IMG/VR virus record: IMGVR_UViG_3300028598_000002 | Location: 1-57,563 of that record | Reading direction: 5' to 3' (one strand) | DNA: 57,563 nucleotides | Origin: a virus | Lineage: Duplodnaviria > Caudoviricetes | Part shown: piece after piece, positions 1-57,563 of the stretch | Layout: each line of letters opens with the position of its first letter | How positions within the stretch are numbered: position 1 is the stretch's first letter | The notes under the pieces: model-generated | What the model was told of the DNA's origin: nothing | The model's input: the letters and a program-made list of their open reading frames with translations, nothing else | Databases searched by the model: none | Translations under genes and position numbers: made by a program

Positions 1-1240
1 GAACAGGCGCGGGCTCAGCAACAGGCGCGGGTTGATCCAAGAGGCCCATTTCCTGAGCCGCGGCCTCGTCCAGATCCAGATCCATTTCTGCTGGAGGTGG
101 CTCTCTAGTAATATCAGGGCCTTGTAGTTCTTCCTGAGCTGGTGCTGAGAACTCATCCTCGAAGTCAGTCTGGGTTGACTCGATGACAGCATCAGCCGTT
201 TCATCAGGTGACGTAGCATCTGGATCAGCAGTCGCATCAACTGCTAATTTCTCAGCAGTCACATCAGCTATGGCACCGGGAGCACCGATAGTTGTACCAA
301 CACCAAAACCAACCAAGCCAGCGTGAACTACATCGTTCCAATCAATATTGGCAATCGCTTCTTTTAGCGTCATACCCTCTAACTGATTGGCATCGTAAAC
401 ACTTTCGAGTATCTCAGTGAGCATTTCTTGCCCACCTTCGCCTAAGGTGGTGTCTATCAGTCTTGAGAATCCTTGACCAGCACCAGCTCTACGAAGGGCA
501 GCTGTAACAGGGAGAGCTTCAGGTAAAGCTTCAGCGAGTAAAGAAAATTTGGCAGCTGCCATCGACTTATCGTGATCACCCTTGGTCTTCTCCATGGTGG
601 TCGCGTACTTGTTACCCGCGACTTGAGCTGACAACAAAGACATAGCCACAGCTGGGCTCTTTGTAATCGCACCTGTTGCCAGAGGGATCATCATGCCTGT
701 GGTGGCTTCGGCAACTTCTAAAAAGTATTTCTCAAGACCTTCGGCGTCATACTGGTTCTCAGGCTTAGACATTTCAATTCTAGCCTCAGAGCGTAGCATC
801 TGGCCTGTCTCTTGCATGGCCTTGCGAACATCACCAGAGATAACTTCATCAGCTACATCGACTACATCTTTGACAACCCCTCCACCGACTTCAGTGGCAA
901 GGTCTAACAGTGGATTGTAGGAGGGAGATAGCCACCCCGGCAATCCGAAAGGACCTTCCTCAGGTGGTACTACCGCCTCAGCTACACCTTCAATGGTAGG
1001 GCCTTCCTGCCTCGCTGCCATTTCCATCAAACCACCACCCTGTTGGGCTATGGTCGTTGTGGCTCGGTCTTTTAAGACTCCAAGATTGCTGCGTTCAGCA
1101 GGGGGCTCAGCAACAAAAGGTTCCGTAATCGGTGGGGCTGGCTCTGGGGTAGCAGCCTGCTGAAATTGGGCAAAGGGGTTCGTCTCTAAGGATTCTTCCT
1201 CCTCTTCAACTACGAACCGTGCAAATGGGTTAGTCGCCAT
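1..1240 (-). CDS. Large internal virion/ejection protein, N-terminal part (runs off the left edge)
   Basis: ATG at 1240 overlaps the stop of 1240..2652. Reads MATNPFARFVVEEEEESLETNPFAQFQQ..., and the same frame reads AQEMGLLDQPAPVAEPAPV at the window edge. Position after other ejection-type genes. Absent from the ORF track, presumably because no stop falls in the window. Confidence 0.65.
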   Translation of the reverse strand, partial: MATNPFARFVVEEEEESLETNPFAQFQQAATPEPAPPITEPFVAEPPAERSNLGVLKDRATTTIAQQGGGLMEMAARQEGPTIEGVAEAVVPPEEGPFGLPGWLSPSYNPLLDLATEVGGGVVKDVVDVADEVISGDVRKAMQETGQMLRSEARIEMSKPENQYDAEGLEKYFLEVAEATTGMMIPLATGAITKSPAVAMSLLSAQVAGNKYATTMEKTKGDHDKSMAAAKFSLLAEALPEALPVTAALRRAGAGQGFSRLIDTTLGEGGQEMLTEILESVYDANQLEGMTLKEAIANIDWNDVVHAGLVGFGVGTTIGAPGAIADVTAEKLAVDATADPDATSPDETADAVIESTQTDFEDEFSAPAQEELQGPDITREPPPAEMDLDLDEAAAQEMGLLDQPAPVAEPAPV

Positions 1241-2652
1241 TAGATAGTGTCAGGTAAATACCCAAACTGTTGCCTAAAATATTCCTTCATTTCGTCACTA
1301 GGATTACTCCTCAGCAATTCAATCGCCGCCGCTGGTGCAGCAGCCGGTGCAGTGCCCTCCGCTGGAATAGCAGCTTGCTGTTCAGCAGCCGCTGCCGGGG
1401 GCGCACCACTTTTAGCTAACTCCTCCCTATCCAGATCATCCCACATATCCATGATCATCTTATACTTTGCCAGCTCACGATCATAAGCATCTTGCGCTGC
1501 TGGTGGGATTACATAATCGGGTTTAGCCTCTTTGTACCGCTGGTGCCTAGCCATCTGTTCATCGGCATCGGCAAACGCAGAACTGGCTGTATTCAGGCGT
1601 TGCAATATCTCGTTACGCTTCTTGAAGAAGGTAGCTTCATTTTTCTGAGAACCACCCGCAGCGTAGTACTTCGCCTTGGCTTCAGCGAGCTTAACTTCAG
1701 CCTCCAGTTTCCTGACCTCAGCCGCACGTTTCATACCACCTTGGAGGTTCTTACGTCCCTCCAGATCCGCCTTCCGTTCTTCCAGCTCCTGCTTCTTCTT
1801 ATTCAGCTCGTTGTTGACTTTGTTTTGTGCCTTATCCTCGGCAGTGCCTTCACTCAAGCGTGCTTCAGCAGCTTCCCTAACTGCCTGCTCTTCATCAAAC
1901 TGGCGTGTTTTCTCAGCAGATTCTTCTGCCGCCGCTCGGTTTTCATTGATGGCAGTACTCCATGCTACGGGATCACGAGTCATTTCAACGAACTCAGCTA
2001 TATCCTGCGCCCCTACTTCCGCGGGTTCACCTTCAGGTTGTCCTGTTTCTTCATCGATAACCTGTACCATTAATGTACCGTTGGGGCCTACCGTGATATC
2101 AGCAGTATTGCCATCAGGCATATTGGAATACGCACGTTCAAGCGCACGCGCCGCCGCCTGCGGATTAACCTTCAGCAGCTGCATGGCTTCCTTAGCATCC
2201 TTCTCAAACGCCGAGTGCTGAGTTTGAGCGATATGTGCCTGCGCTGCCGCTACGGCTTCGGGCCCCATCTTGCCAGCTTTCTCCATGATGTTATCTTCCC
2301 ATGACTTCCAATCCTTGGTGGTAGTAGTCATGCGCTTTTGCCCCGCGGCCTGAAGTGCCTCCGCTTCGGTAGCAGGAATCCCCCCGGGAGTATCAGCAAA
2401 GTCGGCAGTTTGTTCCGCCAGCATGGCACTCTGCTCGGTGTCACCTACAACACGTTCTGCTTTTTCAGCGTCAGGTATCCCGGCCATAGCCTCACCCAGC
2501 TCTTCTTTTTGCTTACGAGTCTGGTAGTCCTGAACCATGCCACCCATCGTCTGAGCGTTCCTCAGGATGTCTGCTGTAGTAGGCGGCTTGAAGTTGCCTT
2601 CCGGTATTGCCGCGGCGTAGCTCGATGGCCTCATGTAAGTTTGTGCAACCAT
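1240..2652 (-). CDS. Putative internal virion (DNA ejection) protein
   Basis: 470 aa, A/E/Q/K-rich and helical. The C-terminal 'AIELLRSNPSDEMKEYFRQQFGYLP' tail and the position are typical of podovirus ejection proteins (inference). Confidence 0.6.
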   Translation of the reverse strand: MVAQTYMRPSSYAAAIPEGNFKPPTTADILRNAQTMGGMVQDYQTRKQKEELGEAMAGIPDAEKAERVVGDTEQSAMLAEQTADFADTPGGIPATEAEALQAAGQKRMTTTTKDWKSWEDNIMEKAGKMGPEAVAAAQAHIAQTQHSAFEKDAKEAMQLLKVNPQAAARALERAYSNMPDGNTADITVGPNGTLMVQVIDEETGQPEGEPAEVGAQDIAEFVEMTRDPVAWSTAINENRAAAEESAEKTRQFDEEQAVREAAEARLSEGTAEDKAQNKVNNELNKKKQELEERKADLEGRKNLQGGMKRAAEVRKLEAEVKLAEAKAKYYAAGGSQKNEATFFKKRNEILQRLNTASSAFADADEQMARHQRYKEAKPDYVIPPAAQDAYDRELAKYKMIMDMWDDLDREELAKSGAPPAAAAEQQAAIPAEGTAPAAAPAAAIELLRSNPSDEMKEYFRQQFGYLPDTI

Positions 2653-2653
2653 A

Positions 2654-3841
2654 TCAATAACTCCTCACGACTGAATTGGGTGGGGGTGGGTACTCCATCC
2701 TCGTCACTGGGCCACCCATAGCGTAGCCCTTCTTCATTTCACCACCCTTGTACATGCCATAAACTTCCCTGCTTGTGCGCTGACCTGTATCGCCACCGCC
2801 CGGGTAATTACTCACCAGCATTTCCCCACCCTGATACATACCAGCGGGGATCGCTTGCGGTGGGTTAGGCATGCCTTCAGGAGGCACGGCTTCGGGGGGT
2901 GGTACCGCCATGGCATCGCCCATAATCTGGGCCTTCTGCTCACGCTCACGGTTCTCGGTCTTAACTTTCTCAATCAGCTTGTCAAAGAACTCAGTGCCTT
3001 TACGCCGCACAACTTCCTCTGGTATCACGAACTCGCCATCAGACAGCGCAGCTGGAATAGCATCATCTTTGGGTCCACCGGGACCTTCAATCTCACCACC
3101 TTCAGCTATGCCTCCCAGCATACCACCGACAGAAGCACCGATACCCGGCATACCAAACGCAGCACCGATACCGGCACCGGCTAGAGTGCCAAGTGTAGAC
3201 CCTTGTGACTGTTCCTGTGCTTGTTCTTGCTGGCCTTGCTTGAGTAAGGCACTGGCACCTTGTGTCGCTTGACCAACCGCGTCCCCAAAAATCTGACCAG
3301 TATCCATACCCAGCGGCCTATCCCAATCCTGAAGCTCCTGAGCTTGCTGGCCTTGGACGCCTTGCTTCAGGGCTAGACCCCTATTCTCAATGTCGCGCCT
3401 TGCCTGAGTGCCAGCGAGTGCTTTTTGTTTCGCTTCCTCAATACGGACACGAGAATCGAGGGCAGCGTTTCGTGTCTGTGAGGGGTCAACACCATAGGAC
3501 TCTAACCGGCGTAGGGCATTTTCACGGGCAGCATCCATCTGGGATGCGACTTCCGCTTGTGCTTTAGCAGACTCTGATGTTCGCCGTTCTGCGGTATCAA
3601 AATCCTGTACCTGCTGGAGATAATCTTCACTGATATCACCGGCAGTTTGCGCCCGACGAACCTGCTGATCCGCGATACCTGAAAGCGCACCTTTACTGCG
3701 CTTCCATTTATCAAACTCGAAATCTTCCATTTGCTCTTGGCGTGCACCCCACTTCTTGGCTCGGCCATAGCCACGCTTCATCAACCACTTATTCAGTCTG
3801 CTGACATCCTTTGAGCCTGATGGCTTTGATTTCTTACCCAT
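2654..3841 (-). CDS. Putative internal virion/pilot protein
   Basis: 395 aa. Coiled-coil, a Gly-rich hydrophobic segment (LGTLAGAGIGAAFGMPGIGASVGG) and the GGxxxGPGxxxxDxIPAxLSDGEFV motif common in tape-measure/ejection proteins. Confidence 0.6.
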   Translation of the reverse strand: MGKKSKPSGSKDVSRLNKWLMKRGYGRAKKWGARQEQMEDFEFDKWKRSKGALSGIADQQVRRAQTAGDISEDYLQQVQDFDTAERRTSESAKAQAEVASQMDAARENALRRLESYGVDPSQTRNAALDSRVRIEEAKQKALAGTQARRDIENRGLALKQGVQGQQAQELQDWDRPLGMDTGQIFGDAVGQATQGASALLKQGQQEQAQEQSQGSTLGTLAGAGIGAAFGMPGIGASVGGMLGGIAEGGEIEGPGGPKDDAIPAALSDGEFVIPEEVVRRKGTEFFDKLIEKVKTENREREQKAQIMGDAMAVPPPEAVPPEGMPNPPQAIPAGMYQGGEMLVSNYPGGGDTGQRTSREVYGMYKGGEMKKGYAMGGPVTRMEYPPPPNSVVRSY

Positions 3842-4281
3842 TACGCTGCCTCTTTAAACCTATGCATCTTGAGATAACGACACTCGTCTCTATGCATTGT
3901 GAAAATTATTAAATCGCCATCCTCCGCACCTTTTGGAATACGGCACTGTTCCTTAAACCCGAGCTTCTCGTTAAACCTAACGGCCCGGGGGTTACCTGTC
4001 GATACCCTTGATGTCAGGTAGGTGAGACCATACGCATTAAAGGGTATGTCGAAAGACAAGAAGAGAAACTGTGGCGTTAACCAGTAGCGCCCGGGCTCAC
4101 CAGCTGAGTGCATTTCCACCATCACTTCAGAAAACCCATCATACCCAACGACACCAATCAGTTTTTCATTGTCATTATCCCACTGCCCGATGCATGTCAT
4201 TGAGAGCGTAGGGACATACCCTATCCGTTCACAGAGCCACTGCATCAATCCGTCCTGAGGTTCGGTAATAGTAATAACCAT
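3841..4281 (-). CDS. GNAT-fold virion-assembly protein (T7 gp13/P22 gp14-like)
   Basis: 146 aa with 'N..A.RFNEKLGFKE' GNAT-like motif, between the tail tube and ejection genes. Confidence 0.65.
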   Translation of the reverse strand: MVITITEPQDGLMQWLCERIGYVPTLSMTCIGQWDNDNEKLIGVVGYDGFSEVMVEMHSAGEPGRYWLTPQFLFLSFDIPFNAYGLTYLTSRVSTGNPRAVRFNEKLGFKEQCRIPKGAEDGDLIIFTMHRDECRYLKMHRFKEAA

Positions 4282-4556
4282 TACGGAATACCCGCCGCGG
4301 CTAACCGGTCTTCAATATCTTTAACCCGGGCCTCAAGTGTTTTACCAGAAGCATCTATCGAACCAATGGCAATTAAATCACCCACCGTAGCGAAGCTCTC
4401 GCGCACATCCCCCGCTTCCCGAGACTGCACCAACGCCCGTTCCTTCATTGCCCTGACTGTCTTATCAACAGATACCAGAGTTTCTTCAGGCTCAGGTATG
4501 GCTGACCAGCCCCGGTTAGGAAAGATACGAAGTATGGCACCACTGGGTTTAGACAT
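4281..4556 (-). CDS. Hypothetical virion-associated protein
   Basis: 91 aa ORF translationally coupled to both neighbours. Confidence 0.55.
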   Translation of the reverse strand: MSKPSGAILRIFPNRGWSAIPEPEETLVSVDKTVRAMKERALVQSREAGDVRESFATVGDLIAIGSIDASGKTLEARVKDIEDRLAAAGIP

Positions 4557-6387
4557 CAGCCAACCCCTTCTCTGTCTCAGCTACAGTAATCGAAAATACA
4601 GTTCGCAGCCCTCTGACTTCAAACTCCCAGATATCATTTTTAAAACCAGTAGGCAGTTTGAACGATTTCTTGTCATTGATCTGCTCAGCAAATACTAAAT
4701 CACCATCAGCGTAGGCAATAAACGTAAGGTTCGTACTGCGAATTAAAAGTTGTTGCAGGTCGATCAAAGGTGAACCACCAAGAGATAACCGGTTCTGAGG
4801 ATCAGTATCATAAGGGGGCGGCAGTGGCTCTTTATATGAGCTACCCAATGCCGCACCACCGATGGGGTTCAGTCGTGTAAGGATACGCTGCTCATTAAAA
4901 AGCCTAGCCTCTGCTATGACCATTTCCAGATCAGAAATAATTTCTTCCTGTCCTTCCATATCTACAACAGCGGCACCCATATTACAGGGCTTTCTAAAGT
5001 AGAATGTTTTCGACCGCCACTTGTAGGGCACGCGGGCTTCCATGATTGAATCCCAGAAATAGACTACCCCGGCGCGAATAATATAAAGCTCACCAGTACG
5101 GTCGTCTGTCTGGACCTGATCTACGTCAGTGAAATAATCCAGCTCGATGAAAGATGAGTTAGGATCTTGTGGGTTAATTACTATACCCTTATCTGAGGCA
5201 TAAAAACCAAGATACTCATCTTCATACTGTGCTGCTCTCAACGTCTCAGGACTATAGTTATCAACCCATTCGTCCTTGGTCAGTATCTCGTCAGTAGGAT
5301 TAGTAACACCACTAGCACTCAACAATATCAACCCGTTTTGGCTGGCATACAGAACACCATAAGGCAGTGACACTATGGAGAACGGGCTTAGCCCGGGCTC
5401 AGCTGTATTGTTCTTAGTTAGTGTGGTGCTCTCAGGGGAAGTACCTGTTGCAAAATAAGGATGTCCTTTAGTGACGATACCCGCCGACTGCCCAAATACA
5501 CCAGCACCGATGATTTCATACTGAGCACTCAGATCGTAGCTAGCAGGCCATGCCCAAGGTCGATACGTCTCACTGAAATGAATATTCCTGCCAGCCCATG
5601 CCAGAAAAAACCCGTTAGGCATGATGACAGCATTATCAATATCAACCGGCGCAACAGCCCAGTCCTCAGATTCAAGTAAATTATTACGAGCAATTTCATC
5701 TGATGGGTTTGTATCGACATAGCTGCTTACGATCAGTGGGATATTGGCAACGAAAAAGAACTCAACCGTGGAGAAGCCAACAACGGTACGGTAAATATTT
5801 TTGGTAAGAACTGGCTGCTCTGCTGGGTTCGGTACAGTAGTATCCAGACCACTGAAAGTCCACGTACCATCTTCTTTACCAGTAGCAGTAATCGGAGCAG
5901 AAGGTGCGCCCTCTTCCCCGAACGCAGTCACCAGCGTGTAGACGTAGGACCGGTCTTCATCAGGAGCTACACCACCAACTGCAAGAAGAGACCCATTAAG
6001 AACAGGAGCAGGAACACCAAGCCAGTAGTAAGGATCTCCGTTACGTAGTCGGGTCAGCGTGTTGTACTCAGGCCGACCACCACCGAATTTGTAGTAGCGA
6101 TCAAAAGCGTCATTCAAAAGTGGGCCGGGGTACAGGTTAATTTCTGGATTATCAAACCCAACCCAGAGTTCTCCATTCGGTGAGATAGCATCCGGTATAC
6201 GAAAGGCTTTCTGAATAGTCGGGTCATTGAAATTAAACACCTCGTGCCAATCCCTAATACCGCGCAAGGCACCGCTGCTCAGCTTACAGTTGAAAGCTTC
6301 ATCCGCTTGGTTGTTAGCCAATAATCGACTACTACGCCGCGGGTACTGGCCTTTGAAATCCTCTATCCTGACACGAGAACCAGTCAT
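4549..6387 (-). CDS. Tail tubular/nozzle (stabilization) protein
   Basis: 612 aa, beta-rich, with '(Y)KWRSKTFYF' and 'KLPTGFK..WEFEV' C-terminal motifs. Size and position fit a podovirus tail tubular protein B/gp10-like protein. Confidence 0.65.
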   Translation of the reverse strand: MTGSRVRIEDFKGQYPRRSSRLLANNQADEAFNCKLSSGALRGIRDWHEVFNFNDPTIQKAFRIPDAISPNGELWVGFDNPEINLYPGPLLNDAFDRYYKFGGGRPEYNTLTRLRNGDPYYWLGVPAPVLNGSLLAVGGVAPDEDRSYVYTLVTAFGEEGAPSAPITATGKEDGTWTFSGLDTTVPNPAEQPVLTKNIYRTVVGFSTVEFFFVANIPLIVSSYVDTNPSDEIARNNLLESEDWAVAPVDIDNAVIMPNGFFLAWAGRNIHFSETYRPWAWPASYDLSAQYEIIGAGVFGQSAGIVTKGHPYFATGTSPESTTLTKNNTAEPGLSPFSIVSLPYGVLYASQNGLILLSASGVTNPTDEILTKDEWVDNYSPETLRAAQYEDEYLGFYASDKGIVINPQDPNSSFIELDYFTDVDQVQTDDRTGELYIIRAGVVYFWDSIMEARVPYKWRSKTFYFRKPCNMGAAVVDMEGQEEIISDLEMVIAEARLFNEQRILTRLNPIGGAALGSSYKEPLPPPYDTDPQNRLSLGGSPLIDLQQLLIRSTNLTFIAYADGDLVFAEQINDKKSFKLPTGFKNDIWEFEVRGLRTVFSITVAETEKGLADV

Positions 6388-6390
6388 GAG

Positions 6391-6483
6391 TTATGTCCAC
6401 TCTCCAGTCGCCAGAATAATTACCACCATAATTGCCACAGCAGCCAGCAATCCCTCAAAAATATCGTTGCTTTCACGTGTCAT
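6391..6483 (-). CDS. 30-aa single-pass membrane peptide
   Basis: MTRESNDIFEGLLAAVAIMVVIILATGEWT*. ATGA overlap with the stop of 6480..7583; fills the gap to the next gene. Confidence 0.45.
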   Translation of the reverse strand: MTRESNDIFEGLLAAVAIMVVIILATGEWT

Positions 6484-7583
6484 AGCAATGCCCTTATACA
6501 AACCAGCGCCGGGATGTTTCGGCCTCTTGTCTCGCTACCACCAGTAAAGCCAGTTTGGTGGCTACCGTTAAAACCCTGACCATCCGTAAGACCATCCGAG
6601 TCACCATTCAGAGTACCAATATCACTATGACGGTGGCTCTCAAGCTCATGATCCTGCCAATCAACTGAATCATCAGCACGATCAGGGTCACGACTACTAG
6701 CACCCGGGGCACCGCCAGAGTCATTGTTCAAGCCACGAATAAATTCACCCCTGAGATCAGGTATCCGGAAAGTACCAACAGTGTCACCGCTCGAATATTT
6801 ACCTACACCATTTGCACCACCGTTTGCCTCAGATAGCCATGTAGCATCAGAAACAAGAACCGCTTCAGGAGCACTAGCGTAAGCCCATAAAGCCGGGTAA
6901 ACAGCACGAATTAACTCGGCACCATTTGCTTCGATTAACCCGACACCGGGGGGTACAGCTTGTGTCGCCGGTAAATACACCAGCTCACCGATACCACCCG
7001 CAGCGCCTCCGAGTAGTAACTTCCACCCTTGCCAAATCGCACCAACACGCTCTCGTATCCAGACCTTGCCATTATCAATACCACTAAGACCATCAAGCCT
7101 CTGCGTTCCGAATGTGTTATTTGTCCCCATGCTGGTAAGCAGAAAACCATCAGTGGTGAAATCAAGGGGACCACCAACCAGTCCCGTGTTAGTTACGTAG
7201 AATCGACTGTTGATTAAAAGATTATCCGCAACCCCGACATATTCCTCGTGGAGGCCGGTAGGTCCGTAACCACCGAAGGTCGTAGGCCATACATTTCTAC
7301 CAATTTCCCAATCACTTGTAACAAACGGACCCGGTCCATTAGGTAGGATAGCCCGATACATTTCATTATCGGCTTCACGTACTACGAGGTCACCAACAAT
7401 ATAAGTAGTAGTTTCAGAGAAATTCCGAACACCAATAAGGTCTTCGGCATCTTCTGCTACGTTGATAATACCAAGCTGTTTATCAGGGAAATTTACATAA
7501 AGCTCACCAGCTTGACGAGTAGCCGCAGCAGGGCGTGCTCCTATGGCTGAACTCCTTAGGATCTTCTGTTTCGGATTTGACAT
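6480..7583 (-). CDS. Tail fibre protein with tail-collar domain
   Basis: Collar motif 'ANGAEL.RA.YPALWA...GTFRIPDLRGEFIRG...ETR.RNI'. N-terminal 'KILRSS..G..P....AGELYVN..DK.L' fibre attachment motif. Confidence 0.75.
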   Translation of the reverse strand: MSNPKQKILRSSAIGARPAAATRQAGELYVNFPDKQLGIINVAEDAEDLIGVRNFSETTTYIVGDLVVREADNEMYRAILPNGPGPFVTSDWEIGRNVWPTTFGGYGPTGLHEEYVGVADNLLINSRFYVTNTGLVGGPLDFTTDGFLLTSMGTNNTFGTQRLDGLSGIDNGKVWIRERVGAIWQGWKLLLGGAAGGIGELVYLPATQAVPPGVGLIEANGAELIRAVYPALWAYASAPEAVLVSDATWLSEANGGANGVGKYSSGDTVGTFRIPDLRGEFIRGLNNDSGGAPGASSRDPDRADDSVDWQDHELESHRHSDIGTLNGDSDGLTDGQGFNGSHQTGFTGGSETRGRNIPALVCIRALL

Positions 7584-7629
7584 ATGTCGTTCCTCACGTG
7601 GTATCTACCACGGATTTAGTTTAAATAAT

Positions 7630-7869
7630 TTACCCGACTTTGTTAACCGGTATATCAGCGTACTGACAGCGTTCGATTGCTACCATAACAGGATCAGTCT
7701 GCTTGCGAGGTATTGGCGTATCCCGAAGCAAATCAATGATTTGCTGCATCAGCTGTTGTGGCACGATTGCTGCCCGGTAAGTCGCTTGCTGCTGAGGTGG
7801 TGGTGCCTTAGCCTCAGGTTTCTTTTCTGGTGCTTCTCCGTTTTTGCCTTTCTCTGCTGGTTCAGTCAT
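7630..7869 (-). CDS. Hypothetical protein
   Basis: 79 aa ORF with AGGAG Shine-Dalgarno (SD) upstream. Confidence 0.5.
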   Translation of the reverse strand: MTEPAEKGKNGEAPEKKPEAKAPPPQQQATYRAAIVPQQLMQQIIDLLRDTPIPRKQTDPVMVAIERCQYADIPVNKVG

Positions 7870-7925
7870 GTTTATGCTACTCCTGTGTATGTAGTTAGAG
7901 TGGGTAGTGTATCTCTATTCGATAC

Positions 7926-8330
7926 TCACTGCACTAGGGTCTCTAAAGCTTCGAGCCTCTCATTCTGGGCATGATCATCCCCTCGACCAAACTTCTTGGC
8001 ATCGGCAATTGCATCATCCTGCTTTTTGAGCTTCTCGATGATCTCATTTATCGCCCGGTTTTGTTGCTCATCCATCGTTTCATCAGTCGGCGCACGAACA
8101 TCACCATCCACAGCATCGATGGCATCATCCTTGCTGAACACATCAAATACTTTCGGGGCTTGAGTCCCAGCTGCGACACCGATAGTCAGCAAAGGTATGA
8201 TCTTGAGTAGCAACGGGGCATGAGGTAGCAGCAGCTTCGTCCAGTCAAAAGCCCGAACCTTTTTAATCTCGAAATCCTCCAGCTCCTGCCAGCCTTCCGC
8301 TCTACGATCTTGTCCGCTTCGTGATTTCAT
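7926..8330 (-). CDS. Membrane-anchored coiled-coil protein (possibly i-spanin-like)
   Basis: Hydrophobic segment LLLKIIPLLTIGVAAG followed by coiled-coil, at the end of the lysis cassette. Confidence 0.4.
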   Translation of the reverse strand: MKSRSGQDRRAEGWQELEDFEIKKVRAFDWTKLLLPHAPLLLKIIPLLTIGVAAGTQAPKVFDVFSKDDAIDAVDGDVRAPTDETMDEQQNRAINEIIEKLKKQDDAIADAKKFGRGDDHAQNERLEALETLVQ

Positions 8331-8812
8331 CAGAATCTAAACGTCCCACCGACTATCAGCCAGTTACCAAAGTCCTGCCCTTGCTCTGGAACGAAGGTCA
8401 CATGGAATAGTGCAGGTACGCTTTTCCATTTTTTACCGAGTTTGGCAGAGTAGGCACCTTCCTCCTCGTCATCAACTTGAAGTGCATAGGTAATCGATCC
8501 TTGCCAGTCGGTTGTTGACCAGTCCAGCTCATGTGCTCCTGCGGTCATTGCCAGCGACAGTGCTCTTGACATATCACCCTCACTCAGGCCGTTACTCAGG
8601 CACATGCATCCGTCCGTATCACTATTGCTGTAATAATTATTGGTAGTGCTGTTATCAATATCGATATCGTGGCTATGACCACCGTGAGCAAAAACAGCTT
8701 CCCACGCAATCAGACACGTGATCAGGATAATCATACCTATGAATATTTTAATCATCATCTTGTTGTCCTTTCGTTCCCGTTTCTCGCCCGGTTTCAGCGG
8801 CTTGTTCATCAT
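8330..8812 (-). CDS. Signal-peptide protein with YadA-anchor-like C-terminus (putative outer-membrane protein)
   Basis: GGAGG SD; signal peptide ending AVFA; helix MSRALSLAMTAG followed by about four amphipathic strands ending ...LIVGGTFRF (terminal Phe). Confidence 0.5.
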   Translation of the reverse strand: MMNKPLKPGEKRERKDNKMMIKIFIGMIILITCLIAWEAVFAHGGHSHDIDIDNSTTNNYYSNSDTDGCMCLSNGLSEGDMSRALSLAMTAGAHELDWSTTDWQGSITYALQVDDEEEGAYSAKLGKKWKSVPALFHVTFVPEQGQDFGNWLIVGGTFRF

Positions 8813-8945
8813 GTCGCAACCTCCAACATTCCTTCAAAAGTTTCTGCAACTTTCGGGTTAATTTTCTCAGCCGTTTAAGCTCTACTTTCTGTTCCCGCTC
8901 CCGCTGGCGTGATCTCATCAACTCCTGTAACAGCGGGTCTGTCAC
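8748..8945 (-). CDS. Small basic hypothetical protein
   Basis: 65 aa, ATGA-coupled to the upstream gene, overlaps the next gene by 65 nt. Confidence 0.35.
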   Translation of the reverse strand: MTDPLLQELMRSRQREREQKVELKRLRKLTRKLQKLLKECWRLRHDEQAAETGRETGTKGQQDDD

Positions 8946-9523
8946 TCATACTTGACTTCATACGGAGGTGAAGCAATCGTAAACGCACCTGACCGGCCAT
9001 CTTTAGTAACCCGCTCAACGCACTCAATTAAACTGGTGCATTGCCTTGGACCAGTCTCGTCATCATTCATCAGTGTATCGCCATCTGGGCCGACAATCGT
9101 AAAGTACCCTTTTCTTGTAATCTCCAACTCATTCCCCCTCACCGGTATTGGTGGTGGCTCTATTGGTGGTGGCTCGTTACCTTCGATGTGGCCGTTGCCA
9201 TCACCATCGGTATCAACGAGTGTGAAAAATACTTCCTGCGAATCAGCGCTATCAACACCAGCCTCATTGAAAGCCCGCATCTTGCACTTCCAGTCTCCCG
9301 GTCCCGCCCACGCCTTAACATACTGGGTATCGGTCGCAGGCAGGATTGCAGGATTGCCGTAGTCGTTTCCTGCATACAGGCACCAGAGCTTGTATCCAGC
9401 GAGGTCAGTTAATGGTGAGCCATCAGTATTTTCAGTCGGTGGTACCCATGTCACCGTGTAGCCAGCCAGTGCTGAACTACTAATTACTAACCCGATTAGT
9501 AGTAAATTAGTAATTGTCTTCAT
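8942..9523 (-). CDS. Secreted fibronectin type III-domain protein
   Basis: Signal peptide [20 protein letters not shown]; Fn3 signature 'TVTWVPPTENTDGSPLTDLAGYKL...MRAFNEAGVDSADS'; DTDGDG motif; Pro-rich linker. Confidence 0.65.
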   Translation of the reverse strand: MKTITNLLLIGLVISSSALAGYTVTWVPPTENTDGSPLTDLAGYKLWCLYAGNDYGNPAILPATDTQYVKAWAGPGDWKCKMRAFNEAGVDSADSQEVFFTLVDTDGDGNGHIEGNEPPPIEPPPIPVRGNELEITRKGYFTIVGPDGDTLMNDDETGPRQCTSLIECVERVTKDGRSGAFTIASPPYEVKYE

Positions 9524-9759
9524 AGCTTCTCATTCAAAAAGGCCCAAGTAGCAGCGAGAGCAGCGACAACACCACCAGTCCAGAGAATAAGGTGACCAAT
9601 AATATGCCCACTACGCGAGAGCGCAGCGATGTCTTTCCAGTTGATTTCGAAAACTGGTTCCAGTCTTTCTTCAAGCCGGTCAAGTCGCTTGAGGATATGG
9701 GCATGAGTAACTTCCACATCCGCTCCCGCTTGTAAAGGTGTAATATCATCATCGTTCAC
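9520..9759 (-). CDS. Small C-terminally anchored membrane protein (holin/XhlA-like)
   Basis: 79 aa, coiled-coil then one TM segment ([17 protein letters not shown]), in the lysis cassette. Confidence 0.5.
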
Positions 9760-9908
9760 GTATGTTTCTTCGCCCCCGTAGTTCTCCTCTTGGTGTAGGG
9801 GTTGTGGTTAATGAACTTCTTCGCTACCTTCTTAGGTATCCCAATAGTTGACTTGCCCTTCGCCGCGGCATACATAGCTCGTCTCTGTGCTTCGCTTTTA
9901 AATGGCAT
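9756..9908 (-). CDS. Small basic phage protein ([10 protein letters not shown]-type)
   Basis: [50 protein letters not shown]; GTGA overlap with the next gene. Below the ORF-track size cut-off. Confidence 0.6.
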
Positions 9909-9910
9909 CG

Positions 9911-10483
9911 TTACTTCCTATTCACCAACCCTGAGACTAAGGCAGCAAGACCAGAAGGCTGTGGGTTACCACCAGCAGCTTCGAGCTTCTGCTTATGCTC
10001 TTGTTTGAGTACACCAAAATAAGCCTGAAGCAACACTACGAGAGGGCCAATCGCTGCCAGCAGGAAAGGCCAACCGTCCGTGATGGTCTTGACCATATCC
10101 GTGTCAGCTTTATATATGCCGTATGACCAGAGACATACAGTCACCACAATGGTGAAAGCAATGACATGGAATGAGTGCTTCGCTATGTACGGTCTCGTGG
10201 TATGAGGATTTTTAGCATCAGACTCCAGCATTGTGCGAACCGTCTGATTAGATTCTTTGATCTGGGTAAGCTCGACATCGAACTCCTTTTCCATAAGTTG
10301 TGCTCGACTCTCAGCAGGTAGGCTATCAACCGCTGCCTGCATCTGAGTACCCGTTGCATTAGCTGGAAGTTTTTTATCATCAGGTAAGAACTCATTAACT
10401 GCACCGATTAATAACCCGGCACCGGGGACGGTGGCGCTGATCAATCCCGTACCAACTGTTTTAACTATATCCCAGAGCTTCAT
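9911..10483 (-). CDS. Holin (3TM-holin-like)
   Basis: 190 aa with 'RPYIA' followed by two TM helices ending 'AYFG'; adjacent to the endolysin. Confidence 0.65.
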
Positions 10484-11007
10484 TTCTTCTCTCCGATAGT
10501 AAACTTTTGCATTCGGTTGCCTTTAGCTTTCCATGAGACATGCACCCATCCAGAATCAGGAACACCCTTTACAGGGTACTCACGTATGAGCTGATCATAT
10601 TCACAATTATCAGCAATCCAATCAAACAGATCATCGTTAGTAATACTAGCGACTTCAATATCAGCCGCCGCTCCTTCGGGGTGGCTTTTGCGTGCAAAGT
10701 ACTTATCCCACGAAGTACGGTACGTAGGATTGAGTCCGTTCTCCTCGCACCAGTTAATGAACGCTTTCTTGGTGATGACCTTTTCAAGCGGTTCTCCTCG
10801 GAACCACGAATTAACCTTGGTTGATCCGTGTGTGTCCCGAATAGGCTGCAAGATGTTCAGGGTCAGACCCTGAGCATTTTCCTGCACTTCCTCATCGTCG
10901 CTTTCATTATCGATCTCCAGCCTACTGGCAGTTTCGCTTTTCCATACCTCGTACCATTTAAAATTTAAACAGTCAGGATGGACTTGTGCTAGTGGATTAG
11001 GTCTCAT
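10480..11007 (-). CDS. Endolysin, peptidase M15 family
   Basis: 'LQPIRD', 'NSWFR', 'SHPEGAAADI' (H...D) and 'GWVHVS' zinc-ligand motifs of M15 peptidases. Confidence 0.8.
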   Translation of the reverse strand: MRPNPLAQVHPDCLNFKWYEVWKSETASRLEIDNESDDEEVQENAQGLTLNILQPIRDTHGSTKVNSWFRGEPLEKVITKKAFINWCEENGLNPTYRTSWDKYFARKSHPEGAAADIEVASITNDDLFDWIADNCEYDQLIREYPVKGVPDSGWVHVSWKAKGNRMQKFTIGEKK

Positions 11008-11522
11008 TACGTATCCGCGTTACCTGCATTAATGTCGTCAGTGTAGTCAGTAATTGCTTCTGCTCTGGTACGGGTATTCGTTGCCAGATAATTAGCTGGC
11101 AGAGTGTTCAAACGGTTAGCGGCATTGCCACCAGTTGACTGCACCGTTTCCAGCGCACTCTGAATCTGGAGAATCCGAGTGATGATGTAGTTATCCCTCT
11201 TATTGAACAGCTCAACTATCTCGCGAAACTGGATTCCTTCTAAGCCAGCATTAGAAGCATCAGCGGGGACAGTCGTGGCATCAATAGCATCTTGTTGGTT
11301 ATTCGTAGTTTGAGCTGCCTCAATTGCAGCGTTAACTACAGCCTTTTCTACTGGTGTCATTTCAGTAACAACATCCCCAGCGATGTTCCAGTAGATCGAG
11401 TTCGGTTCCTGCGGCAATACGCCAGACAAATCTGGATTGATAATCCAATCCAGCGGATCGAAGGCAGGCGTATTTACGCTCTGCAAATACTGCTTCGTTG
11501 TCCTATTCAGTACGTCAGCCAT
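11007..11522 (-). CDS. Hypothetical tail-associated protein/fibre chaperone
   Basis: 171 aa, directly downstream of the fibre genes; 'VTEMTPVEKA' type motif. Confidence 0.45.
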   Translation of the reverse strand: MADVLNRTTKQYLQSVNTPAFDPLDWIINPDLSGVLPQEPNSIYWNIAGDVVTEMTPVEKAVVNAAIEAAQTTNNQQDAIDATTVPADASNAGLEGIQFREIVELFNKRDNYIITRILQIQSALETVQSTGGNAANRLNTLPANYLATNTRTRAEAITDYTDDINAGNADT

Positions 11523-12166
11523 TAAACATTTCTCCTGTATCTGAGTCCCGCATCATAATTGTGTGTCGGCGTACCAGTGATGCTTGAGGCATGAAGTGCT
11601 TGAACCTGTTCATACAGGGTCGCCACTGTTTGACCTTCCACGCCACCATTCATATGGTAGAGCAAGCTATCAGCGACAATGCCATCCGTTCCCCTACAGG
11701 CAAACAGTGTTTGAATCTCGCCAGCCGATAGCGCTCGATCAAATACCCGAAAGTTTGCAACAACACCATTCCACCCCTGTCCAGCACCGCCGGGGGACAC
11801 GCCAATGTTATTAAGGCCATTCTGTGCTCCCGAAAAACTAGCTGATAGATTAGAACTAACCTGTACTCCATCGACATAACCAAATCGATCACCATTAGTT
11901 ACATCCTGCACGAACACAACATGAGTAAACTGACCAATCGGATTAAGTGTCACCGTGATTAGTGTGCCTGATTGTAGATGGTCACTCGTCAGTACCAGTG
12001 AGCCACTCGAAGATCGAGACTCCCACCCACCAGTATTACCACCCGGTCGCCGGTTACCGCTAGTGCTGTCCACACGCAGGGTCATTTCAACTGTATGATC
12101 TGAACTGGCACGGTTGTAGTTGGCTATCGTAGTAGCCCACTCACTGCCATTCATTGCCATACCCAT
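11522..12166 (-). CDS. LamG/concanavalin A-like lectin-domain virion protein
   Basis: 'FTHVVFV...YVDGVQV...IG.....WNGVVANFRVFDRALSAGEI' LamG-like signature. Confidence 0.75.
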   Translation of the reverse strand: MGMAMNGSEWATTIANYNRASSDHTVEMTLRVDSTSGNRRPGGNTGGWESRSSSGSLVLTSDHLQSGTLITVTLNPIGQFTHVVFVQDVTNGDRFGYVDGVQVSSNLSASFSGAQNGLNNIGVSPGGAGQGWNGVVANFRVFDRALSAGEIQTLFACRGTDGIVADSLLYHMNGGVEGQTVATLYEQVQALHASSITGTPTHNYDAGLRYRRNV

Positions 12167-15100
12167 TATCTGAACTCGATTGTTACCGATAGCAGAGCCA
12201 GATCACCTACCAGTGTGTCACCACCAGCATTGGCATCCCGGCTCAGTTGCATTTGATAAATCTCACCCGCGGTCAGCCCCCAAGAGGCCAAAGTGCCGGG
12301 GCTGAAAGTTTCGGTATAAACAAAATTCTCATTTGCCGGTAAGTTAATATCGGACAGTGCATTAGTAGACCATGCTGCTACCGCGGTACCATCACCAATC
12401 GCCCGTTTATGTAATACCATCACAGCGTTTTGTAAGGTGACACCACTCTCGCGCCTTGCATGGGTCACTACGCGCATAAACTTCGCTTGCTCCGGTACCT
12501 TGACGATAAAGCCGATAGCCTCGTCAGTGCCATCGTCGAAGAGCCTGACCGTCAATGCGTCATTGTTCGAGTCAGCCGAAGCAGGTGCGCCGACATTGAC
12601 GTTCCAGTTACCACCAACCGTGTACTCAACCTGATCCGCAAAGAAGTCATAAATCTTGAGTGGGATCGCCTCACCTGCATAGCGCATCACGCCTTCTTGG
12701 GTATTAATATCCTCACGACCTGCAACCGCGGTGAATTGGTTATCAACACCGTAGGCAATACCGTTATCGATAATTGTCTGCGCGTAGGTTTTACCCTGAA
12801 TCATCTGGCCGATGTCAGCATGAACTTCGAGGATAGTGAGCGAGTCATCCTGATCTGCGATATGTAGAGATATATCACCATCGACCTCGCCCGCCATGAT
12901 CCGCACACCGTTACCGGTTGCCCTGCCTTGTACTGTAAGCGGGTAGGTGTTATCAGGAGTGATGCCTGTGCCAGCCTGAAAGTCAAGCTGCAAGAATCCA
13001 GTGGCTTCATCAGCATCAAACAGGATACGCGGCACCTCGCTGGCAGAGCCATCGAGCATACGCAAGATACCTTGATTACTGCCGCCCGTATTCAGCTCCA
13101 TACAGCCATTGCTGGTACCACCAATGAAACGGAATATCTCGCCGCTTACAGTGGTGTTTGTGATGAACAAGACAGGACCAGCAACACCTGCCTCAATGGT
13201 GACTACGCCTGAATCATCGTAGGTGAATACTCCAGCAGTCTCGCCTTGAATCAGCGTACCGGTCGCACCGTCGAATCGGACAACCTGATTATCGGTTGAG
13301 GAGCCGGGGCCGACTACATCACCACCACCAGCAATCGAAGCCCACGTACCGTCACCTCTCCAGTAGGTCGAAGCACTGGCACCTGTGCCGCCATTCAGAT
13401 TACCTACCGGGAGATCCCCGGTGATGTCTGTTGCGAGGTCAATTGGGTCTACCTGAATATCTTGACCAACAAGCGTCAGGTAAGTACCTGTGCCTGACAG
13501 GGTGACAGGAGTACTGTTATCTGTTCCCGCCACATCAACATTAAGAGTAGTTCGTGCTGTGGCAGCGTCAACATCATCAACTAAACTCGCACCGAAAGTT
13601 GAAATCGTAGTGTTAGCAGGGAGGCTGAAAGTATCCAGATCAGCATCGAGGCTTGGGATATCTGACAGGGTTATCGGGTCAACCTGTATGTCCTGCCCGA
13701 CAAGTGTTAGATAGGTCCCGGTTCCTGACAGGGTGACAGGAACACTGTTATCGGTACCTGCTGGATCAACACCCAAGGTAGTCCGTGCTGTAGCAGCATC
13801 AGCATCATCTACCAGTGTCGCACCGAAAGCAGATATCGTGGTACTGGCTGGTAAACTGAACGTCTCCAGATTCGTATTAAGCGCACCGACATCCAAGCCA
13901 TCCACTGTTCCCGGGGTTGCGATATTGCCTGAATCATCAATCGTAACAAGGCTATCTTGGATCAGCTTACCGGTCGCAGTATCGTATCTGGCGATTGCTT
14001 CATCGGTCGCACCGGCTGGCCCAACGACATCACCGCCCGCAGGGACAAGATCCAAAATATCCTGAATGGTGAAACGCAGGTTTGAGGCAGTGCCATCATC
14101 AACCGCAACCTCATCAGTCGCATCGAGCGTAACACCGGCAGCGAGATTGCTGATGTCCAGTGACCAGTCAACCTGATCCACGCCGGGGGTGCCTGAGTTA
14201 GTTGCATCGACACTAATACCACCATTGTTAACCAGACCTTTGAACAGGACTTGCTCAAACGTGCTTGATGCCAGCGTAGTACCTGTATCACCTTGAATAG
14301 CACCATAGGCATTGAGGGTTGCATTAATGTCAGTGAGTTCTATAGGGTCAACTTGGATGTCCTGCCCGACAAGCGTGAGGTAAGTGCCTGTTCCTGAGAG
14401 CGTGACAGGAGTACTGTTATCTGTCCCTGCTACGTCAACATTAAGGGTGCCCCTTGCTGTAGCGGCATCAGCATCATCTATCAGTGTCGCACCGAAAGCG
14501 CTAATCGTAGTGCTAGCCGGTAAGCTGAACGTCTCCAGATCAGTATCGAGAGCACCAACATCTAAGCCATCTACGGTACCCGGCGTGCTGATATTTCCTG
14601 ATCCATCTACCGTAACCAGAGAATCCTGAATCAGCTTACCGCTGACACCATCGTACAGGGCGATTGCCGTATCAGTCGCACTCGCAGGGCCGACAACATC
14701 ACCGGTACCAACCGCATCAACCGTAAGCAGGAATAGGCAAGAGCAGTCTTGATTGTTCTGGTAGAGCGTATCTGAGTTGACGACCGTAACAGGAACTGTC
14801 CACCAGCCACCGTTGTCAGTGGGTGCGCCAGACACTTGGAACAGAGCAGCCCTCGTTGCATCATTAGCCTGCTGAACATAAATCCTATTACCAGTCTGCA
14901 AGAAGCCCAGCAAGGTGCTCGCATCGAAGTTCTGATTGGTCGTATCGTTGAAGTAAAGCGCAGTGATACTCGCCATCGTGGCGTTATTCGCGGAGAATCT
15001 TTTATTGCCGGGATCAGCCGCGGCAGTCGCCGTATTAAAATTCCACGAACCACTGACAGTTCCGCCACCACTGGTAACGGTAACAACACCATTTTCATCG

Positions 15101-15465
15101 ATAGTGGCATCGCCAGACATAGTGACATTGACAAACCCGGGCTCAGGGGTTGCCGCTGAATCGTAAACATATATCTGCCCATTAATCGGAGTACCGACAA
15201 TCTCAAATGGGGGTGCCGGGGTTGTAACTGTACCGAGGTGAGCTGCAACAACGGCATCAAGAGCTGTCTGCTCTGGGCCAGTCAGTGCTGGTTCGAAGGT
15301 AAAAGTAACCCCAGTTGGAGCACCGGCAGGTGTCTTTTCACTATATTCCAGCTTGGTAGCGAGGCCGGGATCAGCATCGCGAGTTTCCATTTCCAGCGAA
15401 AACAAGTCAGCATCAGTGCCACCTTGGGCTACGAACGCGGAAAATAGATAAAATTCTGTAGCCAT
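12166..15465 (-). CDS. Long tail fibre protein (1099 aa) with internal repeats
   Basis: G/T/D/A-rich; repeated GDVVGP.SATD...QVDPI modules; WRGDGTWA fibre motif. Confidence 0.75.
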
Positions 15466-16973
15466 TAAGTGAGCCTCCTGACTTCGAGCCGCCTACGTCG
15501 AACCTCACCAGTTGTGCCAGTCAGTGGGAAAAAATCAATCGTTAGGGAATGAGCGCCAGCCGTAAGGTTGACCTCGCGCATACCTGAAACAGGTGCTTCG
15601 ACGGTCACACCAATTGGAATTGCAATATCGTTAAATGCCTGATCAGCTGCGTCGAGTTGTACTCGGGTTCGGGTAATCGAATTAACCGTATCATTCTTAG
15701 TCTCGAAGTACCACTTGATTAGATAATCGCCCGCTGCCGGGGTAGTGAAATTCAGTGTCAGCGCATTAACAAATGCCGCCGCGGTCGTAGTAGTTGACCC
15801 TTCCGTTTCCGCATAGTCGGAGTATTCTAAAATACTGGTACCAACGGGTGTCCAGACAACCCCATCATTCTGATACAGAGAATCGAGGTCGGTATCGTAG
15901 ACGACCAAACCCTCAACATCAGTCAGGCCGGTACGCTGTGCCGTAGTCAGCCTTGGGAATAAGATACCACCGTTCGTTCCTTGGAAGTCAGCGATTGCAG
16001 TATCGGCGGTGTCACTGAGTACCAGTTTCGTAGCATCGGCAGCTCTGAGAACTAGGTCACCAAGATGAGCAATAACGCGCAACTCATTAGCGGAATCGAC
16101 ATAGATTATTTCAGCTACCTCTACCGCAGCCTGATCCATGATGAGTGTAGGATTACCAGTTGCACTCGCAGAAATCGAGACTTCTGGCGATGAGACTGTA
16201 CCATCACCAACAGTTAAGTGATGATTTGCGCCACCCCAATCAAGAGCAGGATCGGCACCAAATGCACCAGCACTGTTAAACTGGATCTGACCATCTATGC
16301 CAGCAGGAGTACCAGCAGGAGCAGAATAGTTACCAGTTTCATCAAGGTAGTTAGTAGCCGCACCAGCATTGCTGAGGGTTACACCATTGACGGAAGTTCC
16401 TGTAATCGCTGCATCAAGATTGACAATCGGGTTAACAGGGTCAGTCGCATCAACACTGATGTTGGTACCACCAACTACAGAGTCAACTTGCCCACTACCA
16501 ACGGGTGTCGCCCACGTACCATCGCCGCGCCAGAACGTAGTGGCACTCGCGCCAGTTCCACCGTTGAGATTAGCTACCGGTAAATCGCCAGTGATATCAG
16601 TAGTCAGGTCAATCGGATCTACTTGAATATCCTGCCCAACGAGGGTCAGATAAGTCCCTGTTCCTGAGAGCGTGACATTAGTGCTGTTATCCGTCCCTGC
16701 AACATCGACGTTAAGGGTACCCCTTGCTGTTGCGGCATCAGCATCATCGATTAGTGTGGCACCGAAAGCTGAAATCGTAGTACTGGCTGGTAAGCTGAAC
16801 GTCTCCAGATCAGTATCCAGTGCACCGACATCCAAACCATCTATGGTGCCCGGGGTTGCGATGTTGCCTGAGTCGTCAATTGTGACAAGGCTATCCTGAA
16901 TCAGCTTACCAGTTGCGGTGTCATATCTAGCAACCGCTTCATCAGTCGCACCTGCGGGGCCAACTACATCACC
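13340..16973 (-). repeat. ~120-aa module shared by the two fibre genes (approx. 14341-14703, 13673-14034, partial 13441-13640, and 16611-16973)
   Basis: Near-identical translations ([50 protein letters not shown]...QDIQVDPI) in both ORFs. Coordinates approximate. Confidence 0.85.
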
Positions 16974-19900
16974 GCCAGCGGGAACAGCTTCAAGTGAGAT
17001 CAGACCGGTACCGAAGTCATACGTCAGAACAAAGTTATCTTGTCCAACTCCGACAGTTTGATCTGCATCAAATTGAAAATTACCGAGATTAATATCTTGA
17101 GCGTTAAGGTTTATTGTGCCCGTACTTTGAGCATTGAGAGTCAAGACATTGAGATTGGTATTCCCCAGAACCAGAGAGCTGACTGTCGTACCAGCGGCAC
17201 GCTCAGCAACTAAAAGATCGTCAAAGGAATTATAGGCATCATTAGCTGAGCGAAGTTTGAACTCAATGCCATTAAGATTGAATTCCCAGTTTTTCTCGTC
17301 AAGAGGTCGGCTGGTATCCTCGAAGCGCAGACTCTGGGAGGCACCAGCATTAGTTAATACTAGGTCACCAGCGGTAATGGTTGCCACTGATCCGTCATAT
17401 GTGAAATTAGCACTGCCTTCTATATCGTTTGCAGTTGCAGCACCTACAGCAATTTGGTTATCAGTTATCGAGCCACCAATAAACGTTCCTGCTGGAGCAT
17501 TGAGAATGGTTTCAGCACCCAGTTCATCAACAAACACAAGTTCCTGCGGATCGGTATCTCGGACGTATAACTGACCAAACAAAAGCTCGTCATCAAAACC
17601 GTCAATTGACTGCTGACGAAAACGCACCCCGCGCTCGAATGTAGTTCCCTCGCGGTTAAGGGTTTGCTGCACGACATTATCAGCTAATAGCTGTAACAGG
17701 CTGGTCGTATCACTGCCTGCTACCTTGGCACCGACTTGCAAAATATCGTTCGTCGGAAAGAACTGGATTCCCGCCATTTGGATGCCAGCATGGTAAAAGA
17801 AGATAGAGCCGACACCGAGATTACCCGCTACCTGATCGAGTATTATCTGCGGATTCCGCGCTGCCGTGGCATCAACCGTTAACGTCCGGTCAAATCCAGA
17901 TTCGGTATATGTCAATTCCGGCCCTGCGCCGAATGAACCAGAGTCGTTATATTGGATTTGGGTATCTGCACCAGCAGGGGCACCACCACCGGTATCAGTC
18001 AGGTCAAATTCGACGCCTGACTCAGTAGTAAATTTAATGTGCTCGTCAGCTGAATCTACCCAGAGTTGACCATAGGTAGGTCTATCAGCAATCGAAGCAG
18101 CTCGCTCCAAAATGAAGATCGGCTGATTAAGCTCAATGGCACCGGTCTCCAGCGCCATGACTTTCGTGCCGTTGGGGATATCAAATTCAAGCTGACCAGC
18201 AGTGTCATCCCATCTTGCTATTGCGCTCTCAACACCAGCGGTACGCCACGTGTGCTTACCGATACCACCTACCGGTGCGCTGACTGAAATCTCTGGTTGT
18301 GACAACCCAGCATCGCCTACAACGAACTGGTCAATGGTAGGGTTAAATGTTAATGCTGGGTTAGCATCAAAAGCACCGAGAGTGTTGTACTGGATCTGGT
18401 TTGATGAACCAGCAGCAGCACCACCAGCAGCTGCTTCAAGCGATATCAGACCAGTGCCAAAGTCATAGGTTAATACGAAATTGTCCTGACCGGCACCGAC
18501 AGTCTGATCAGCATCGAAAGCGAAATTGCCCAGATTAACAAGGTCGGTATTTAGCGTTATGAAGTTTTGCGCTACCCACTCGATATCGTCTACCTGTATA
18601 CCGACACCGGTACCGCTGCGCTGAACCTTTTCGTAGTAAATATTAATGAGCTGGTCGTCGGTCGAGATTTGTCGCTCTTGCCAGCTTCCAGTAACATGCG
18701 TTCTGAATACTTTCTGATCCAGAGGACGCCCAGTTTCCGACAAGACAATCGTAGGCTGAGTACCAGCCATGAACAGCTTAGCAGTGCCAGACTCGAAGGT
18801 AAGATCAGCACTACCCTCGATGTCGTTAGCAGTTGCCGCACCAACAGCCAGTTGATTGTCAGCAATCGAACCACCGATACCACCGCCACCAGTAGCAGCT
18901 TCAAGTGAAATTAATCCAGTACCCTGATCGTAGGTCAGTACAAAATTATCCTGACCCGCACCGATAGTCTGGTCGGCGTCGAACGCCATGGTCCCCAAAG
19001 TAGCAACGCGGGTGCTGAAATTACCACCGATTAAAGGCGTATCAGTTGCCGACTGATCGATATACAACCGATTAGAAAGGTTAAATGTTGCGGGGCCTGC
19101 AAGTGGGCCAATTGCAACATTGTTATCACCTGATGCCCCGAAGTTACCACTGAAATAACCAACGGCTACATTTCGTTCACCACCTTGGGTCAGCGCCAGA
19201 TAACCAATACCGGTGTTCTCATCGCCAAGCACACTGGTAGAACCTGATGATCCACCGACGAAAGTGTTATTGTCATTGTTGCTTAAAGACGAGCCAGCTG
19301 AATTACCGATACCGATGTTACGGTCACCGTTATTCATCCCGCTCAAAGCACCGGAGCCGACACCGGTATTGAGGGACGCACCCGACATGGTAACTGCGCC
19401 AACATTGTTACCGACAAAGGTATTGTTCTGCGCCGTTCCAAGGTTCGGCGAATTCATAGTATTGTGGCCGACAACAACATTGCCACCGACTGATAGTATG
19501 CCGCCGCCAGAATCGTTTAATGAATTATTACCTATGGCAATATTGAGGTCTGACGTAAGTAGTGCTGTACCTGCGTTTTCACCCAGTAGGATATTGTCTG
19601 AACCGGTAGTTAAACTCGCTCCCGCTCCATCCATTGCAACATAGTTATGAGTACCAGTACCAGCAAATAAGGAAGCACCGTATAAGTTATTATTCGCATC
19701 TTCTGTGAATACCCCACTACCGCCAGCTAACCCAAGTTGGAAATCTGTACCGGCATCGTCGGTGAACCATAATGTATTTGGTGTTCCATCCAATACCCAT
19801 AGTTGGCCGTACCCACCTACGTCAATATCAGCAGCTGCTTTCTCTTCCATGTAAATTGACGCGCCGTTTGCCATTATTAACGCGCCAGCTGCTGTACCAA

Positions 19901-22544
19901 AGGACCCAGTATTACCTTCAACTATAACGGGAGTATTAAAATCATCGAGGAATTCAACTGCTCCCTCATCAGCTTTCAGGGTGAGAATACTGCCTTCAAG
20001 TCCCGCGGCATCCCTACCATAAATACGAATTTCACCACCCCAAACTTCACTTCTAATCTGAAGCTCGTTATCGATATCGAAACCAATTCTTGCATAGCGA
20101 TTAGCATCGAGTGATTCAATATTGAACCACGCCTCAATTGGGTCAGCAGCTGTTGGATCTCCGATACCACCGGAGCGTAAATTAATCTCCCCCTGTAAAG
20201 CCTCGAAGAAAATATCGCCAGCATTATCAAGCAGGAGTTGATCCGTCTGCCATTCCATGGAGCTGGTGCCATCACCAACGCTAAAAATCCCAGTAGCATC
20301 ATCATAGGTAAAATTAGCATTGGCACCGAAAGCAGAGCCGCCATCGTTAAAAATAACCTGTGTATCAGCGCCGGGTGGAGGTGCTGCAAGGTTCGGTACG
20401 ACTGTCCAGTTACCAGCAAAAGTGGTCGTACTGGGGGTATCGACTAAAGCAATTAGTAGATCACCGACAATGAAAGCCTGTCCGTCTACCGTCCCTGCGA
20501 CCGAACAGTTGAACCAGTCTCCCTGACTACTGGTTACAGGGAAGGTACCAATTGAAGCGTCAAACGTGCCTTGGTACTCGCCAAACTGAGCAGCGGAGGG
20601 GACAGAATAACTCCCTGTCTCATCAAGATAGCTAGTCGCCGCACCGGCAGTGCTGAGAGTTACCCCGTTGACGGAGGTACCCGTGATCGCAGCATCGAGA
20701 TTGACAATCGGATTAATAGGATCAGTAGCATCAACATTGATATTTGTGCCACCGATTACAGTATTTACTTGTCCTCCACCACCGCCACCGGTCCCCATGT
20801 AAGCAATGACGTACATGGTGTAGACGTTACGTGGGCGGGTTTCGTTACCGCCTGTAAAAGCAGTGTTACGGCCCTGCGCGGTGCTACGTTGGTCTGGAGC
20901 ACCACCGTTATCAGTAAATCCGCCAATATTTTGTTGTGCCGTAAAACTATGTCGATGTGATTCAAGTTGATCAGCCTGCTTGGTACCAACATTATCACCA
21001 GTAGTTCCATCACCCCGGTCAGTACGCGAGCCAGAATCAGGATCGTTGCCTGCTCCATTATCCCAGCCACGCAGGAATTCACCCCTGTAGTCAGGCAAGT
21101 TAAAGGTCGCACCAGCGCCACCATAGGTGTAACCAATGACAGCGAACAGGGCGGCATAAACTGTGGTATCTACGCCTGAACCATCACACTCAAGAAAGCC
21201 GGTTGGTGGGGTATCAGTGGTCCAAGGAATAACACCACCAATTGGAAGGCTACCGCCCCCACCACCGCCAAGGTCACTAATCGTCAAGACGCGCTCGAAA
21301 CCTGCGCCAGTAGAAAGATTGTTAACTTCCAAACCGCCAGCGGTATCCGCCAGCGTTCGCGCTACTTGAGTCTTAGCAGGGCCGGTATTATTGTAGAAAA
21401 TCCATTGGCCGACACTTTCATCCCACATGCCTGCGATAACGCCATCTGATCCAAACTGTACATCGCCGGGGGCAGTCGGATGGTTCTGTCCATACATGGC
21501 GACCTGACCGCCTTCGTTGAAGTCAGCACCACCAGCAAGAGTCAATCCACCAATAGTTCCGACTCGCGTTATCTTCGGAAAGCTGGTAGTGGCCACGCCT
21601 AGCTTGATGTGCGGGGCGGCGTTATTGATATTCAGATTTGCAGCACTGTAGGTTAGCTCCGTACCGCTCCATGTTAGATCAGCAATGCCACCAAACACAC
21701 CAGCGTTATTGAACTGTAATTGAGTATCTGCACCGCCCGGGATACCGGCACCACCGGTATCAGTCAAATCGTAATCAGTACCCGCAGGGTCTGTGTAGAT
21801 CAGCTTCTGATCTGAACTCCGCATCCATATTTCACCCTTAGTAATATCAAGGGGAAAGGCATGGTCAGCACGTTCTTCGAGTCGATAGCCACCATCGCGC
21901 AAATCCAGACCGGTCGCATCGAAGAAAGCCGCGGCAGTATTGTTCGCGAATATCCTTACGCTGGCATCACCCTCGATCCGGAATGAGTCATCAGAATCGA
22001 GGTACGTAATGATGCCTTTGATATCACCAGCTTGCTCGAAGTACAGTCTTGGATCACCAGCGGCAGCGGCGTCTATATGCAGAATCGGGTTACCTAACGG
22101 GCCCGGGCCGAGCGTCAGTTCTCCTAAAGTTATGTTGTATCGTAGGTCTGTAACACCTTCAAAAAGACCGGCATTATTAAACTGGACAGTGGTATCAGCA
22201 CCGCCGATCTTATTCAGTTCGATCTGGTTGGCGAATTCATCCAGAGTACCCATGGTGACTCTGTTTTCCACAACATCATTAGTAGCGAAAGCTTCAGCTG
22301 TTGTACCACCAACAGCTCGGGTCACAGTTAGTACATTTCCTGTTACGTCAGTGACGATAACTACTTCTGATACGAATACCCCCGCAACCTGTTTTTCAAA
22401 TACCGCGTAGAAATATTCAGCACCTGCAATAGGTGGGAAGGTCGAAGCATCATCGACTGTTACTGTTGTATCCGCAGGAGCAACTGGGGCGGCAAATACC
22501 GCTCGCCCAAAATTGACAAACTGCGTGTTACTGGTATTGGGCAT
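15465..22544 (-). CDS. Giant multi-module tail fibre/adhesin (2359 aa)
   Basis: Tail-collar domain (LPIGGVIPW...[12 protein letters not shown]...ETRPRNV); YadA-head-like N..G..A repeats; repeated GADTQ.Q.N..G.F and [16 protein letters not shown] motifs. Confidence 0.8.
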
Positions 22545-22864
22545 TAGAAGGTGCCTGAATCAATAAATTCGTCAAGGAACCCGGCAGTGGCGCGAAGCTC
22601 TACCCGGGAACCTAATGCATAATCTTGAGCTATGGTGCCTTCCTCTCCACGAGTCACTGTCAAAGTATCGGTGGAACGCTCAGTCAAGTGGACTACCTCT
22701 TTGACACCGCTAACATCCTCAAGAACAAGAACGGAATATTGAACGCCTGCAATCGGGTTCGGAAAAAACTGGCCTTGTCCGACATCCAATACAATAGTGG
22801 TGTCCGCGGCTAGTATGGGAACTGCCATGGTGCCTGACGCAAAATTGTTATAAATGACCTCCAT
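22544..22864 (-). CDS. Small fibre-attachment protein, paralogous to the N-terminus of the giant fibre
   Basis: NNFASG...ADTTIV...EVV.LT....TLTVTR...GT.A...VELR.TAG matches roughly residues 8-105 of 15465..22544. Confidence 0.65.
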
Positions 22865-23160
22865 TAAATCTCCTCCACAACGAACTCAAGTTCGTCCTGC
22901 CAAATTTGTCCGTCAGTAGTTTGAACCGTAACTTCCACTTTATAGCGCTCTCCGTCTTCTCCACCTCCACAAAAGATAACAACTGTTCGAAGTGAGGTAC
23001 CAATACCAGCGCTGTTGATGACGAATGGTGTTGTTGTCACGGGCGTAACAACAGTGCCATTAATCGCGGCTAGTATGTTGGGGTCTTGTAACCTCTCTGT
23101 GTAGTCAATCGTAAACTTACGATTCTCAGCAGGTTGCATGAAAAATCTATCCAGTAACAT
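22864..23160 (-). CDS. Fibre-tail adaptor-like protein
   Basis: 98 aa with 'QPAE...FTIDY...GGEDGERYKVEV.V.T.DG' pattern; tail module context. Confidence 0.55.
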   Translation of the reverse strand: MLLDRFFMQPAENRKFTIDYTERLQDPNILAAINGTVVTPVTTTPFVINSAGIGTSLRTVVIFCGGGEDGERYKVEVTVQTTDGQIWQDELEFVVEEI

Positions 23161-23468
23161 TACGCTGCCTCTTTATCGCAGGAAGGCCATGGCCTTGTAG
23201 GATTAACATCAGGATTGGGGTTAGTGCCTGCTTCATCTGATAATGGATAAGCGTAGGCGGTATCGTGGTACGCACAGGCTGCGATATCCGAATAATAAAT
23301 ACCAACAGCAACGCAGGTACCATCAGGTTCACCAGAATCAATTAATACTGATGACGGATAAAGTATGGTTGTCGGTCCCCAGAAAACAGTGATTAACTGT
23401 ATTTCTTTATCGCACCGCCGCCCCGCTATCGGGGTACAACCAGCAATTATTTTGGAACCAATACTCAT
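23160..23468 (-). CDS. Hypothetical Cys-containing virion protein
   Basis: 102 aa ORF coupled to both neighbours. Confidence 0.5.
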   Translation of the reverse strand: MSIGSKIIAGCTPIAGRRCDKEIQLITVFWGPTTILYPSSVLIDSGEPDGTCVAVGIYYSDIAACAYHDTAYAYPLSDEAGTNPNPDVNPTRPWPSCDKEAA

Positions 23469-23851
23469 AGCTGAAAGAAAGCACCGCCCGGTCCACCCGG
23501 GGTTAATGCGTAGTCGTTACCAACAGGTTGAAATGTAAAACCGATAACCTCATCCATAAAGGCAATCAAAGAGCCATCTGAAAATCGATACAAAATTGCG
23601 ACTGCAACGGTCAAGGGATCAGTCAGATTGGTATAAACAGAAGGTCCTGCAATAGCGAATCCGTCAGCTACTGATCGTGATGTCAACGTAGAGCCGGGAT
23701 CTATTTGGGGTCCTGCAAGCTCTGAAATATTGACATGCAGCGGATCATAGATCGTCGTTGCGTCATACAATGCCACACGAATATCATCAACAAGCCAATT
23801 AAGCTGCTTCGTTAATATTAACTCCTTGAAATTAAAGTACAGTGCATTCAA
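23465..23851 (-). CDS. Hypothetical tail protein
   Basis: 128 aa; 'NALY..FKE......NW..DDIRVAL' pattern seen in phage tail modules. Confidence 0.55.
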   Translation of the reverse strand: MNALYFNFKELILTKQLNWLVDDIRVALYDATTIYDPLHVNISELAGPQIDPGSTLTSRSVADGFAIAGPSVYTNLTDPLTVAVAILYRFSDGSLIAFMDEVIGFTFQPVGNDYALTPGGPGGAFFQL

Positions 23852-24516
23852 ATGAACGAGTCCCCAATACGCTGCTTAGCAAAATCTGGAAACGCCCAAG
23901 CCTGAGCGTCAGTAAATTTACCATCGGCAATTGCACGAGCACGTTTGATGTGGTTTCGAAATTTCCTAGCATGCATCGTACCCATCGAAGGATTACTCCA
24001 TGGCTTCGATATCATCATCATGCACTTACCACAAACACCATCAATAAGGGCTTCCCGCCAGTGCGTCCAGAAAACTTCAGGCAGGCGGATATTAGGGCCC
24101 AGAGGGATGATCGATACATCCGCTAAATAAGCATCATCCCAGTCTTGTGTTGGTATCGGATTAAGAGAAATACACCCCGGTGCCTCCATAATATACGCAG
24201 TGGGTTGGTCACCAGTTGGGCGCAAATATGGGATTGAGGCACCGGGCGTCAGTAGTTTATTAGTACTCGGGTTAGAACTAAAGGTTAATGCATAAACATA
24301 ACCAATCCGAGTATTACCCGGTAGCGGGTCAAGGAAGATTTTAGGGTTATCCGCTTTGCTACTTAAGGGACCTATAATCTCAACCCATGCACGGCCATCC
24401 TCACAGAATTCACGTAAGGTTGAAGCGAACATGACCAGTAAAAATTCTTCAGTTATCCCCGGCAGCATAGGCATCAGGTACTGGAACCAATCCTCTGGTT
24501 GGTACTGCTTACTCAT
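23848..24516 (-). CDS. Head-tail adaptor (tail tubular protein A-like)
   Basis: 222 aa; 'REFCE...W' and 'EALIDG......M..KPWSNP' motifs; position after the capsid gene. Confidence 0.6.
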   Translation of the reverse strand: MSKQYQPEDWFQYLMPMLPGITEEFLLVMFASTLREFCEDGRAWVEIIGPLSSKADNPKIFLDPLPGNTRIGYVYALTFSSNPSTNKLLTPGASIPYLRPTGDQPTAYIMEAPGCISLNPIPTQDWDDAYLADVSIIPLGPNIRLPEVFWTHWREALIDGVCGKCMMMISKPWSNPSMGTMHARKFRNHIKRARAIADGKFTDAQAWAFPDFAKQRIGDSFI

Positions 24517-24878
24517 CGGCTAAGGCTCCTCGACTCAGTATTGTCAGAACCAAAAGCCCGTAACAGTAAAGCAGCACGACCGTCTACGGTGTACTCGTCG
24601 TCTTTGAGTTCAGCATAACCAGCGACAAAATAGATTAAACCCTGATAGAACATCGGGTTGATAGGGATGTTTGCTGCGAGATCCCCGGGCGTGTCATCAT
24701 ATTCAGGCAGGTCAACGCCGTATTGACCAAGCCACGCATCAGGGCGAATACGTTTTAATTCATAAAGGGAATTATTGAGGAAGCTCAATAAATCCAACGT
24801 AGGATTGCGGTATGGCTCTACCTCATCCTGTAATATCCTACGGGCTCCTGCAATGATTTGTTCAACTGTTTTCGGCAC
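24513..24878 (-). CDS. Head-tail adaptor-like protein
   Basis: Probable GTG start at 24878 (VPKTVEQII..ARRILQD...RPD); 'L.YFVAGYA..KDDE' motif. Confidence 0.55.
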   Translation of the reverse strand: MPKTVEQIIAGARRILQDEVEPYRNPTLDLLSFLNNSLYELKRIRPDAWLGQYGVDLPEYDDTPGDLAANIPINPMFYQGLIYFVAGYAELKDDEYTVDGRAALLLRAFGSDNTESRSLSR

Positions 24879-25194
24879 CTGAATCAATTCCCTCAAGTAT
24901 AGCGTCTAATTCTTCTTCAGAATCAGCGACTACGGGTTTACTTGGGGGTTTGCGACTTGCAGCCTTCTTCTTTGGAGCAGCCTTCTGGGGAGCGGCCTTT
25001 TTCTTAGCGGACGCTGCCTTCTTTTTCGAAGGTGCCTTCTTGGTAGAAGGTTTTGGCTTATCTTCGGGCTTGGCTTCCTGCGGCTTAGACAGATCCAGCT
25101 CGACGACTTCCATTTTTGGGTTTGTTGCCAGTACTGCGTTATACCCAAAAATAGTGCCACATTCTCTTTTTCGCAACCATTTTTGTTTAGCCAT
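24862..25194 (-). CDS. Lys/Ala-rich histone-like small protein
   Basis: ATG at 25194; KKAPSKKKAASAKKKAAPQK repeats and an acidic tail. Confidence 0.55.
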   Translation of the reverse strand: MAKQKWLRKRECGTIFGYNAVLATNPKMEVVELDLSKPQEAKPEDKPKPSTKKAPSKKKAASAKKKAAPQKAAPKKKAASRKPPSKPVVADSEEELDAILEGIDSGAENS

Positions 25195-25205
25195 TTTTCT
25201 CTCGT

Positions 25206-25233
25206 AAAGAGCTGGGGCCACTATAGCCCCAGC
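25206..25233 (-). terminator. Putative intrinsic terminator after the capsid gene
   Basis: Stem GCTGGGGC/GCCCCAGC (25211-25218/25226-25233) followed by TCTTT on the minus strand. Confidence 0.5.
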
Positions 25234-25255
25234 GTCTTATTACATCAACTACCGA

Positions 25256-26260
25256 TTAGCCTTTGGCAGCGTACAACAGCGCGAGAGCAGTTCCGTCAGT
25301 TACTTTGTAACCGTAGACTTGCAGACCACGCATGATGGTACCAAAAGTGCGTTCTGCACGGATAGTTTCCATCTTTGTCAGCTGTGAGGCGAATGTCAGA
25401 CCGTGGCTGTGACCGGCGAAAATGCTTGTAGCATTATCAGCTGGACCGGAGAACGGCAACAGGTTTGACGCATAAAGGGTGAAACGGTCAATCATACCGA
25501 GGCGACCATTACGCAGCATAGTCATGCCATCGCCAGTCAGGGATGCATCACGCAGCTCGGAAGCTTTGATCATTGCAGCAGCCCATGCCGGGAGAATCAA
25601 CCAGCGTCCCTGCTCAGGGATATTGGCTTCATCAAGGATCTGACCCAGACGCAGGATCGCGTCAACGATATCGACGTTAGTACCCGGGGTAGCACCTTTC
25701 GGTACCAGCAACAGAGGCGTACCAGCAACACCAACATCGATGTCACCAGAAATGCGGCCAGCTGTCAGCCCTTGGTTACCCGAGTTACCGACAGGTGCCG
25801 GTGCTGGGTAGTTAGTGATGATATCAGCAGCGATATTGCCGAGAACATCAGTGTCGATAGCGATCTTCATTTGCTCGGAAGCATCATCAGACCACATGCC
25901 AAGCAGGTTCAAATCCGCTTGGGTCTCCATGACATCATCAACGATAGCCGCGAAATACTTACCTTTATCGATAAGCAGATCGACGAGGTTTGAAGAAGGA
26001 CGTTCAACATCAATGTCCTGATCAGCCTCGTAGTTGTTGATGGTCAGCGTTGGCTTGGTACGAATATTGACGGTGTCGCCTTGATTCGCAATTTCGCCAG
26101 CGTAATCAGTGTTAGCAATAGCAGCCAACACGGTTGCATCGTAGAACTTCTCGATGAGTTTTCCGGACCATAGGGCCGGGATGAAAATACCCGTATACGC
26201 GGGTGCGGCAACTGGGCCTGCTCCACCGGGATACGGGGTTGCGCTTACTGGATAAGCCAT
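25256..26260 (-). CDS. Major capsid protein
   Basis: 334 aa; 'FIPALWSGKL', 'N.DY.GEI..QGDTV.I', 'LD.ANIPE.GRW', 'RGLQVYGYKV' motifs of HK97-fold podovirus coat proteins; follows the scaffold gene. Confidence 0.9.
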   Translation of the reverse strand: MAYPVSATPYPGGAGPVAAPAYTGIFIPALWSGKLIEKFYDATVLAAIANTDYAGEIANQGDTVNIRTKPTLTINNYEADQDIDVERPSSNLVDLLIDKGKYFAAIVDDVMETQADLNLLGMWSDDASEQMKIAIDTDVLGNIAADIITNYPAPAPVGNSGNQGLTAGRISGDIDVGVAGTPLLLVPKGATPGTNVDIVDAILRLGQILDEANIPEQGRWLILPAWAAAMIKASELRDASLTGDGMTMLRNGRLGMIDRFTLYASNLLPFSGPADNATSIFAGHSHGLTFASQLTKMETIRAERTFGTIMRGLQVYGYKVTDGTALALLYAAKG

Positions 26261-26283
26261 GACATATATCTCCTAAAAAACAG

Positions 26284-27381
26284 TTATTGCCCGATCAGGA
26301 TTCTCCCCTGAGTCAGAGCAGCTTGTATTTCCGCTTCAGTCGCCTTGTATTCATCCTGACGACCTTTATACATGCCCTTTCGGGCATCCTCGTAGAATTT
26401 GCCGATTTCCGACTCCTTCCACTGACGGCCTGTTTCTTGAATATTGTCAGCCCCACCACTCGCGCCTAAGCCCGGTGATGCTAGCGTTTCCAGAGTAACC
26501 GCGGGTTGGCGTGCTGGTTCAGCCACCTCAGTTTCTTCAGTGTTCGCTGCGGGTTGCAGTGCTGCATTTTCTTTCAAAAAGCCCTTAAAGAACAGAATAA
26601 CCCTTTCGGTATCATTTTGCTCAAATGCTCTCGTGAGCAACAGTTTGCGGGGAACTCCCGCATACACATCTTCCTCGCCAAGCCAGTTTAAAAAGTCAGG
26701 ACTTGTGTTAACCTGCTTCCAGTTAGGCACGGCACCGGCTAATGCGGTGTACAACTTGCCTCGGACATCAGCTTCTTGCTGCTGCCCTACGCTTCCGACA
26801 ACCTCTTTCAAGGTCTCGTTTTCTCTCCGAAGCTCTGCCAGTTGCCCAGCTACGGCTTCAGTTGCGGCCCGCTTGATTACATCAATCATGTCGGGTCCAT
26901 AATCTGCGATTTCTTCCGAAGTCAGCAGGTTCTCTACTGCTGCATCCATATCACCACTGGGTGATTCGACTTCTCCGGTTTGCGAGCCTTTCATGCCCTG
27001 CAAATTCGCCAACATTCCTTCGAGTGCTTCCACTCGTCCTGTCAGCTCAGCATTAGCACGCTTCTCGGAATTATACATTCCTTGGAGTGTTTTATACTTA
27101 TGCTCAAATTCAGCAGCTTGAACCGCTGGGTCTACACCCAGTTCAGTCGGCTCAGGCTGCTCGTGCTCTTCGGTCGTGACGATCTCATCGGCTTTGGGCG
27201 TTTCAGCCTCAAAGTCTAGGCTCTTGTCTACAGGTTCCTGTACTTCTTCGGTTTCACCTTCAGCTTTGTTTTCCACGACTTCAAGTTGTGGATTTTCCGC
27301 TTGTTTCCGCTCAGCTTCAATTTCAGCCGCAATTCTGTCGGCTTCTTCTATCTGATCTTGGACCTGCTTTGGCAATGCCAT
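26284..27381 (-). CDS. Capsid scaffolding protein
   Basis: 365 aa, acidic coiled-coil; 'KYKTLQG.Y', 'VPNW......F..WL', C-terminal 'A...GRI'; directly upstream of the capsid gene. Confidence 0.75.
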   Translation of the reverse strand: MALPKQVQDQIEEADRIAAEIEAERKQAENPQLEVVENKAEGETEEVQEPVDKSLDFEAETPKADEIVTTEEHEQPEPTELGVDPAVQAAEFEHKYKTLQGMYNSEKRANAELTGRVEALEGMLANLQGMKGSQTGEVESPSGDMDAAVENLLTSEEIADYGPDMIDVIKRAATEAVAGQLAELRRENETLKEVVGSVGQQQEADVRGKLYTALAGAVPNWKQVNTSPDFLNWLGEEDVYAGVPRKLLLTRAFEQNDTERVILFFKGFLKENAALQPAANTEETEVAEPARQPAVTLETLASPGLGASGGADNIQETGRQWKESEIGKFYEDARKGMYKGRQDEYKATEAEIQAALTQGRILIGQ

Positions 27382-27387
27382 ATTTTA

Positions 27388-27612
27388 CTACCCACGCGGT
27401 TTTGCTATTGAATCGGCTTTACCTATCCCACGCATAATCTCGGTAACGCCTCTGGCAATCCCTCGGTTTACATCGGCTATATCACCCGGGCCGTATAAAC
27501 TGAATTCAATCGCCTCGTGTCGGTAGGCATTGATGGCTTCCATAAGCAGCTTGAAATCTGCACTATGGGAGATACGCATCACCGCCTCCGCTTGCTCAAC
27601 CGTTAGTTTCAA
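27388..27612 (-). CDS. Small head-assembly-region protein
   Basis: 74 aa helical ORF (TTG start) immediately upstream of the scaffold gene. Confidence 0.5.
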   Translation of the reverse strand: MKLTVEQAEAVMRISHSADFKLLMEAINAYRHEAIEFSLYGPGDIADVNRGIARGVTEIMRGIGKADSIAKPRG

Positions 27613-27615
27613 CGG

Positions 27616-27864
27616 CTATGGTCTCCGACTACGATATCTCGAAATCGGGTAACTCAAACTCATACAGTCAGAACAACGTGCAAAGGACGATGTCCCCGGC
27701 TTGCTGTACTGGTTCATGCGAGTACGTTCCGCATCACCGATGAGGTTTTGATTTTCGTAAAAGCCCGTGTCTCTCTGGTTCGAGAGTTTCATGCCGTTGA
27801 TTTTACGGGCACCGGGGGCTTTTCCCATTTGGCCTTGCTTGACGAAACTGGAGTTTCCGTACAT
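27616..27864 (-). CDS. Small basic hypothetical protein
   Basis: 82 aa, tightly packed in the late operon. Confidence 0.5.
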   Translation of the reverse strand: MYGNSSFVKQGQMGKAPGARKINGMKLSNQRDTGFYENQNLIGDAERTRMNQYSKPGTSSFARCSDCMSLSYPISRYRSRRP

Positions 27865-27868
27865 GGCT

Positions 27869-28105
27869 CTAACTCGGTAGGCCGTTCAGGTTAGAGAACA
27901 TACCGCCATACCCGGGGTTTTTCTCATAGTCTTCCGCAGCAGGCGATTTACCATTGCCTTTTTGCAGATGACATTTAACCGTTCCAGTGTCATCTTTCTT
28001 GGTTGGCATGCCACCGGGATACTTAGTGCCATTACCAGAGGGCCAGCCACCGATTGAGTTCAGCTTGCCCTGACCGGATTTTGAAGGATACATTTCGTAT
28101 GCCAT
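27869..28105 (-). CDS. Small Gly/Lys/Pro-rich hypothetical protein
   Basis: ATG at 28105 with AAGGAG SD (MAYEMYPSKSGQG...). Confidence 0.55.
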   Translation of the reverse strand: MAYEMYPSKSGQGKLNSIGGWPSGNGTKYPGGMPTKKDDTGTVKCHLQKGNGKSPAAEDYEKNPGYGGMFSNLNGLPS

Positions 28106-28116
28106 GAGGAGACTCC

Positions 28117-28350
28117 TTATCGGACAGCAACAGACGACCGGCGTGGACCGGGGCCGGGAGCAGAGCCGTAAGCTTCGCAACCATTAACGATATAATTACC
28201 GTTGGGGTTTGCGCCCTTGAGGGGGTTAAATGGACCCATGCCCAGATCGCCCGGGCCAGAGACCGAGACAGCACGGGTAGTTTCGCCCTTTGATACACAC
28301 AAGGGTTTACCAGTAAGTTTTTGAAGTTCTGAATTAATGTAGCCAGCCAT
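28117..28350 (-). CDS. Small Gly/Pro-rich hypothetical protein
   Basis: 77 aa, GGAG SD, downstream of a predicted promoter. Confidence 0.55.
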   Translation of the reverse strand: MAGYINSELQKLTGKPLCVSKGETTRAVSVSGPGDLGMGPFNPLKGANPNGNYIVNGCEAYGSAPGPGPRRSSVAVR

Positions 28351-28393
28351 GATCTCTCTCCGAGTTAATATTAACTGCTTGACAGTAAGTGTA

Positions 28394-28423
28394 ACTTTAC
28401 TGCTGTTGAGGTGTTGATGTCAA
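28394..28423 (-). promoter_or_regulatory. Putative sigma70 promoter for scaffold/capsid genes
   Basis: TTGACA (28423-28418), 18-nt spacer, TAAAGT (28399-28394), intergenic. Confidence 0.5.
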
Positions 28424-28425
28424 TG

Positions 28426-28908
28426 TTACCCGCCACCACCAGCAGTACCCCAATTGATACAAATCGGAATCTGATTGCCAACTTCAGATTCCAAGTAATT
28501 CTCAAGACCAACATCGAGTACATCGGGCGTATAATCACCGTTACCGGGATTCCATCCCCACTCAACTTCGGGGTATGTACCGAAAGTTATTAACAGACTC
28601 CTACCTGCACCGGAAGGAATCTCTGAATTGCCATTCATGTCCATAACACCCGCACCATTGTTGAGACCAAAAATGACTATCTCGAATATGGTCGCACCGT
28701 TAATCGTTGGTGGAACCATCGCCCCGTATGATCCACTTTGATAACCTACATTGTTACCAGACTGCCCAACCGTCATGACACCGTTATAGGGATCACACCC
28801 AACTGGTGGTTGAACACCACCATTATAATCAATCGGCTGACCATCCCACCCAGAGGAATCAACACCACCGAATTCCCTTCTACCTCGCTGGGATCTGTTC
28901 GTACCCAA
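28426..28908 (-). CDS. Putative virion decoration protein B (shared 29-aa N-terminus)
   Basis: TTG start immediately after the TAA of 28909..29433, same frame; begins MGTNRSQRGRREFGGVDSSGWDGQPIDYN. Confidence 0.6.
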   Translation of the reverse strand: MGTNRSQRGRREFGGVDSSGWDGQPIDYNGGVQPPVGCDPYNGVMTVGQSGNNVGYQSGSYGAMVPPTINGATIFEIVIFGLNNGAGVMDMNGNSEIPSGAGRSLLITFGTYPEVEWGWNPGNGDYTPDVLDVGLENYLESEVGNQIPICINWGTAGGGG

Positions 28909-29433
28909 TTAAAATCCTTCCATCTTAATGTAGACAAAATCCACATCAGAACCAGCAGCGTTGGCAACTGTCATTTGAATACGTTTCCATCGACCACCAC
29001 CGCCGGGATTTTCTTCTATGACGCTATCACTGACACTGTTATACGGTGCTGCGCCGATATACGGACCGGCGTCAGTTGGTTGGCTAACTGGACCATTTTC
29101 AGATCCTTGCCAATCCCAATCAATACCTTCATCACCGGGATCTTGTGTATAGGCAGTCCATGAGGGGCCGGGGAAAACTGGTCGCGTTGGGCCATCATCG
29201 CTGCTGAAATGAGTAACCGTAAATTCACAGAGTGCGGGGTTAATTAGTCCACCACTCAAATTAACGCCAGCATCAAAACCACTACTTACGTTTTGCTCGA
29301 TATCATTGACTGAATCAATGACCGGGGGAAGTAAGGCGGGGCCGGGATTGTAATCAATAGGCTGACCATCCCATCCGGATGAATCAACACCATCGAACTC
29401 TCGTCTCCCTCGCTGGGATCTGTTTGTGCCCAT
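28909..29433 (-). CDS. Putative virion decoration protein A (shared 29-aa N-terminus)
   Basis: Begins MGTNRSQRGRREFDGVDSSGWDGQPIDYN; C-terminal 'MTVANAAGSD' resembles the end of an Ig/PKD-like domain. Confidence 0.6.
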   Translation of the reverse strand: MGTNRSQRGRREFDGVDSSGWDGQPIDYNPGPALLPPVIDSVNDIEQNVSSGFDAGVNLSGGLINPALCEFTVTHFSSDDGPTRPVFPGPSWTAYTQDPGDEGIDWDWQGSENGPVSQPTDAGPYIGAAPYNSVSDSVIEENPGGGGRWKRIQMTVANAAGSDVDFVYIKMEGF

Positions 29434-29435
29434 GA

Positions 29436-29702
29436 TTAACCGCCCGCTTCTTTAATCTGCTTGTCTCTCCAGCGCTTCCGGTTCTTACCGTAGGTTTCCG
29501 TGGCTTCCTGCCGGGAATCTTTCTTACCGGAATCGTTCAAGAATTTATCCGTGATATTTTTATTCACGAACTTCGCAACCTCGTTGACGGGTTTCAGCAC
29601 TTTGAGAATAACGTCTGTGCTGGTGGTTTTCTTTTTCTTGGCCTCACCACCGCTAGCCATTTTCATGCGCGAGGATGATTTCTTTTTCATATATGGATTC
29701 AT
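29436..29702 (-). CDS. Small basic protein with MASGG motif
   Basis: 88 aa, Lys-rich, coupled to the portal stop. Confidence 0.55.
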   Translation of the reverse strand: MNPYMKKKSSSRMKMASGGEAKKKKTTSTDVILKVLKPVNEVAKFVNKNITDKFLNDSGKKDSRQEATETYGKNRKRWRDKQIKEAGG

Positions 29703-31855
29703 ACCGCTTGCCCTCCCGGGCCTCGTTGGTCTGCTCTCATACCCTCTTCAGGGCCGCTCTCGCCACCCCCGGGCTTCTCTTGCTGCATAGCTTGCTGCTG
29801 CTGAGCCGCTTGCATTTGTTGTGCTTTACCGGCCATTGTATCTTCATCAGGCACGATGCTCAGAGAGTCGAGCCCTATCCGGTCTCCAATCTCACGGAGT
29901 AATTCTGCCCTGCCTTCAAGGCCAATAATCTCAGTATCAATTGGGTTACCAGTAAGCTGCATAAATTCGAGTAACCGGGCACGCTCGCTTTCTTTCTGAT
30001 TAGCGAAGACGACTCCACGGACTTTGATATTTTCATCGCCATCAAGCCTGCCCTGCTCATCAGTCAGTAGTACGGTATCGTACAATCTCTGTAAGAGGGG
30101 TGTAAAAATGTCTTGGTCGATATTAGCGGCAACACCTTGCAGCATCTTACCGGCATTTTGCATCAGCATGCTTAATCCGGAAGCCGTTCGCCCTGCCCCG
30201 CCTTGGCCGCTAGCTGAACCAGACATATACCGCGGTATCGCAGAAATCTCGTCAGCCATGACGTTCATTTGCTGGTAAACATTCATCAGCTCTCCGGATC
30301 TGGAGTCAGGCTGGAAGAAAGTCACCGCAGGTTCTGCTGAGCCCATAGGATCAGTTAAAGTATGCCAGCGTTTCCACGGGTATAGGTCATCGGTATTCGT
30401 ATTGGGCGAAACTCGGTCATCGTTGATAACGACTTGCGGCCCCGAAGCGATAGACAGGTTATTCACCAACGCTCGGAGCGAAGCATTGGCAACATCCTGC
30501 ACATCCGACATGATTTCAGGAACACCATAGCCAACTATCGCCCCGGGGATCTTTTCGAAGGAGGATTTGTAATAAGGGTGTCGTTTACGAGGATTCGGGT
30601 CAATCTGGAGCTTAATCATGTGGTATCCCACTAGCCAAGCATTACAGAAGTAATCTTTGTCAGCATCGGGGACTTCTTCCTTGCTGAACCCATATTCGAG
30701 CAACATTCTGCCCTGAACATAGCCATGGAACTCTAGGGTGTCGATCTGCTCGGATCGGTTAATATGCGGGTCCATACGGAGTTCGAGGTGCGCTTTTTCG
30801 GTATCTGTATAGTCAAGCCAGTCGGAAAGACCACCTTGACCATATTCGTCGAGCGCTGCCCTGATGGCATCGTCATCATATCCCGGTAAGCCGAGCAAAT
30901 TGTTGAGGTCAGTCCTCTGTAAACGTAGGTGTTCAATGACATTACAATTCTCGAAGTAGTCAGTCTGCGAAGACCAGTAAATGTCGAATGGTGATGGCGT
31001 AGTCCAGTACATCTTGGGAAGATTCTTTACAACGGCTTCGCCATTTTCCCATTTCACGTCAGTTGCCATTTTGACAACCGGCCCTTTCATGAACGCATAG
31101 GGGAACACGCTCAAGTTGTGGAGGAACTCATTGAGTGCTTGATAAAACATCCCTTCAGTCAGGATGTCATCTAAATAACGGGTTGATTCTGCCGCGGATT
31201 TTTTGGCTTGTTTTAAGGCGGATTTTTTAGCGCTTGCTGTTAACTGCTTGATACGATCTGTAACGGTGTTGTGGTCAACCTGCTCACCCGCGGATTGCAT
31301 CTTCTGCACTTCCATGGTAACCAGCTCAAGAACCGATTTAGTTACATCTTCCGGTAAAGTTGGGTCAGGGGTAGGTTCGATAAACCACGGGCGCTCACCT
31401 GCAAGATAGATGTCCCGTAGCATAGCAGTTGCTCCGCGGCACTTGACAGTGGTGAGTCTGGCGAAAACTTGGGACCCGCCGAATTGATTAATCGAAGTAA
31501 GTTTCTGTGGCGTATATTCTCCTCGGTAAGCCCTAAGGGATTCGACCAGTCGATCCGATATCCCACGAGTCTCTCGATCCGATCTATATTCGAAAAATTG
31601 TGATCGAATATATCCCGCAACGCCTTGCCTTTTGGACAGTTCGGTTTGTTGGGCTTCTTCACGGATCATTTCCTCTTCTTGACGTTCAGCATTTTGCATT
31701 TCGCCGTTGCTGATGACACGAAGCATGCCTTGGCTACCTTCCCGCTGGGTTGGGGAGGGAATACCGACTTTATTTTCCGCAGAGGGTAGGGCGTTCGAAC
31801 CGGGCCCTAAAGACAGGTTTCTTACGCCCGCATGAGTGGTTTCGCCATACGCCAT
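29699..31855 (-). CDS. Portal protein
   Basis: 718 aa between terminase and scaffold; 'SPFDIYW', 'G.GVPE...DVQ...NA..RA..NN.SIASGPQ', 'RTASGLSML' portal motifs. Confidence 0.85.
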   Translation of the reverse strand: MAYGETTHAGVRNLSLGPGSNALPSAENKVGIPSPTQREGSQGMLRVISNGEMQNAERQEEEMIREEAQQTELSKRQGVAGYIRSQFFEYRSDRETRGISDRLVESLRAYRGEYTPQKLTSINQFGGSQVFARLTTVKCRGATAMLRDIYLAGERPWFIEPTPDPTLPEDVTKSVLELVTMEVQKMQSAGEQVDHNTVTDRIKQLTASAKKSALKQAKKSAAESTRYLDDILTEGMFYQALNEFLHNLSVFPYAFMKGPVVKMATDVKWENGEAVVKNLPKMYWTTPSPFDIYWSSQTDYFENCNVIEHLRLQRTDLNNLLGLPGYDDDAIRAALDEYGQGGLSDWLDYTDTEKAHLELRMDPHINRSEQIDTLEFHGYVQGRMLLEYGFSKEEVPDADKDYFCNAWLVGYHMIKLQIDPNPRKRHPYYKSSFEKIPGAIVGYGVPEIMSDVQDVANASLRALVNNLSIASGPQVVINDDRVSPNTNTDDLYPWKRWHTLTDPMGSAEPAVTFFQPDSRSGELMNVYQQMNVMADEISAIPRYMSGSASGQGGAGRTASGLSMLMQNAGKMLQGVAANIDQDIFTPLLQRLYDTVLLTDEQGRLDGDENIKVRGVVFANQKESERARLLEFMQLTGNPIDTEIIGLEGRAELLREIGDRIGLDSLSIVPDEDTMAGKAQQMQAAQQQQAMQQEKPGGGESGPEEGMRADQRGPGGQAV

Positions 31856-31861
31856 TGACGA

Positions 31862-31890
31862 ACTGTAGGTTTATACTAAGTCCTTGTCAA
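31862..31890 (-). promoter_or_regulatory. Putative sigma70 promoter of the portal gene
   Basis: TTGACA (31890-31885), 17-nt spacer, TACAGT (31867-31862). Confidence 0.6.
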
Positions 31891-31912
31891 CAACTTCAGC
31901 ATTACTGCACTC

Positions 31913-32071
31913 TTAGGCGGCTTTTTTCCCTTTAGCTTCATCCTCGATTGCTTCCAGTCTGGCAATGGTCCGATCTAAAACAATATTCAAATGTTCTTCT
32001 CGATCAAGCGCAATCAGAAAGCTGCTCAGGCGGGTAAGAGTTTCCAGTTTGGTTTCTTTTTTCTTGCTCAT
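31913..32071 (-). CDS. 52-aa hypothetical protein
   Basis: MSKKKETKLETLTRLSSFLIALDREEHLNIVLDRTIARLEAIEDEAKGKKAA*, with GAGGA SD. Confidence 0.5.
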   Translation of the reverse strand: MSKKKETKLETLTRLSSFLIALDREEHLNIVLDRTIARLEAIEDEAKGKKAA

Positions 32072-32095
32072 TGAAATATCCTCATTTTAAGGTTT

Positions 32096-33499
32096 TTATG
32101 TCCACGCTTCTGCGGGGGGTGGTGGTGCAGCTGCCATGGGCTCACTCATAGCCCGTGCCAGCACATTGCTTGCCGCGGATAGCGCGAGGTACTGTAATCC
32201 ATCCGCGAGATCCGACTCTGGGTGTCCCTTCTCCGGTTTTTCGGCAAGTATCCCCTTCTTGTCACGCGGATAGCGGTAGTCTCGCATAAGCGCCAAGATG
32301 AGACGCTCGTTATACCGTTTGTCGATAAGAAGTCCCCCGCCTCCGTCCACTTGCATGCCGAGGTACCGCTCCACGGCCCGAAGGCGCGGCGTAATGTCAT
32401 TAGTCGGAGCCAAGATGGCCGAGTATCCCAGCCTCTTGACAGCGTCGAGTACAGACTCTTCTCCGATCTGGGAACGCTGTCGCGCAGCGGGGTCAAGGGA
32501 TATGAAGAATTTTCCACCTTCGAGGACTTGAGTAAGAAAGGGTCTGACGACCTGACTGATGAACTTTTCGATCCCCATGTTTTCGGTGTATACGGACCCA
32601 AATACCAAGAGTCGCCCACGGGAGTCGATTTGACCAGCCACCAGAGCCGGGTTGCGCCCGGTATCCATGCCCAAGACAATCGGACGCCCATAGTCGGGGA
32701 AGAGTTTTTCCCGAGAGTGAAAATTGACATTAAACGTCTTCGCGAATACCGCTTGTCCCGAGAGACTCGGCGTGATTTTGTTATGTACGTACTGCTCACA
32801 CCATGCAGGGTCATTTGCCTCAAGAAGGTCTTCATAGTAACGCGGCGGGAGGTGTTCCCGATTCTCTGCCCCCTCTTCAAATGCACCCGGTTGAACGAAA
32901 TAATCGACATTGTTCGGCCTCTGTGATGTTTCTAAAAAGTCGTAATACTCACTATCCTCGCTGAAGCTGTTGGTCTCCCCCCATAGGCCATAGTAGTAAT
33001 CGGTCAGATTGACGCGACTCGGATAACGACCGCAACGGGAGTACGCTGCCTGAATCAACTCTAATGGCAGCTCCCGAAATTCCGAAGCCCAGCAGAAGGT
33101 GATTTCCAGTGACAGCAAACGCTGCTGATTCTCTGGCGTATCCAGAGGTAGCAAAAGTACATCACACTCGACGGGTATCCCATCGGCTGGTGTAAATCTG
33201 ATGTATAGCGTCGAGTCGGACACTTTCCAATTCGATATGGGTCTCAGCCATTCCTGCATGGTCACGAGGCACGTTGACTTCAACTGCTGTAACGTATTCC
33301 TGATCACCAAGCACCGCGACCGCCTCGTACCGTCAGAGCTAACGCCAATCTCGCTCGCACGCCGCACAATCTCCATGGGGCCTAGTCCTACCGACTTGCC
33401 ACTACCTACAGGACCGCGAACCATGCGTATACGGGCGTCAGACTCATGAAACTTGGAAATCGTTGGCGAGGCATTATACACCCTGCTGATGTCAGCCAC
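32096..33499 (-). CDS. terL: Terminase large subunit
   Basis: Walker A GPVGSGKS, Walker B-like FCWASE, nuclease motifs 'LGMDTG', 'DPA' and 'SDLADGLQY'. Confidence 0.9.
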   Translation of the reverse strand: MADISRVYNASPTISKFHESDARIRMVRGPVGSGKSVGLGPMEIVRRASEIGVSSDGTRRSRCLVIRNTLQQLKSTCLVTMQEWLRPISNWKVSDSTLYIRFTPADGIPVECDVLLLPLDTPENQQRLLSLEITFCWASEFRELPLELIQAAYSRCGRYPSRVNLTDYYYGLWGETNSFSEDSEYYDFLETSQRPNNVDYFVQPGAFEEGAENREHLPPRYYEDLLEANDPAWCEQYVHNKITPSLSGQAVFAKTFNVNFHSREKLFPDYGRPIVLGMDTGRNPALVAGQIDSRGRLLVFGSVYTENMGIEKFISQVVRPFLTQVLEGGKFFISLDPAARQRSQIGEESVLDAVKRLGYSAILAPTNDITPRLRAVERYLGMQVDGGGGLLIDKRYNERLILALMRDYRYPRDKKGILAEKPEKGHPESDLADGLQYLALSAASNVLARAMSEPMAAAPPPPAEAWT

Positions 33500-33842
33500 G
33501 TTTTAGCCCCTGCATAGCATACGCCATGGCATCGGCATGGTGATCAATTCTATTCTCTATTTTCCGCACTTTGTAATGCAATTTCCCATCCCGCAAGTCA
33601 TAAAAAAATTCCCGTATTAACTTCGCATCCGAGGCAACATCTGGCGTCACCTCAGCTGGCTTATTTGGCAGTTCGAACGTCTCATCCGCCCACCGTTTTA
33701 GTGGAAGTCCCTGCCCGTAAAACAGCCGCTCGAAACAATCAGGATAGTCGGATATTTTTAACCGCTGCCCAGCCGCGGGGACAAGTATTGGCTGAACCCC
33801 TTTGTAGGGTGGAGCTTCACACCCGTGTTTCACGTGAAACAT
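33492..33842 (-). CDS. Hypothetical protein (starts within parS; terminase-like C-terminal motif)
   Basis: 116 aa, packed between neighbours; begins MFHVKH and ends ...DHHADAMAYAMQGLKRG. Confidence 0.5.
   Translation of the reverse strand: MFHVKHGCEAPPYKGVQPILVPAAGQRLKISDYPDCFERLFYGQGLPLKRWADETFELPNKPAEVTPDVASDAKLIREFFYDLRDGKLHYKVRKIENRIDHHADAMAYAMQGLKRG
33826..33841. promoter_or_regulatory. parS: parS centromere-like site (ParB/Spo0J box)
   Basis: Exact palindrome TGTTTCACGTGAAACA, matching the bacterial chromosomal parS consensus. Confidence 0.85.
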
Positions 33843-33844
33843 CT

Positions 33845-34132
33845 TTACAGCCCATCACGCCCCTCGATCAGAGACTGGAAGTGGGCATACATGAACTTAG
33901 CGAATATTTTGGCCGATTCGTCCATGTCGTCACCTTGAAATGACCAGCGTTTTTCTTCACGGTTGTATGTGAACTCACCGATCACTCGGCCATCGTCATC
34001 GCTAAACGTCAAGTTGATTGGTTGGGGAGACAGGGTCAACACTGGTACTGCCAGTTCCGATTTCAGCACGTAAGGATTAATGACCTCTCCCTCAGTATTA
34101 TCGACCATCTTCAGTGGGTTTTCTTCGCTCAT
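33845..34132 (-). CDS. Hypothetical protein
   Basis: 95 aa; 'F.GD.MDESAKIF' motif; coupled to neighbours. Confidence 0.55.
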   Translation of the reverse strand: MSEENPLKMVDNTEGEVINPYVLKSELAVPVLTLSPQPINLTFSDDDGRVIGEFTYNREEKRWSFQGDDMDESAKIFAKFMYAHFQSLIEGRDGL

Positions 34133-34311
34133 ACGTCCACCACCACACCCGAATCAGGGACATTGTGCCACTCACTCCATGGTCCATCGGGTTTCGCCTT
34201 CTTCCTTTGCTGCAAAACCTTCTGTCGCTTAACAGCTGAGGTCGCCGGGTTTTCTGCGGTCGCCGGGAAGGTAACTTCTTGCTGCTCTGTTATAAATCGT
34301 AACTCAATCAT
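34129..34311 (-). CDS. Hypothetical protein
   Basis: 60 aa with 'LRF...VLQQ...EW..VP' pattern; GGAG SD. Confidence 0.5.
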   Translation of the reverse strand: MIELRFITEQQEVTFPATAENPATSAVKRQKVLQQRKKAKPDGPWSEWHNVPDSGVVVDV

Positions 34312-34588
34312 TGGATATCTCCTTCATTGCTGTTTTCCACGCACTGGTATGCGTACAATTTTTACAGGTCGCCTCCCGCGGGTCCGCGGTCCAAGGCACT
34401 AATCGATGAAGCCCACACGCTGGATACATTGGGTCCCGCGGACACCAGTGCAGCGGCTTTGGTTCCTCTTCTTTGGGGAACCGCTCTTCAGCAAGCTGCT
34501 CAGGAATCGAAGGCTTTTTCCACCACGGGCTCGGCTCTTCTGGCCGTATGATCCCTGCCCACCTCAAAAACCGCTTGAATATACTCAC
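34304..34588 (-). CDS. Hypothetical protein with a possible Zn-binding motif
   Basis: 94 aa; H...C...C...CxxC. Confidence 0.5.
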   Translation of the reverse strand: MSIFKRFLRWAGIIRPEEPSPWWKKPSIPEQLAEERFPKEEEPKPLHWCPRDPMYPACGLHRLVPWTADPREATCKNCTHTSAWKTAMKEISND

Positions 34589-35076
34589 TCGTTCACCTCT
34601 TTCGCATCAATCGTTGCTTGAGTGGCTGCGTCGATTGTAAACGGCTCAGCCGTGTGTGCTCCTAAATTCAGGGTCAGGTGAAATTTACTCCCACCGTCTG
34701 CCGCGGCTTCCCGCTTGGGGGCAGCATCCGCCAGCTTAACCATCTGGTCATACGCTGCCAATCGGGCGGTAGGGTTTGTCAAATCGTTGTTGAAGAGCTG
34801 ATGTAACGTCATCAGGTTGTCCTCGACCATCAGCAGAGCCTTCAGCTTAATACGGTCCTTTGCCGACATGGGCGAATTCCACTCACGGCGGAAATCGGTG
34901 ATCATGTGCCGAAACTGGGGGTCATTGAGTAACTGCTTGAGGTCCAGAGGTGTAAGGCCGAAGCGTTTCAGCACTTCTTCAGTCGGCAACAGCTTGGCAC
35001 CCAGCTCCGCGGCCAGAGCCGCGAGCTTAGGTTGGTCCATTCCTGCGACCGTACTTACTGCTATTGATTCAGACAT
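34585..35076 (-). CDS. Putative terminase small subunit
   Basis: 163 aa with HTH-like N-terminus, helical core and C-terminal beta-strand 'FHLTLNLG'; upstream of terL. Confidence 0.55.
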   Translation of the reverse strand: MSESIAVSTVAGMDQPKLAALAAELGAKLLPTEEVLKRFGLTPLDLKQLLNDPQFRHMITDFRREWNSPMSAKDRIKLKALLMVEDNLMTLHQLFNNDLTNPTARLAAYDQMVKLADAAPKREAAADGGSKFHLTLNLGAHTAEPFTIDAATQATIDAKEVNE

Positions 35077-35236
35077 CGGCCTCTCTTTGCTTCTTCAACT
35101 CGCGGACTACGTACTCCGCGGTTGCTTGTCGAACAATCTCACTATACGAGGTCGCTCTCATTTGTGCCAGTACCTTCGTTGCATGAAGCAGTTTGTTGGG
35201 AAGGAATACATTAACTCGGGTCTTGTCGTTAGCCAT
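35069..35236 (-). CDS. Ribbon-helix-helix (CopG-like) DNA-binding protein
   Basis: MANDKTRVNVFLPNKLLHATKVLAQMRATSYSEIVRQATAEYV...* (55 aa); RHH pattern; AAGGAG SD. Not in the ORF track. Confidence 0.65.
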   Translation of the reverse strand: MANDKTRVNVFLPNKLLHATKVLAQMRATSYSEIVRQATAEYVVRELKKQREADV

Positions 35237-35454
35237 TATTTACTCTCCTTTACGTAACACCGGGTGTCCGCCAGATCTTTGGCGATGGTCATGGTGCGTT
35301 TTGTGATTTCGCTCAACGCTTGACGTTGTGGATGGGTGACTTCGTTACCTAGTTTCAGGTCATTGTGCAGAGCCAGTAGCTCGGACCAGACTTCTAGGAG
35401 TTCGTCAGATTTGTAGCCTACGGTGATCTCGGTGTAGCTGTTTTTGTTGGTCAT
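35236..35454 (-). CDS. Hypothetical protein, first gene of the leftward arm
   Basis: 72 aa downstream of a predicted promoter; preceded by GAGACTGAC. Confidence 0.5.
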   Translation of the reverse strand: MTNKNSYTEITVGYKSDELLEVWSELLALHNDLKLGNEVTHPQRQALSEITKRTMTIAKDLADTRCYVKESK

Positions 35455-35485
35455 GTCAGTCTCGTTTTCGTTGAAAGATAGGGTG

Positions 35486-35513
35486 AGTATAAGCGATGTA
35501 AAAATGATGTCAA
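35486..35513 (-). promoter_or_regulatory. Putative sigma70 promoter, leftward
   Basis: TTGACA (35513-35508), 16-nt spacer, TATACT (35491-35486), with AT-rich sequence upstream. Confidence 0.65.
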
Positions 35514-35785
35514 GCTAAAATTTTCAAAAAGTTATGTGGCGTGGGGATAAACCCCCCCACCCCCCGCGGGGGCTTGGTCCACTTGGGGTGGGTCAAGAAG
35601 GTGTATTATTCCCTTCATAGGGTGTCAGGACTGCTGCAACAGACTTGCTCTCCAGTGCTCCTGACTAGGTGAATGAAGTTCACCGAACCACGCCACCAAA
35701 TGGTGGCCTGTACGTCCCAGCTCCGGATAAGCATAGGAAACCGGCAAGCTCAGGTTGATGTCCCCCGAATCGGTAACGGTTTGGA

Positions 35786-35838
35786 CTCGTCATCACGTAA
35801 ATACGTGGTCTGATGATGGCCCAGTAGGCCGAAACGAG
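35786..35838 (+). ncRNA. Type III hammerhead ribozyme
   Basis: Stem III 5' CTCGT, C35791 (GUC site), stem I ATCACGT-AAAT-ACGTGGT, core CTGATGA (35810-35816), one extra U, stem II GGCC-CAGTA-GGCC, GAAA (35831-35834), stem III 3' (A)CGAG. Confidence 0.85.
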
Positions 35839-35847
35839 GTACTTCTT

Positions 35848-36099
35848 ATGAAGAAGTCACAACGCCGCAAGGTCAGCAAGCTGACTCGCATGGCTAAACG
35901 TGAACGTCTCAACGACTCAACACCACGTAAGGTTAAGAGACTTAACCTTGAGGTTGCGAAGTTGACAGTAATCAAGACCGAACTCAACCGCTTGTGTATT
36001 GAGCCCCGCGGTAATGACGCCATCAAGGCGTATGGTGATTTCGGCATTGTTTTGGCACGTAGAGCAGAACAATTCAACCTTGGCAAAGCCAAGTATTGA
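35848..36099 (+). CDS. Small basic hypothetical protein, first rightward gene
   Basis: ATG at 35848 with GAGGT SD at 35836-35840 (MKKSQRRKVSK...). Confidence 0.55.
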   Translation: MKKSQRRKVSKLTRMAKRERLNDSTPRKVKRLNLEVAKLTVIKTELNRLCIEPRGNDAIKAYGDFGIVLARRAEQFNLGKAKY

Positions 36100-36398
36100 G
36101 TATGAAACACACCAGAGGTGTGTATTTATAGCGAGATTATGAGTTAATGGCACGCCATTAAGAATGGTTGTGTCATTAACTAACTCGTTAGTTAACAAGG
36201 GTTTATATGTTAATGTACTTATTACCAAGTACAATAACATATGAGTCGTGCGTAGAAAACACGGGACCCATCGTGTGTGTTTTGGATCAGGGGTCATATA
36301 TTTTGGGACGCCATTAATGGTATTAACCATTAACATACATACACGCAACCACCGAACCACATCACCAATTGAGTATGTAATACTCAGGAGTAATCACC

Positions 36399-36590
36399 AT
36401 GAAACCAGCACTCAACGTAGTTGAAACTGTGTACGAGCTTGAGACTATCGAGCACCAGCGCCTGACCACTGCCAAGCAAGTGGACAAGTTCTTTTCCAAA
36501 GAACAAATCGAAACTGCCGATGCCCTGATCAGCAAAGCTGAATGGGAACTTGGTACCGAACTCACCCTGACTCCTATGGAGTCTGAGTAG
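36399..36590 (+). CDS. Hypothetical protein
   Basis: 63 aa, AGGAG SD, followed by hairpin AGATGTCC-TACG-GGGCATCT. Confidence 0.55.
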   Translation: MKPALNVVETVYELETIEHQRLTTAKQVDKFFSKEQIETADALISKAEWELGTELTLTPMESE

Positions 36591-36776
36591 TTATATCAGA
36601 TGTCCTACGGGGCATCTTGTTATACCCGCTCAACGCAACCACGGAGGCACCATGCACCTGACTGGTAAAACCAGCAACCGACCACATCACTGCCCTGACG
36701 AGGGATAACGGTGGTGTTCTCTATTAAGAATCGAAGATGATTAATAGATAACATCACAACCCCGAGGTAATTGAAA

Positions 36777-36983
36777 ATGCAAGTCAACCTGTATCTCAAC
36801 AAGCGCGAAGTATACGGTAATACTGTATACTACCCAGCATGCACCAACAGCAAGCTGTTAGCCCAAATCGCTGGTACCAAGACCCTCACACAATATGCTC
36901 TATCCAGAGCAGTGCTGATGGGTTACGAACTGCTAGAAGCAGACAGCGGAACCTCTCTGTTACCAGAGACAATCGACCGGTAG
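36777..36983 (+). CDS. Hypothetical protein
   Basis: GAGGT SD; 'VYGN..YYPAC..SKLLA.IAGTKTLT' pattern. Confidence 0.6.
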   Translation: MQVNLYLNKREVYGNTVYYPACTNSKLLAQIAGTKTLTQYALSRAVLMGYELLEADSGTSLLPETIDR

Positions 36984-37093
36984 TTGATACTGAGAGCACA
37001 CTCTAAGAGTGTGTTCAATTGTATTCACTCCTGCACCACGCTGACCCGTGGTAAATAGGCAGGTCTTACCACCAATAATCGGAGATTATTATC

Positions 37094-38065
37094 ATGACCG
37101 ACAAGCAACCGAGTCCCGTTAACGGGATCGAAACAAAAGCGGCATTGAATGACAGCTTAGCTGCCAATTACATGCTGATTACCCTGAAGATTAGCCGATG
37201 GTCTGCATCCAAGCGCGATAAGCACTTGGGTAACCAAGTGGCTGAGCAAAAGGGCGCAGTACTGGACAGCGTAGCTGCCACTAAAAAGATTATGACCGGT
37301 GCCGACACTGAGCTGTCAGCAGTAAATACTGCGCTCAATTCCATCCGGACATATCTGTACGACAACTCACTCCCTTGGAGTGGTGAAGTCAGCGGTGACA
37401 AGAAGGGTCCTCGTATTGTCCCTACTCGTAAGAGTATGGACCTGATCAAGGAACTCGGCGTCATGCAGAAGGATTTCGAGAAGGCGATGCGAGCTTTCAA
37501 GAACGTGTATTCTGCCCGTGTTGACACAGCCATGGCGAACCTCGGCAAACTTGCCGACCGTAGCCTGTATCCAAGCGAACACGAGATCGAAGATCTGTTC
37601 AGCGTTAGTATCGACATGGTACCAGTACCGGCTGTCTCTGGATTTGGTGGTATGAATATACCATCCGAACTGGCTCTTGCCCTTGGCAAGCGCATGGAGA
37701 AGCAACAATCTGTGATTGTCGAGAACGCTACCGCGGCTCTTCAAGAACGTGTTCTTGAGACTGTCACCAACCTGAGCGATCAGCTGCATAAGGCAGCGGA
37801 TGGTGAAGGCACACGACTCTTCGAGTCGCTGAGTGGCAACCTGAAACCTTTGGTTGACCTGATCGATGCAGCATCCTTGTCTAAAGACAAGCGTCTTGCT
37901 GGTATCAAGAAGGAATTAGCAGAGCTAAGCAAGGTGGACATCAAGAAGCTTAAGAAAGCTTCACCGGAAGCCAAGCGTAGCGTAGCTAAGAAGGCCGACA
38001 CCGTGATCAAGAAAGTCACGGCGAAGGTTGACGTTGACTCGTTGACAGAAGAGGTACTCTTTTAG
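37094..38065 (+). CDS. Helical phage protein (DUF3150-like) upstream of the AAA/vWA pair
   Basis: 323 aa; 'L.ISRWSA.K.D', 'SLPW', 'LYPS' motifs; family assignment from memory only. Confidence 0.5.
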   Translation: MTDKQPSPVNGIETKAALNDSLAANYMLITLKISRWSASKRDKHLGNQVAEQKGAVLDSVAATKKIMTGADTELSAVNTALNSIRTYLYDNSLPWSGEVSGDKKGPRIVPTRKSMDLIKELGVMQKDFEKAMRAFKNVYSARVDTAMANLGKLADRSLYPSEHEIEDLFSVSIDMVPVPAVSGFGGMNIPSELALALGKRMEKQQSVIVENATAALQERVLETVTNLSDQLHKAADGEGTRLFESLSGNLKPLVDLIDAASLSKDKRLAGIKKELAELSKVDIKKLKKASPEAKRSVAKKADTVIKKVTAKVDVDSLTEEVLF

Positions 38066-38177
38066 AGTACCACCCAACCACAAATCCAAGGCTGGAAAAC
38101 CAGCCTTTAACCCCGCCTTGCAGTGGTGTGCAAAACAGCGCACTGCTGCTCGGCTCAACCCTAAAGGGACCGACAAA

Positions 38178-39236
38178 ATGAAACTTTCAGACCTAGATGA
38201 CAACCAGATGACCAAGCAATTCAACGCAGGGCATGCGATGTGTTTGCGTGGTAGCCCCGGCATAGCCAAGACTGCGGTAGTTGAGCAGTATTGCGAACGC
38301 CATGACCTCGGATGTATCGTCATGAACTTGACAGCATCTGACCCGATGGATGCTTTGGGATTTTTAATCCCAGTCAAGACCGATGATGGTCCTGTTGCCC
38401 ATTACTCTAAGCCTAATTGGCTTACTCGTATCGAGGAGTCAGGCGAAGAGCAAGGAATTTTATTCCTTGATGAGCTGCTCAGTGCTGAGCACATCACCGT
38501 CAAGGCATTTGCACCACTGATGTCCGAAGGACGTATCGGTGAATGGTTACTGCCCGAAGGATGGGTAGTCTGGGCCTCTGGTAACAGAGTCCAAGACAAA
38601 TCCGGTGCCATGAAAATGCTGGTCCATGCTGGTAACAGAATGAACGTCATAGACGTTGAACCTGACCTCGAAGCATGGTGTACTTGGGCTAACGATGCCG
38701 GTGTACATCCGATGTACATAGCATATGCCAATGCTCGCCCCGGTGAAGTGTTTGCCGGTGAACCGCCGAAGGACCCCGATGAGCAAAGGCTTACGCCTCG
38801 TTCACTGGTGTTCGCTCAGGACTACCACACTGGTGGTCAAGTCGAAGACGACTTGGCACTTGATCTGGACCCCGTGACACAAGCTATGGTTGCTGGGTAT
38901 ATTGGTCAAGCTTCAACCGCGGATCTGTTCGGATTCTTCCGAACTGTTGACGAGTTGCCGACGATTCAAGAGATCATCGACAGCCCTGATACAGCGAAGC
39001 TGCCCGACTCGATGCGGATGGATGCTCAATATGCAGCTGTCCAGCTGTGTATTCACCATGCCGATAGTGAAACTATCGACCCCATCTTCCAGTATGTAAC
39101 GAGGCTGAACAAGGAACTGCAAGCCTCCGCTGCGAAGCAGCTTATCGACAAGACCAAGGGCTCATTGCTTAACAGCAAGGCACTCGGCCAGTGGATGAGT
39201 GAAAACCCAGCGTTGATTACATCAACCTTTGCATAA
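38178..39236 (+). CDS. MoxR-like AAA+ ATPase
   Basis: Walker A GSPGIAKT, Walker B ILFLDE, sensor 'ASGNR', 'NR' finger, 'TPRS'; ATG at 38178. Confidence 0.8.
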   Translation: MKLSDLDDNQMTKQFNAGHAMCLRGSPGIAKTAVVEQYCERHDLGCIVMNLTASDPMDALGFLIPVKTDDGPVAHYSKPNWLTRIEESGEEQGILFLDELLSAEHITVKAFAPLMSEGRIGEWLLPEGWVVWASGNRVQDKSGAMKMLVHAGNRMNVIDVEPDLEAWCTWANDAGVHPMYIAYANARPGEVFAGEPPKDPDEQRLTPRSLVFAQDYHTGGQVEDDLALDLDPVTQAMVAGYIGQASTADLFGFFRTVDELPTIQEIIDSPDTAKLPDSMRMDAQYAAVQLCIHHADSETIDPIFQYVTRLNKELQASAAKQLIDKTKGSLLNSKALGQWMSENPALITSTFA

Positions 39237-39276
39237 ACCCCAGCGCCAAGGATGGCGCACATTACAGGAGACCGAC

Positions 39277-40548
39277 ATGAAGTACTCACCTGAATTGACT
39301 GAATGTTTGAGCAACCTAGTTGCTCAGCAACCTTTCTTCGCCACCTATTTGTATAACAATATGGAACTCGGCGAAAACCCCAGCATTTCGACAGCCCGTA
39401 CCAATGGTACTCGTATCGAAGTCAACCCTGAATGGTTTGGTAGCAAACCAATACAGCAACGAGTGTTCATCATGGCTCACGAGATCATGCATGGCATACT
39501 CGATCATATGGGACGCGATGCCCTGTACATCAAGCGAGGCTTTGGCCCTGACTTGCTGCCATTCAACCCTGAGACCAGCAACGAAGCTCAGGACTACGTC
39601 ATCAATGCCATGCTGAAGGAAGCACGTATTGGTGAGATGCCGCCCTCTGGGCTATGGGACCCGAGCATCAAAGGCGATGCATTATCCGATGAGGTATACG
39701 TACAACTCAACGGACAGAAGCAGGACCCCGATGCCAAGGACAAATCACCCGATGCCGATGGCAACGATAAAGGTGATGGTCAAGGACAGGCGCAAGGCCA
39801 AGGTCAACCTGACCAAGGTCAGAAGTCTGGTGATGACAACTCACCACCAAGTCACGGTAGTGATAAGGAAGGTGAGGGTTTTGATGAGCACGTAGCAGCT
39901 GGCGAAGCCAAGCCTGAGCAAGAGCAAAAGACCGCTATGGCTCAAGCGATGCAAGCTGCCGAAGCTATGGGCTCAATGCCTGAGTCACTCAAGCGAGTGA
40001 TCGGTGGATTGATCGACCCCGAAGTATCATGGGAAGAGCAATTCCGTAACTCTGTTACGGCTCGACAAGGGCAAGATACCCAGACATGGAGACGCCCGAA
40101 TCGTCGCCGCATTGCAGTAGCACCACACATCTACACCCCGGGCAAGACAGGACACCAGATCGGTGGACTGGTACTTGCTGTGGACGTGTCAGGATCACTG
40201 AACGAAGTCATGCTGACCAAGTTACTTAGCGAAGCTAAGGGGCTGCTGCAAGAAGTCAAGGCCGAATGGGTCAAGGTTATCTGCTGGAATACTGAGCATC
40301 AAGGTACCTTTGACATCGATGATCCAGAGGAACTGGATACCCTCGAAATAGATGGGGGTGGTGGTACTAGGCTCGAATCAATGGCACGGTACCTCGACGA
40401 CGAGGACATACTGCCTGAGCAGATAGTCTGGTTCACTGATGGAATCACTAGGTATAGTGATACCAACCCATTCAGCTGTGATGTTACGTGGTTACTCACA
40501 ACTGACCGCAGGGTACCGTCTTACGGTACCATCATCCACATGAAATAG
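39277..40548 (+). CDS. HExxH metallopeptidase + vWA domain protein (DUF2201-like)
   Basis: AHEIMH, 'N.A.DY.IN', G/Q/D-rich linker, MIDAS DVSGS, GGGGT, FTDG. Confidence 0.8.
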   Translation: MKYSPELTECLSNLVAQQPFFATYLYNNMELGENPSISTARTNGTRIEVNPEWFGSKPIQQRVFIMAHEIMHGILDHMGRDALYIKRGFGPDLLPFNPETSNEAQDYVINAMLKEARIGEMPPSGLWDPSIKGDALSDEVYVQLNGQKQDPDAKDKSPDADGNDKGDGQGQAQGQGQPDQGQKSGDDNSPPSHGSDKEGEGFDEHVAAGEAKPEQEQKTAMAQAMQAAEAMGSMPESLKRVIGGLIDPEVSWEEQFRNSVTARQGQDTQTWRRPNRRRIAVAPHIYTPGKTGHQIGGLVLAVDVSGSLNEVMLTKLLSEAKGLLQEVKAEWVKVICWNTEHQGTFDIDDPEELDTLEIDGGGGTRLESMARYLDDEDILPEQIVWFTDGITRYSDTNPFSCDVTWLLTTDRRVPSYGTIIHMK

Positions 40549-40609
40549 CGCACTGCTGCTTCATTCCAACAACCCCGCGCCAAGGATGGCGCATCAACTG
40601 GAGACCGAC

Positions 40610-40957
40610 ATGATTACCACAACCCGAAAAGAAACCGCCAAGTTACTACGCATTGCGTTAGAACAGGCTATACGTCTGAGCGATAACGAGAATGTGTATG
40701 GCGACCGAGACGACCAAGGGCACGAACAATCTGCCAGCGTCGAATACTTCAAAGAGTACATCGAGCAACTTGAGCGTAAACAATCCGCGCCTTACGTTGA
40801 AGAAGGCTATTACACCATCGAGAGTAAGGAGGATTCCGTAGACTGTGACCATGGTCCATGTAATGGGATCAATCTCGATAACGGCTGGATTGTCTGGACG
40901 TATCCAGAGAAACCCGACCTGATTTCTTTCCACCCCAATTTCACAAGGGAGAAATAG
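40610..40957 (+). CDS. Hypothetical protein
   Basis: ATG at 40610 directly after GGAGACCGAC. Confidence 0.55.
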   Translation: MITTTRKETAKLLRIALEQAIRLSDNENVYGDRDDQGHEQSASVEYFKEYIEQLERKQSAPYVEEGYYTIESKEDSVDCDHGPCNGINLDNGWIVWTYPEKPDLISFHPNFTREK

Positions 40958-40959
40958 CC

Positions 40960-41139
40960 ATGACTTTGCAAGAATTTTCCGAGCAAGTTGCCGCGGCAGC
41001 TGAGCTACACCCTGAGGCTGAGGTGGTGATAACAACTCTGGATGATGAGTATAACGTCCATTCGACCGAGTTTCAGACATGGAAAAATGGCTTCATAAAC
41101 TCAATCATCTTTTCGATCCAATCTGACGAGGAATTCTGA
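40960..41139 (+). CDS. 59-aa hypothetical protein
   Basis: MTLQEFSEQVAAAAELHPEAEVV...*; GGAG SD; TGATG overlap with the next gene. Confidence 0.5.
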   Translation: MTLQEFSEQVAAAAELHPEAEVVITTLDDEYNVHSTEFQTWKNGFINSIIFSIQSDEEF

Positions 41140-41504
41140 TGGATAACTACGACACCCTGAAAGATTCTCATGAGCTGGCGCAGGAACAGCAACAGGATCT
41201 GGATGAAGCGAATGACGCACAACTCAAGATCGAGCACTGGTGCTATGACCATTTGCCTGAGGCATTTAAAGACTGCCTGAAAAGACCCGCGGGAGAAAGC
41301 CTACTGGCACACGCTCGTGAGGACAAACGCGATAGCTGGCTATCCCTGTTAAAGCTGACTGGTTTATACAGAGCGGAGACGGAATTTGCTGGGGAAACCC
41401 ACGTAATTGCCGCCAGTGGCTGGTGTGATTGCGAACGTGTCTGGGAGTACATCAATCACGCAGATGCTAAGCACGCCATGCTGGAAGAAATGCTCGATGC
41501 CTAA
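41139..41504 (+). CDS. Hypothetical protein
   Basis: 121 aa acidic ORF with GAGG SD. Confidence 0.55.
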   Translation: MDNYDTLKDSHELAQEQQQDLDEANDAQLKIEHWCYDHLPEAFKDCLKRPAGESLLAHAREDKRDSWLSLLKLTGLYRAETEFAGETHVIAASGWCDCERVWEYINHADAKHAMLEEMLDA

Positions 41505-41967
41505 TACACCAATTATCCCTACCCTCTGGGCACAGAAATTGCTGAACGAATTCTATGACAACATACTGTTGTCGAGTATCACGAAGGGTATCAGTGCTCA
41601 GGAGGTATGGGACTCCTTTAAATCTGACTTGGGGATGACCGACATGAAACTACATGAAGCCGAACACATACCCGATCACGTGAAGAAGATGATCGACAAG
41701 GTGACCGAGGCCGAAGGTCAGTGTGCTGGCCTGAATTTTATCTATGGCCGACATTGGGAGACGTTCAAAAGCATCATGCTGCTGAGCGGTGCTCACGTTA
41801 CCGAAGCCAAGGAAATCACCGTACCATCACCGCGCCAAAATGAGTGGGTATGCATTGGCATGAAGCAGGCCATCAACGTAGGCGACCTGAATATATTTTT
41901 CGGAATACTCAACGGCACCTACATTCACCCCAGCAAACACGGCAACCACCTGAAGGTGGGGCCTTGA
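41497..41967 (+). CDS. Hypothetical protein with a capsid-like N-terminal segment
   Basis: ATG at 41497 overlapping the previous gene's end; IPTLWAQKLLNEFYDNILLSSI resembles capsid residues 27-48. Confidence 0.55.
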   Translation: MPNTPIIPTLWAQKLLNEFYDNILLSSITKGISAQEVWDSFKSDLGMTDMKLHEAEHIPDHVKKMIDKVTEAEGQCAGLNFIYGRHWETFKSIMLLSGAHVTEAKEITVPSPRQNEWVCIGMKQAINVGDLNIFFGILNGTYIHPSKHGNHLKVGP

Positions 41968-41999
41968 TGCTGAGCCCTTAACATTAACTGGAGACCGAC

Positions 42000-42272
42000 A
42001 TGAACCCAGCAATCCGCAAGATCGATTACGACCAAATGGTAGAAAGCTACCAACGAACCCAGCGCAACATCGCGTTCGAGATAGGCAAGGCCCAAGATGA
42101 AATGAAAGAGGCCATGATCTACGCTCGTGAAATGCAGCGCCGGTACCAAGACACGCTGGAGGAAGATGGTTACACCAGCGAATTGCAGTACTGGACCGAG
42201 CGCGTGCAGAACCTTAAGCTGGCGCAGCGCGTGCTGAATGAAGCACGCTTATTTTCTGACTACAACCGATAA
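42000..42272 (+). CDS. Hypothetical coiled-coil protein
   Basis: 90 aa after GGAGACCGAC. Confidence 0.55.
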   Translation: MNPAIRKIDYDQMVESYQRTQRNIAFEIGKAQDEMKEAMIYAREMQRRYQDTLEEDGYTSELQYWTERVQNLKLAQRVLNEARLFSDYNR

Positions 42273-42286
42273 CGGAGACCGACGAC

Positions 42287-42697
42287 ATGGGATATACACA
42301 TTACCTAGGACACCACACCCGATTCACTGACGAGCAGTGGGATAAGCTCACGACATTCACACGTGCTGCAATCAAAGCGACCGACATTCCGATTGGCGAT
42401 GCCAATGGGGAAGGTGGCAAGCCCGAAATATCTGACGAGTGCATACACTTCAACGGAATAGGCGACGATGCATACGAAGATTTTTACCTATCACGTGAGC
42501 CCGATAACGGCTGCTTCTGCAAGACTGAGCGCAAGTCCTACGATGTTGTGGTCGTTGCGGTCCTGCTATATGCCAACGAGATAGCACGAGACAGTATTGC
42601 TACCACCAGTGATGGCGAGATCTTTGGCTATGGTCCTGACAAATGGGACGAGCGCAGTAGCGCAATGGACCTGATGAATAAGGTGCTCAACCAATAA
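42287..42697 (+). CDS. Hypothetical phage protein
   Basis: 'MGYTHY...I.FNG....E.F...FCKT..K.YD.VV..L...SDG' pattern. Confidence 0.6.
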   Translation: MGYTHYLGHHTRFTDEQWDKLTTFTRAAIKATDIPIGDANGEGGKPEISDECIHFNGIGDDAYEDFYLSREPDNGCFCKTERKSYDVVVVAVLLYANEIARDSIATTSDGEIFGYGPDKWDERSSAMDLMNKVLNQ

Positions 42698-42712
42698 AGC
42701 CATAATTTTTTG

Positions 42713-42741
42713 TTGACACATTTTGTTTACTAAACTACACT
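42713..42741 (+). promoter_or_regulatory. Putative sigma70 promoter
   Basis: TTGACA (42713-42718), 17-nt spacer, TACACT (42736-42741), T-tract upstream. Confidence 0.7.
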
Positions 42742-42765
42742 CCAAACACTCTATAGGAGACCGAC

Positions 42766-43002
42766 ATGAATCAAGACTTACTCGAACAGAAAATCCACGA
42801 ATGGGAGCCCGAAGGTGCCGAAGTTGTGCGTACCATCGACAGCTATGACAACGAAGTTGAACGCATCGTTAAATTCGAAGGCTGGTACTACCTGTACCGA
42901 TACTTCTTACTTCACGGCAACGAAGCCAGAGTCCACGTAAGCGTAGACCTGAACCGCGTATCACCTGACCACATCATTCAGGAATTGGGAGAGCGGCTAT
43001 GA
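42766..43002 (+). CDS. Hypothetical protein
   Basis: 78 aa after GGAGACCGAC. Confidence 0.55.
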   Translation: MNQDLLEQKIHEWEPEGAEVVRTIDSYDNEVERIVKFEGWYYLYRYFLLHGNEARVHVSVDLNRVSPDHIIQELGERL

Positions 43003-43217
43003 GCAACTACCCCCAAGTCACCCAACTCCGCGGCTGGTCTATCGCTATGACCAAGCACCCAACCACCAGAGAACTACATTGGGTAGCTTCTCGTCACGGT
43101 GTCAGTATGAACACCAATACCTACGATGGTCTGGTCACGATGATACTGTCAAGACCCGAGCAGTACCTGAACCATGCCCCCGAGAGGATCGGTACCAATA
43201 TCGATACCAAGGCATGA
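42999..43217 (+). CDS. Hypothetical protein
   Basis: 72 aa, ATGA-coupled. Confidence 0.5.
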   Translation: MSNYPQVTQLRGWSIAMTKHPTTRELHWVASRHGVSMNTNTYDGLVTMILSRPEQYLNHAPERIGTNIDTKA

Positions 43218-43597
43218 GTAGCGCTTACGCGAATACCATTGATAGCGCGATGGATACCGTAAAGATGGACATACCCGGGCGAGAGTCAAAGAGCGCACTG
43301 CTGACCAACGCAGAGCTGCAAATCCGTTACCCGCTCGTACCCGACTGGGTAATCGAAGCCATCACTACACGCTACGGCACTGGGCACTTCCAGAACCGGT
43401 TCGGCTTACGCTTCCGAGATACTGAGCGCGTGAAAGCACTGCTGCTGATGCTCGACGCTGAAATCAGCGATTGCGGAGATCATGTAAATTACAAGATCGA
43501 AGGTGAGTATTGCACCATCCTGAACACATACGGGCACTGGCTTCACCTGCCCCGATTTAACCACATGCTCGAAGAGCGAGGACATACCAATGGATAA
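43214..43597 (+). CDS. Hypothetical protein
   Basis: Probable ATG at 43214 (ATGA overlap), in the frame of ORF 43079..43597. Confidence 0.5.
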   Translation: MSSAYANTIDSAMDTVKMDIPGRESKSALLTNAELQIRYPLVPDWVIEAITTRYGTGHFQNRFGLRFRDTERVKALLLMLDAEISDCGDHVNYKIEGEYCTILNTYGHWLHLPRFNHMLEERGHTNG

Positions 43598-43928
43598 ATT
43601 CATATCCGCCCCCGCGGACCCGGCGAAGCTGACCCGGCGCATCCTCGCCCGGCGAGCGTTCCGCCTGAAGAAGGGCTCGCCCGACACCCGGCGCAAGTTC
43701 CGTGCCCGGTGCATGTGGAGCTGGAGCAACTGGTCTGAATTGCGTGAGGACATCTTGGAAATCTATCAGGAATGTGCTGAGCGCAGCTGGACCGAAGGCA
43801 AGCTGTACCACGTGGATCACATCATCCCACTCAATGGTGCAAACGTCTCAGGACTGCACGTACCAGCGAACCTACGCATCATCCCTGCCGAAGATAATAT
43901 CGACAAGGGCAACGACTACGAAATTTAA
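43590..43928 (+). CDS. HNH endonuclease
   Basis: YHVDHIIPL.G..VSGLHVP.NL......N..KGN. Confidence 0.85.
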   Translation: MDKFISAPADPAKLTRRILARRAFRLKKGSPDTRRKFRARCMWSWSNWSELREDILEIYQECAERSWTEGKLYHVDHIIPLNGANVSGLHVPANLRIIPAEDNIDKGNDYEI

Positions 43929-43939
43929 CGGAGACCGAC

Positions 43940-44317
43940 ATGACCGACTTTGACTTTGATAAGTTCGAAAAGAACATCCCCAAGTTTGTGCTGCAACTGA
44001 AGACGCAGATACAGACGCGGTGTTTTAACCCCATTGCACCTGACTTCGATGTTGAGGTCAGTGTCTTCGACAAGGGCCGCGGCTATGGGAAAGGTATCGC
44101 GATAGAAACAACCGACATTGCCGAGCATATGAATTTCAAGATGTTCGGGAAAGTGTGGCTGCACAATTTTGGAGGGAGCGTCCTGAAGGAGGTTCCTGAT
44201 TCATTCTGGCTACCGATTAATTGGCGCTGGGAGAGTAAAGGTGGTGGCAGTAATGGCACTGACGCTTTTACCTGCTACGTCAATGACGCTGGCAATATCA
44301 CTGCTATTCGAGACTAA
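43940..44317 (+). CDS. Hypothetical protein
   Basis: 125 aa after GGAGACCGAC; 'W....GGSNG' motif. Confidence 0.55.
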   Translation: MTDFDFDKFEKNIPKFVLQLKTQIQTRCFNPIAPDFDVEVSVFDKGRGYGKGIAIETTDIAEHMNFKMFGKVWLHNFGGSVLKEVPDSFWLPINWRWESKGGGSNGTDAFTCYVNDAGNITAIRD

Positions 44318-44329
44318 TAGGAGACCGGC

Positions 44330-44563
44330 ATGCGACTACTTTATGAAGAAAATCCACACCCCACCCTGAAGCTCAAAGATGATCAGTTTGATGTGACCAT
44401 CAAATCATTGGGCGTATCAGGGATCGATGCCGCGAACATCATCGCGGATGCAGTAGCCAAGGGCACCATTAAATCTAGTGACTTGATGGCACCATCCATT
44501 GCAACCGGTGCTGACGCTATCAAACTGATAGATGGTATTAACACCATGAGGATACCGATATGA
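44330..44563 (+). CDS. Hypothetical protein
   Basis: 77 aa after GGAGACCGGC. Confidence 0.5.
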   Translation: MRLLYEENPHPTLKLKDDQFDVTIKSLGVSGIDAANIIADAVAKGTIKSSDLMAPSIATGADAIKLIDGINTMRIPI

Positions 44564-44781
44564 GTACTGAATATTCAATCTGGGATGGCACGCTGTGCTA
44601 CAGCAAAGGCTACCCCACCATTAAAGAAGCTTGCGACGATGCCGAGCGGTATATCCGTTCAACACAAGTCTGCGAATTGTTTGACGACATAACCATCCGC
44701 GAAGGTATGGGTATGGATGCCGATGGTAAACCCGAAGGTAAGATCGTGAGGACATTTCGCTTTTCAATTGACTGGAGGTAA
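44560..44781 (+). CDS. Hypothetical protein
   Basis: 73 aa after GGATACCGAT. Confidence 0.5.
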   Translation: MSTEYSIWDGTLCYSKGYPTIKEACDDAERYIRSTQVCELFDDITIREGMGMDADGKPEGKIVRTFRFSIDWR

Positions 44782-44783
44782 TC

Positions 44784-44909
44784 ATGAAGCAGCTAGGGAT
44801 TGCAGCAATTTTCTGGGCCGTAGTGATATTCGTTATCGTGATGAAAGATACCGATCAATGCTACCCCTACAACGAAGTTTTCTGGGAAGACCCCGAGAAC
44901 ATAGGTTAA
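44784..44909 (+). CDS. 41-aa membrane peptide
   Basis: MKQLGIAAIFWAVVIFVIVMKDTDQCYPYNEVFWEDPENIG*; GGAGG SD. Confidence 0.5.
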   Translation: MKQLGIAAIFWAVVIFVIVMKDTDQCYPYNEVFWEDPENIG

Positions 44910-44925
44910 CTAAGAGGAACCGACA

Positions 44926-45153
44926 ATGAATGTAAGTTTAAGATATTCCCCGATGGGCAACTGCTACGAAAGACCTATCGACTCCGCTGACGCAACTGCT
45001 CACTCATATACCTTTGGTATTGGTGGTGAGAAGATTCGCGTAACCTACAGAAATCCGAAGCAAGGAGCTTCACTGTCAATAGATGGGAAACCCGCTGAAC
45101 TGGAGCGGTTAGCACATGAAATCCTTGCATCCTTAGCCCTTGCAAAAATATAG
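44926..45153 (+). CDS. Hypothetical protein
   Basis: 75 aa after GGAACCGAC. Confidence 0.5.
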   Translation: MNVSLRYSPMGNCYERPIDSADATAHSYTFGIGGEKIRVTYRNPKQGASLSIDGKPAELERLAHEILASLALAKI

Positions 45154-45164
45154 GAGATCGACAA

Positions 45165-45404
45165 ATGAAAAAGAATACCCAAAGCGTAAACTCAGGCAAG
45201 TGCCTTGTCCCCGCGTGCAACAAGCAAGCGCAATGTCTACGGATGTGCAACGCCTGTTATGCCCGTACCTACTACTGGCACAATAAATCCCTGAAAGAAA
45301 AGATGCAGCGAATTGAGCAGATCACTGTGTGGGAATCATCGCTTGAAGTGCAATGCGGTAACCCGAGAGCCTTTGATCGAGAGAAGCTCAAGAAGGAGGG
45401 ATAA
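45165..45404 (+). CDS. Small Cys4 Zn-finger-like protein
   Basis: CxxxxC...CxxCY; follows GGAGATCGAC. Confidence 0.5.
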   Translation: MKKNTQSVNSGKCLVPACNKQAQCLRMCNACYARTYYWHNKSLKEKMQRIEQITVWESSLEVQCGNPRAFDREKLKKEG

Positions 45405-45592
45405 TGACTAAACTGGAATCATTCGTACCACGGAAGGTACCGGCTAAACGAAAGTTTATCGCGGTATCGGAAGAGGACTACGAATTCATCGCGGGTTTGT
45501 CTGACGAGTTCGATACCACCAGAGGTAAGATCATCACGACATTAATCCGCTTCTATCAAGACGCTAACACGGAGAAGAAACGTGGAAAATGA
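45404..45592 (+). CDS. Putative ribbon-helix-helix DNA-binding protein
   Basis: KFIAVSEEDYEFI..LS....TTRGKII..LI pattern. Confidence 0.5.
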   Translation: MTKLESFVPRKVPAKRKFIAVSEEDYEFIAGLSDEFDTTRGKIITTLIRFYQDANTEKKRGK

Positions 45593-45851
45593 GAGCAGTC
45601 ATCAAGATGATGAAATCGTGTTACAAGCTCAGGAGTACCTGAAAGGTAGAGGGCTACGTCAAACTGACGAGAGCGAAATCATCCGCGGACTACTGAACCG
45701 CATCATGGATAAAAAGGTAGAAATCCGCGGGCTCGAATCACAGGTGCATAGCTTGCAGCAAGATCGGATTGGTCTAGAAATGCAAGTTGCAGGGCTTGAG
45801 AAGAAAATCAAAAAGCTCGATGCCAAGTGCCGCCGAGTTGCAGGAGGATAG
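45582..45851 (+). CDS. Coiled-coil hypothetical protein
   Basis: 89 aa, GTG start, heptad repeats. Confidence 0.5.
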   Translation: MENESSHQDDEIVLQAQEYLKGRGLRQTDESEIIRGLLNRIMDKKVEIRGLESQVHSLQQDRIGLEMQVAGLEKKIKKLDAKCRRVAGG

Positions 45852-45853
45852 TT

Positions 45854-46084
45854 ATGAGTAAGGACTCAGCACTAGACCACCAAGAGGGTGGTAACCACTA
45901 CAAGCACATGAAGATCCAGCCGGTCGAGTTCATTGAAGAAAATGAGCTTGGCTTTCTGGTTGGCTGCGTGATTAAGCGGATGTGCCGGTATAAGGATAAG
46001 GCTGGTGCTGAGGACCTACGCAAAGCGAAGCATGAAATTGACTTAATACTTGAGCGGGAATACCCGCAGGAGACCGACAAATGA
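45854..46084 (+). CDS. DUF3310-family protein (T7 gp1.7 nucleotide kinase-like)
   Basis: 'QEGGNHYK...IQPVEFI....LGF..G.VIK..CRY..K.G.EDL.KA'. Confidence 0.8.
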   Translation: MSKDSALDHQEGGNHYKHMKIQPVEFIEENELGFLVGCVIKRMCRYKDKAGAEDLRKAKHEIDLILEREYPQETDK

Positions 46085-46269
46085 GCAAGAGAAATACTGT
46101 ACGGATAGGCGAGGTAAGCACCTTGCGAATGGTTGCAGGGAATGAAGCCAAGCACCCGGTAGTGATTCACAATGACAACCTGAGAGAATGGGTTGGTTTC
46201 GGATGGATCACGCTTCGAGCCGCCACGGATAAAGATAGGGGAAAATACCCTACGGTGGTGGAGTCATGA
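46081..46269 (+). CDS. Hypothetical protein
   Basis: 62 aa; 'EWVGFGWI' motif; follows GGAGACCGAC. Confidence 0.55.
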   Translation: MSKRNTVRIGEVSTLRMVAGNEAKHPVVIHNDNLREWVGFGWITLRAATDKDRGKYPTVVES

Positions 46270-46625
46270 AACGCACAGGAGAATGTTTTACCGAGGTAGG
46301 CAAAGCGATACTGGAAGGAGACCCGAGAGCAGGGCTCGTTGCTGTTCACGGCTTACCAACAGGACAGGGAGGGCATGCCAAGAAGGTAGGCGCATACCCC
46401 CATGCATGGCTCGAATCACCAGCACTGGCCGTGGCTTACGACACCGTAGCAGAGGTAGCAGTACCGATAGGACTGTACTATCAAGCCGGTGAGATCACGT
46501 ATACCGTTCGCTACACACTCGACGAGTACAGAAAGATGGTATTGAAACACGGAACTTACGGCCCGTGGGACGAGAAGCTTCTGGCCCGTGATAACGAAAT
46601 CGACAAGATGATAAAGAAGTCATGA
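46266..46625 (+). CDS. Hypothetical protein
   Basis: 119 aa; 'G.CF', 'VHG', 'HAWLE', 'YGPW' (possible Cys/His catalytic set). Confidence 0.55.
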   Translation: MKRTGECFTEVGKAILEGDPRAGLVAVHGLPTGQGGHAKKVGAYPHAWLESPALAVAYDTVAEVAVPIGLYYQAGEITYTVRYTLDEYRKMVLKHGTYGPWDEKLLARDNEIDKMIKKS

Positions 46626-46903
46626 ATCACGACGAAGCTGAGAAACAAGCCCGAGAAGTACTGAAGACCATGGAAGAATACTATAAGGGCAAGTACTTAG
46701 CAGCTGCTAAGGAACTAGAAGAAAAGCACAAGGTGGCACTGCAAGAACATCAGGATGCAATCACCGAAATCTACGACAGGGGTGCTGACGAATTAACGAA
46801 AGATTACCAAGAATATGTTGGGAAGATTGGCGTTATCTCTGGGCTGGTCGGTGTCTTAATCGGCCTCGCCCTTGCTACCATCATCCAAATCATATTCAAA
46901 TAA
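46622..46903 (+). CDS. Tail-anchored membrane protein
   Basis: Coiled-coil plus C-terminal TM segment IGVISGLVGVLIGLALATII. Confidence 0.55.
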   Translation: MNHDEAEKQAREVLKTMEEYYKGKYLAAAKELEEKHKVALQEHQDAITEIYDRGADELTKDYQEYVGKIGVISGLVGVLIGLALATIIQIIFK

Positions 46904-46917
46904 CAGGAGACCGACAC

Positions 46918-47628
46918 ATGACACCGTTTTACGAAACCAAACTGGACCTACCTAAGGTCAAGGACTTCATAGCAGATGCTATGAAACAATACGGCCTGAC
47001 CCGGGCCCAAGCCAAGGAACAATACAACCAGCTGAAGGCTGACAAGATATTTGTCAACGACACCTATCAGGTCAACATCAGCACCCAACCACCATGGAAC
47101 GAAATGGGCACGCCGATGCTGCACATCAGCATCAAGCGACTAGACAAGGGACACGCCAAAGATTGGCGAGACTTCCAGCAAATCAAGAACGAGCTGGTAG
47201 GCCCCGAGTACGAAGCGTTCGAACTCTACCCATTGGAGTCGCGATTGGTGGACGCCGCTAACCAATTCCACCTCTGGTGCTTTGCCACTGAGGGGATCAG
47301 CTTACCGATTGGATTCCCGGCACGTGCTGTTGAGGGCGTACCACCAGAGGGCTCGAACGTAGTCCAACGCCCCATCGAGGAAGAGCCCGAGGAAGTCACG
47401 GTAGATAAAATACTGGAGGAGGGACCTCAGGAAATCACCATCGATCAAATCATGGAAGTAGCCGCGGCAATGGACGGTGCCGAAGTTCCTCAGGAAGGCC
47501 GAATCATCGAGCTTCAAGACCCCGAAACTGGTGAGTACGTTTCATCAGAAACTGACCCTGATCGGGTGCGGGAGATCATCCAGAAGTACGTGGACTCTGA
47601 ACAGGTAGGAGCAGGTAATGACGACTAA
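46918..47628 (+). CDS. Hypothetical phage protein
   Basis: 'HISIKR.D....DWRDFQ.IKNEL.G...A.ELYP..SRLVD.AN..HLW' motif with an acidic extension. Confidence 0.6.
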   Translation: MTPFYETKLDLPKVKDFIADAMKQYGLTRAQAKEQYNQLKADKIFVNDTYQVNISTQPPWNEMGTPMLHISIKRLDKGHAKDWRDFQQIKNELVGPEYEAFELYPLESRLVDAANQFHLWCFATEGISLPIGFPARAVEGVPPEGSNVVQRPIEEEPEEVTVDKILEEGPQEITIDQIMEVAAAMDGAEVPQEGRIIELQDPETGEYVSSETDPDRVREIIQKYVDSEQVGAGNDD

Positions 47629-47875
47629 CATGGAGGATGTCGCGCACGCGCTCGAATGGCTCTCTGAATTCAGAGGAGACGATGCTGAACAATGCAAGAA
47701 AATCCTACAGGACCTTTATGATCCCAGCTGGGAGGAATTCATTGCTTTGTGTCACCGATGGATGGAGAAGTACCCACCTGATATATTCGATGGCTCAAGC
47801 GGTGACCCCGGCCCGTTATTTGTCGTGGCACTCCGTGACGCCTTAACAGCACTGGAGAATTGGAATGACATCTGA
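47618..47875 (+). CDS. Hypothetical protein
   Basis: 85 aa; 'YP.DIF.G.SGDPG' motif. Confidence 0.55.
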   Translation: MTTNMEDVAHALEWLSEFRGDDAEQCKKILQDLYDPSWEEFIALCHRWMEKYPPDIFDGSSGDPGPLFVVALRDALTALENWNDI

Positions 47876-48095
47876 AGAAGATAAACCGGCAGGGCAACGG
47901 TATTGCTCAGAAAAATACGGGTCCTTAACTATTCCAGAAATGTTGACGATCATCATGAACCGAGACAAATACATTATCGAGTTGGAAGATCTATTCCTCA
48001 TGATGTATGAGTTAGGTAGTTCCTACCCCAGCATCGAGGATAAGGTAGAAACGACCGTAGCCCGAATCGTGGAGCGGCAAGATGGAAAGAAGTGA
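47865..48095 (+). CDS. Hypothetical protein
   Basis: 76 aa, overlapping neighbours. Confidence 0.5.
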   Translation: MTSEEDKPAGQRYCSEKYGSLTIPEMLTIIMNRDKYIIELEDLFLMMYELGSSYPSIEDKVETTVARIVERQDGKK

Positions 48096-48237
48096 CATGG
48101 TAGCTTTTGCGGCTGAAGCCCAAAGGCAGCAATTCATCGGAGCAGTATTGGAGACGATTGTTATTGTCTGCGCGATAGTTGTTATCGGCACTTTGTTATA
48201 CATGGTGGCAGAGGATTGGTTTTATGATGAAGATTAA
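48082..48237 (+). CDS. 51-aa membrane peptide
   Basis: MERSDMVAFAAEAQRQQFIGAVLETIVIVCAIVVIGTLLYMVAEDWFYDED*; GGAG SD. Confidence 0.45.
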   Translation: MERSDMVAFAAEAQRQQFIGAVLETIVIVCAIVVIGTLLYMVAEDWFYDED

Positions 48238-48433
48238 ACTGTATTGCAAGTCAATGGACGCAGCTAGCGCACTGCATAATGCACTGCTGGATAACCTAGT
48301 CGAAGAAGCAACGAGGAAAGTTTCTGTGACGATAGGGTTCGGAGGGTACAACGATTGGTACGTTACCTTGGAAAACCTACCCACAAAAGAAAAAGCCCCT
48401 GAATTCACAGAGGCTTCATCCCGTGGTGACTAA
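48224..48433 (+). CDS. Hypothetical protein
   Basis: Probable ATG at 48224 with GAGGA SD. Confidence 0.45.
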   Translation: MMKIKLYCKSMDAASALHNALLDNLVEEATRKVSVTIGFGGYNDWYVTLENLPTKEKAPEFTEASSRGD

Positions 48434-48498
48434 CCACTGTTCGAGACCGACAAGTGACGAACTTGTTGTGAGTATAGATACCTAAAAGGAAAAAGCAA

Positions 48499-50334
48499 AT
48501 GAAAATAATTACGATTGACTTCGAATCGTTCTACTCACGTGAGTTCTCACTCACCAAAATGACCACCCAAGAATACATCTTAAGTCCTCACTTCGAAGTC
48601 ATAGGTGTATCTGTGAAAGTCGGTGATGACCAGACGCAATGGAAAACCAGCACCCGCGAAAATATAAGGCTGTGGCTGAATCAGTTCCCTTGGGATGATG
48701 CTATTGTCTGCGCCCATAACGCCATGTTCGATGGTGCCATCCTCGAATGGATATTCGACATCCACCCCAAACTCTACCACTGCACCATGATGTCAAGCCG
48801 CCCCATCTGCGTACCGTTCACTACCCGCGGCAAGTCCTCGCTGGCCGAGGTATCCAAATTCTACAACCTGCCGCCGAAGGGTACGGAGATCCAAAATGCA
48901 CTGGGCATGCGGCGACGAGACTTTAACGAACCTGCCATGCAGCGATACGCTGACTACTGCATGCACGACACCGAGCTGTGTTATTACATTGCGAAGAAGC
49001 ACCTGCCCCAATTACCACAGGCAGAAATTTTACTCATCAGCGCCACAATCACGAAGTTCACCAGACCCAAGCTTGAACTTGATATTGATGTCTTGACAAC
49101 AAGGCTCGCTGAGGTGCTGGAAGAAAAGGCCAACGTGCTGGAACGCTGCGGGTTACACAATCGCGACATGCTGATGTCGAATGAACAATTCGCCGCAGCC
49201 CTGATCATGTTCGGGGTTACGCCCCCAACCAAGATATCACCTCGCACCGGCAAGGAGACATACGCCTTTGCCAAGGTGGATAAAGATTTCATAGCCCTGC
49301 TGGAGCATGAGGATGTACGAGTCCAACTGATCGTAGCCGCCCGACTCAAGGTGAAGAGCACCATCGAAGAGACCCGCCTCCAGCGATTCATCGATGTCTA
49401 CCATGCGATGCAAGCCACTGGTAGTAAGTTCGCAGCACCACTGCTCTACGCCGCGGCCCACACGCATCGATTCGGGGGATGGGACAAGCTCAACCTCCAG
49501 AACCTTGGTCGCGCATCTGCATTACGCCGAGGCATCAAGGCACCAGAGGGGCACCAGATTATTGCGGGTGACCTGAGCCAGATCGAAGCGCGGATCACCG
49601 CGGTGCTGGCAGGACAGGATGATCTGGTCGAAGCGTTCCGTAAAGGCGTGGATGTATATTCAGCATTTGCATCCCGGCTATACGATTTCGAAGTTACCAA
49701 GGCGAATACCACTGAGCGATTCGTTGGCAAGACCTGCATACTGGGCTTAGGTTTCGGGGTAGGTGGAGTAACCTTACAAAATAGCTTGAGTATTGCTGAT
49801 GTAGATGTTACACTAAATGAGAGTTATAGATATGTAAATACATATCGGACCATCTACCCCTGCATCCCAGCGTTGTGGAGTTTGATGGACAAGAAGGTGA
49901 TACAGGCTATGGCTGAGGGTGTTAGATTGGAGATTGGATTCAACATACATACCGAGAAAGAAGCCATCGTGTTGCCCAACGGAATGAAGCTCAGGTACCC
50001 GAACCTATACCAGAAGCAAGTTGATGGGTACAACAATTGGGTGTATGATTACCGGGGTAACGAGACCACAATTTATGGAGCGAAACTCGTTGAGAACGTA
50101 GTACAGGCGCTGGCTCGAATCATTGTATCAGCCGCCGAGGTACGACTTATCAAAGCTGGGTGGTATGCCGTGTTGCAAGTTCACGATGAACTGCTATATG
50201 TAATACCCAATGCTAAGGTTGAGATCTTCTCACGAGTACTCCAGAAGATACTGGAACAACCAGTGCCATGGATGCCCGAGCTGCCGGTTGCAGCAGAAGT
50301 AGCACATGGCGATACATACGCCGATGCTAAGTAG
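48499..50334 (+). CDS. polA: DNA polymerase family A with 3'-5' exonuclease
   Basis: Exo I IDFES, Exo II AHNAMFD, Exo III YCMHD; motif A DLSQIEAR, motif B R...KTCILGLGFG, motif C VHDE. Confidence 0.9.
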   Translation: MKIITIDFESFYSREFSLTKMTTQEYILSPHFEVIGVSVKVGDDQTQWKTSTRENIRLWLNQFPWDDAIVCAHNAMFDGAILEWIFDIHPKLYHCTMMSSRPICVPFTTRGKSSLAEVSKFYNLPPKGTEIQNALGMRRRDFNEPAMQRYADYCMHDTELCYYIAKKHLPQLPQAEILLISATITKFTRPKLELDIDVLTTRLAEVLEEKANVLERCGLHNRDMLMSNEQFAAALIMFGVTPPTKISPRTGKETYAFAKVDKDFIALLEHEDVRVQLIVAARLKVKSTIEETRLQRFIDVYHAMQATGSKFAAPLLYAAAHTHRFGGWDKLNLQNLGRASALRRGIKAPEGHQIIAGDLSQIEARITAVLAGQDDLVEAFRKGVDVYSAFASRLYDFEVTKANTTERFVGKTCILGLGFGVGGVTLQNSLSIADVDVTLNESYRYVNTYRTIYPCIPALWSLMDKKVIQAMAEGVRLEIGFNIHTEKEAIVLPNGMKLRYPNLYQKQVDGYNNWVYDYRGNETTIYGAKLVENVVQALARIIVSAAEVRLIKAGWYAVLQVHDELLYVIPNAKVEIFSRVLQKILEQPVPWMPELPVAAEVAHGDTYADAK

Positions 50335-50344
50335 GAGATCGACG

Positions 50345-51007
50345 TTGGCTAAAGCATTTTCTTGGAGCTTCTCAGCACTCACTTCATACGAACTGTGTCC
50401 CAAGAAATACTGGCACGTGTCACTTGCCAAGGATGTGAAGGAACCACCCAACCAAGCGGGTGAGTATGGGCAAACTGCTCATAAGCATTTTGAAAATCGA
50501 CTGGTAAAGGATAAGGCTTTACCACTGGACCTGCGTCATCACGAAGAGACGCTAGCAAAATTTACCAATGCCAAGGGAGAGGGCATGGGCGAGCAGAAGC
50601 TCGCAATCAACAAGGAGTTTCAACTGACCGGATATTTCGACAATGATGTATGGTGCAGGACGATCATCGACTACTGTAAGGTGTCAGGATCACACGCAAT
50701 CATAGCGGATTGGAAGTTCGGGAAGACGAAGGAAGACGATTATGATCAGCTCGACCTGATGGCGGCATGTGCGTTTATCGCAATGCCTGAGCTGAACAGC
50801 ATCACAGCACTGTACTACTGGGCCAAGGACAAGAAGATAGACCCTCAAAAGTATGTACGTGGTGACTGCCCCGGGATATGGAATAACTTCCTGCCCCGGG
50901 TAGAGGAACTGGAGTATGCCAAGAAGAATAGTAACTTCCCGGCTACACCAAATTTCCTCTGCAAGAACTGGTGCTGGTGCAAGATGTGTCCTCACTGCGG
51001 TGGCTAG
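50345..51007 (+). CDS. PD-(D/E)XK exonuclease (Cas4/RecB-like)
   Basis: 'WSFS.L..YE.CP', 'G...H', 'IID', 'DWKFGK', 'QL', C-terminal CxxWCxCxxC; probable TTG start at 50345 after GGAGATCGAC. Confidence 0.8.
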   Translation: MAKAFSWSFSALTSYELCPKKYWHVSLAKDVKEPPNQAGEYGQTAHKHFENRLVKDKALPLDLRHHEETLAKFTNAKGEGMGEQKLAINKEFQLTGYFDNDVWCRTIIDYCKVSGSHAIIADWKFGKTKEDDYDQLDLMAACAFIAMPELNSITALYYWAKDKKIDPQKYVRGDCPGIWNNFLPRVEELEYAKKNSNFPATPNFLCKNWCWCKMCPHCGG

Positions 51008-51299
51008 AACACCGGAAGGTAAGGTGAAGGACAAGCTCAGGAAGATACTGGGCTTTCATGAGGTGCTCTACTTTATGCCTGTTCAGTCAGGTTACGGAGC
51101 ACCGGCTTTGGATTACATCTGCTGTCACAAAGGCAGGTACTTCCAGATAGAAGCAAAGGCTGGGCACGGCGTAATGACGAAGCGCCAAGAGACAATCGCC
51201 AGAATGGTTGAAGAAGCTGGTGGTCGTGCCTTTTTATTTAACGAAGATCCCGAGACGCGGGAGAGGCTGACAAAATGGTTGGAACAGGATACCGAATAA
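51000..51299 (+). CDS. VRR-NUC nuclease (Holliday-junction resolvase-like)
   Basis: 'TPEGKVK', 'G..ALD', 'IEAKA......T.RQ......AGG'; probable GTG start at 51000. Confidence 0.8.
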   Translation: MARTPEGKVKDKLRKILGFHEVLYFMPVQSGYGAPALDYICCHKGRYFQIEAKAGHGVMTKRQETIARMVEEAGGRAFLFNEDPETRERLTKWLEQDTE

Positions 51300-52828
51300 G
51301 CGAACGGCACACGGCAATACTCATGCCGTTTAACCCGTCCGTGATGAACGTAATCCCTCATGCCAAGGAATTGACGCATAAGGGTAAGATCTTCACAGCA
51401 GTGAGGCATGCCCCCACTGAGACCAAGCTACTCAACAATCTGGGGATAGAAGTACCCAATCCTATCCTGCACCATTACGACTGGTGTGATACCACCCCAT
51501 TCGAATCACAGAAAGTAACCGCGGCCCTGATGGTCGCCAACAAACGTGCCTATATCTTAAATGATATGGGTACGGGCAAGACCCGCGCATCCCTGTACGG
51601 TACCGACTACCTCATGAAAGTGGGCGAGGTTAAGCGATGCTTGATCATAGCGCCCCTGTCAACGCTCTCGACAGTGTGGGAGCGGGAGATCTTCCAGTGT
51701 TTCTCGCACCGGTCTGCTATCTCGCTGCACGGCACCAAGAAGCAACGGGTGAAGAAGCTTGCCGAGGACCACGATTACTACATCATCAACCATGATGGCC
51801 TCGAAGTGCTGAAAGAAGAACTGCTAGCACGAGACGATATCGATGCCGTTATCATTGACGAGTTAGCAGTACTGCGTAATTCCAATACCACCCGCTGGAA
51901 GACCACCAAGAAAGTCGTGGGCGAGCGCAAGTTTGTATGGGGTATGACCGGCTCACCAACCCCGAAGGGTCCCGAAGACGCCTACGGTCAGGTGAAGCTG
52001 CTCACGCCTAAGCGCGTGCCACGGTATTTCAAGGCATGGCAGTCTGAGGTTAGTACCCAGATCACCCCATTCAAGTGGCTACCGAAGCCCTCAGCCAATG
52101 ATACGGTACACGAGGCCATGAGACCGGCAGTGCGCTACGAACTGGAGGACTGCATTGACTTACCCCCAATCACGGTATCAACCCGTGAGGTGGAAATGTC
52201 GCCTGCTCAGAAGCAGGCTTACAAGACCATGAAAGAGGCTTTTTACGCCAATTTCCATGAAGGCGAAATTACGGCACTCAATGCCGGGGTCCAAACCTCG
52301 AAATTGCTGCAAATTGGTGCTGGCTTCACCTACGGGCAAAATGAGCTATGTGTTGACCTGCCGCATGAGCCCAGAATCAAGGAATTGCGGGAAATCATCG
52401 ATAGCACCGAGCACAACGTCATTGTATTCACACCATTCAAGCACTCTGTCGCTTTGCTGGAAAAACAGCTCTCGAAGACCTATACCGTTGCGGCAATATC
52501 TGGTGATGTACCGAAAACCCAGCGGGACAAGATATTTAATCGATTCCAGCATGGCAATGACCTGAAAGTGATTGTGGCGCATCCCCAGTGTATGAGCCAT
52601 GGTCTCACGCTCACAGCAGCAAGTCATATCATCTGGTATTCGCCAACACCGAATCTGGAGACGTATGAACAGGCATCGGCACGGATACGCCGCCCCGGTC
52701 AGGATAAGCATACACATATTGTACACCTGCAATCGAGTCCAATCGAAAAGCGGATATACAAGGTATTGGAGCAGCGCGGCAGTATGCAGGAAGCTCTGCT
52801 CGATTTATTCCGTGCAGAACTTAAATAA
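51275..52828 (+). CDS. SNF2-like SF2 helicase
   Basis: MGTGKT, IIDE, MTGSP, HGLTLTAA, QA.ARI.RPGQ. Confidence 0.9.
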   Translation: MVGTGYRISERHTAILMPFNPSVMNVIPHAKELTHKGKIFTAVRHAPTETKLLNNLGIEVPNPILHHYDWCDTTPFESQKVTAALMVANKRAYILNDMGTGKTRASLYGTDYLMKVGEVKRCLIIAPLSTLSTVWEREIFQCFSHRSAISLHGTKKQRVKKLAEDHDYYIINHDGLEVLKEELLARDDIDAVIIDELAVLRNSNTTRWKTTKKVVGERKFVWGMTGSPTPKGPEDAYGQVKLLTPKRVPRYFKAWQSEVSTQITPFKWLPKPSANDTVHEAMRPAVRYELEDCIDLPPITVSTREVEMSPAQKQAYKTMKEAFYANFHEGEITALNAGVQTSKLLQIGAGFTYGQNELCVDLPHEPRIKELREIIDSTEHNVIVFTPFKHSVALLEKQLSKTYTVAAISGDVPKTQRDKIFNRFQHGNDLKVIVAHPQCMSHGLTLTAASHIIWYSPTPNLETYEQASARIRRPGQDKHTHIVHLQSSPIEKRIYKVLEQRGSMQEALLDLFRAELK

Positions 52829-52892
52829 TGAGCTACACTATAATGATGTATTTACCTTTTTCACAAAAAATAATTTTGGAGGTTTTTTGACT

Positions 52893-53198
52893 ATGAAACG
52901 ATTTACCGCGTACCGACACGATATGGACGAGCACCATAACACCCACAACGAAAACCAGAAGAATCCGGAAGGTGAGCCCCAGTACGAAGGCATCATCTTT
53001 ACCGATGGTTCCTGCGCTATCCGCTGGCTGACTGTATGCAAATCCACCTCTGTGTGGGACAGCTTCGAGACAGCAATGCTCGTACATGGGCACCCCGAAT
53101 ATGGCACTGAGATCGTGTTTCATGACGAACCTGCCGACCTGCCATGGGAAGAACCCCAGATCCAGACACGTAACAAAGCGGGGAACATACTATTATGA
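52893..53198 (+). CDS. Hypothetical phage protein
   Basis: ATG at 52893 with GGAGG SD; 'EG..F.DG..A.RW....ST......HGH' pattern. Confidence 0.6.
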   Translation: MKRFTAYRHDMDEHHNTHNENQKNPEGEPQYEGIIFTDGSCAIRWLTVCKSTSVWDSFETAMLVHGHPEYGTEIVFHDEPADLPWEEPQIQTRNKAGNILL

Positions 53199-53578
53199 GC
53201 CAAGCCATGGCGAAAGCCGTTGAAAAATATATCCTGCTGCGCGACGAAAAGAAGCGCATCCAAGACAAGCATAAGGAGGAACTAGCACCCCTCAACGATG
53301 CAATGTCCAAGATTGAAAACGCAGTGCAAAAAATCCTGATCAATCAGGGTGCTACCAACAGTAAGACACCAGCTGGCACTGCCTACCTGAGCACAACCAA
53401 ACGACCAAAGGTAGTTGACTGGTCCGAGTTGAAGCCGTTCTTAATTGAGAACGACTTGTTAGACATGATGACCCGGTCGCTCAGTGCCACCGCGGTCGAT
53501 GAGTTCTACGAATCAACAGGTGATTTGCCCCCGGGCGTCACCATCACATCTGAAACCAATTGCCGCTTCAAGCGGTAG
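53195..53578 (+). CDS. Coiled-coil replication-module protein
   Basis: 127 aa; 'KT.AGT.Y', 'V.DW', 'LPPGV' motifs. Confidence 0.55.
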   Translation: MSQAMAKAVEKYILLRDEKKRIQDKHKEELAPLNDAMSKIENAVQKILINQGATNSKTPAGTAYLSTTKRPKVVDWSELKPFLIENDLLDMMTRSLSATAVDEFYESTGDLPPGVTITSETNCRFKR

Positions 53579-53588
53579 GAGCAATGCC

Positions 53589-54575
53589 ATGGGCGATTTA
53601 GCCAACGTAAAAAATACGCTTCCAGCAGAAATGCAGGACGTTTTCGACGCCGACAGTCTAGCCGGTGATCTATATGATGGAGTCCAAGGAGGATTCGCAG
53701 TCATATCTATCCGAGGTTCTCGCTTCCGCATCGCCAAGGCGGGGGAAGAAACTGTCATGCTGAACGAGAAGGATGAACCCATCGGTTCCCTTGAGTGTGT
53801 GCTGGTCAAAGCATCACGCAACGTCAGCAAGCTGTACTATGCCAAGTCCTTCGAGGAAGGTGATGATGCAGCACCCGATTGCTGGTCAATCGATGGCATC
53901 ACGCCTGACCAAGGAGCCACTACACCGCAGTCGAAAAAGTGTGCTACCTGTCCACAAAATGTATGGGGTAGCAAGATCACCCCGGCAGGTAAAAAGACCA
54001 AGGCATGTGGTGACAATCGTCGCATCGCTGTCGTCCCTCTGGGTGACATCGCGAACCAACAATACGATGGTGCCATGATGCTCAGAGTACCGGCTGCATC
54101 GCTGGCTGATCTGGCCTTGTACGGTAAGGGTATGGCAGGTAAGGGCTTCCCTTATAATGCTATCGGCACGCGCATCGGATTCGATACCAGCGCCAGCTTT
54201 CCGAAGCTGACTTTCAAACCGATCCGTCCTCTGACTCAGGAAGAATTGGTGCAGGTTGCTGAGGTAGCAGTGTCCCCGACCGTTCACGCTATTCTTGACG
54301 CGCCACCGACTGAGACACCGGTCGAACAAGAACCCGCTGCCGAGCCAGAAGCCGCAGTTTCATTGGACTTCGAGCAGGGAGACGGTGATGACGTTAACGC
54401 AGTGACAGCAGAAATGGAAGGCAAGGCACCGCCCAAGAAGAAGGCTGCTACCAAGAAAAAAGCCGCGGCCAAGAAGCCTGAACCTGAGCCAGAACCGGCT
54501 GAAGAAGAGGCTGCTGCTGACCCGGTAGAAGAATCACTCGATGATCTGCTGGCGGATCTGGACAGCTTGGGCTAG
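53589..54575 (+). CDS. Putative single-stranded DNA-binding/annealing protein
   Basis: ATG at 53589; 'PDCWS.DG..P', CxxC, 'GKK.KAC', 'LRVPAASL'; long acidic C-terminal tail. Confidence 0.6.
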   Translation: MGDLANVKNTLPAEMQDVFDADSLAGDLYDGVQGGFAVISIRGSRFRIAKAGEETVMLNEKDEPIGSLECVLVKASRNVSKLYYAKSFEEGDDAAPDCWSIDGITPDQGATTPQSKKCATCPQNVWGSKITPAGKKTKACGDNRRIAVVPLGDIANQQYDGAMMLRVPAASLADLALYGKGMAGKGFPYNAIGTRIGFDTSASFPKLTFKPIRPLTQEELVQVAEVAVSPTVHAILDAPPTETPVEQEPAAEPEAAVSLDFEQGDGDDVNAVTAEMEGKAPPKKKAATKKKAAAKKPEPEPEPAEEEAAADPVEESLDDLLADLDSLG

Positions 54576-54585
54576 AGGGTATAAA

Positions 54586-54613
54586 GTTGGGGGTCCAAAC
54601 CGGGCCCCCTAAC
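54586..54613 (+). other. GC-rich intergenic hairpin
   Basis: GTTGGGGGTCC-AAACC-GGGCCCCCTAAC imperfect inverted repeat; no U-tract. Confidence 0.4.
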
Positions 54614-54635
54614 ACCCAATAAAAAGAGACTGACA

Positions 54636-57356
54636 ATGCAACTTCGCGAGTTCCTCAAAGCCATACTACCAAGCAAAGGGACATACTACACAGCGCAGCA
54701 AGAGCAGACCAAACCCCTCCGACAATTCAAACATGATTCAATCGAAGACGCAGCCCTGAAGTTGCTGGACATGACCAAGTCCCAGAGCAACTGTTACATA
54801 GCAACGGGATCATTCAAAAACAAAAGAACGCAAGCCGACTGCCGTGCCAAGAAGGCATGGTACATCGACATCGATTGCAAACCCGGGAAAGATTACGACA
54901 GCAAAGCCCTTGCCATGGCAGCGCTGAAGGAAGCACTGAAAGGTGGGCTACCACAACCATCAATCATCATCGATTCAGGCAACGGATTCCATATCTACTG
55001 GGTCATTGCCGAAGAGGTGGACGCTGTCCGCTGGCGGGGAGTCGCTGAAATGCTGGACCACGCAGTAGCAGCACTCGGATTGAACGTAGATCCGACCAGT
55101 ACGAAGGACTCGGCACGAATCTTGCGTGCGCCAGAGACACTCAACTGGAAAGACCCGAAGAGACCCATCCCCTGCGAAGTTAAAATAGACACCCACAAAA
55201 TTTATTCCTACCCCGCACTATTAAAATTATTTGAACCCTACAAAACTGTAGCTAAGCCATCGAATGTAATTCACATGCCAGTACCTCAAGGCATGCCCGA
55301 TGATTTATGGGCTGGCTTACCTGAGGGGAAAGCGAACAAGGCACAGGACATGATCGACCAGTGCCCACTGTTCGGAGAGGCCATAGCCACTGGCGGGAAG
55401 GAACACCTAGAACCATTGTGGCGTGGGTTGATACAGACCTTAGTCTATGTGGATGACGGTGAGGATTACATCCATGCCATCAGCGACCAGCATCCAGACT
55501 ACAACCCCCACCACGTAGCCGCTAAATACAAGGCAGCGTTTAATAAAAAGGATGAAGCAGGTCCATACCTCTGCCAGACTTTAGCAAAACACTCAACCAC
55601 CTGTCAGACCTGCCCTTACTGGGGCACCATCAAGACACCACTCGCGCTATCGTATGGCACGAAAGGTTTACTCCCATACCCATACCGCGACGGAGCCCAC
55701 GGCGTAGAGCTGTATGATCCGGACGAGGATGAATGGGCTCAGGTTATTAACTACCACGTATCGGACTACCAGATAGCACAATCCGCTAACAGTCCGACCT
55801 ATGTTAAATTTGTAATGGACGGTGAGCAGATTGACTCCGACATGGTGGTTACGACTGACAATAAATCCCTGAGTGTACTGCTTGCACACCACGGACTCAG
55901 TCTCAACGACCCTAATCTACTACAGATGAGGCGACTCATGGTTGCTTGGACACAACAACTCAGGAATAACAGACAAGTGCATGCAGCCACCAGAGAATTT
56001 GGCTGGTGCGGTAAAGGCTTTCACTATGGCGGCATCATGTACGCCGCGGATGGTACCGAGACCCCCTCCTTCAAGACCGATGTGAATTTGTACAACATCT
56101 TTTCACCGCATGGTGACATAGGACCATGGCAGAAATGTGCCAACCATATCCTGTCCCAACCACGCCATGCTGTCTGGTGCATGCTGGCCGCATCATTTGG
56201 ATCGCCGCTGATGAAGTTCACAGGGGCCACAGGAGCCGTTCTCTCTGTGGTATCTCAAGATACCGGAACAGGCAAGTCAACGGCTATGCGTGTAGCACAG
56301 GGCGTCTGGGGCCATCCCATGAGGGGGATGTTCATGATCGATGACACCACGAACCTCGTTGGCAACCGGATGGGGGTACTGAATAACCTCCCGGGATTCT
56401 GGGACGAGGTACGGGAACGTGAACAAGTTCACCAGTTTATTAAGAACATTTTCCGAATGGGTCAGGGGCAGGAGAAGAAACGACTGACCTCCAACATCAC
56501 CGAGCGGGAGTCAGGCGGCTGGTCAACCATGCTAATCGTCGCATCCAATGAAGCCCTGCGGGATCACATCGAGCAGCAGGTAGGCAACTCCGATGCTGGA
56601 GCCGTGCGTGTCTTCGAACTATACGCCGATGCAATACAAGACACGACGATGAACAACGACCAAGCCCAGCATATGTACCTGAAGGTCGAAGAGAATTTCG
56701 GTCACGCCGGGGCCAAGTATGCCAAGTGGCTGGCAATGAATAAGGACAAGGCCAAGCAGACAGTGCAAGGGATCGCCAGCAAGCTCAATACTGACCTCAA
56801 GGGTACGAGCGACGAGCGTTACTGGATCGCATCCATGTCGTGCATGCTAGCCGGTGCAGCCATTGCCACGAGCTTGGGTATCTGCGCGTTCGATATGAAA
56901 GAGTTCAAGGAATACCTGATCAAGGAGTTCCTGAAAATGCGTAGTGAAAAGTACGAGGAATGGGAGACACCACAAGCCAGAAGCATCAAGCTACTGGTAC
57001 GGTTCTTGCATGAGCACAAAGACCAGACAGTTAAATCCGACCTGATACCCAGCAGGGGCAAGCGGCCCTATAAAATATTCAAGGATGCTTTCAAGCAGCC
57101 TGTCGTAGTTCGTGTTGCTACGGACTCAGCAATCGTCCGCATCATCAAAGAAGATTTCAAGGATTGGATGTACGAGCGCATGAAAGGTGCCGGGTATGGA
57201 CACGTTATCAAGGACCTAGAAAAGATGGGAGCCGTACCTATTAGGGGATCGGTAGATGCTGGCACGAGCTTAGCATCAAGTGGTCGTCAGATGTGCTTGG
57301 ACTTTCCCATGAACGCACCGTCCTTCAAGGCTGCGTTGAAAGACTGGCTGGACTAG
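54636..57356 (+). CDS. Primase-helicase (AEP/RepB-like primase + DUF927-type helicase)
   Basis: IDIDC, DSGNGFHIYW and RILRAP primase motifs; CxxCPY; P-loop TGTGKST, WDE, ASN. Confidence 0.85.
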   Translation: MQLREFLKAILPSKGTYYTAQQEQTKPLRQFKHDSIEDAALKLLDMTKSQSNCYIATGSFKNKRTQADCRAKKAWYIDIDCKPGKDYDSKALAMAALKEALKGGLPQPSIIIDSGNGFHIYWVIAEEVDAVRWRGVAEMLDHAVAALGLNVDPTSTKDSARILRAPETLNWKDPKRPIPCEVKIDTHKIYSYPALLKLFEPYKTVAKPSNVIHMPVPQGMPDDLWAGLPEGKANKAQDMIDQCPLFGEAIATGGKEHLEPLWRGLIQTLVYVDDGEDYIHAISDQHPDYNPHHVAAKYKAAFNKKDEAGPYLCQTLAKHSTTCQTCPYWGTIKTPLALSYGTKGLLPYPYRDGAHGVELYDPDEDEWAQVINYHVSDYQIAQSANSPTYVKFVMDGEQIDSDMVVTTDNKSLSVLLAHHGLSLNDPNLLQMRRLMVAWTQQLRNNRQVHAATREFGWCGKGFHYGGIMYAADGTETPSFKTDVNLYNIFSPHGDIGPWQKCANHILSQPRHAVWCMLAASFGSPLMKFTGATGAVLSVVSQDTGTGKSTAMRVAQGVWGHPMRGMFMIDDTTNLVGNRMGVLNNLPGFWDEVREREQVHQFIKNIFRMGQGQEKKRLTSNITERESGGWSTMLIVASNEALRDHIEQQVGNSDAGAVRVFELYADAIQDTTMNNDQAQHMYLKVEENFGHAGAKYAKWLAMNKDKAKQTVQGIASKLNTDLKGTSDERYWIASMSCMLAGAAIATSLGICAFDMKEFKEYLIKEFLKMRSEKYEEWETPQARSIKLLVRFLHEHKDQTVKSDLIPSRGKRPYKIFKDAFKQPVVVRVATDSAIVRIIKEDFKDWMYERMKGAGYGHVIKDLEKMGAVPIRGSVDAGTSLASSGRQMCLDFPMNAPSFKAALKDWLD

Positions 57357-57563
57357 CCTTTAGTATATGGATTCGCCTTCTGTATTTTCTTGCGCTTCAT
57401 CTGGCTCTTGCTGTGACCGCCCGGGCTCATACCGTGACCTCGATTGGTCGAGGGTTTACCCACCCCAAGGTTACCGGGACTATTGGTACCGCCCTTTGAC
57501 AGAGGCTTCTTATGGGTCACATCCTTACCGTCACCCTTTGTCACAGCTCCAGTCTTCTCCATG
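57353..57563 (-). CDS. HNH-like protein, C-terminal part (probably starts outside the window)
   Basis: KGDGKDVTHKKPLSKGG.N...NL......NR. Confidence 0.6.
   Translation of the reverse strand, partial: MEKTGAVTKGDGKDVTHKKPLSKGGTNSPGNLGVGKPSTNRGHGMSPGGHSKSQMKRKKIQKANPYTKG

Follow-up and report, generated by a model that had tools for sequence, protein, structure and literature searches.

Results

Locus and anatomy of the hammerhead

The stretch of DNA analyzed here, hereafter called the window, comprises all 57,563 nucleotides of the viral record IMGVR_UViG_3300028598_000002 (Duplodnaviria; Caudoviricetes), which represents a nearly complete virus (96% by the record's own estimate). Genes for the terminase, a portal or adaptor protein, and a tail fibre protein occupy the left arm, on the minus strand, and the right arm, on the plus strand, encodes a DUF3150-like protein, an AAA_5 ATPase, a DUF2201/VWA protein, a DNA polymerase, an exonuclease, a helicase, and a primase-helicase. 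The two arms diverge from a 393-nt gap, and it is within this gap, 336 nt from the leftward gene start, that a hammerhead ribozyme motif is located. Searches with the first rightward open reading frame (ORF) gave no PHROG or Pfam family and no atlas match at ≥0.9. A promoter-like sequence is present on the leftward side of the gap (Table 1); a consensus scan of 35200–36200 returned no rightward sigma-70-like promoter. Also within the divergent intergenic region, at 35551–35595, is a tract that is first C rich and then G rich (runs of 7 and 6 C, followed by GCGGGGG and GGGGTGGG) and in which several hairpins are possible.

Inspection of the sequence revealed a complete type III hammerhead on the plus strand at 35786–35838, with helix III as the open helix and 9 nt between its last base and the ATG at 35848. 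The original prediction had described a complete type III element with one extra U after A9, and every core position and stem that such an element requires is indeed present; its coordinates for the hammerhead, the ribosome-binding site, and the ATG all agree with ours base for base. Stems I, II, and III have 7, 4, and 5 bp, respectively, and the core-flanking pairs A35792-U35809 and G35818-C35830 are in place. Stem-loops I and II, 18 and 13 nt long, are plain hairpins. Stem I can be read either as 7 bp closed by the loop AAAU or as 6 bp closed by the hexaloop UAAAUA, and in the second reading loop I fits the motif U-N-Y-N published for loop 1 of the hammerhead loop-loop tertiary contact, for which the loop 2 motif is R-N-A (PMC2632901). 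Loop II (CAGUA) agrees with R-N-A at the 3' A and has a C as its 5' base. Just beyond the ribosome-binding site, the start codon sits in a small perfect hairpin (Table 1), an inverted repeat that is lost in the closest relative through changes at 35842, 35843, and 35845 and an insertion.

Table 1. Features of the divergent gap and the first rightward gene, in window coordinates
Feature	Position	Strand	Basis or remark
Leftward promoter-like sequence, TTGACA-16-TATACT	35486–35513	−	11/12 to the sigma-70 consensus; faces the structural arm
Upstream block, which cleavage would remove	35602–35785 (184 nt)	+	Near-invariant in the closest relative
Stem III, 5' strand CUCGU	35786–35790	+	Pairs with 35834–35838; U35790 is U16.1; full-length model alignments
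Cleavage triplet GUC	35789–35791	+	Sequence, agrees with N-U-H; intact in the relative
C17, predicted cleavage C35791/A35792	35791	+	Sequence; GUC is the same in the relative
Stem-loop I, AUCACGU-AAAU-ACGUGGU	35792–35809	+	Sequence and descriptor; compensating changes in the relative
Core CUGAUGA (C3–A9)	35810–35816	+	Agrees with C3 U4 G5 A6 N7 G8 A9
Single extra U between A9 and stem II	35817	+	Treated as an insertion in the RF00008 alignment
Stem-loop II, GGCC-CAGUA-GGCC	35818–35830	+	Sequence; G35819>C with C35829>G in the relative
Core GAAA (G12 A13 A14 and A15.1)	35831–35834	+	Required bases present; A35834 pairs with U35790
Stem III, 3' strand ACGAG	35834–35838	+	T35787>G is matched by a C here in the relative
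Ribosome-binding site GAGGU	35836–35840	+	First 3 bases lie in stem III; 7 nt before ATG 35848
Perfect 7-bp hairpin ACUUCUU/AAGAAGU	35841–35857	+	Sequence and fold; AUG start codon is the 3-nt loop
First rightward ORF, 83 aa, basic N-terminus	35848–36099	+	Kept in the relative, with many third-position changes

Conservation of the hammerhead in the closest relative

The closest relative, about 88% alike (<90% to 95%), is represented by two DNA contigs from two studies, X9 and X12, which cover 35602–35977. No RNA data set was listed as containing 35300–36500. A blastn search against a phage collection gave no match, and a search for relatives with the 83-aa protein of the first gene and with the ATPase found none. 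Between 35786 and 35847 the relative differs from the window by 15 substitutions and 5 indels, all of which leave GUC, CUGAUGA, U35817, and GAAA untouched. Each of the three stems contains one double compensating change. In stem I, C35796>A together with G35805>T replaces a C-G pair with A-U, and a further change, U35793>C, converts U-G to C-G. In stem II, G35819>C and C35829>G turn a G-C pair into C-G. In stem III, T35787>G is accompanied by a C on the opposite strand, aligned as an insertion behind 35836, so that the pair is kept; the outermost pair of this stem is altered and lost, leaving a stem III of 4 bp. These compensating changes are the strongest single piece of evidence for selection on the hammerhead structure.

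Chance expectation, Rfam searches, and folding

The motif was evaluated with a loose type III descriptor that required minimum stem lengths of 4, 3, and 4 bp and CUGANGA, allowed 0 or 1 extra base, and was applied to both strands. The hammerhead itself was the one match in the 57.5-kb window, compared with 2 matches in 300 shuffled windows, an expectation of about 0.007 per window. The original prediction had also proposed an Rfam search with hammerhead models. A scan focused on 69 bases aligned the element to Hammerhead_3 (RF00008) over the full length of the model (positions 1–54 of 54; 26.1 bits; E value, 3.2e-4), and RF00008 was the only credible family in that scan, but the score lies far below the gathering score of 48.5. 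A scan of the whole window at gathering thresholds gave no match, and neither did a scan of the 401 bases at 35600–36000 with E values up to 10. As a control, nine loci with comparable phage elements were searched in the same manner; none of these elements was reported (0/9), and the only hits were to type II hammerheads, three in number, which are unrelated and lie at other positions in three of the loci. The silence of the larger Rfam scans is uninformative because the control failed to detect any of the comparable elements. The blank result had initially been a candidate piece of counterevidence, which was dropped in light of this control and the focused RF00008 match. Type II hammerheads recognized by Rfam at 41 to 46 bits share a phage locus with type III elements, at a distance of 750 to 1,100 nt, in L056 (5298–5366), L005 (4701–4768), and L039 (3231–3294), indicating that these phages carry several hammerhead types.

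A covariance model built from 25 other type III elements scored the window element at 52.3 bits (E value, ~1e-11; next match, 9.9), a value that is largely circular since 21 fixed bases taken from the window had served to collect the training set, whose stems had moreover been filtered beforehand with the descriptor. Single-sequence folding does not return the hammerhead. The nearest-neighbour model instead favours, by 3.2 kcal/mol (−18.1 versus −14.9), an alternative in which the region of the cleavage site pairs with UGAUGA, and the stem III duplex is weak, at −4.5 kcal/mol. A gap of at least 3.2 kcal/mol toward a non-hammerhead fold was likewise found in 9 of the 25 listed family members, and the predicted alternative was discounted because these members behave in the same way. 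Judged from its sequence and that of its relative, the element at 35786–35838 is confirmed as a genuine type III hammerhead, which is predicted to cleave itself.

A wider class of related hammerheads

At least 111 viral loci, together with 25 loci in bacterial genomes from several phyla, contain the pattern formed by the core, the extra U, a GGCC stem II, and GAAAC; by our estimate, chance would give about 0.005 matches. A classifier assigned the 115 listed matches, the window included, to type I (77), type III (30), or neither (8), and the type III calls correspond to 27 distinct elements besides the window among the matches listed. For the same pattern without the extra U, the matches listed comprise 74 type I, 53 type III, and 4 unassigned elements, with 42 distinct type III elements. 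The 28 matches in bacterial genome loci are divided into 12 of type III, 10 of type I, and 6 of neither. Together, the 27 elements with the extra U and the 42 without it form a comparison set of 69 other distinct type III elements among the matches listed.

Two of the 27 extra-U elements (L008 and L056) were excluded before alignment, their 5' ends having been misplaced by MAFFT. In the alignment of the remaining 25 listed members, 97.3% of 375 cells pair, versus 67.9% in shuffles, and 106 cells are changed on both sides, versus 31.2 in shuffles; these values refer to rows prefiltered for pairing (minima of 4 and 3 pairs) in which stem II and the core are fixed by the pattern. Changes on both sides were seen at six of six stem I pairs and three of five stem III pairs.

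The type I matches, some 150 among those listed (77 plus 74), have an open stem I and a long, closed stem III. Many of them are near-identical copies spread across many viral contigs (L002 to L229). Tandem arrangements of two or three hammerheads, a few hundred bases apart, occur in L054, L073, L156, and L232; the three copies in L054 are spaced by about 360 nt, and L232, a Martelella genome locus, also has three.

Placement ahead of gene starts

Placement was scored by asking whether an ORF of 45 aa or longer had its start codon −2 to 46 nt from the last base of stem III. Such a start was found for 26 of the 27 listed extra-U elements, the sole exception being L021, whose locus ends after 75 nt, and for 39 of the 42 listed elements without the extra U. 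Overall, 65 of 69 listed type III elements are followed by a gene start in this range, compared with 2,979 of 10,400 random positions in the same loci (28.6%). The main mode of the distance from stem III to the start codon is about 18 to 26 nt.

In L013, L039, and L108, and partly in L038, the hammerhead precedes the same module as in the window, at 25 to 33% protein identity. In the window this module spans 37094–40548 and encodes the DUF3150-like protein, the AAA_5 (MoxR-like) ATPase, and the DUF2201 metallopeptidase-like/VWA protein. The hammerhead of L013 lies at a divergent junction, as in the window, whereas those of L039, L085, and L097 lie behind a codirectional gene. Because the upstream contexts differ in this way, the constant feature of these elements is their downstream side rather than their upstream side.

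Position of the ribosome-binding site relative to stem III

According to the original prediction, stem III sequesters the ribosome-binding site of the first rightward gene. Within the window this holds in part, in that G35836, A35837, and G35838 of GAGGU are paired in stem III, but the overlap is not general. In the relative, bases are inserted after stem III and 35840–35843 are altered, with the result that a ribosome-binding site, GGAGG, lies beyond the stem. Among the 69 other listed type III elements, for which start codons were picked by ribosome-site spacing, 5 (L085, L104, L129, L177, and L226) share the overlap of site and stem III strand that is seen in the window, and 44 have the site downstream of stem III, at a gap of 1 to 33 nt. 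In another 5 (L024, L035, L067, L075, and L178) the body of the ribozyme contains the site, and stem III contains or adjoins the start codon. A 4-mer resembling a ribosome-binding site was absent in 11, and no start was found in 4. Rfam scans gave no riboswitch family, and no sensor or riboswitch domain was seen in the element. Any unmasking would be constitutive rather than switched, since the two closed stems, I and II, are simple hairpins too short to leave a place for a sensor. Gating of the ribosome-binding site may occur locally but is not the function that is conserved.

The ten elements with an overlapping or internal site vary among themselves. Stem III extends to 10 bp in L226 and 8 bp in L085, where its 3' strand holds the whole ribosome-binding site and the ATG follows 2 to 3 nt later; the resulting helices between site and anti-site are much stronger than that of the window. 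In L024, L035, L067, L075, and L178, an AGGAGG resembling a ribosome-binding site is found either in loop II or on the 3' side of stem II, with the start codon within stem III or immediately behind it. A ribosome would have to unfold the ribozyme in order to start at such a site.

A near-invariant block upstream of the hammerhead

In the relative, the block that precedes the hammerhead (Table 1) differs at 2 listed positions (4 at most), versus about 34 changes in the adjacent hammerhead and ORF. Both contigs of the relative stop exactly at 35602, a position at which a conserved RNA or regulatory module may begin or a mosaic boundary may lie. Several hairpins can be drawn in the block, including one of 8 bp that is capped by GUAA and abuts stem III, and the fold z-score of the block is −1.22. 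Rfam scans identified no family in it, it contains no tRNA or tmRNA and no telling repeats, and a 30-mer taken from it has no other exact copy in viral or JGI metagenome contigs. The block could be regulatory DNA or a recombination module.

Discussion

We propose that the hammerhead is active and, with somewhat better than even confidence, that it acts as a constitutive processing site that defines the 5' end of the mRNA of the rightward replication operon. From the observed motif, its conservation through compensating changes, and its placement, we infer that the site is transcribed, that it is cleaved, and that cleavage affects the stability or translation of the message. The rightward transcript would fold during synthesis and cut itself between C35791 and A35792, releasing an upstream leader of at least ~180 nt, the block at 35602–35785 included, that would end in a 2',3'-cyclic phosphate and, being held by 5 bp alone, would fall off. 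The operon mRNA would then start with a 5'-OH at A35792 and carry a fixed 56-nt leader made up of hairpin I, hairpin II, and the ribosome-binding site, up to the ATG at 35848. In this manner, the translation start region of the first gene would be uncoupled from upstream sequence and stable hairpins would cap the message, and the freeing of G35836–G35838 would be a local side effect. Whether a 5'-OH stabilizes or destabilizes a message depends on the RNases of the host. The original prediction had offered two functions, gating of the ribosome-binding site and the setting of a defined 5'-OH terminus on the rightward transcript, and the second is the best reading of the data presented here. Such trimming of the mRNA is the most likely role, and the arrangement is one that is common in phages and no special translation switch.

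The element resembles several known systems and departs from each of them. De la Pena and Flores reportedly described, in 2001, a natural active viroid hammerhead that tolerates an extra base between A9 and helix II; in the present case the extra base is a U and is common to at least 111 viral DNA loci. With the type III family RF00008 the window element shares the core (CUGAUGA, GAAA, and GUC), an open helix III, and closed hairpins I and II, but it has the extra U before stem II, has a helix II of just 4 bp, and is encoded by a DNA phage rather than a circular RNA. A parallel in placement comes from the HF1/HF2 halovirus hammerhead, which Perreault 2011 (PMC3088659) describes as likewise phage encoded and directly upstream of the first ORF of an early/replication transcript, 13 nt before a helicase start, with a mapped 5' end no more than 3 nt from the cleavage site. 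That report attributes to the halovirus element core insertions near C3 and a need for high salt, whereas the core of the window element follows the consensus except for the one added U, and most of the hammerheads that it highlights are of type II with a pseudoknot, in contrast to the type III element of the window. It also puts forward, for prophage hammerheads, a role in cutting long transcripts into gene-length mRNAs. The synthetic insulator RiboJ, also a type III hammerhead, is placed between promoter and ribosome-binding site and cuts on its own 5' side, which removes the upstream context and leaves its body in place as a structured leader; in E. coli it increased protein levels 2- to 10-fold and transcript levels about 2-fold (Clifton et al. 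2018, PMC6206723). Compared at the level of sequence, the geometry of the window would be RiboJ-like if the rightward transcript starts upstream of the element. RiboJ, however, is engineered with an added hairpin that is described as keeping the ribosome-binding site free, whereas in the window the site abuts and partly enters stem III. Reviews regard the role of prokaryotic hammerheads as open (PMC6155905, PMC6765202, and PMC13725137).

Other explanations of the locus must be considered. Cleavage could license translation, with stem III hiding the ribosome-binding site until its 5-nt partner strand leaves after the cut. The pairing of three of the five GAGGU bases points in this direction, as do a stem III weak enough (−4.5 kcal/mol) for the 5' product to leave, the five other listed elements that have the site in stem III, and the five more that have it in the ribozyme body. 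We nevertheless consider this mechanism unlikely, since the site has moved out of stem III in the relative, it lies 1 to 33 nt beyond stem III in 44 of 69 listed members, and the step would always be on, the element having no ligand-sensing or other regulatory domain. In addition, the computed accessibility of 35836–35840 is alike before and after cleavage, with 35839–35840 paired downstream in both states, although this argument is weak in that the folding model does not contain the hammerhead fold. In engineered bacterial aptazymes, a helix of the ribozyme includes the ribosome-binding site, which cleavage frees, and these devices carry a ligand-binding aptamer and an extended stem I. The window element, in contrast, has no sensor domain and only three paired ribosome-site bases. 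Alternatively, the main job of the ribozyme may be to form the 3' end, a 2',3'-cyclic phosphate at C35791, of an upstream noncoding RNA derived from 35602–35785. The near-invariance of this block beside a diverged hammerhead and ORF, the termination of both relative contigs at 35602, and the hairpins of the block would all suit such an RNA, and the 5'-end-defining model leaves that near-invariance unexplained. Yet the fold z-score is only −1.22, no Rfam family was recognized, the block 30-mer is without another copy in viral and JGI metagenome contigs, other family members have instead a codirectional gene ending 17 to 100 nt before the ribozyme, and promoter or operator DNA or recent recombination could account equally well for the conservation; the proposal therefore seems to us quite improbable.

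It is also conceivable, albeit very unlikely, that cleavage lowers or times expression, either because loss of the 5' triphosphate leader exposes the message to decay or because the competing fold slows cleavage, so that just some of the transcripts are processed. In favor of this are the 3.2 kcal/mol by which the nearest-neighbour model prefers the competing fold and the idea of regulated cleavage, which Perreault 2011 (PMC3088659) raises for phage hammerheads. An equal or larger energy gap in 9 of 25 listed members argues against it, T35787>G in the relative weakens the alternative pairing, and the tight placement before ribosome-binding sites (65 of 69 listed) fits with the provision of a translatable 5' end. 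Finally, an inactive motif, arisen by chance or decayed, would agree with the subthreshold Rfam score, but it is hard to reconcile with the shuffle expectation of about 0.007 per window, with an intact core and compensating changes in all three stems of the relative, and with a class that is large and context specific, and we regard it as highly improbable.

For the window and the ten listed loci in which the ribosome-binding site lies in stem III or in the ribozyme body (L085, L104, L129, L177, and L226 and L024, L035, L067, L075, and L178), we raise as a speculative and rather doubtful proposal that hammerhead and ribosome-binding site interlock, such that only RNA that has cut itself would load ribosomes and a ribosome that arrived beforehand would block cleavage. 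If true, the interlock would be a natural counterpart of the engineered hammerhead-ribosome-site switches and would give these elements a direct role in licensing translation.

In sum, the window element is an ordinary member of a class of phage hammerheads that curated Rfam thresholds miss, and the class shows a sharp regularity: its type III elements lie about 20 nt ahead of a gene start in 65 of 69 listed cases. Among the placements that are conserved is one in front of a replication operon encoding a MoxR-like ATPase and a VWA protein. This placement suggests a concrete and testable function for them, namely, that of defining and protecting the 5' ends of mRNAs. The natural variants, in which the ribosome-binding site lies outside, abuts, or falls inside the ribozyme, should provide material for studying whether cleavage and translation are coupled.

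Follow-up and report, generated by a model that had tools for sequence, protein, structure and literature searches.

An accessory protein of an uncultured phage carries a conserved likeness of the capsid N-arm that suggests a link to head assembly

Organization of the locus

The window, that is, the whole stretch of DNA analysed here, comprises one virus record, 57,563 bases long and rated 96% complete, which derives from metagenomes and represents an uncultured phage. Among cultured phages, four Rhizobium phages of ~61 kb come closest in the capsid protein (62.6% identity). The left arm, read on the minus strand, holds the head and tail genes, including tail-fibre-like giants. The right arm, read on the plus strand, encodes an ATPase, a metallopeptidase/vWA-like protein, endonuclease VII, a DNA polymerase, an exonuclease, a helicase and a primase-helicase, together with many small unknown genes. 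The gene of interest, whose product is called P0001, sits in this replication arm, near the ATPase, polymerase, helicase and primase genes and outside the head genes. A promoter scan of the window returned 8 sites against 10.3 +/- 3.1 by chance (shuffles), that is, no excess. The features relevant to the analysis are the following.

25256-26260, minus strand: gene of the major capsid protein P0002 (334 aa, HK97-fold family; matches to phrog_267, PF25209 and PDB 8e16)
26117-26182, minus strand: N-arm segment of the capsid protein (residues 27-48), to which the P0001 segment corresponds; the model puts it ahead of the E-loop strands and spine helix
26284-27381, minus strand: gene of the putative scaffolding protein (365 aa), directly upstream of the capsid gene (phrog_13678, E 8.8e-39)
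26386-26427, minus strand: motif at the scaffold C-terminus (RQWKESEIGKFYED, residues 319-332), spaced W-x4-I-x2-F-Y-D/E as in the N-arm
29699-31855, minus strand: portal gene, left arm
32096-33499, minus strand: terminase gene, left arm
41497-41967, plus strand: P0001 gene, encoding a 156-aa accessory protein (open reading frame and translation)
41515-41583, plus strand: N-arm-like segment, P0001 residues 7-29 (profile, HMM and hhalign matches)
41659-41946, plus strand: conserved core domain of P0001, residues about 55-150 (family alignment, pLDDT)

The capsid protein P0002 matches the major head protein family phrog_267 (E 9.8e-54) and Pfam PF25209 (28.8 bits, cut-off 27), and its family is very large, with > 7900 relatives at E <= 1e-10 among 8000 candidates scored. 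The nearest solved relative is PDB 8e16 (E 1.6e-18), the capsid protein of phage Che8; according to the Che8 paper, N-arms are mostly badly predicted. The AF2 model of P0002 places a spine helix at residues 117-146, and since residues 27-48 precede both the E-loop strands and this helix, they are assigned to the N-arm. In the same model residues 11-39 have pLDDT < 50 and no secondary structure, and the helix state of the segment is not readable from it. The segment is nonetheless among the most conserved parts of the capsid family: I27, P28, W31, K34, E37, F39, Y40, T43 and V44 are invariant in 114 capsid sequences, and it is with this motif, at residue 26, that the database matches of P0002 to known phages and to 8e16 start. 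The terms N-arm helix and scaffold-binding would apply to P0002 by analogy with other phages. The product of 26284-27381 is presumably a scaffolding protein and the partner of the capsid N-arm, a role that we take from its position and from the general picture of phage head operons; it is conserved in 54 related loci.

The P0001 gene begins with an ATG at 41497 that lies in an 8-nt overlap with the upstream gene's stop and has a GGAAG located 9 nt upstream, and three homologues (P0129, P0130 and P0003) have the same in-frame N-terminus. Because of these three features a downstream start at MTDMK, which the earlier note had raised as a way in which the N-terminal peptide would be left untranslated, is unsupported, and the upstream ATG is upheld. 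Within the protein, the AF2 model gives a core with pLDDT 68-91 over residues 51-140, preceded by residues 1-30 with pLDDT < 50 and a helix at 10-22; in this model, built on an alignment of only 7 sequences, the N-terminal helix is not confidently packed on the core. Neither Pfam (E <= 1) nor PHROGs (E <= 0.1) contains a family that matches P0001. Its fold has no match at E <= 0.001 in the PDB (best 3.5) or in BFVD (best 1.6), and the ESM Atlas provided no lead (best feature score 0.87, every structure with TM < 0.5). The C-terminal part, ~100 residues, is a domain that matches no known family or fold and that also occurs alone in related phages. Paralogy of this core with the upstream gene 41139-41504 and with the neighbours in contig L009 was considered and set aside as too weak (hhalign E 0.002 and 0.0009, probability 14-22%).

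Likeness of P0001 to the capsid N-arm

The earlier note had reported a gap-free alignment of P0001 residues 7-28 with capsid residues 27-48. This alignment holds on recount, with 11 of 22 residues identical (I, P, L, W, K, L, F, Y, D, L, I), and so do the positions of the gene (41497-41967, plus strand) and of the capsid codons (26182-26117); the P0001 residues themselves are encoded at 41515-41580. BLASTP of P0001 against P0002 lengthens the match to 13 of 31 identical residues (31.6 bits, E 4e-6 as a single comparison), and the sole other segment found between the two proteins has E 1.2. Both BLASTP and hhalign confine the match to the N-arm region, and the rest of P0001 is unrelated to the capsid protein. 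The Smith-Waterman score of 67 is reached by 0 of 5000 shuffles of either protein (maxima 63 and 56), with a Gumbel p of ~1e-5, so that the likeness withstands the shuffling by which the earlier note would have had it refuted. In an all-against-all BLASTP of the 353 window frames of >= 60 aa, the P0001/capsid pair has E 7.7e-4; the pairwise match is therefore borderline genome-wide, as ~0.27 such pairs are expected by chance with 353 queries.

This last figure is what speaks for a chance match without meaning. Profile comparisons, in turn, bring that explanation close to refutation. An HMM of the N-arm was built from capsid residues 24-50 of 120 other capsid proteins, the window's own being left out. 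Among 1053 window frames and 6 homologues it matches the P0001 frame at E 2.9e-5, the next window frame being at E 0.5, and its score of 19.8 bits is reached by 0 of 20000 shuffles of P0001 (maximum 13.1). Independent homologues score as well or better (P0003 22.9 bits, P0129 20.8 bits). A second profile, A2, for which related viral contigs supplied 50 distinct N-arm segments, matches 41515-41583 at E 2.0e-7 (27.6 bits). Finally, when the P0001 clade is compared by hhalign with 114 capsid proteins, the alignment is limited to residues 4-30 of P0001 and residues 24-50 of the capsid (E 1.4e-6, probability 90.5%). These profile tests settle that the N-arm likeness on P0001 is real, and a match by chance is highly improbable.

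The conserved N-arm motif F-I-P-x-I/L-W-S-G-K-L-I-E-K-F-Y-D is thus present in P0001 (E 2.0e-7 with A2; E 2.9e-5 with the HMM), where the segment reads IP-x-L-W-x-x-K-L-L-x-x-F-Y-D and then a hydrophobic stretch. Compared with HK97-fold capsid proteins (PF25209/phrog_267; PDB 8e16), P0001 shares the pattern I-P-x-L/I-W-x-x-K-L-x-x-x-F-Y-D plus hydrophobic stretch in the same register, but the match extends over only ~27 residues, without E-loop, spine helix, P domain or A domain, the residues corresponding to E37 and K38 are replaced, and the gene is on the opposite strand at a distance of 15 kb. A full-length match to the capsid family is absent in P0001, as hhalign covers 27 columns and no long spine helix is predicted.

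Conservation in the P0001 family

The P0001 family is rare. Its members comprise two close variants (P0129, 94% identical, and P0130, 85%), the more distant P0003 (66%) and five representatives (P0004-P0008) found at E <= 0.001 among 1.84 billion proteins, together with five metagenome loci. The family core has the form H-I-P-D ... G-L-N ... D-L-N-I-F-F-G, with 13 columns invariant in alignment A1. P0001, P0129, P0130 and P0003 form a close clade, all four members of which keep the segment in frame with 19.2-22.9 bits against the N-arm HMM; the possibility that the segment is not conserved in homologues, named by the earlier note as one that would undo its reading, is therefore not borne out in this clade. 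Between P0001 and P0003 identity amounts to 17/23 in the segment, 18/26 in the linker and 60/91 in the core, so that the segment is as well conserved as the core domain; one difference between the two proteins is S-I in P0003 for T-L in P0001.

The residues that are retained are informative as well. Within the four-member clade 13 of the 23 segment columns are invariant, and the capsid residue is found at 9/13 of these invariant columns as against 2/10 of the variable ones (Fisher one-sided p 0.026). Six of the nine N-arm residues that are invariant in 114 capsid proteins are kept in P0001 (I, P, W, K, F, Y), whereas the invariant E37 and the >= 90% conserved K38 of the capsid are replaced by N17 and E/D18 in the clade. 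At the DNA level only 37/66 bases are identical between the P0001 and capsid segments, and at third codon positions only 8/22; therefore, the segment is not a recent copy, and the likeness is old and held at the protein level. The earlier note had also allowed for a neutral recombination scar, which is disfavoured by this divergence of the DNA alongside a peptide kept in all four clade members and, further, by the fact that the retained residues are mostly the capsid-invariant ones. P0001 residues 6-28 match 8-14 of 23 residues in 50 N-arm variants and 11 in the window's own; nothing in these counts points to a specific donor or to a preference for the phage's own capsid. Taken together, the first ~30 residues of P0001 are an old, selectively maintained likeness of the capsid N-arm.

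Outside the close clade the picture is different, and 5/9 family members are without a significant segment (P0004 with 4.0 bits; P0005-P0008 with zero bits or less, or not listed). P0004, which is 51% identical to P0001, aligns in the same register with no relative gaps and retains only W-S-x-x-V-I-N-x-F, P0005 has a different N-terminal helical extension in which the motif is absent, and P0006-P0008 as well as the member in L006 are short forms beginning just before the core. Accordingly, the phmmer matches of P0006-P0008 cover only query residues 48/55-145/147. In contig L009 the positional counterpart of P0001 is again a short form, and its neighbour is 45% identical to the product of window positions 40586-40957.

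These distant members bear on a further explanation, in which the P0001 subfamily has the segment simply as a structural helix, unconnected with capsids and retained for the sake of the protein's own fold, and in which its likeness to the N-arm reflects old ancestry or the convergence of amphipathic helices with an Ile-Pro cap. Such an origin would fit P0004, which aligns over the same N-terminal region yet scores so low, and the motif-free helical extension of P0005; moreover, a good part of the match comes from the hydrophobic face (W, L, L, F, Y), and no recent transfer is visible in the DNA. However, the shared residues also include the polar K14 and D21 as well as the Ile-Pro cap, the match falls preferentially at capsid-invariant residues, a generic helix would hardly attain profile E-values of 1e-6 to 1e-7 by convergence, and the AF2 model, from its 7-sequence alignment, does not pack the helix confidently on the core. 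We consider this explanation somewhat unlikely, although it deserves serious weight.

Searches of wider collections did not enlarge the family. Neither blastn nor tblastn of a phage collection with the region and with P0001 gave a match, and scans of viral contigs with P0001 and alignment A1 found no family member and matched only 3 capsid genes. A search of proteins of 85-273 aa with P0001 residues 1-45, made through an insensitive word index, yielded 3 candidates, of which only the query itself passed. The contigs of runs X8-X11 are all short, for the most part the same as the window in sequence, and provide no variants, as 41516-41677 is spanned by none of them. In the 19 related records that share the capsid and scaffold family, 10 of which are >= 90% complete, no homologue of the P0001 core is present, and P0001 matched capsid N-arms in 11 of these records and nothing else; P0001 is therefore dispensable for assembly. 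The nearest relative, G001, is uninformative on this point because its contig ends, at window positions ~39.2 and 51.2 kb, flank the P0001 region on both sides.

The motif outside capsid genes

Profile A2 was searched in 71 records, namely the window and 19 related records (E <= 1), 50 fragmentary records (E <= 0.1; 50 of the 64 loci listed) and the Rhizobium phage RHph_TM3_14A. The capsid gene is found in 71/71 of them, and only four matches lie outside capsid genes: P0001 (E 2e-7), an open reading frame of G001, and the scaffolds of G017 and G027.

The G001 frame, here ORF89, encodes an unrelated protein of 89 aa (L090, 7883-8152) in a phage whose capsid protein is 85% identical to the window's, and lies on the strand of the head genes ~2.5 kb upstream of the terminase gene. 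Like P0003, it begins with a short basic leader, which is followed by FFPEIWS, while the remainder is unrelated. The likeness is weak (A2 E 0.004 per genome; hhalign E 3.4e-4, probability 38%; HMM 9.5 bits), and ORF89 has no relative in the viral contigs beyond its own record and no Pfam family. On the question raised by the earlier note, namely whether the 22-residue segment recurs on non-capsid proteins, the answer is thus a divided one: it does so in the P0001 clade and weakly in ORF89, and no further accessory protein bears it in the 71 records.

In the scaffolds the A2 matches fall at the C-termini (G017, E 0.012; G027, E 0.004), and the window's own scaffold does not reach E <= 1 with A2. 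The likeness between the N-arm profile and the scaffold profile is weak in hhalign (P 0.009, probability 4.5%). A comparison of the P0001 family with 54 scaffolds gave no indication that P0001 mimics the scaffold C-terminus (hhalign P 0.071, probability 0.8%).

Possible roles of the segment

In other tailed phages the N-arm, as a helix, is gripped in the procapsid by the scaffold C-terminus, and on maturation it comes to pair with N-arms and adjoining subunits. In 80alpha a C-terminal helix of the scaffold touches the capsid N-arm helix alpha1 (PMC5644958). In procapsid I of SPP1 every capsid subunit is likewise described as holding the scaffold via its N-terminal helix, which, after release of the scaffold, unfolds to an N-arm that pairs in antiparallel fashion with a neighbouring capsomer's N-arm (PMC6813328). 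Since the P0001 segment is a free-standing copy of such a scaffold-gripped N-arm at a flexible N-terminus, it is best read as a docking peptide. On this reading, which we hold tentatively and would place somewhat below an even chance, the segment is a docking helix that links P0001 to the scaffold or to the capsid protein in head assembly. It would bind the partner of the capsid N-arm, that is, either the scaffold's C-terminal domain or, on the capsid protein, its inner face or N-arm, and docking would bring the C-terminal domain of P0001 to assembling procapsids. The most likely outcome would then be the loading of P0001 into heads and its delivery together with the DNA, on the pattern of the T4 capsid targeting sequence; modulation of assembly by P0001 would be a less likely one. 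What the analysis establishes is that the likeness exists, is translated and is conserved; the binding, the partner and the outcome are inferred.

The nearest functional precedent for the segment is the T4 capsid targeting sequence. The internal proteins of T-even phages are described as diverse injected proteins that counter host defences, share only this N-terminal sequence and are loaded onto the scaffolding core (PMC3012670). P0001 and, weakly, ORF89 would resemble them in beginning alike with one short peptide, here the N-arm motif, on otherwise diverse small accessory proteins. The comparison is one of possible function, and no sequence likeness to the T4 peptide is claimed. An extension of the docking reading would make the N-arm a portable address tag on unrelated accessory proteins (P0001 and perhaps ORF89), which would ride the scaffold into the procapsid and be injected with the DNA. 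This generalization is doubtful; if it were true, the weak likeness of the scaffold C-terminus would turn into a three-way helix code made up of capsid arm, scaffold tail and cargo tag.

Several observations touch on docking from either side. In favour of docking are the significance of the likeness and its confinement to the N-arm, its fall on capsid-invariant residues, the evident selection on it and, weakly, the motif in ORF89. The segment is also located at the extreme N-terminus of P0001, where the AF2 model shows it as a helix of its own, of low confidence, in front of the better-defined core. Packaged phage proteins are usually encoded among the head genes, and the location of the P0001 gene in the replication arm, where a location among the head genes would be expected, counts against it. 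So do the absence of the P0001 core from the 19 related records and the replacement of E37 and K38, as binding would differ if these residues were scaffold contacts. With respect to docking of the cargo type, no prohead protease family was recognised with PHROGs among the 29 window proteins scanned. ORF89, the second motif-bearing example, is weak and lacks relatives in the viral contig collection. Co-folding of the capsid protein, scaffold residues 200-365 and P0001 gave scores of 0.00 and 0.07 (mark 0.32) in runs without controls, and counts neither for nor against. The lack of a significant segment in five of the nine family members leaves room for a helix that belongs to the ordinary structure of the subfamily, and this explanation is the main, if rather unlikely, rival to docking.

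Mimicry of the interface between capsid and scaffold is also known as a means of interference, and the segment could in principle compete for the scaffold or pair with N-arms, so as to poison or redirect the heads of a co-infecting relative or a satellite, or to delay those of the phage itself. At the 'helix-and-hook' of 80alpha, the SaPI1 protein CpmB competes with the scaffold at the N-arm (PMC5644958). Like P0001, CpmB is a look-alike of one side of this interface, but it resembles the scaffold side and is satellite-encoded, whereas P0001 resembles the capsid side and is phage-encoded. A second precedent is Ccm of SaPIbov5, a capsid homologue described as redirecting assembly (PMC8569155), which like P0001 is a second capsid-like product beside the major capsid protein; in this case, however, the homologue is a full one, while P0001 has the N-arm only. 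The absence of a preference for the own capsid (8-14 of 23 residues against 50 variants, 11 with the own) would suit such a role, but by the same token P0001 is just as similar to the N-arm of its own phage as to those of other phages of the group, and self-poisoning would have to be avoided. In addition, the known interferers are encoded by satellites and not by the phage itself, and binding is an assumption here. Interference is therefore, in our estimate, an improbable function of the segment.

A different target was proposed in the earlier note, in which P0001 would be made before the capsid protein, present the N-arm peptide and thereby block or titrate a capsid-sensing defence. Capsid proteins trigger several defence systems, and in the cases of the Gol peptide with Lit and of CapRel SJ46 short parts of the capsid protein are recognised by host proteins. 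The likeness is real and conserved, and the gene sits in the replication arm among small fast-evolving genes, a location that would fit early expression of P0001. On the other hand, a peptide that mimics the trigger would be expected to activate the sensor unless altered in key residues, and the N-arm as the sensed epitope is an assumption. In the Gol/Lit and CapRel SJ46 systems, moreover, the triggers are parts of the capsid protein itself, while P0001 is a separate phage-encoded copy, and no capsid-peptide decoy was found described in the open-access papers and bioRxiv preprints searched. We regard the chance that the segment serves as a decoy as slim.

Significance of the finding

T4 and the encapsulins provide known examples of short peptides that direct proteins to heads, and satellites provide examples of mimicry at the capsid-scaffold interface. 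Neither a copy of the capsid N-arm on a phage protein outside the head module nor a tag taken from the N-arm of the capsid protein itself was found described in the open-access papers and bioRxiv preprints searched. This suggests that, while address or interface peptides in head assembly are known already, the conserved copy of a capsid N-arm on a non-head protein is new.

If a host sensor is the target of the segment, this would be the first decoy to use a capsid peptide. The likeness to the capsid N-arm suggests, from sequence comparison, a link of P0001 to head assembly. If the segment binds the scaffold or the capsid protein, it would represent a natural minimal tag for the loading of cargo into HK97-type heads and would offer a handle on the recognition of N-arms by scaffolds in a very large capsid family, as well as a possible route by which accessory proteins may become injected proteins.

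Scaffold and capsid N-arm

26386-26427, minus strand: C-terminal motif of the scaffold (residues 319-332), conserved in the scaffold family

Scaffolds of this family carry a conserved motif in their C-terminal part, K-R-I-W-T-x-x-E-I-x-x-F-Y-x-D, seen also in a related scaffold (L093 682-1707) and in the scaffolds of the related contigs L010-L089, and this motif has the spacing W-x4-I-x2-F-Y-D/E in common with the capsid N-arm. The likeness of scaffold to N-arm is statistically weak (hhalign, P 0.009), and the N-arm profile is matched by two related scaffolds with E 0.004-0.012. The scaffold is the presumed binding partner of the capsid N-arm.

Similarities among other proteins of the window

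28426-28908 and 28909-29433, minus strand: gene pair lying between the portal and scaffold genes
12166-15465, minus strand: tail-fibre-like protein, 1099 aa
15465-22544, minus strand: tail-fibre-like protein, 2359 aa

The two adjacent genes are paralogues (47% identity over 87 aa), and neither has a PHROG family. Segments of the two tail-fibre-like proteins are 89% identical over 119 aa, and modules are shared with the giant one by the proteins of 22544-22864 (43% over 99 aa) and 6480-7583 (32% over 168 aa).

A possible further N-arm-like N-terminus

L090 7883-8152 (G001:C1:7883-8152), plus strand: 89-aa ORF of the nearest relative G001, GTG start

This ORF begins before the preceding gene has ended, so that the two overlap at the stop codon, and its product begins MSKQMARKS-FFPEIWS..., which hints weakly at a second N-arm-like N-terminus, carried by an unrelated small protein. 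No relatives were found in IMG/VR and no family in Pfam.

Surroundings of the gene for the accessory protein P0001

38118-39236, plus strand: ATPase (phrog_1297, E 7e-69)
39229-40548, plus strand: 439-aa protein directly after the ATPase gene (phrog_1314)

The label of phrog_1314 is HNH endonuclease, but the 439-aa protein has a metallopeptidase-like H-E-x-x-H motif (AHEIMH). The pair may resemble MoxR-type ATPase/vWA partners.

Nearly all sampled words of 40586-42697 are present in seven DNA runs with the label marine sediment or sediment metagenome, each a possible source of the DNA, and short pieces identical to the window occur in runs labelled marine metagenome (X8-X10) and estuary metagenome (X11).

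41139-41504, plus strand; L009 10478-10837; L006 2265-2534: small genes adjoining P0001-family genes
L005 207-548, 508-867 and 1388-1636: further such genes

Common to these small genes is (Y/H)-x-(H/Y)-(I/L/V)-P-x-x-hydrophobic, followed by W/F...L-L-x-G, which resembles the beginning of the P0001 core; hhalign against that core gave only E 0.002 and 0.0009, with probabilities of 14-22%. The gene upstream of P0001 (41139-41504) is itself weakly like 53195-53578 (28% over 71 aa, E 0.006). Judged by these motifs, P0001-family genes and their small neighbours may be distant paralogues arranged as a diversifying tandem array.
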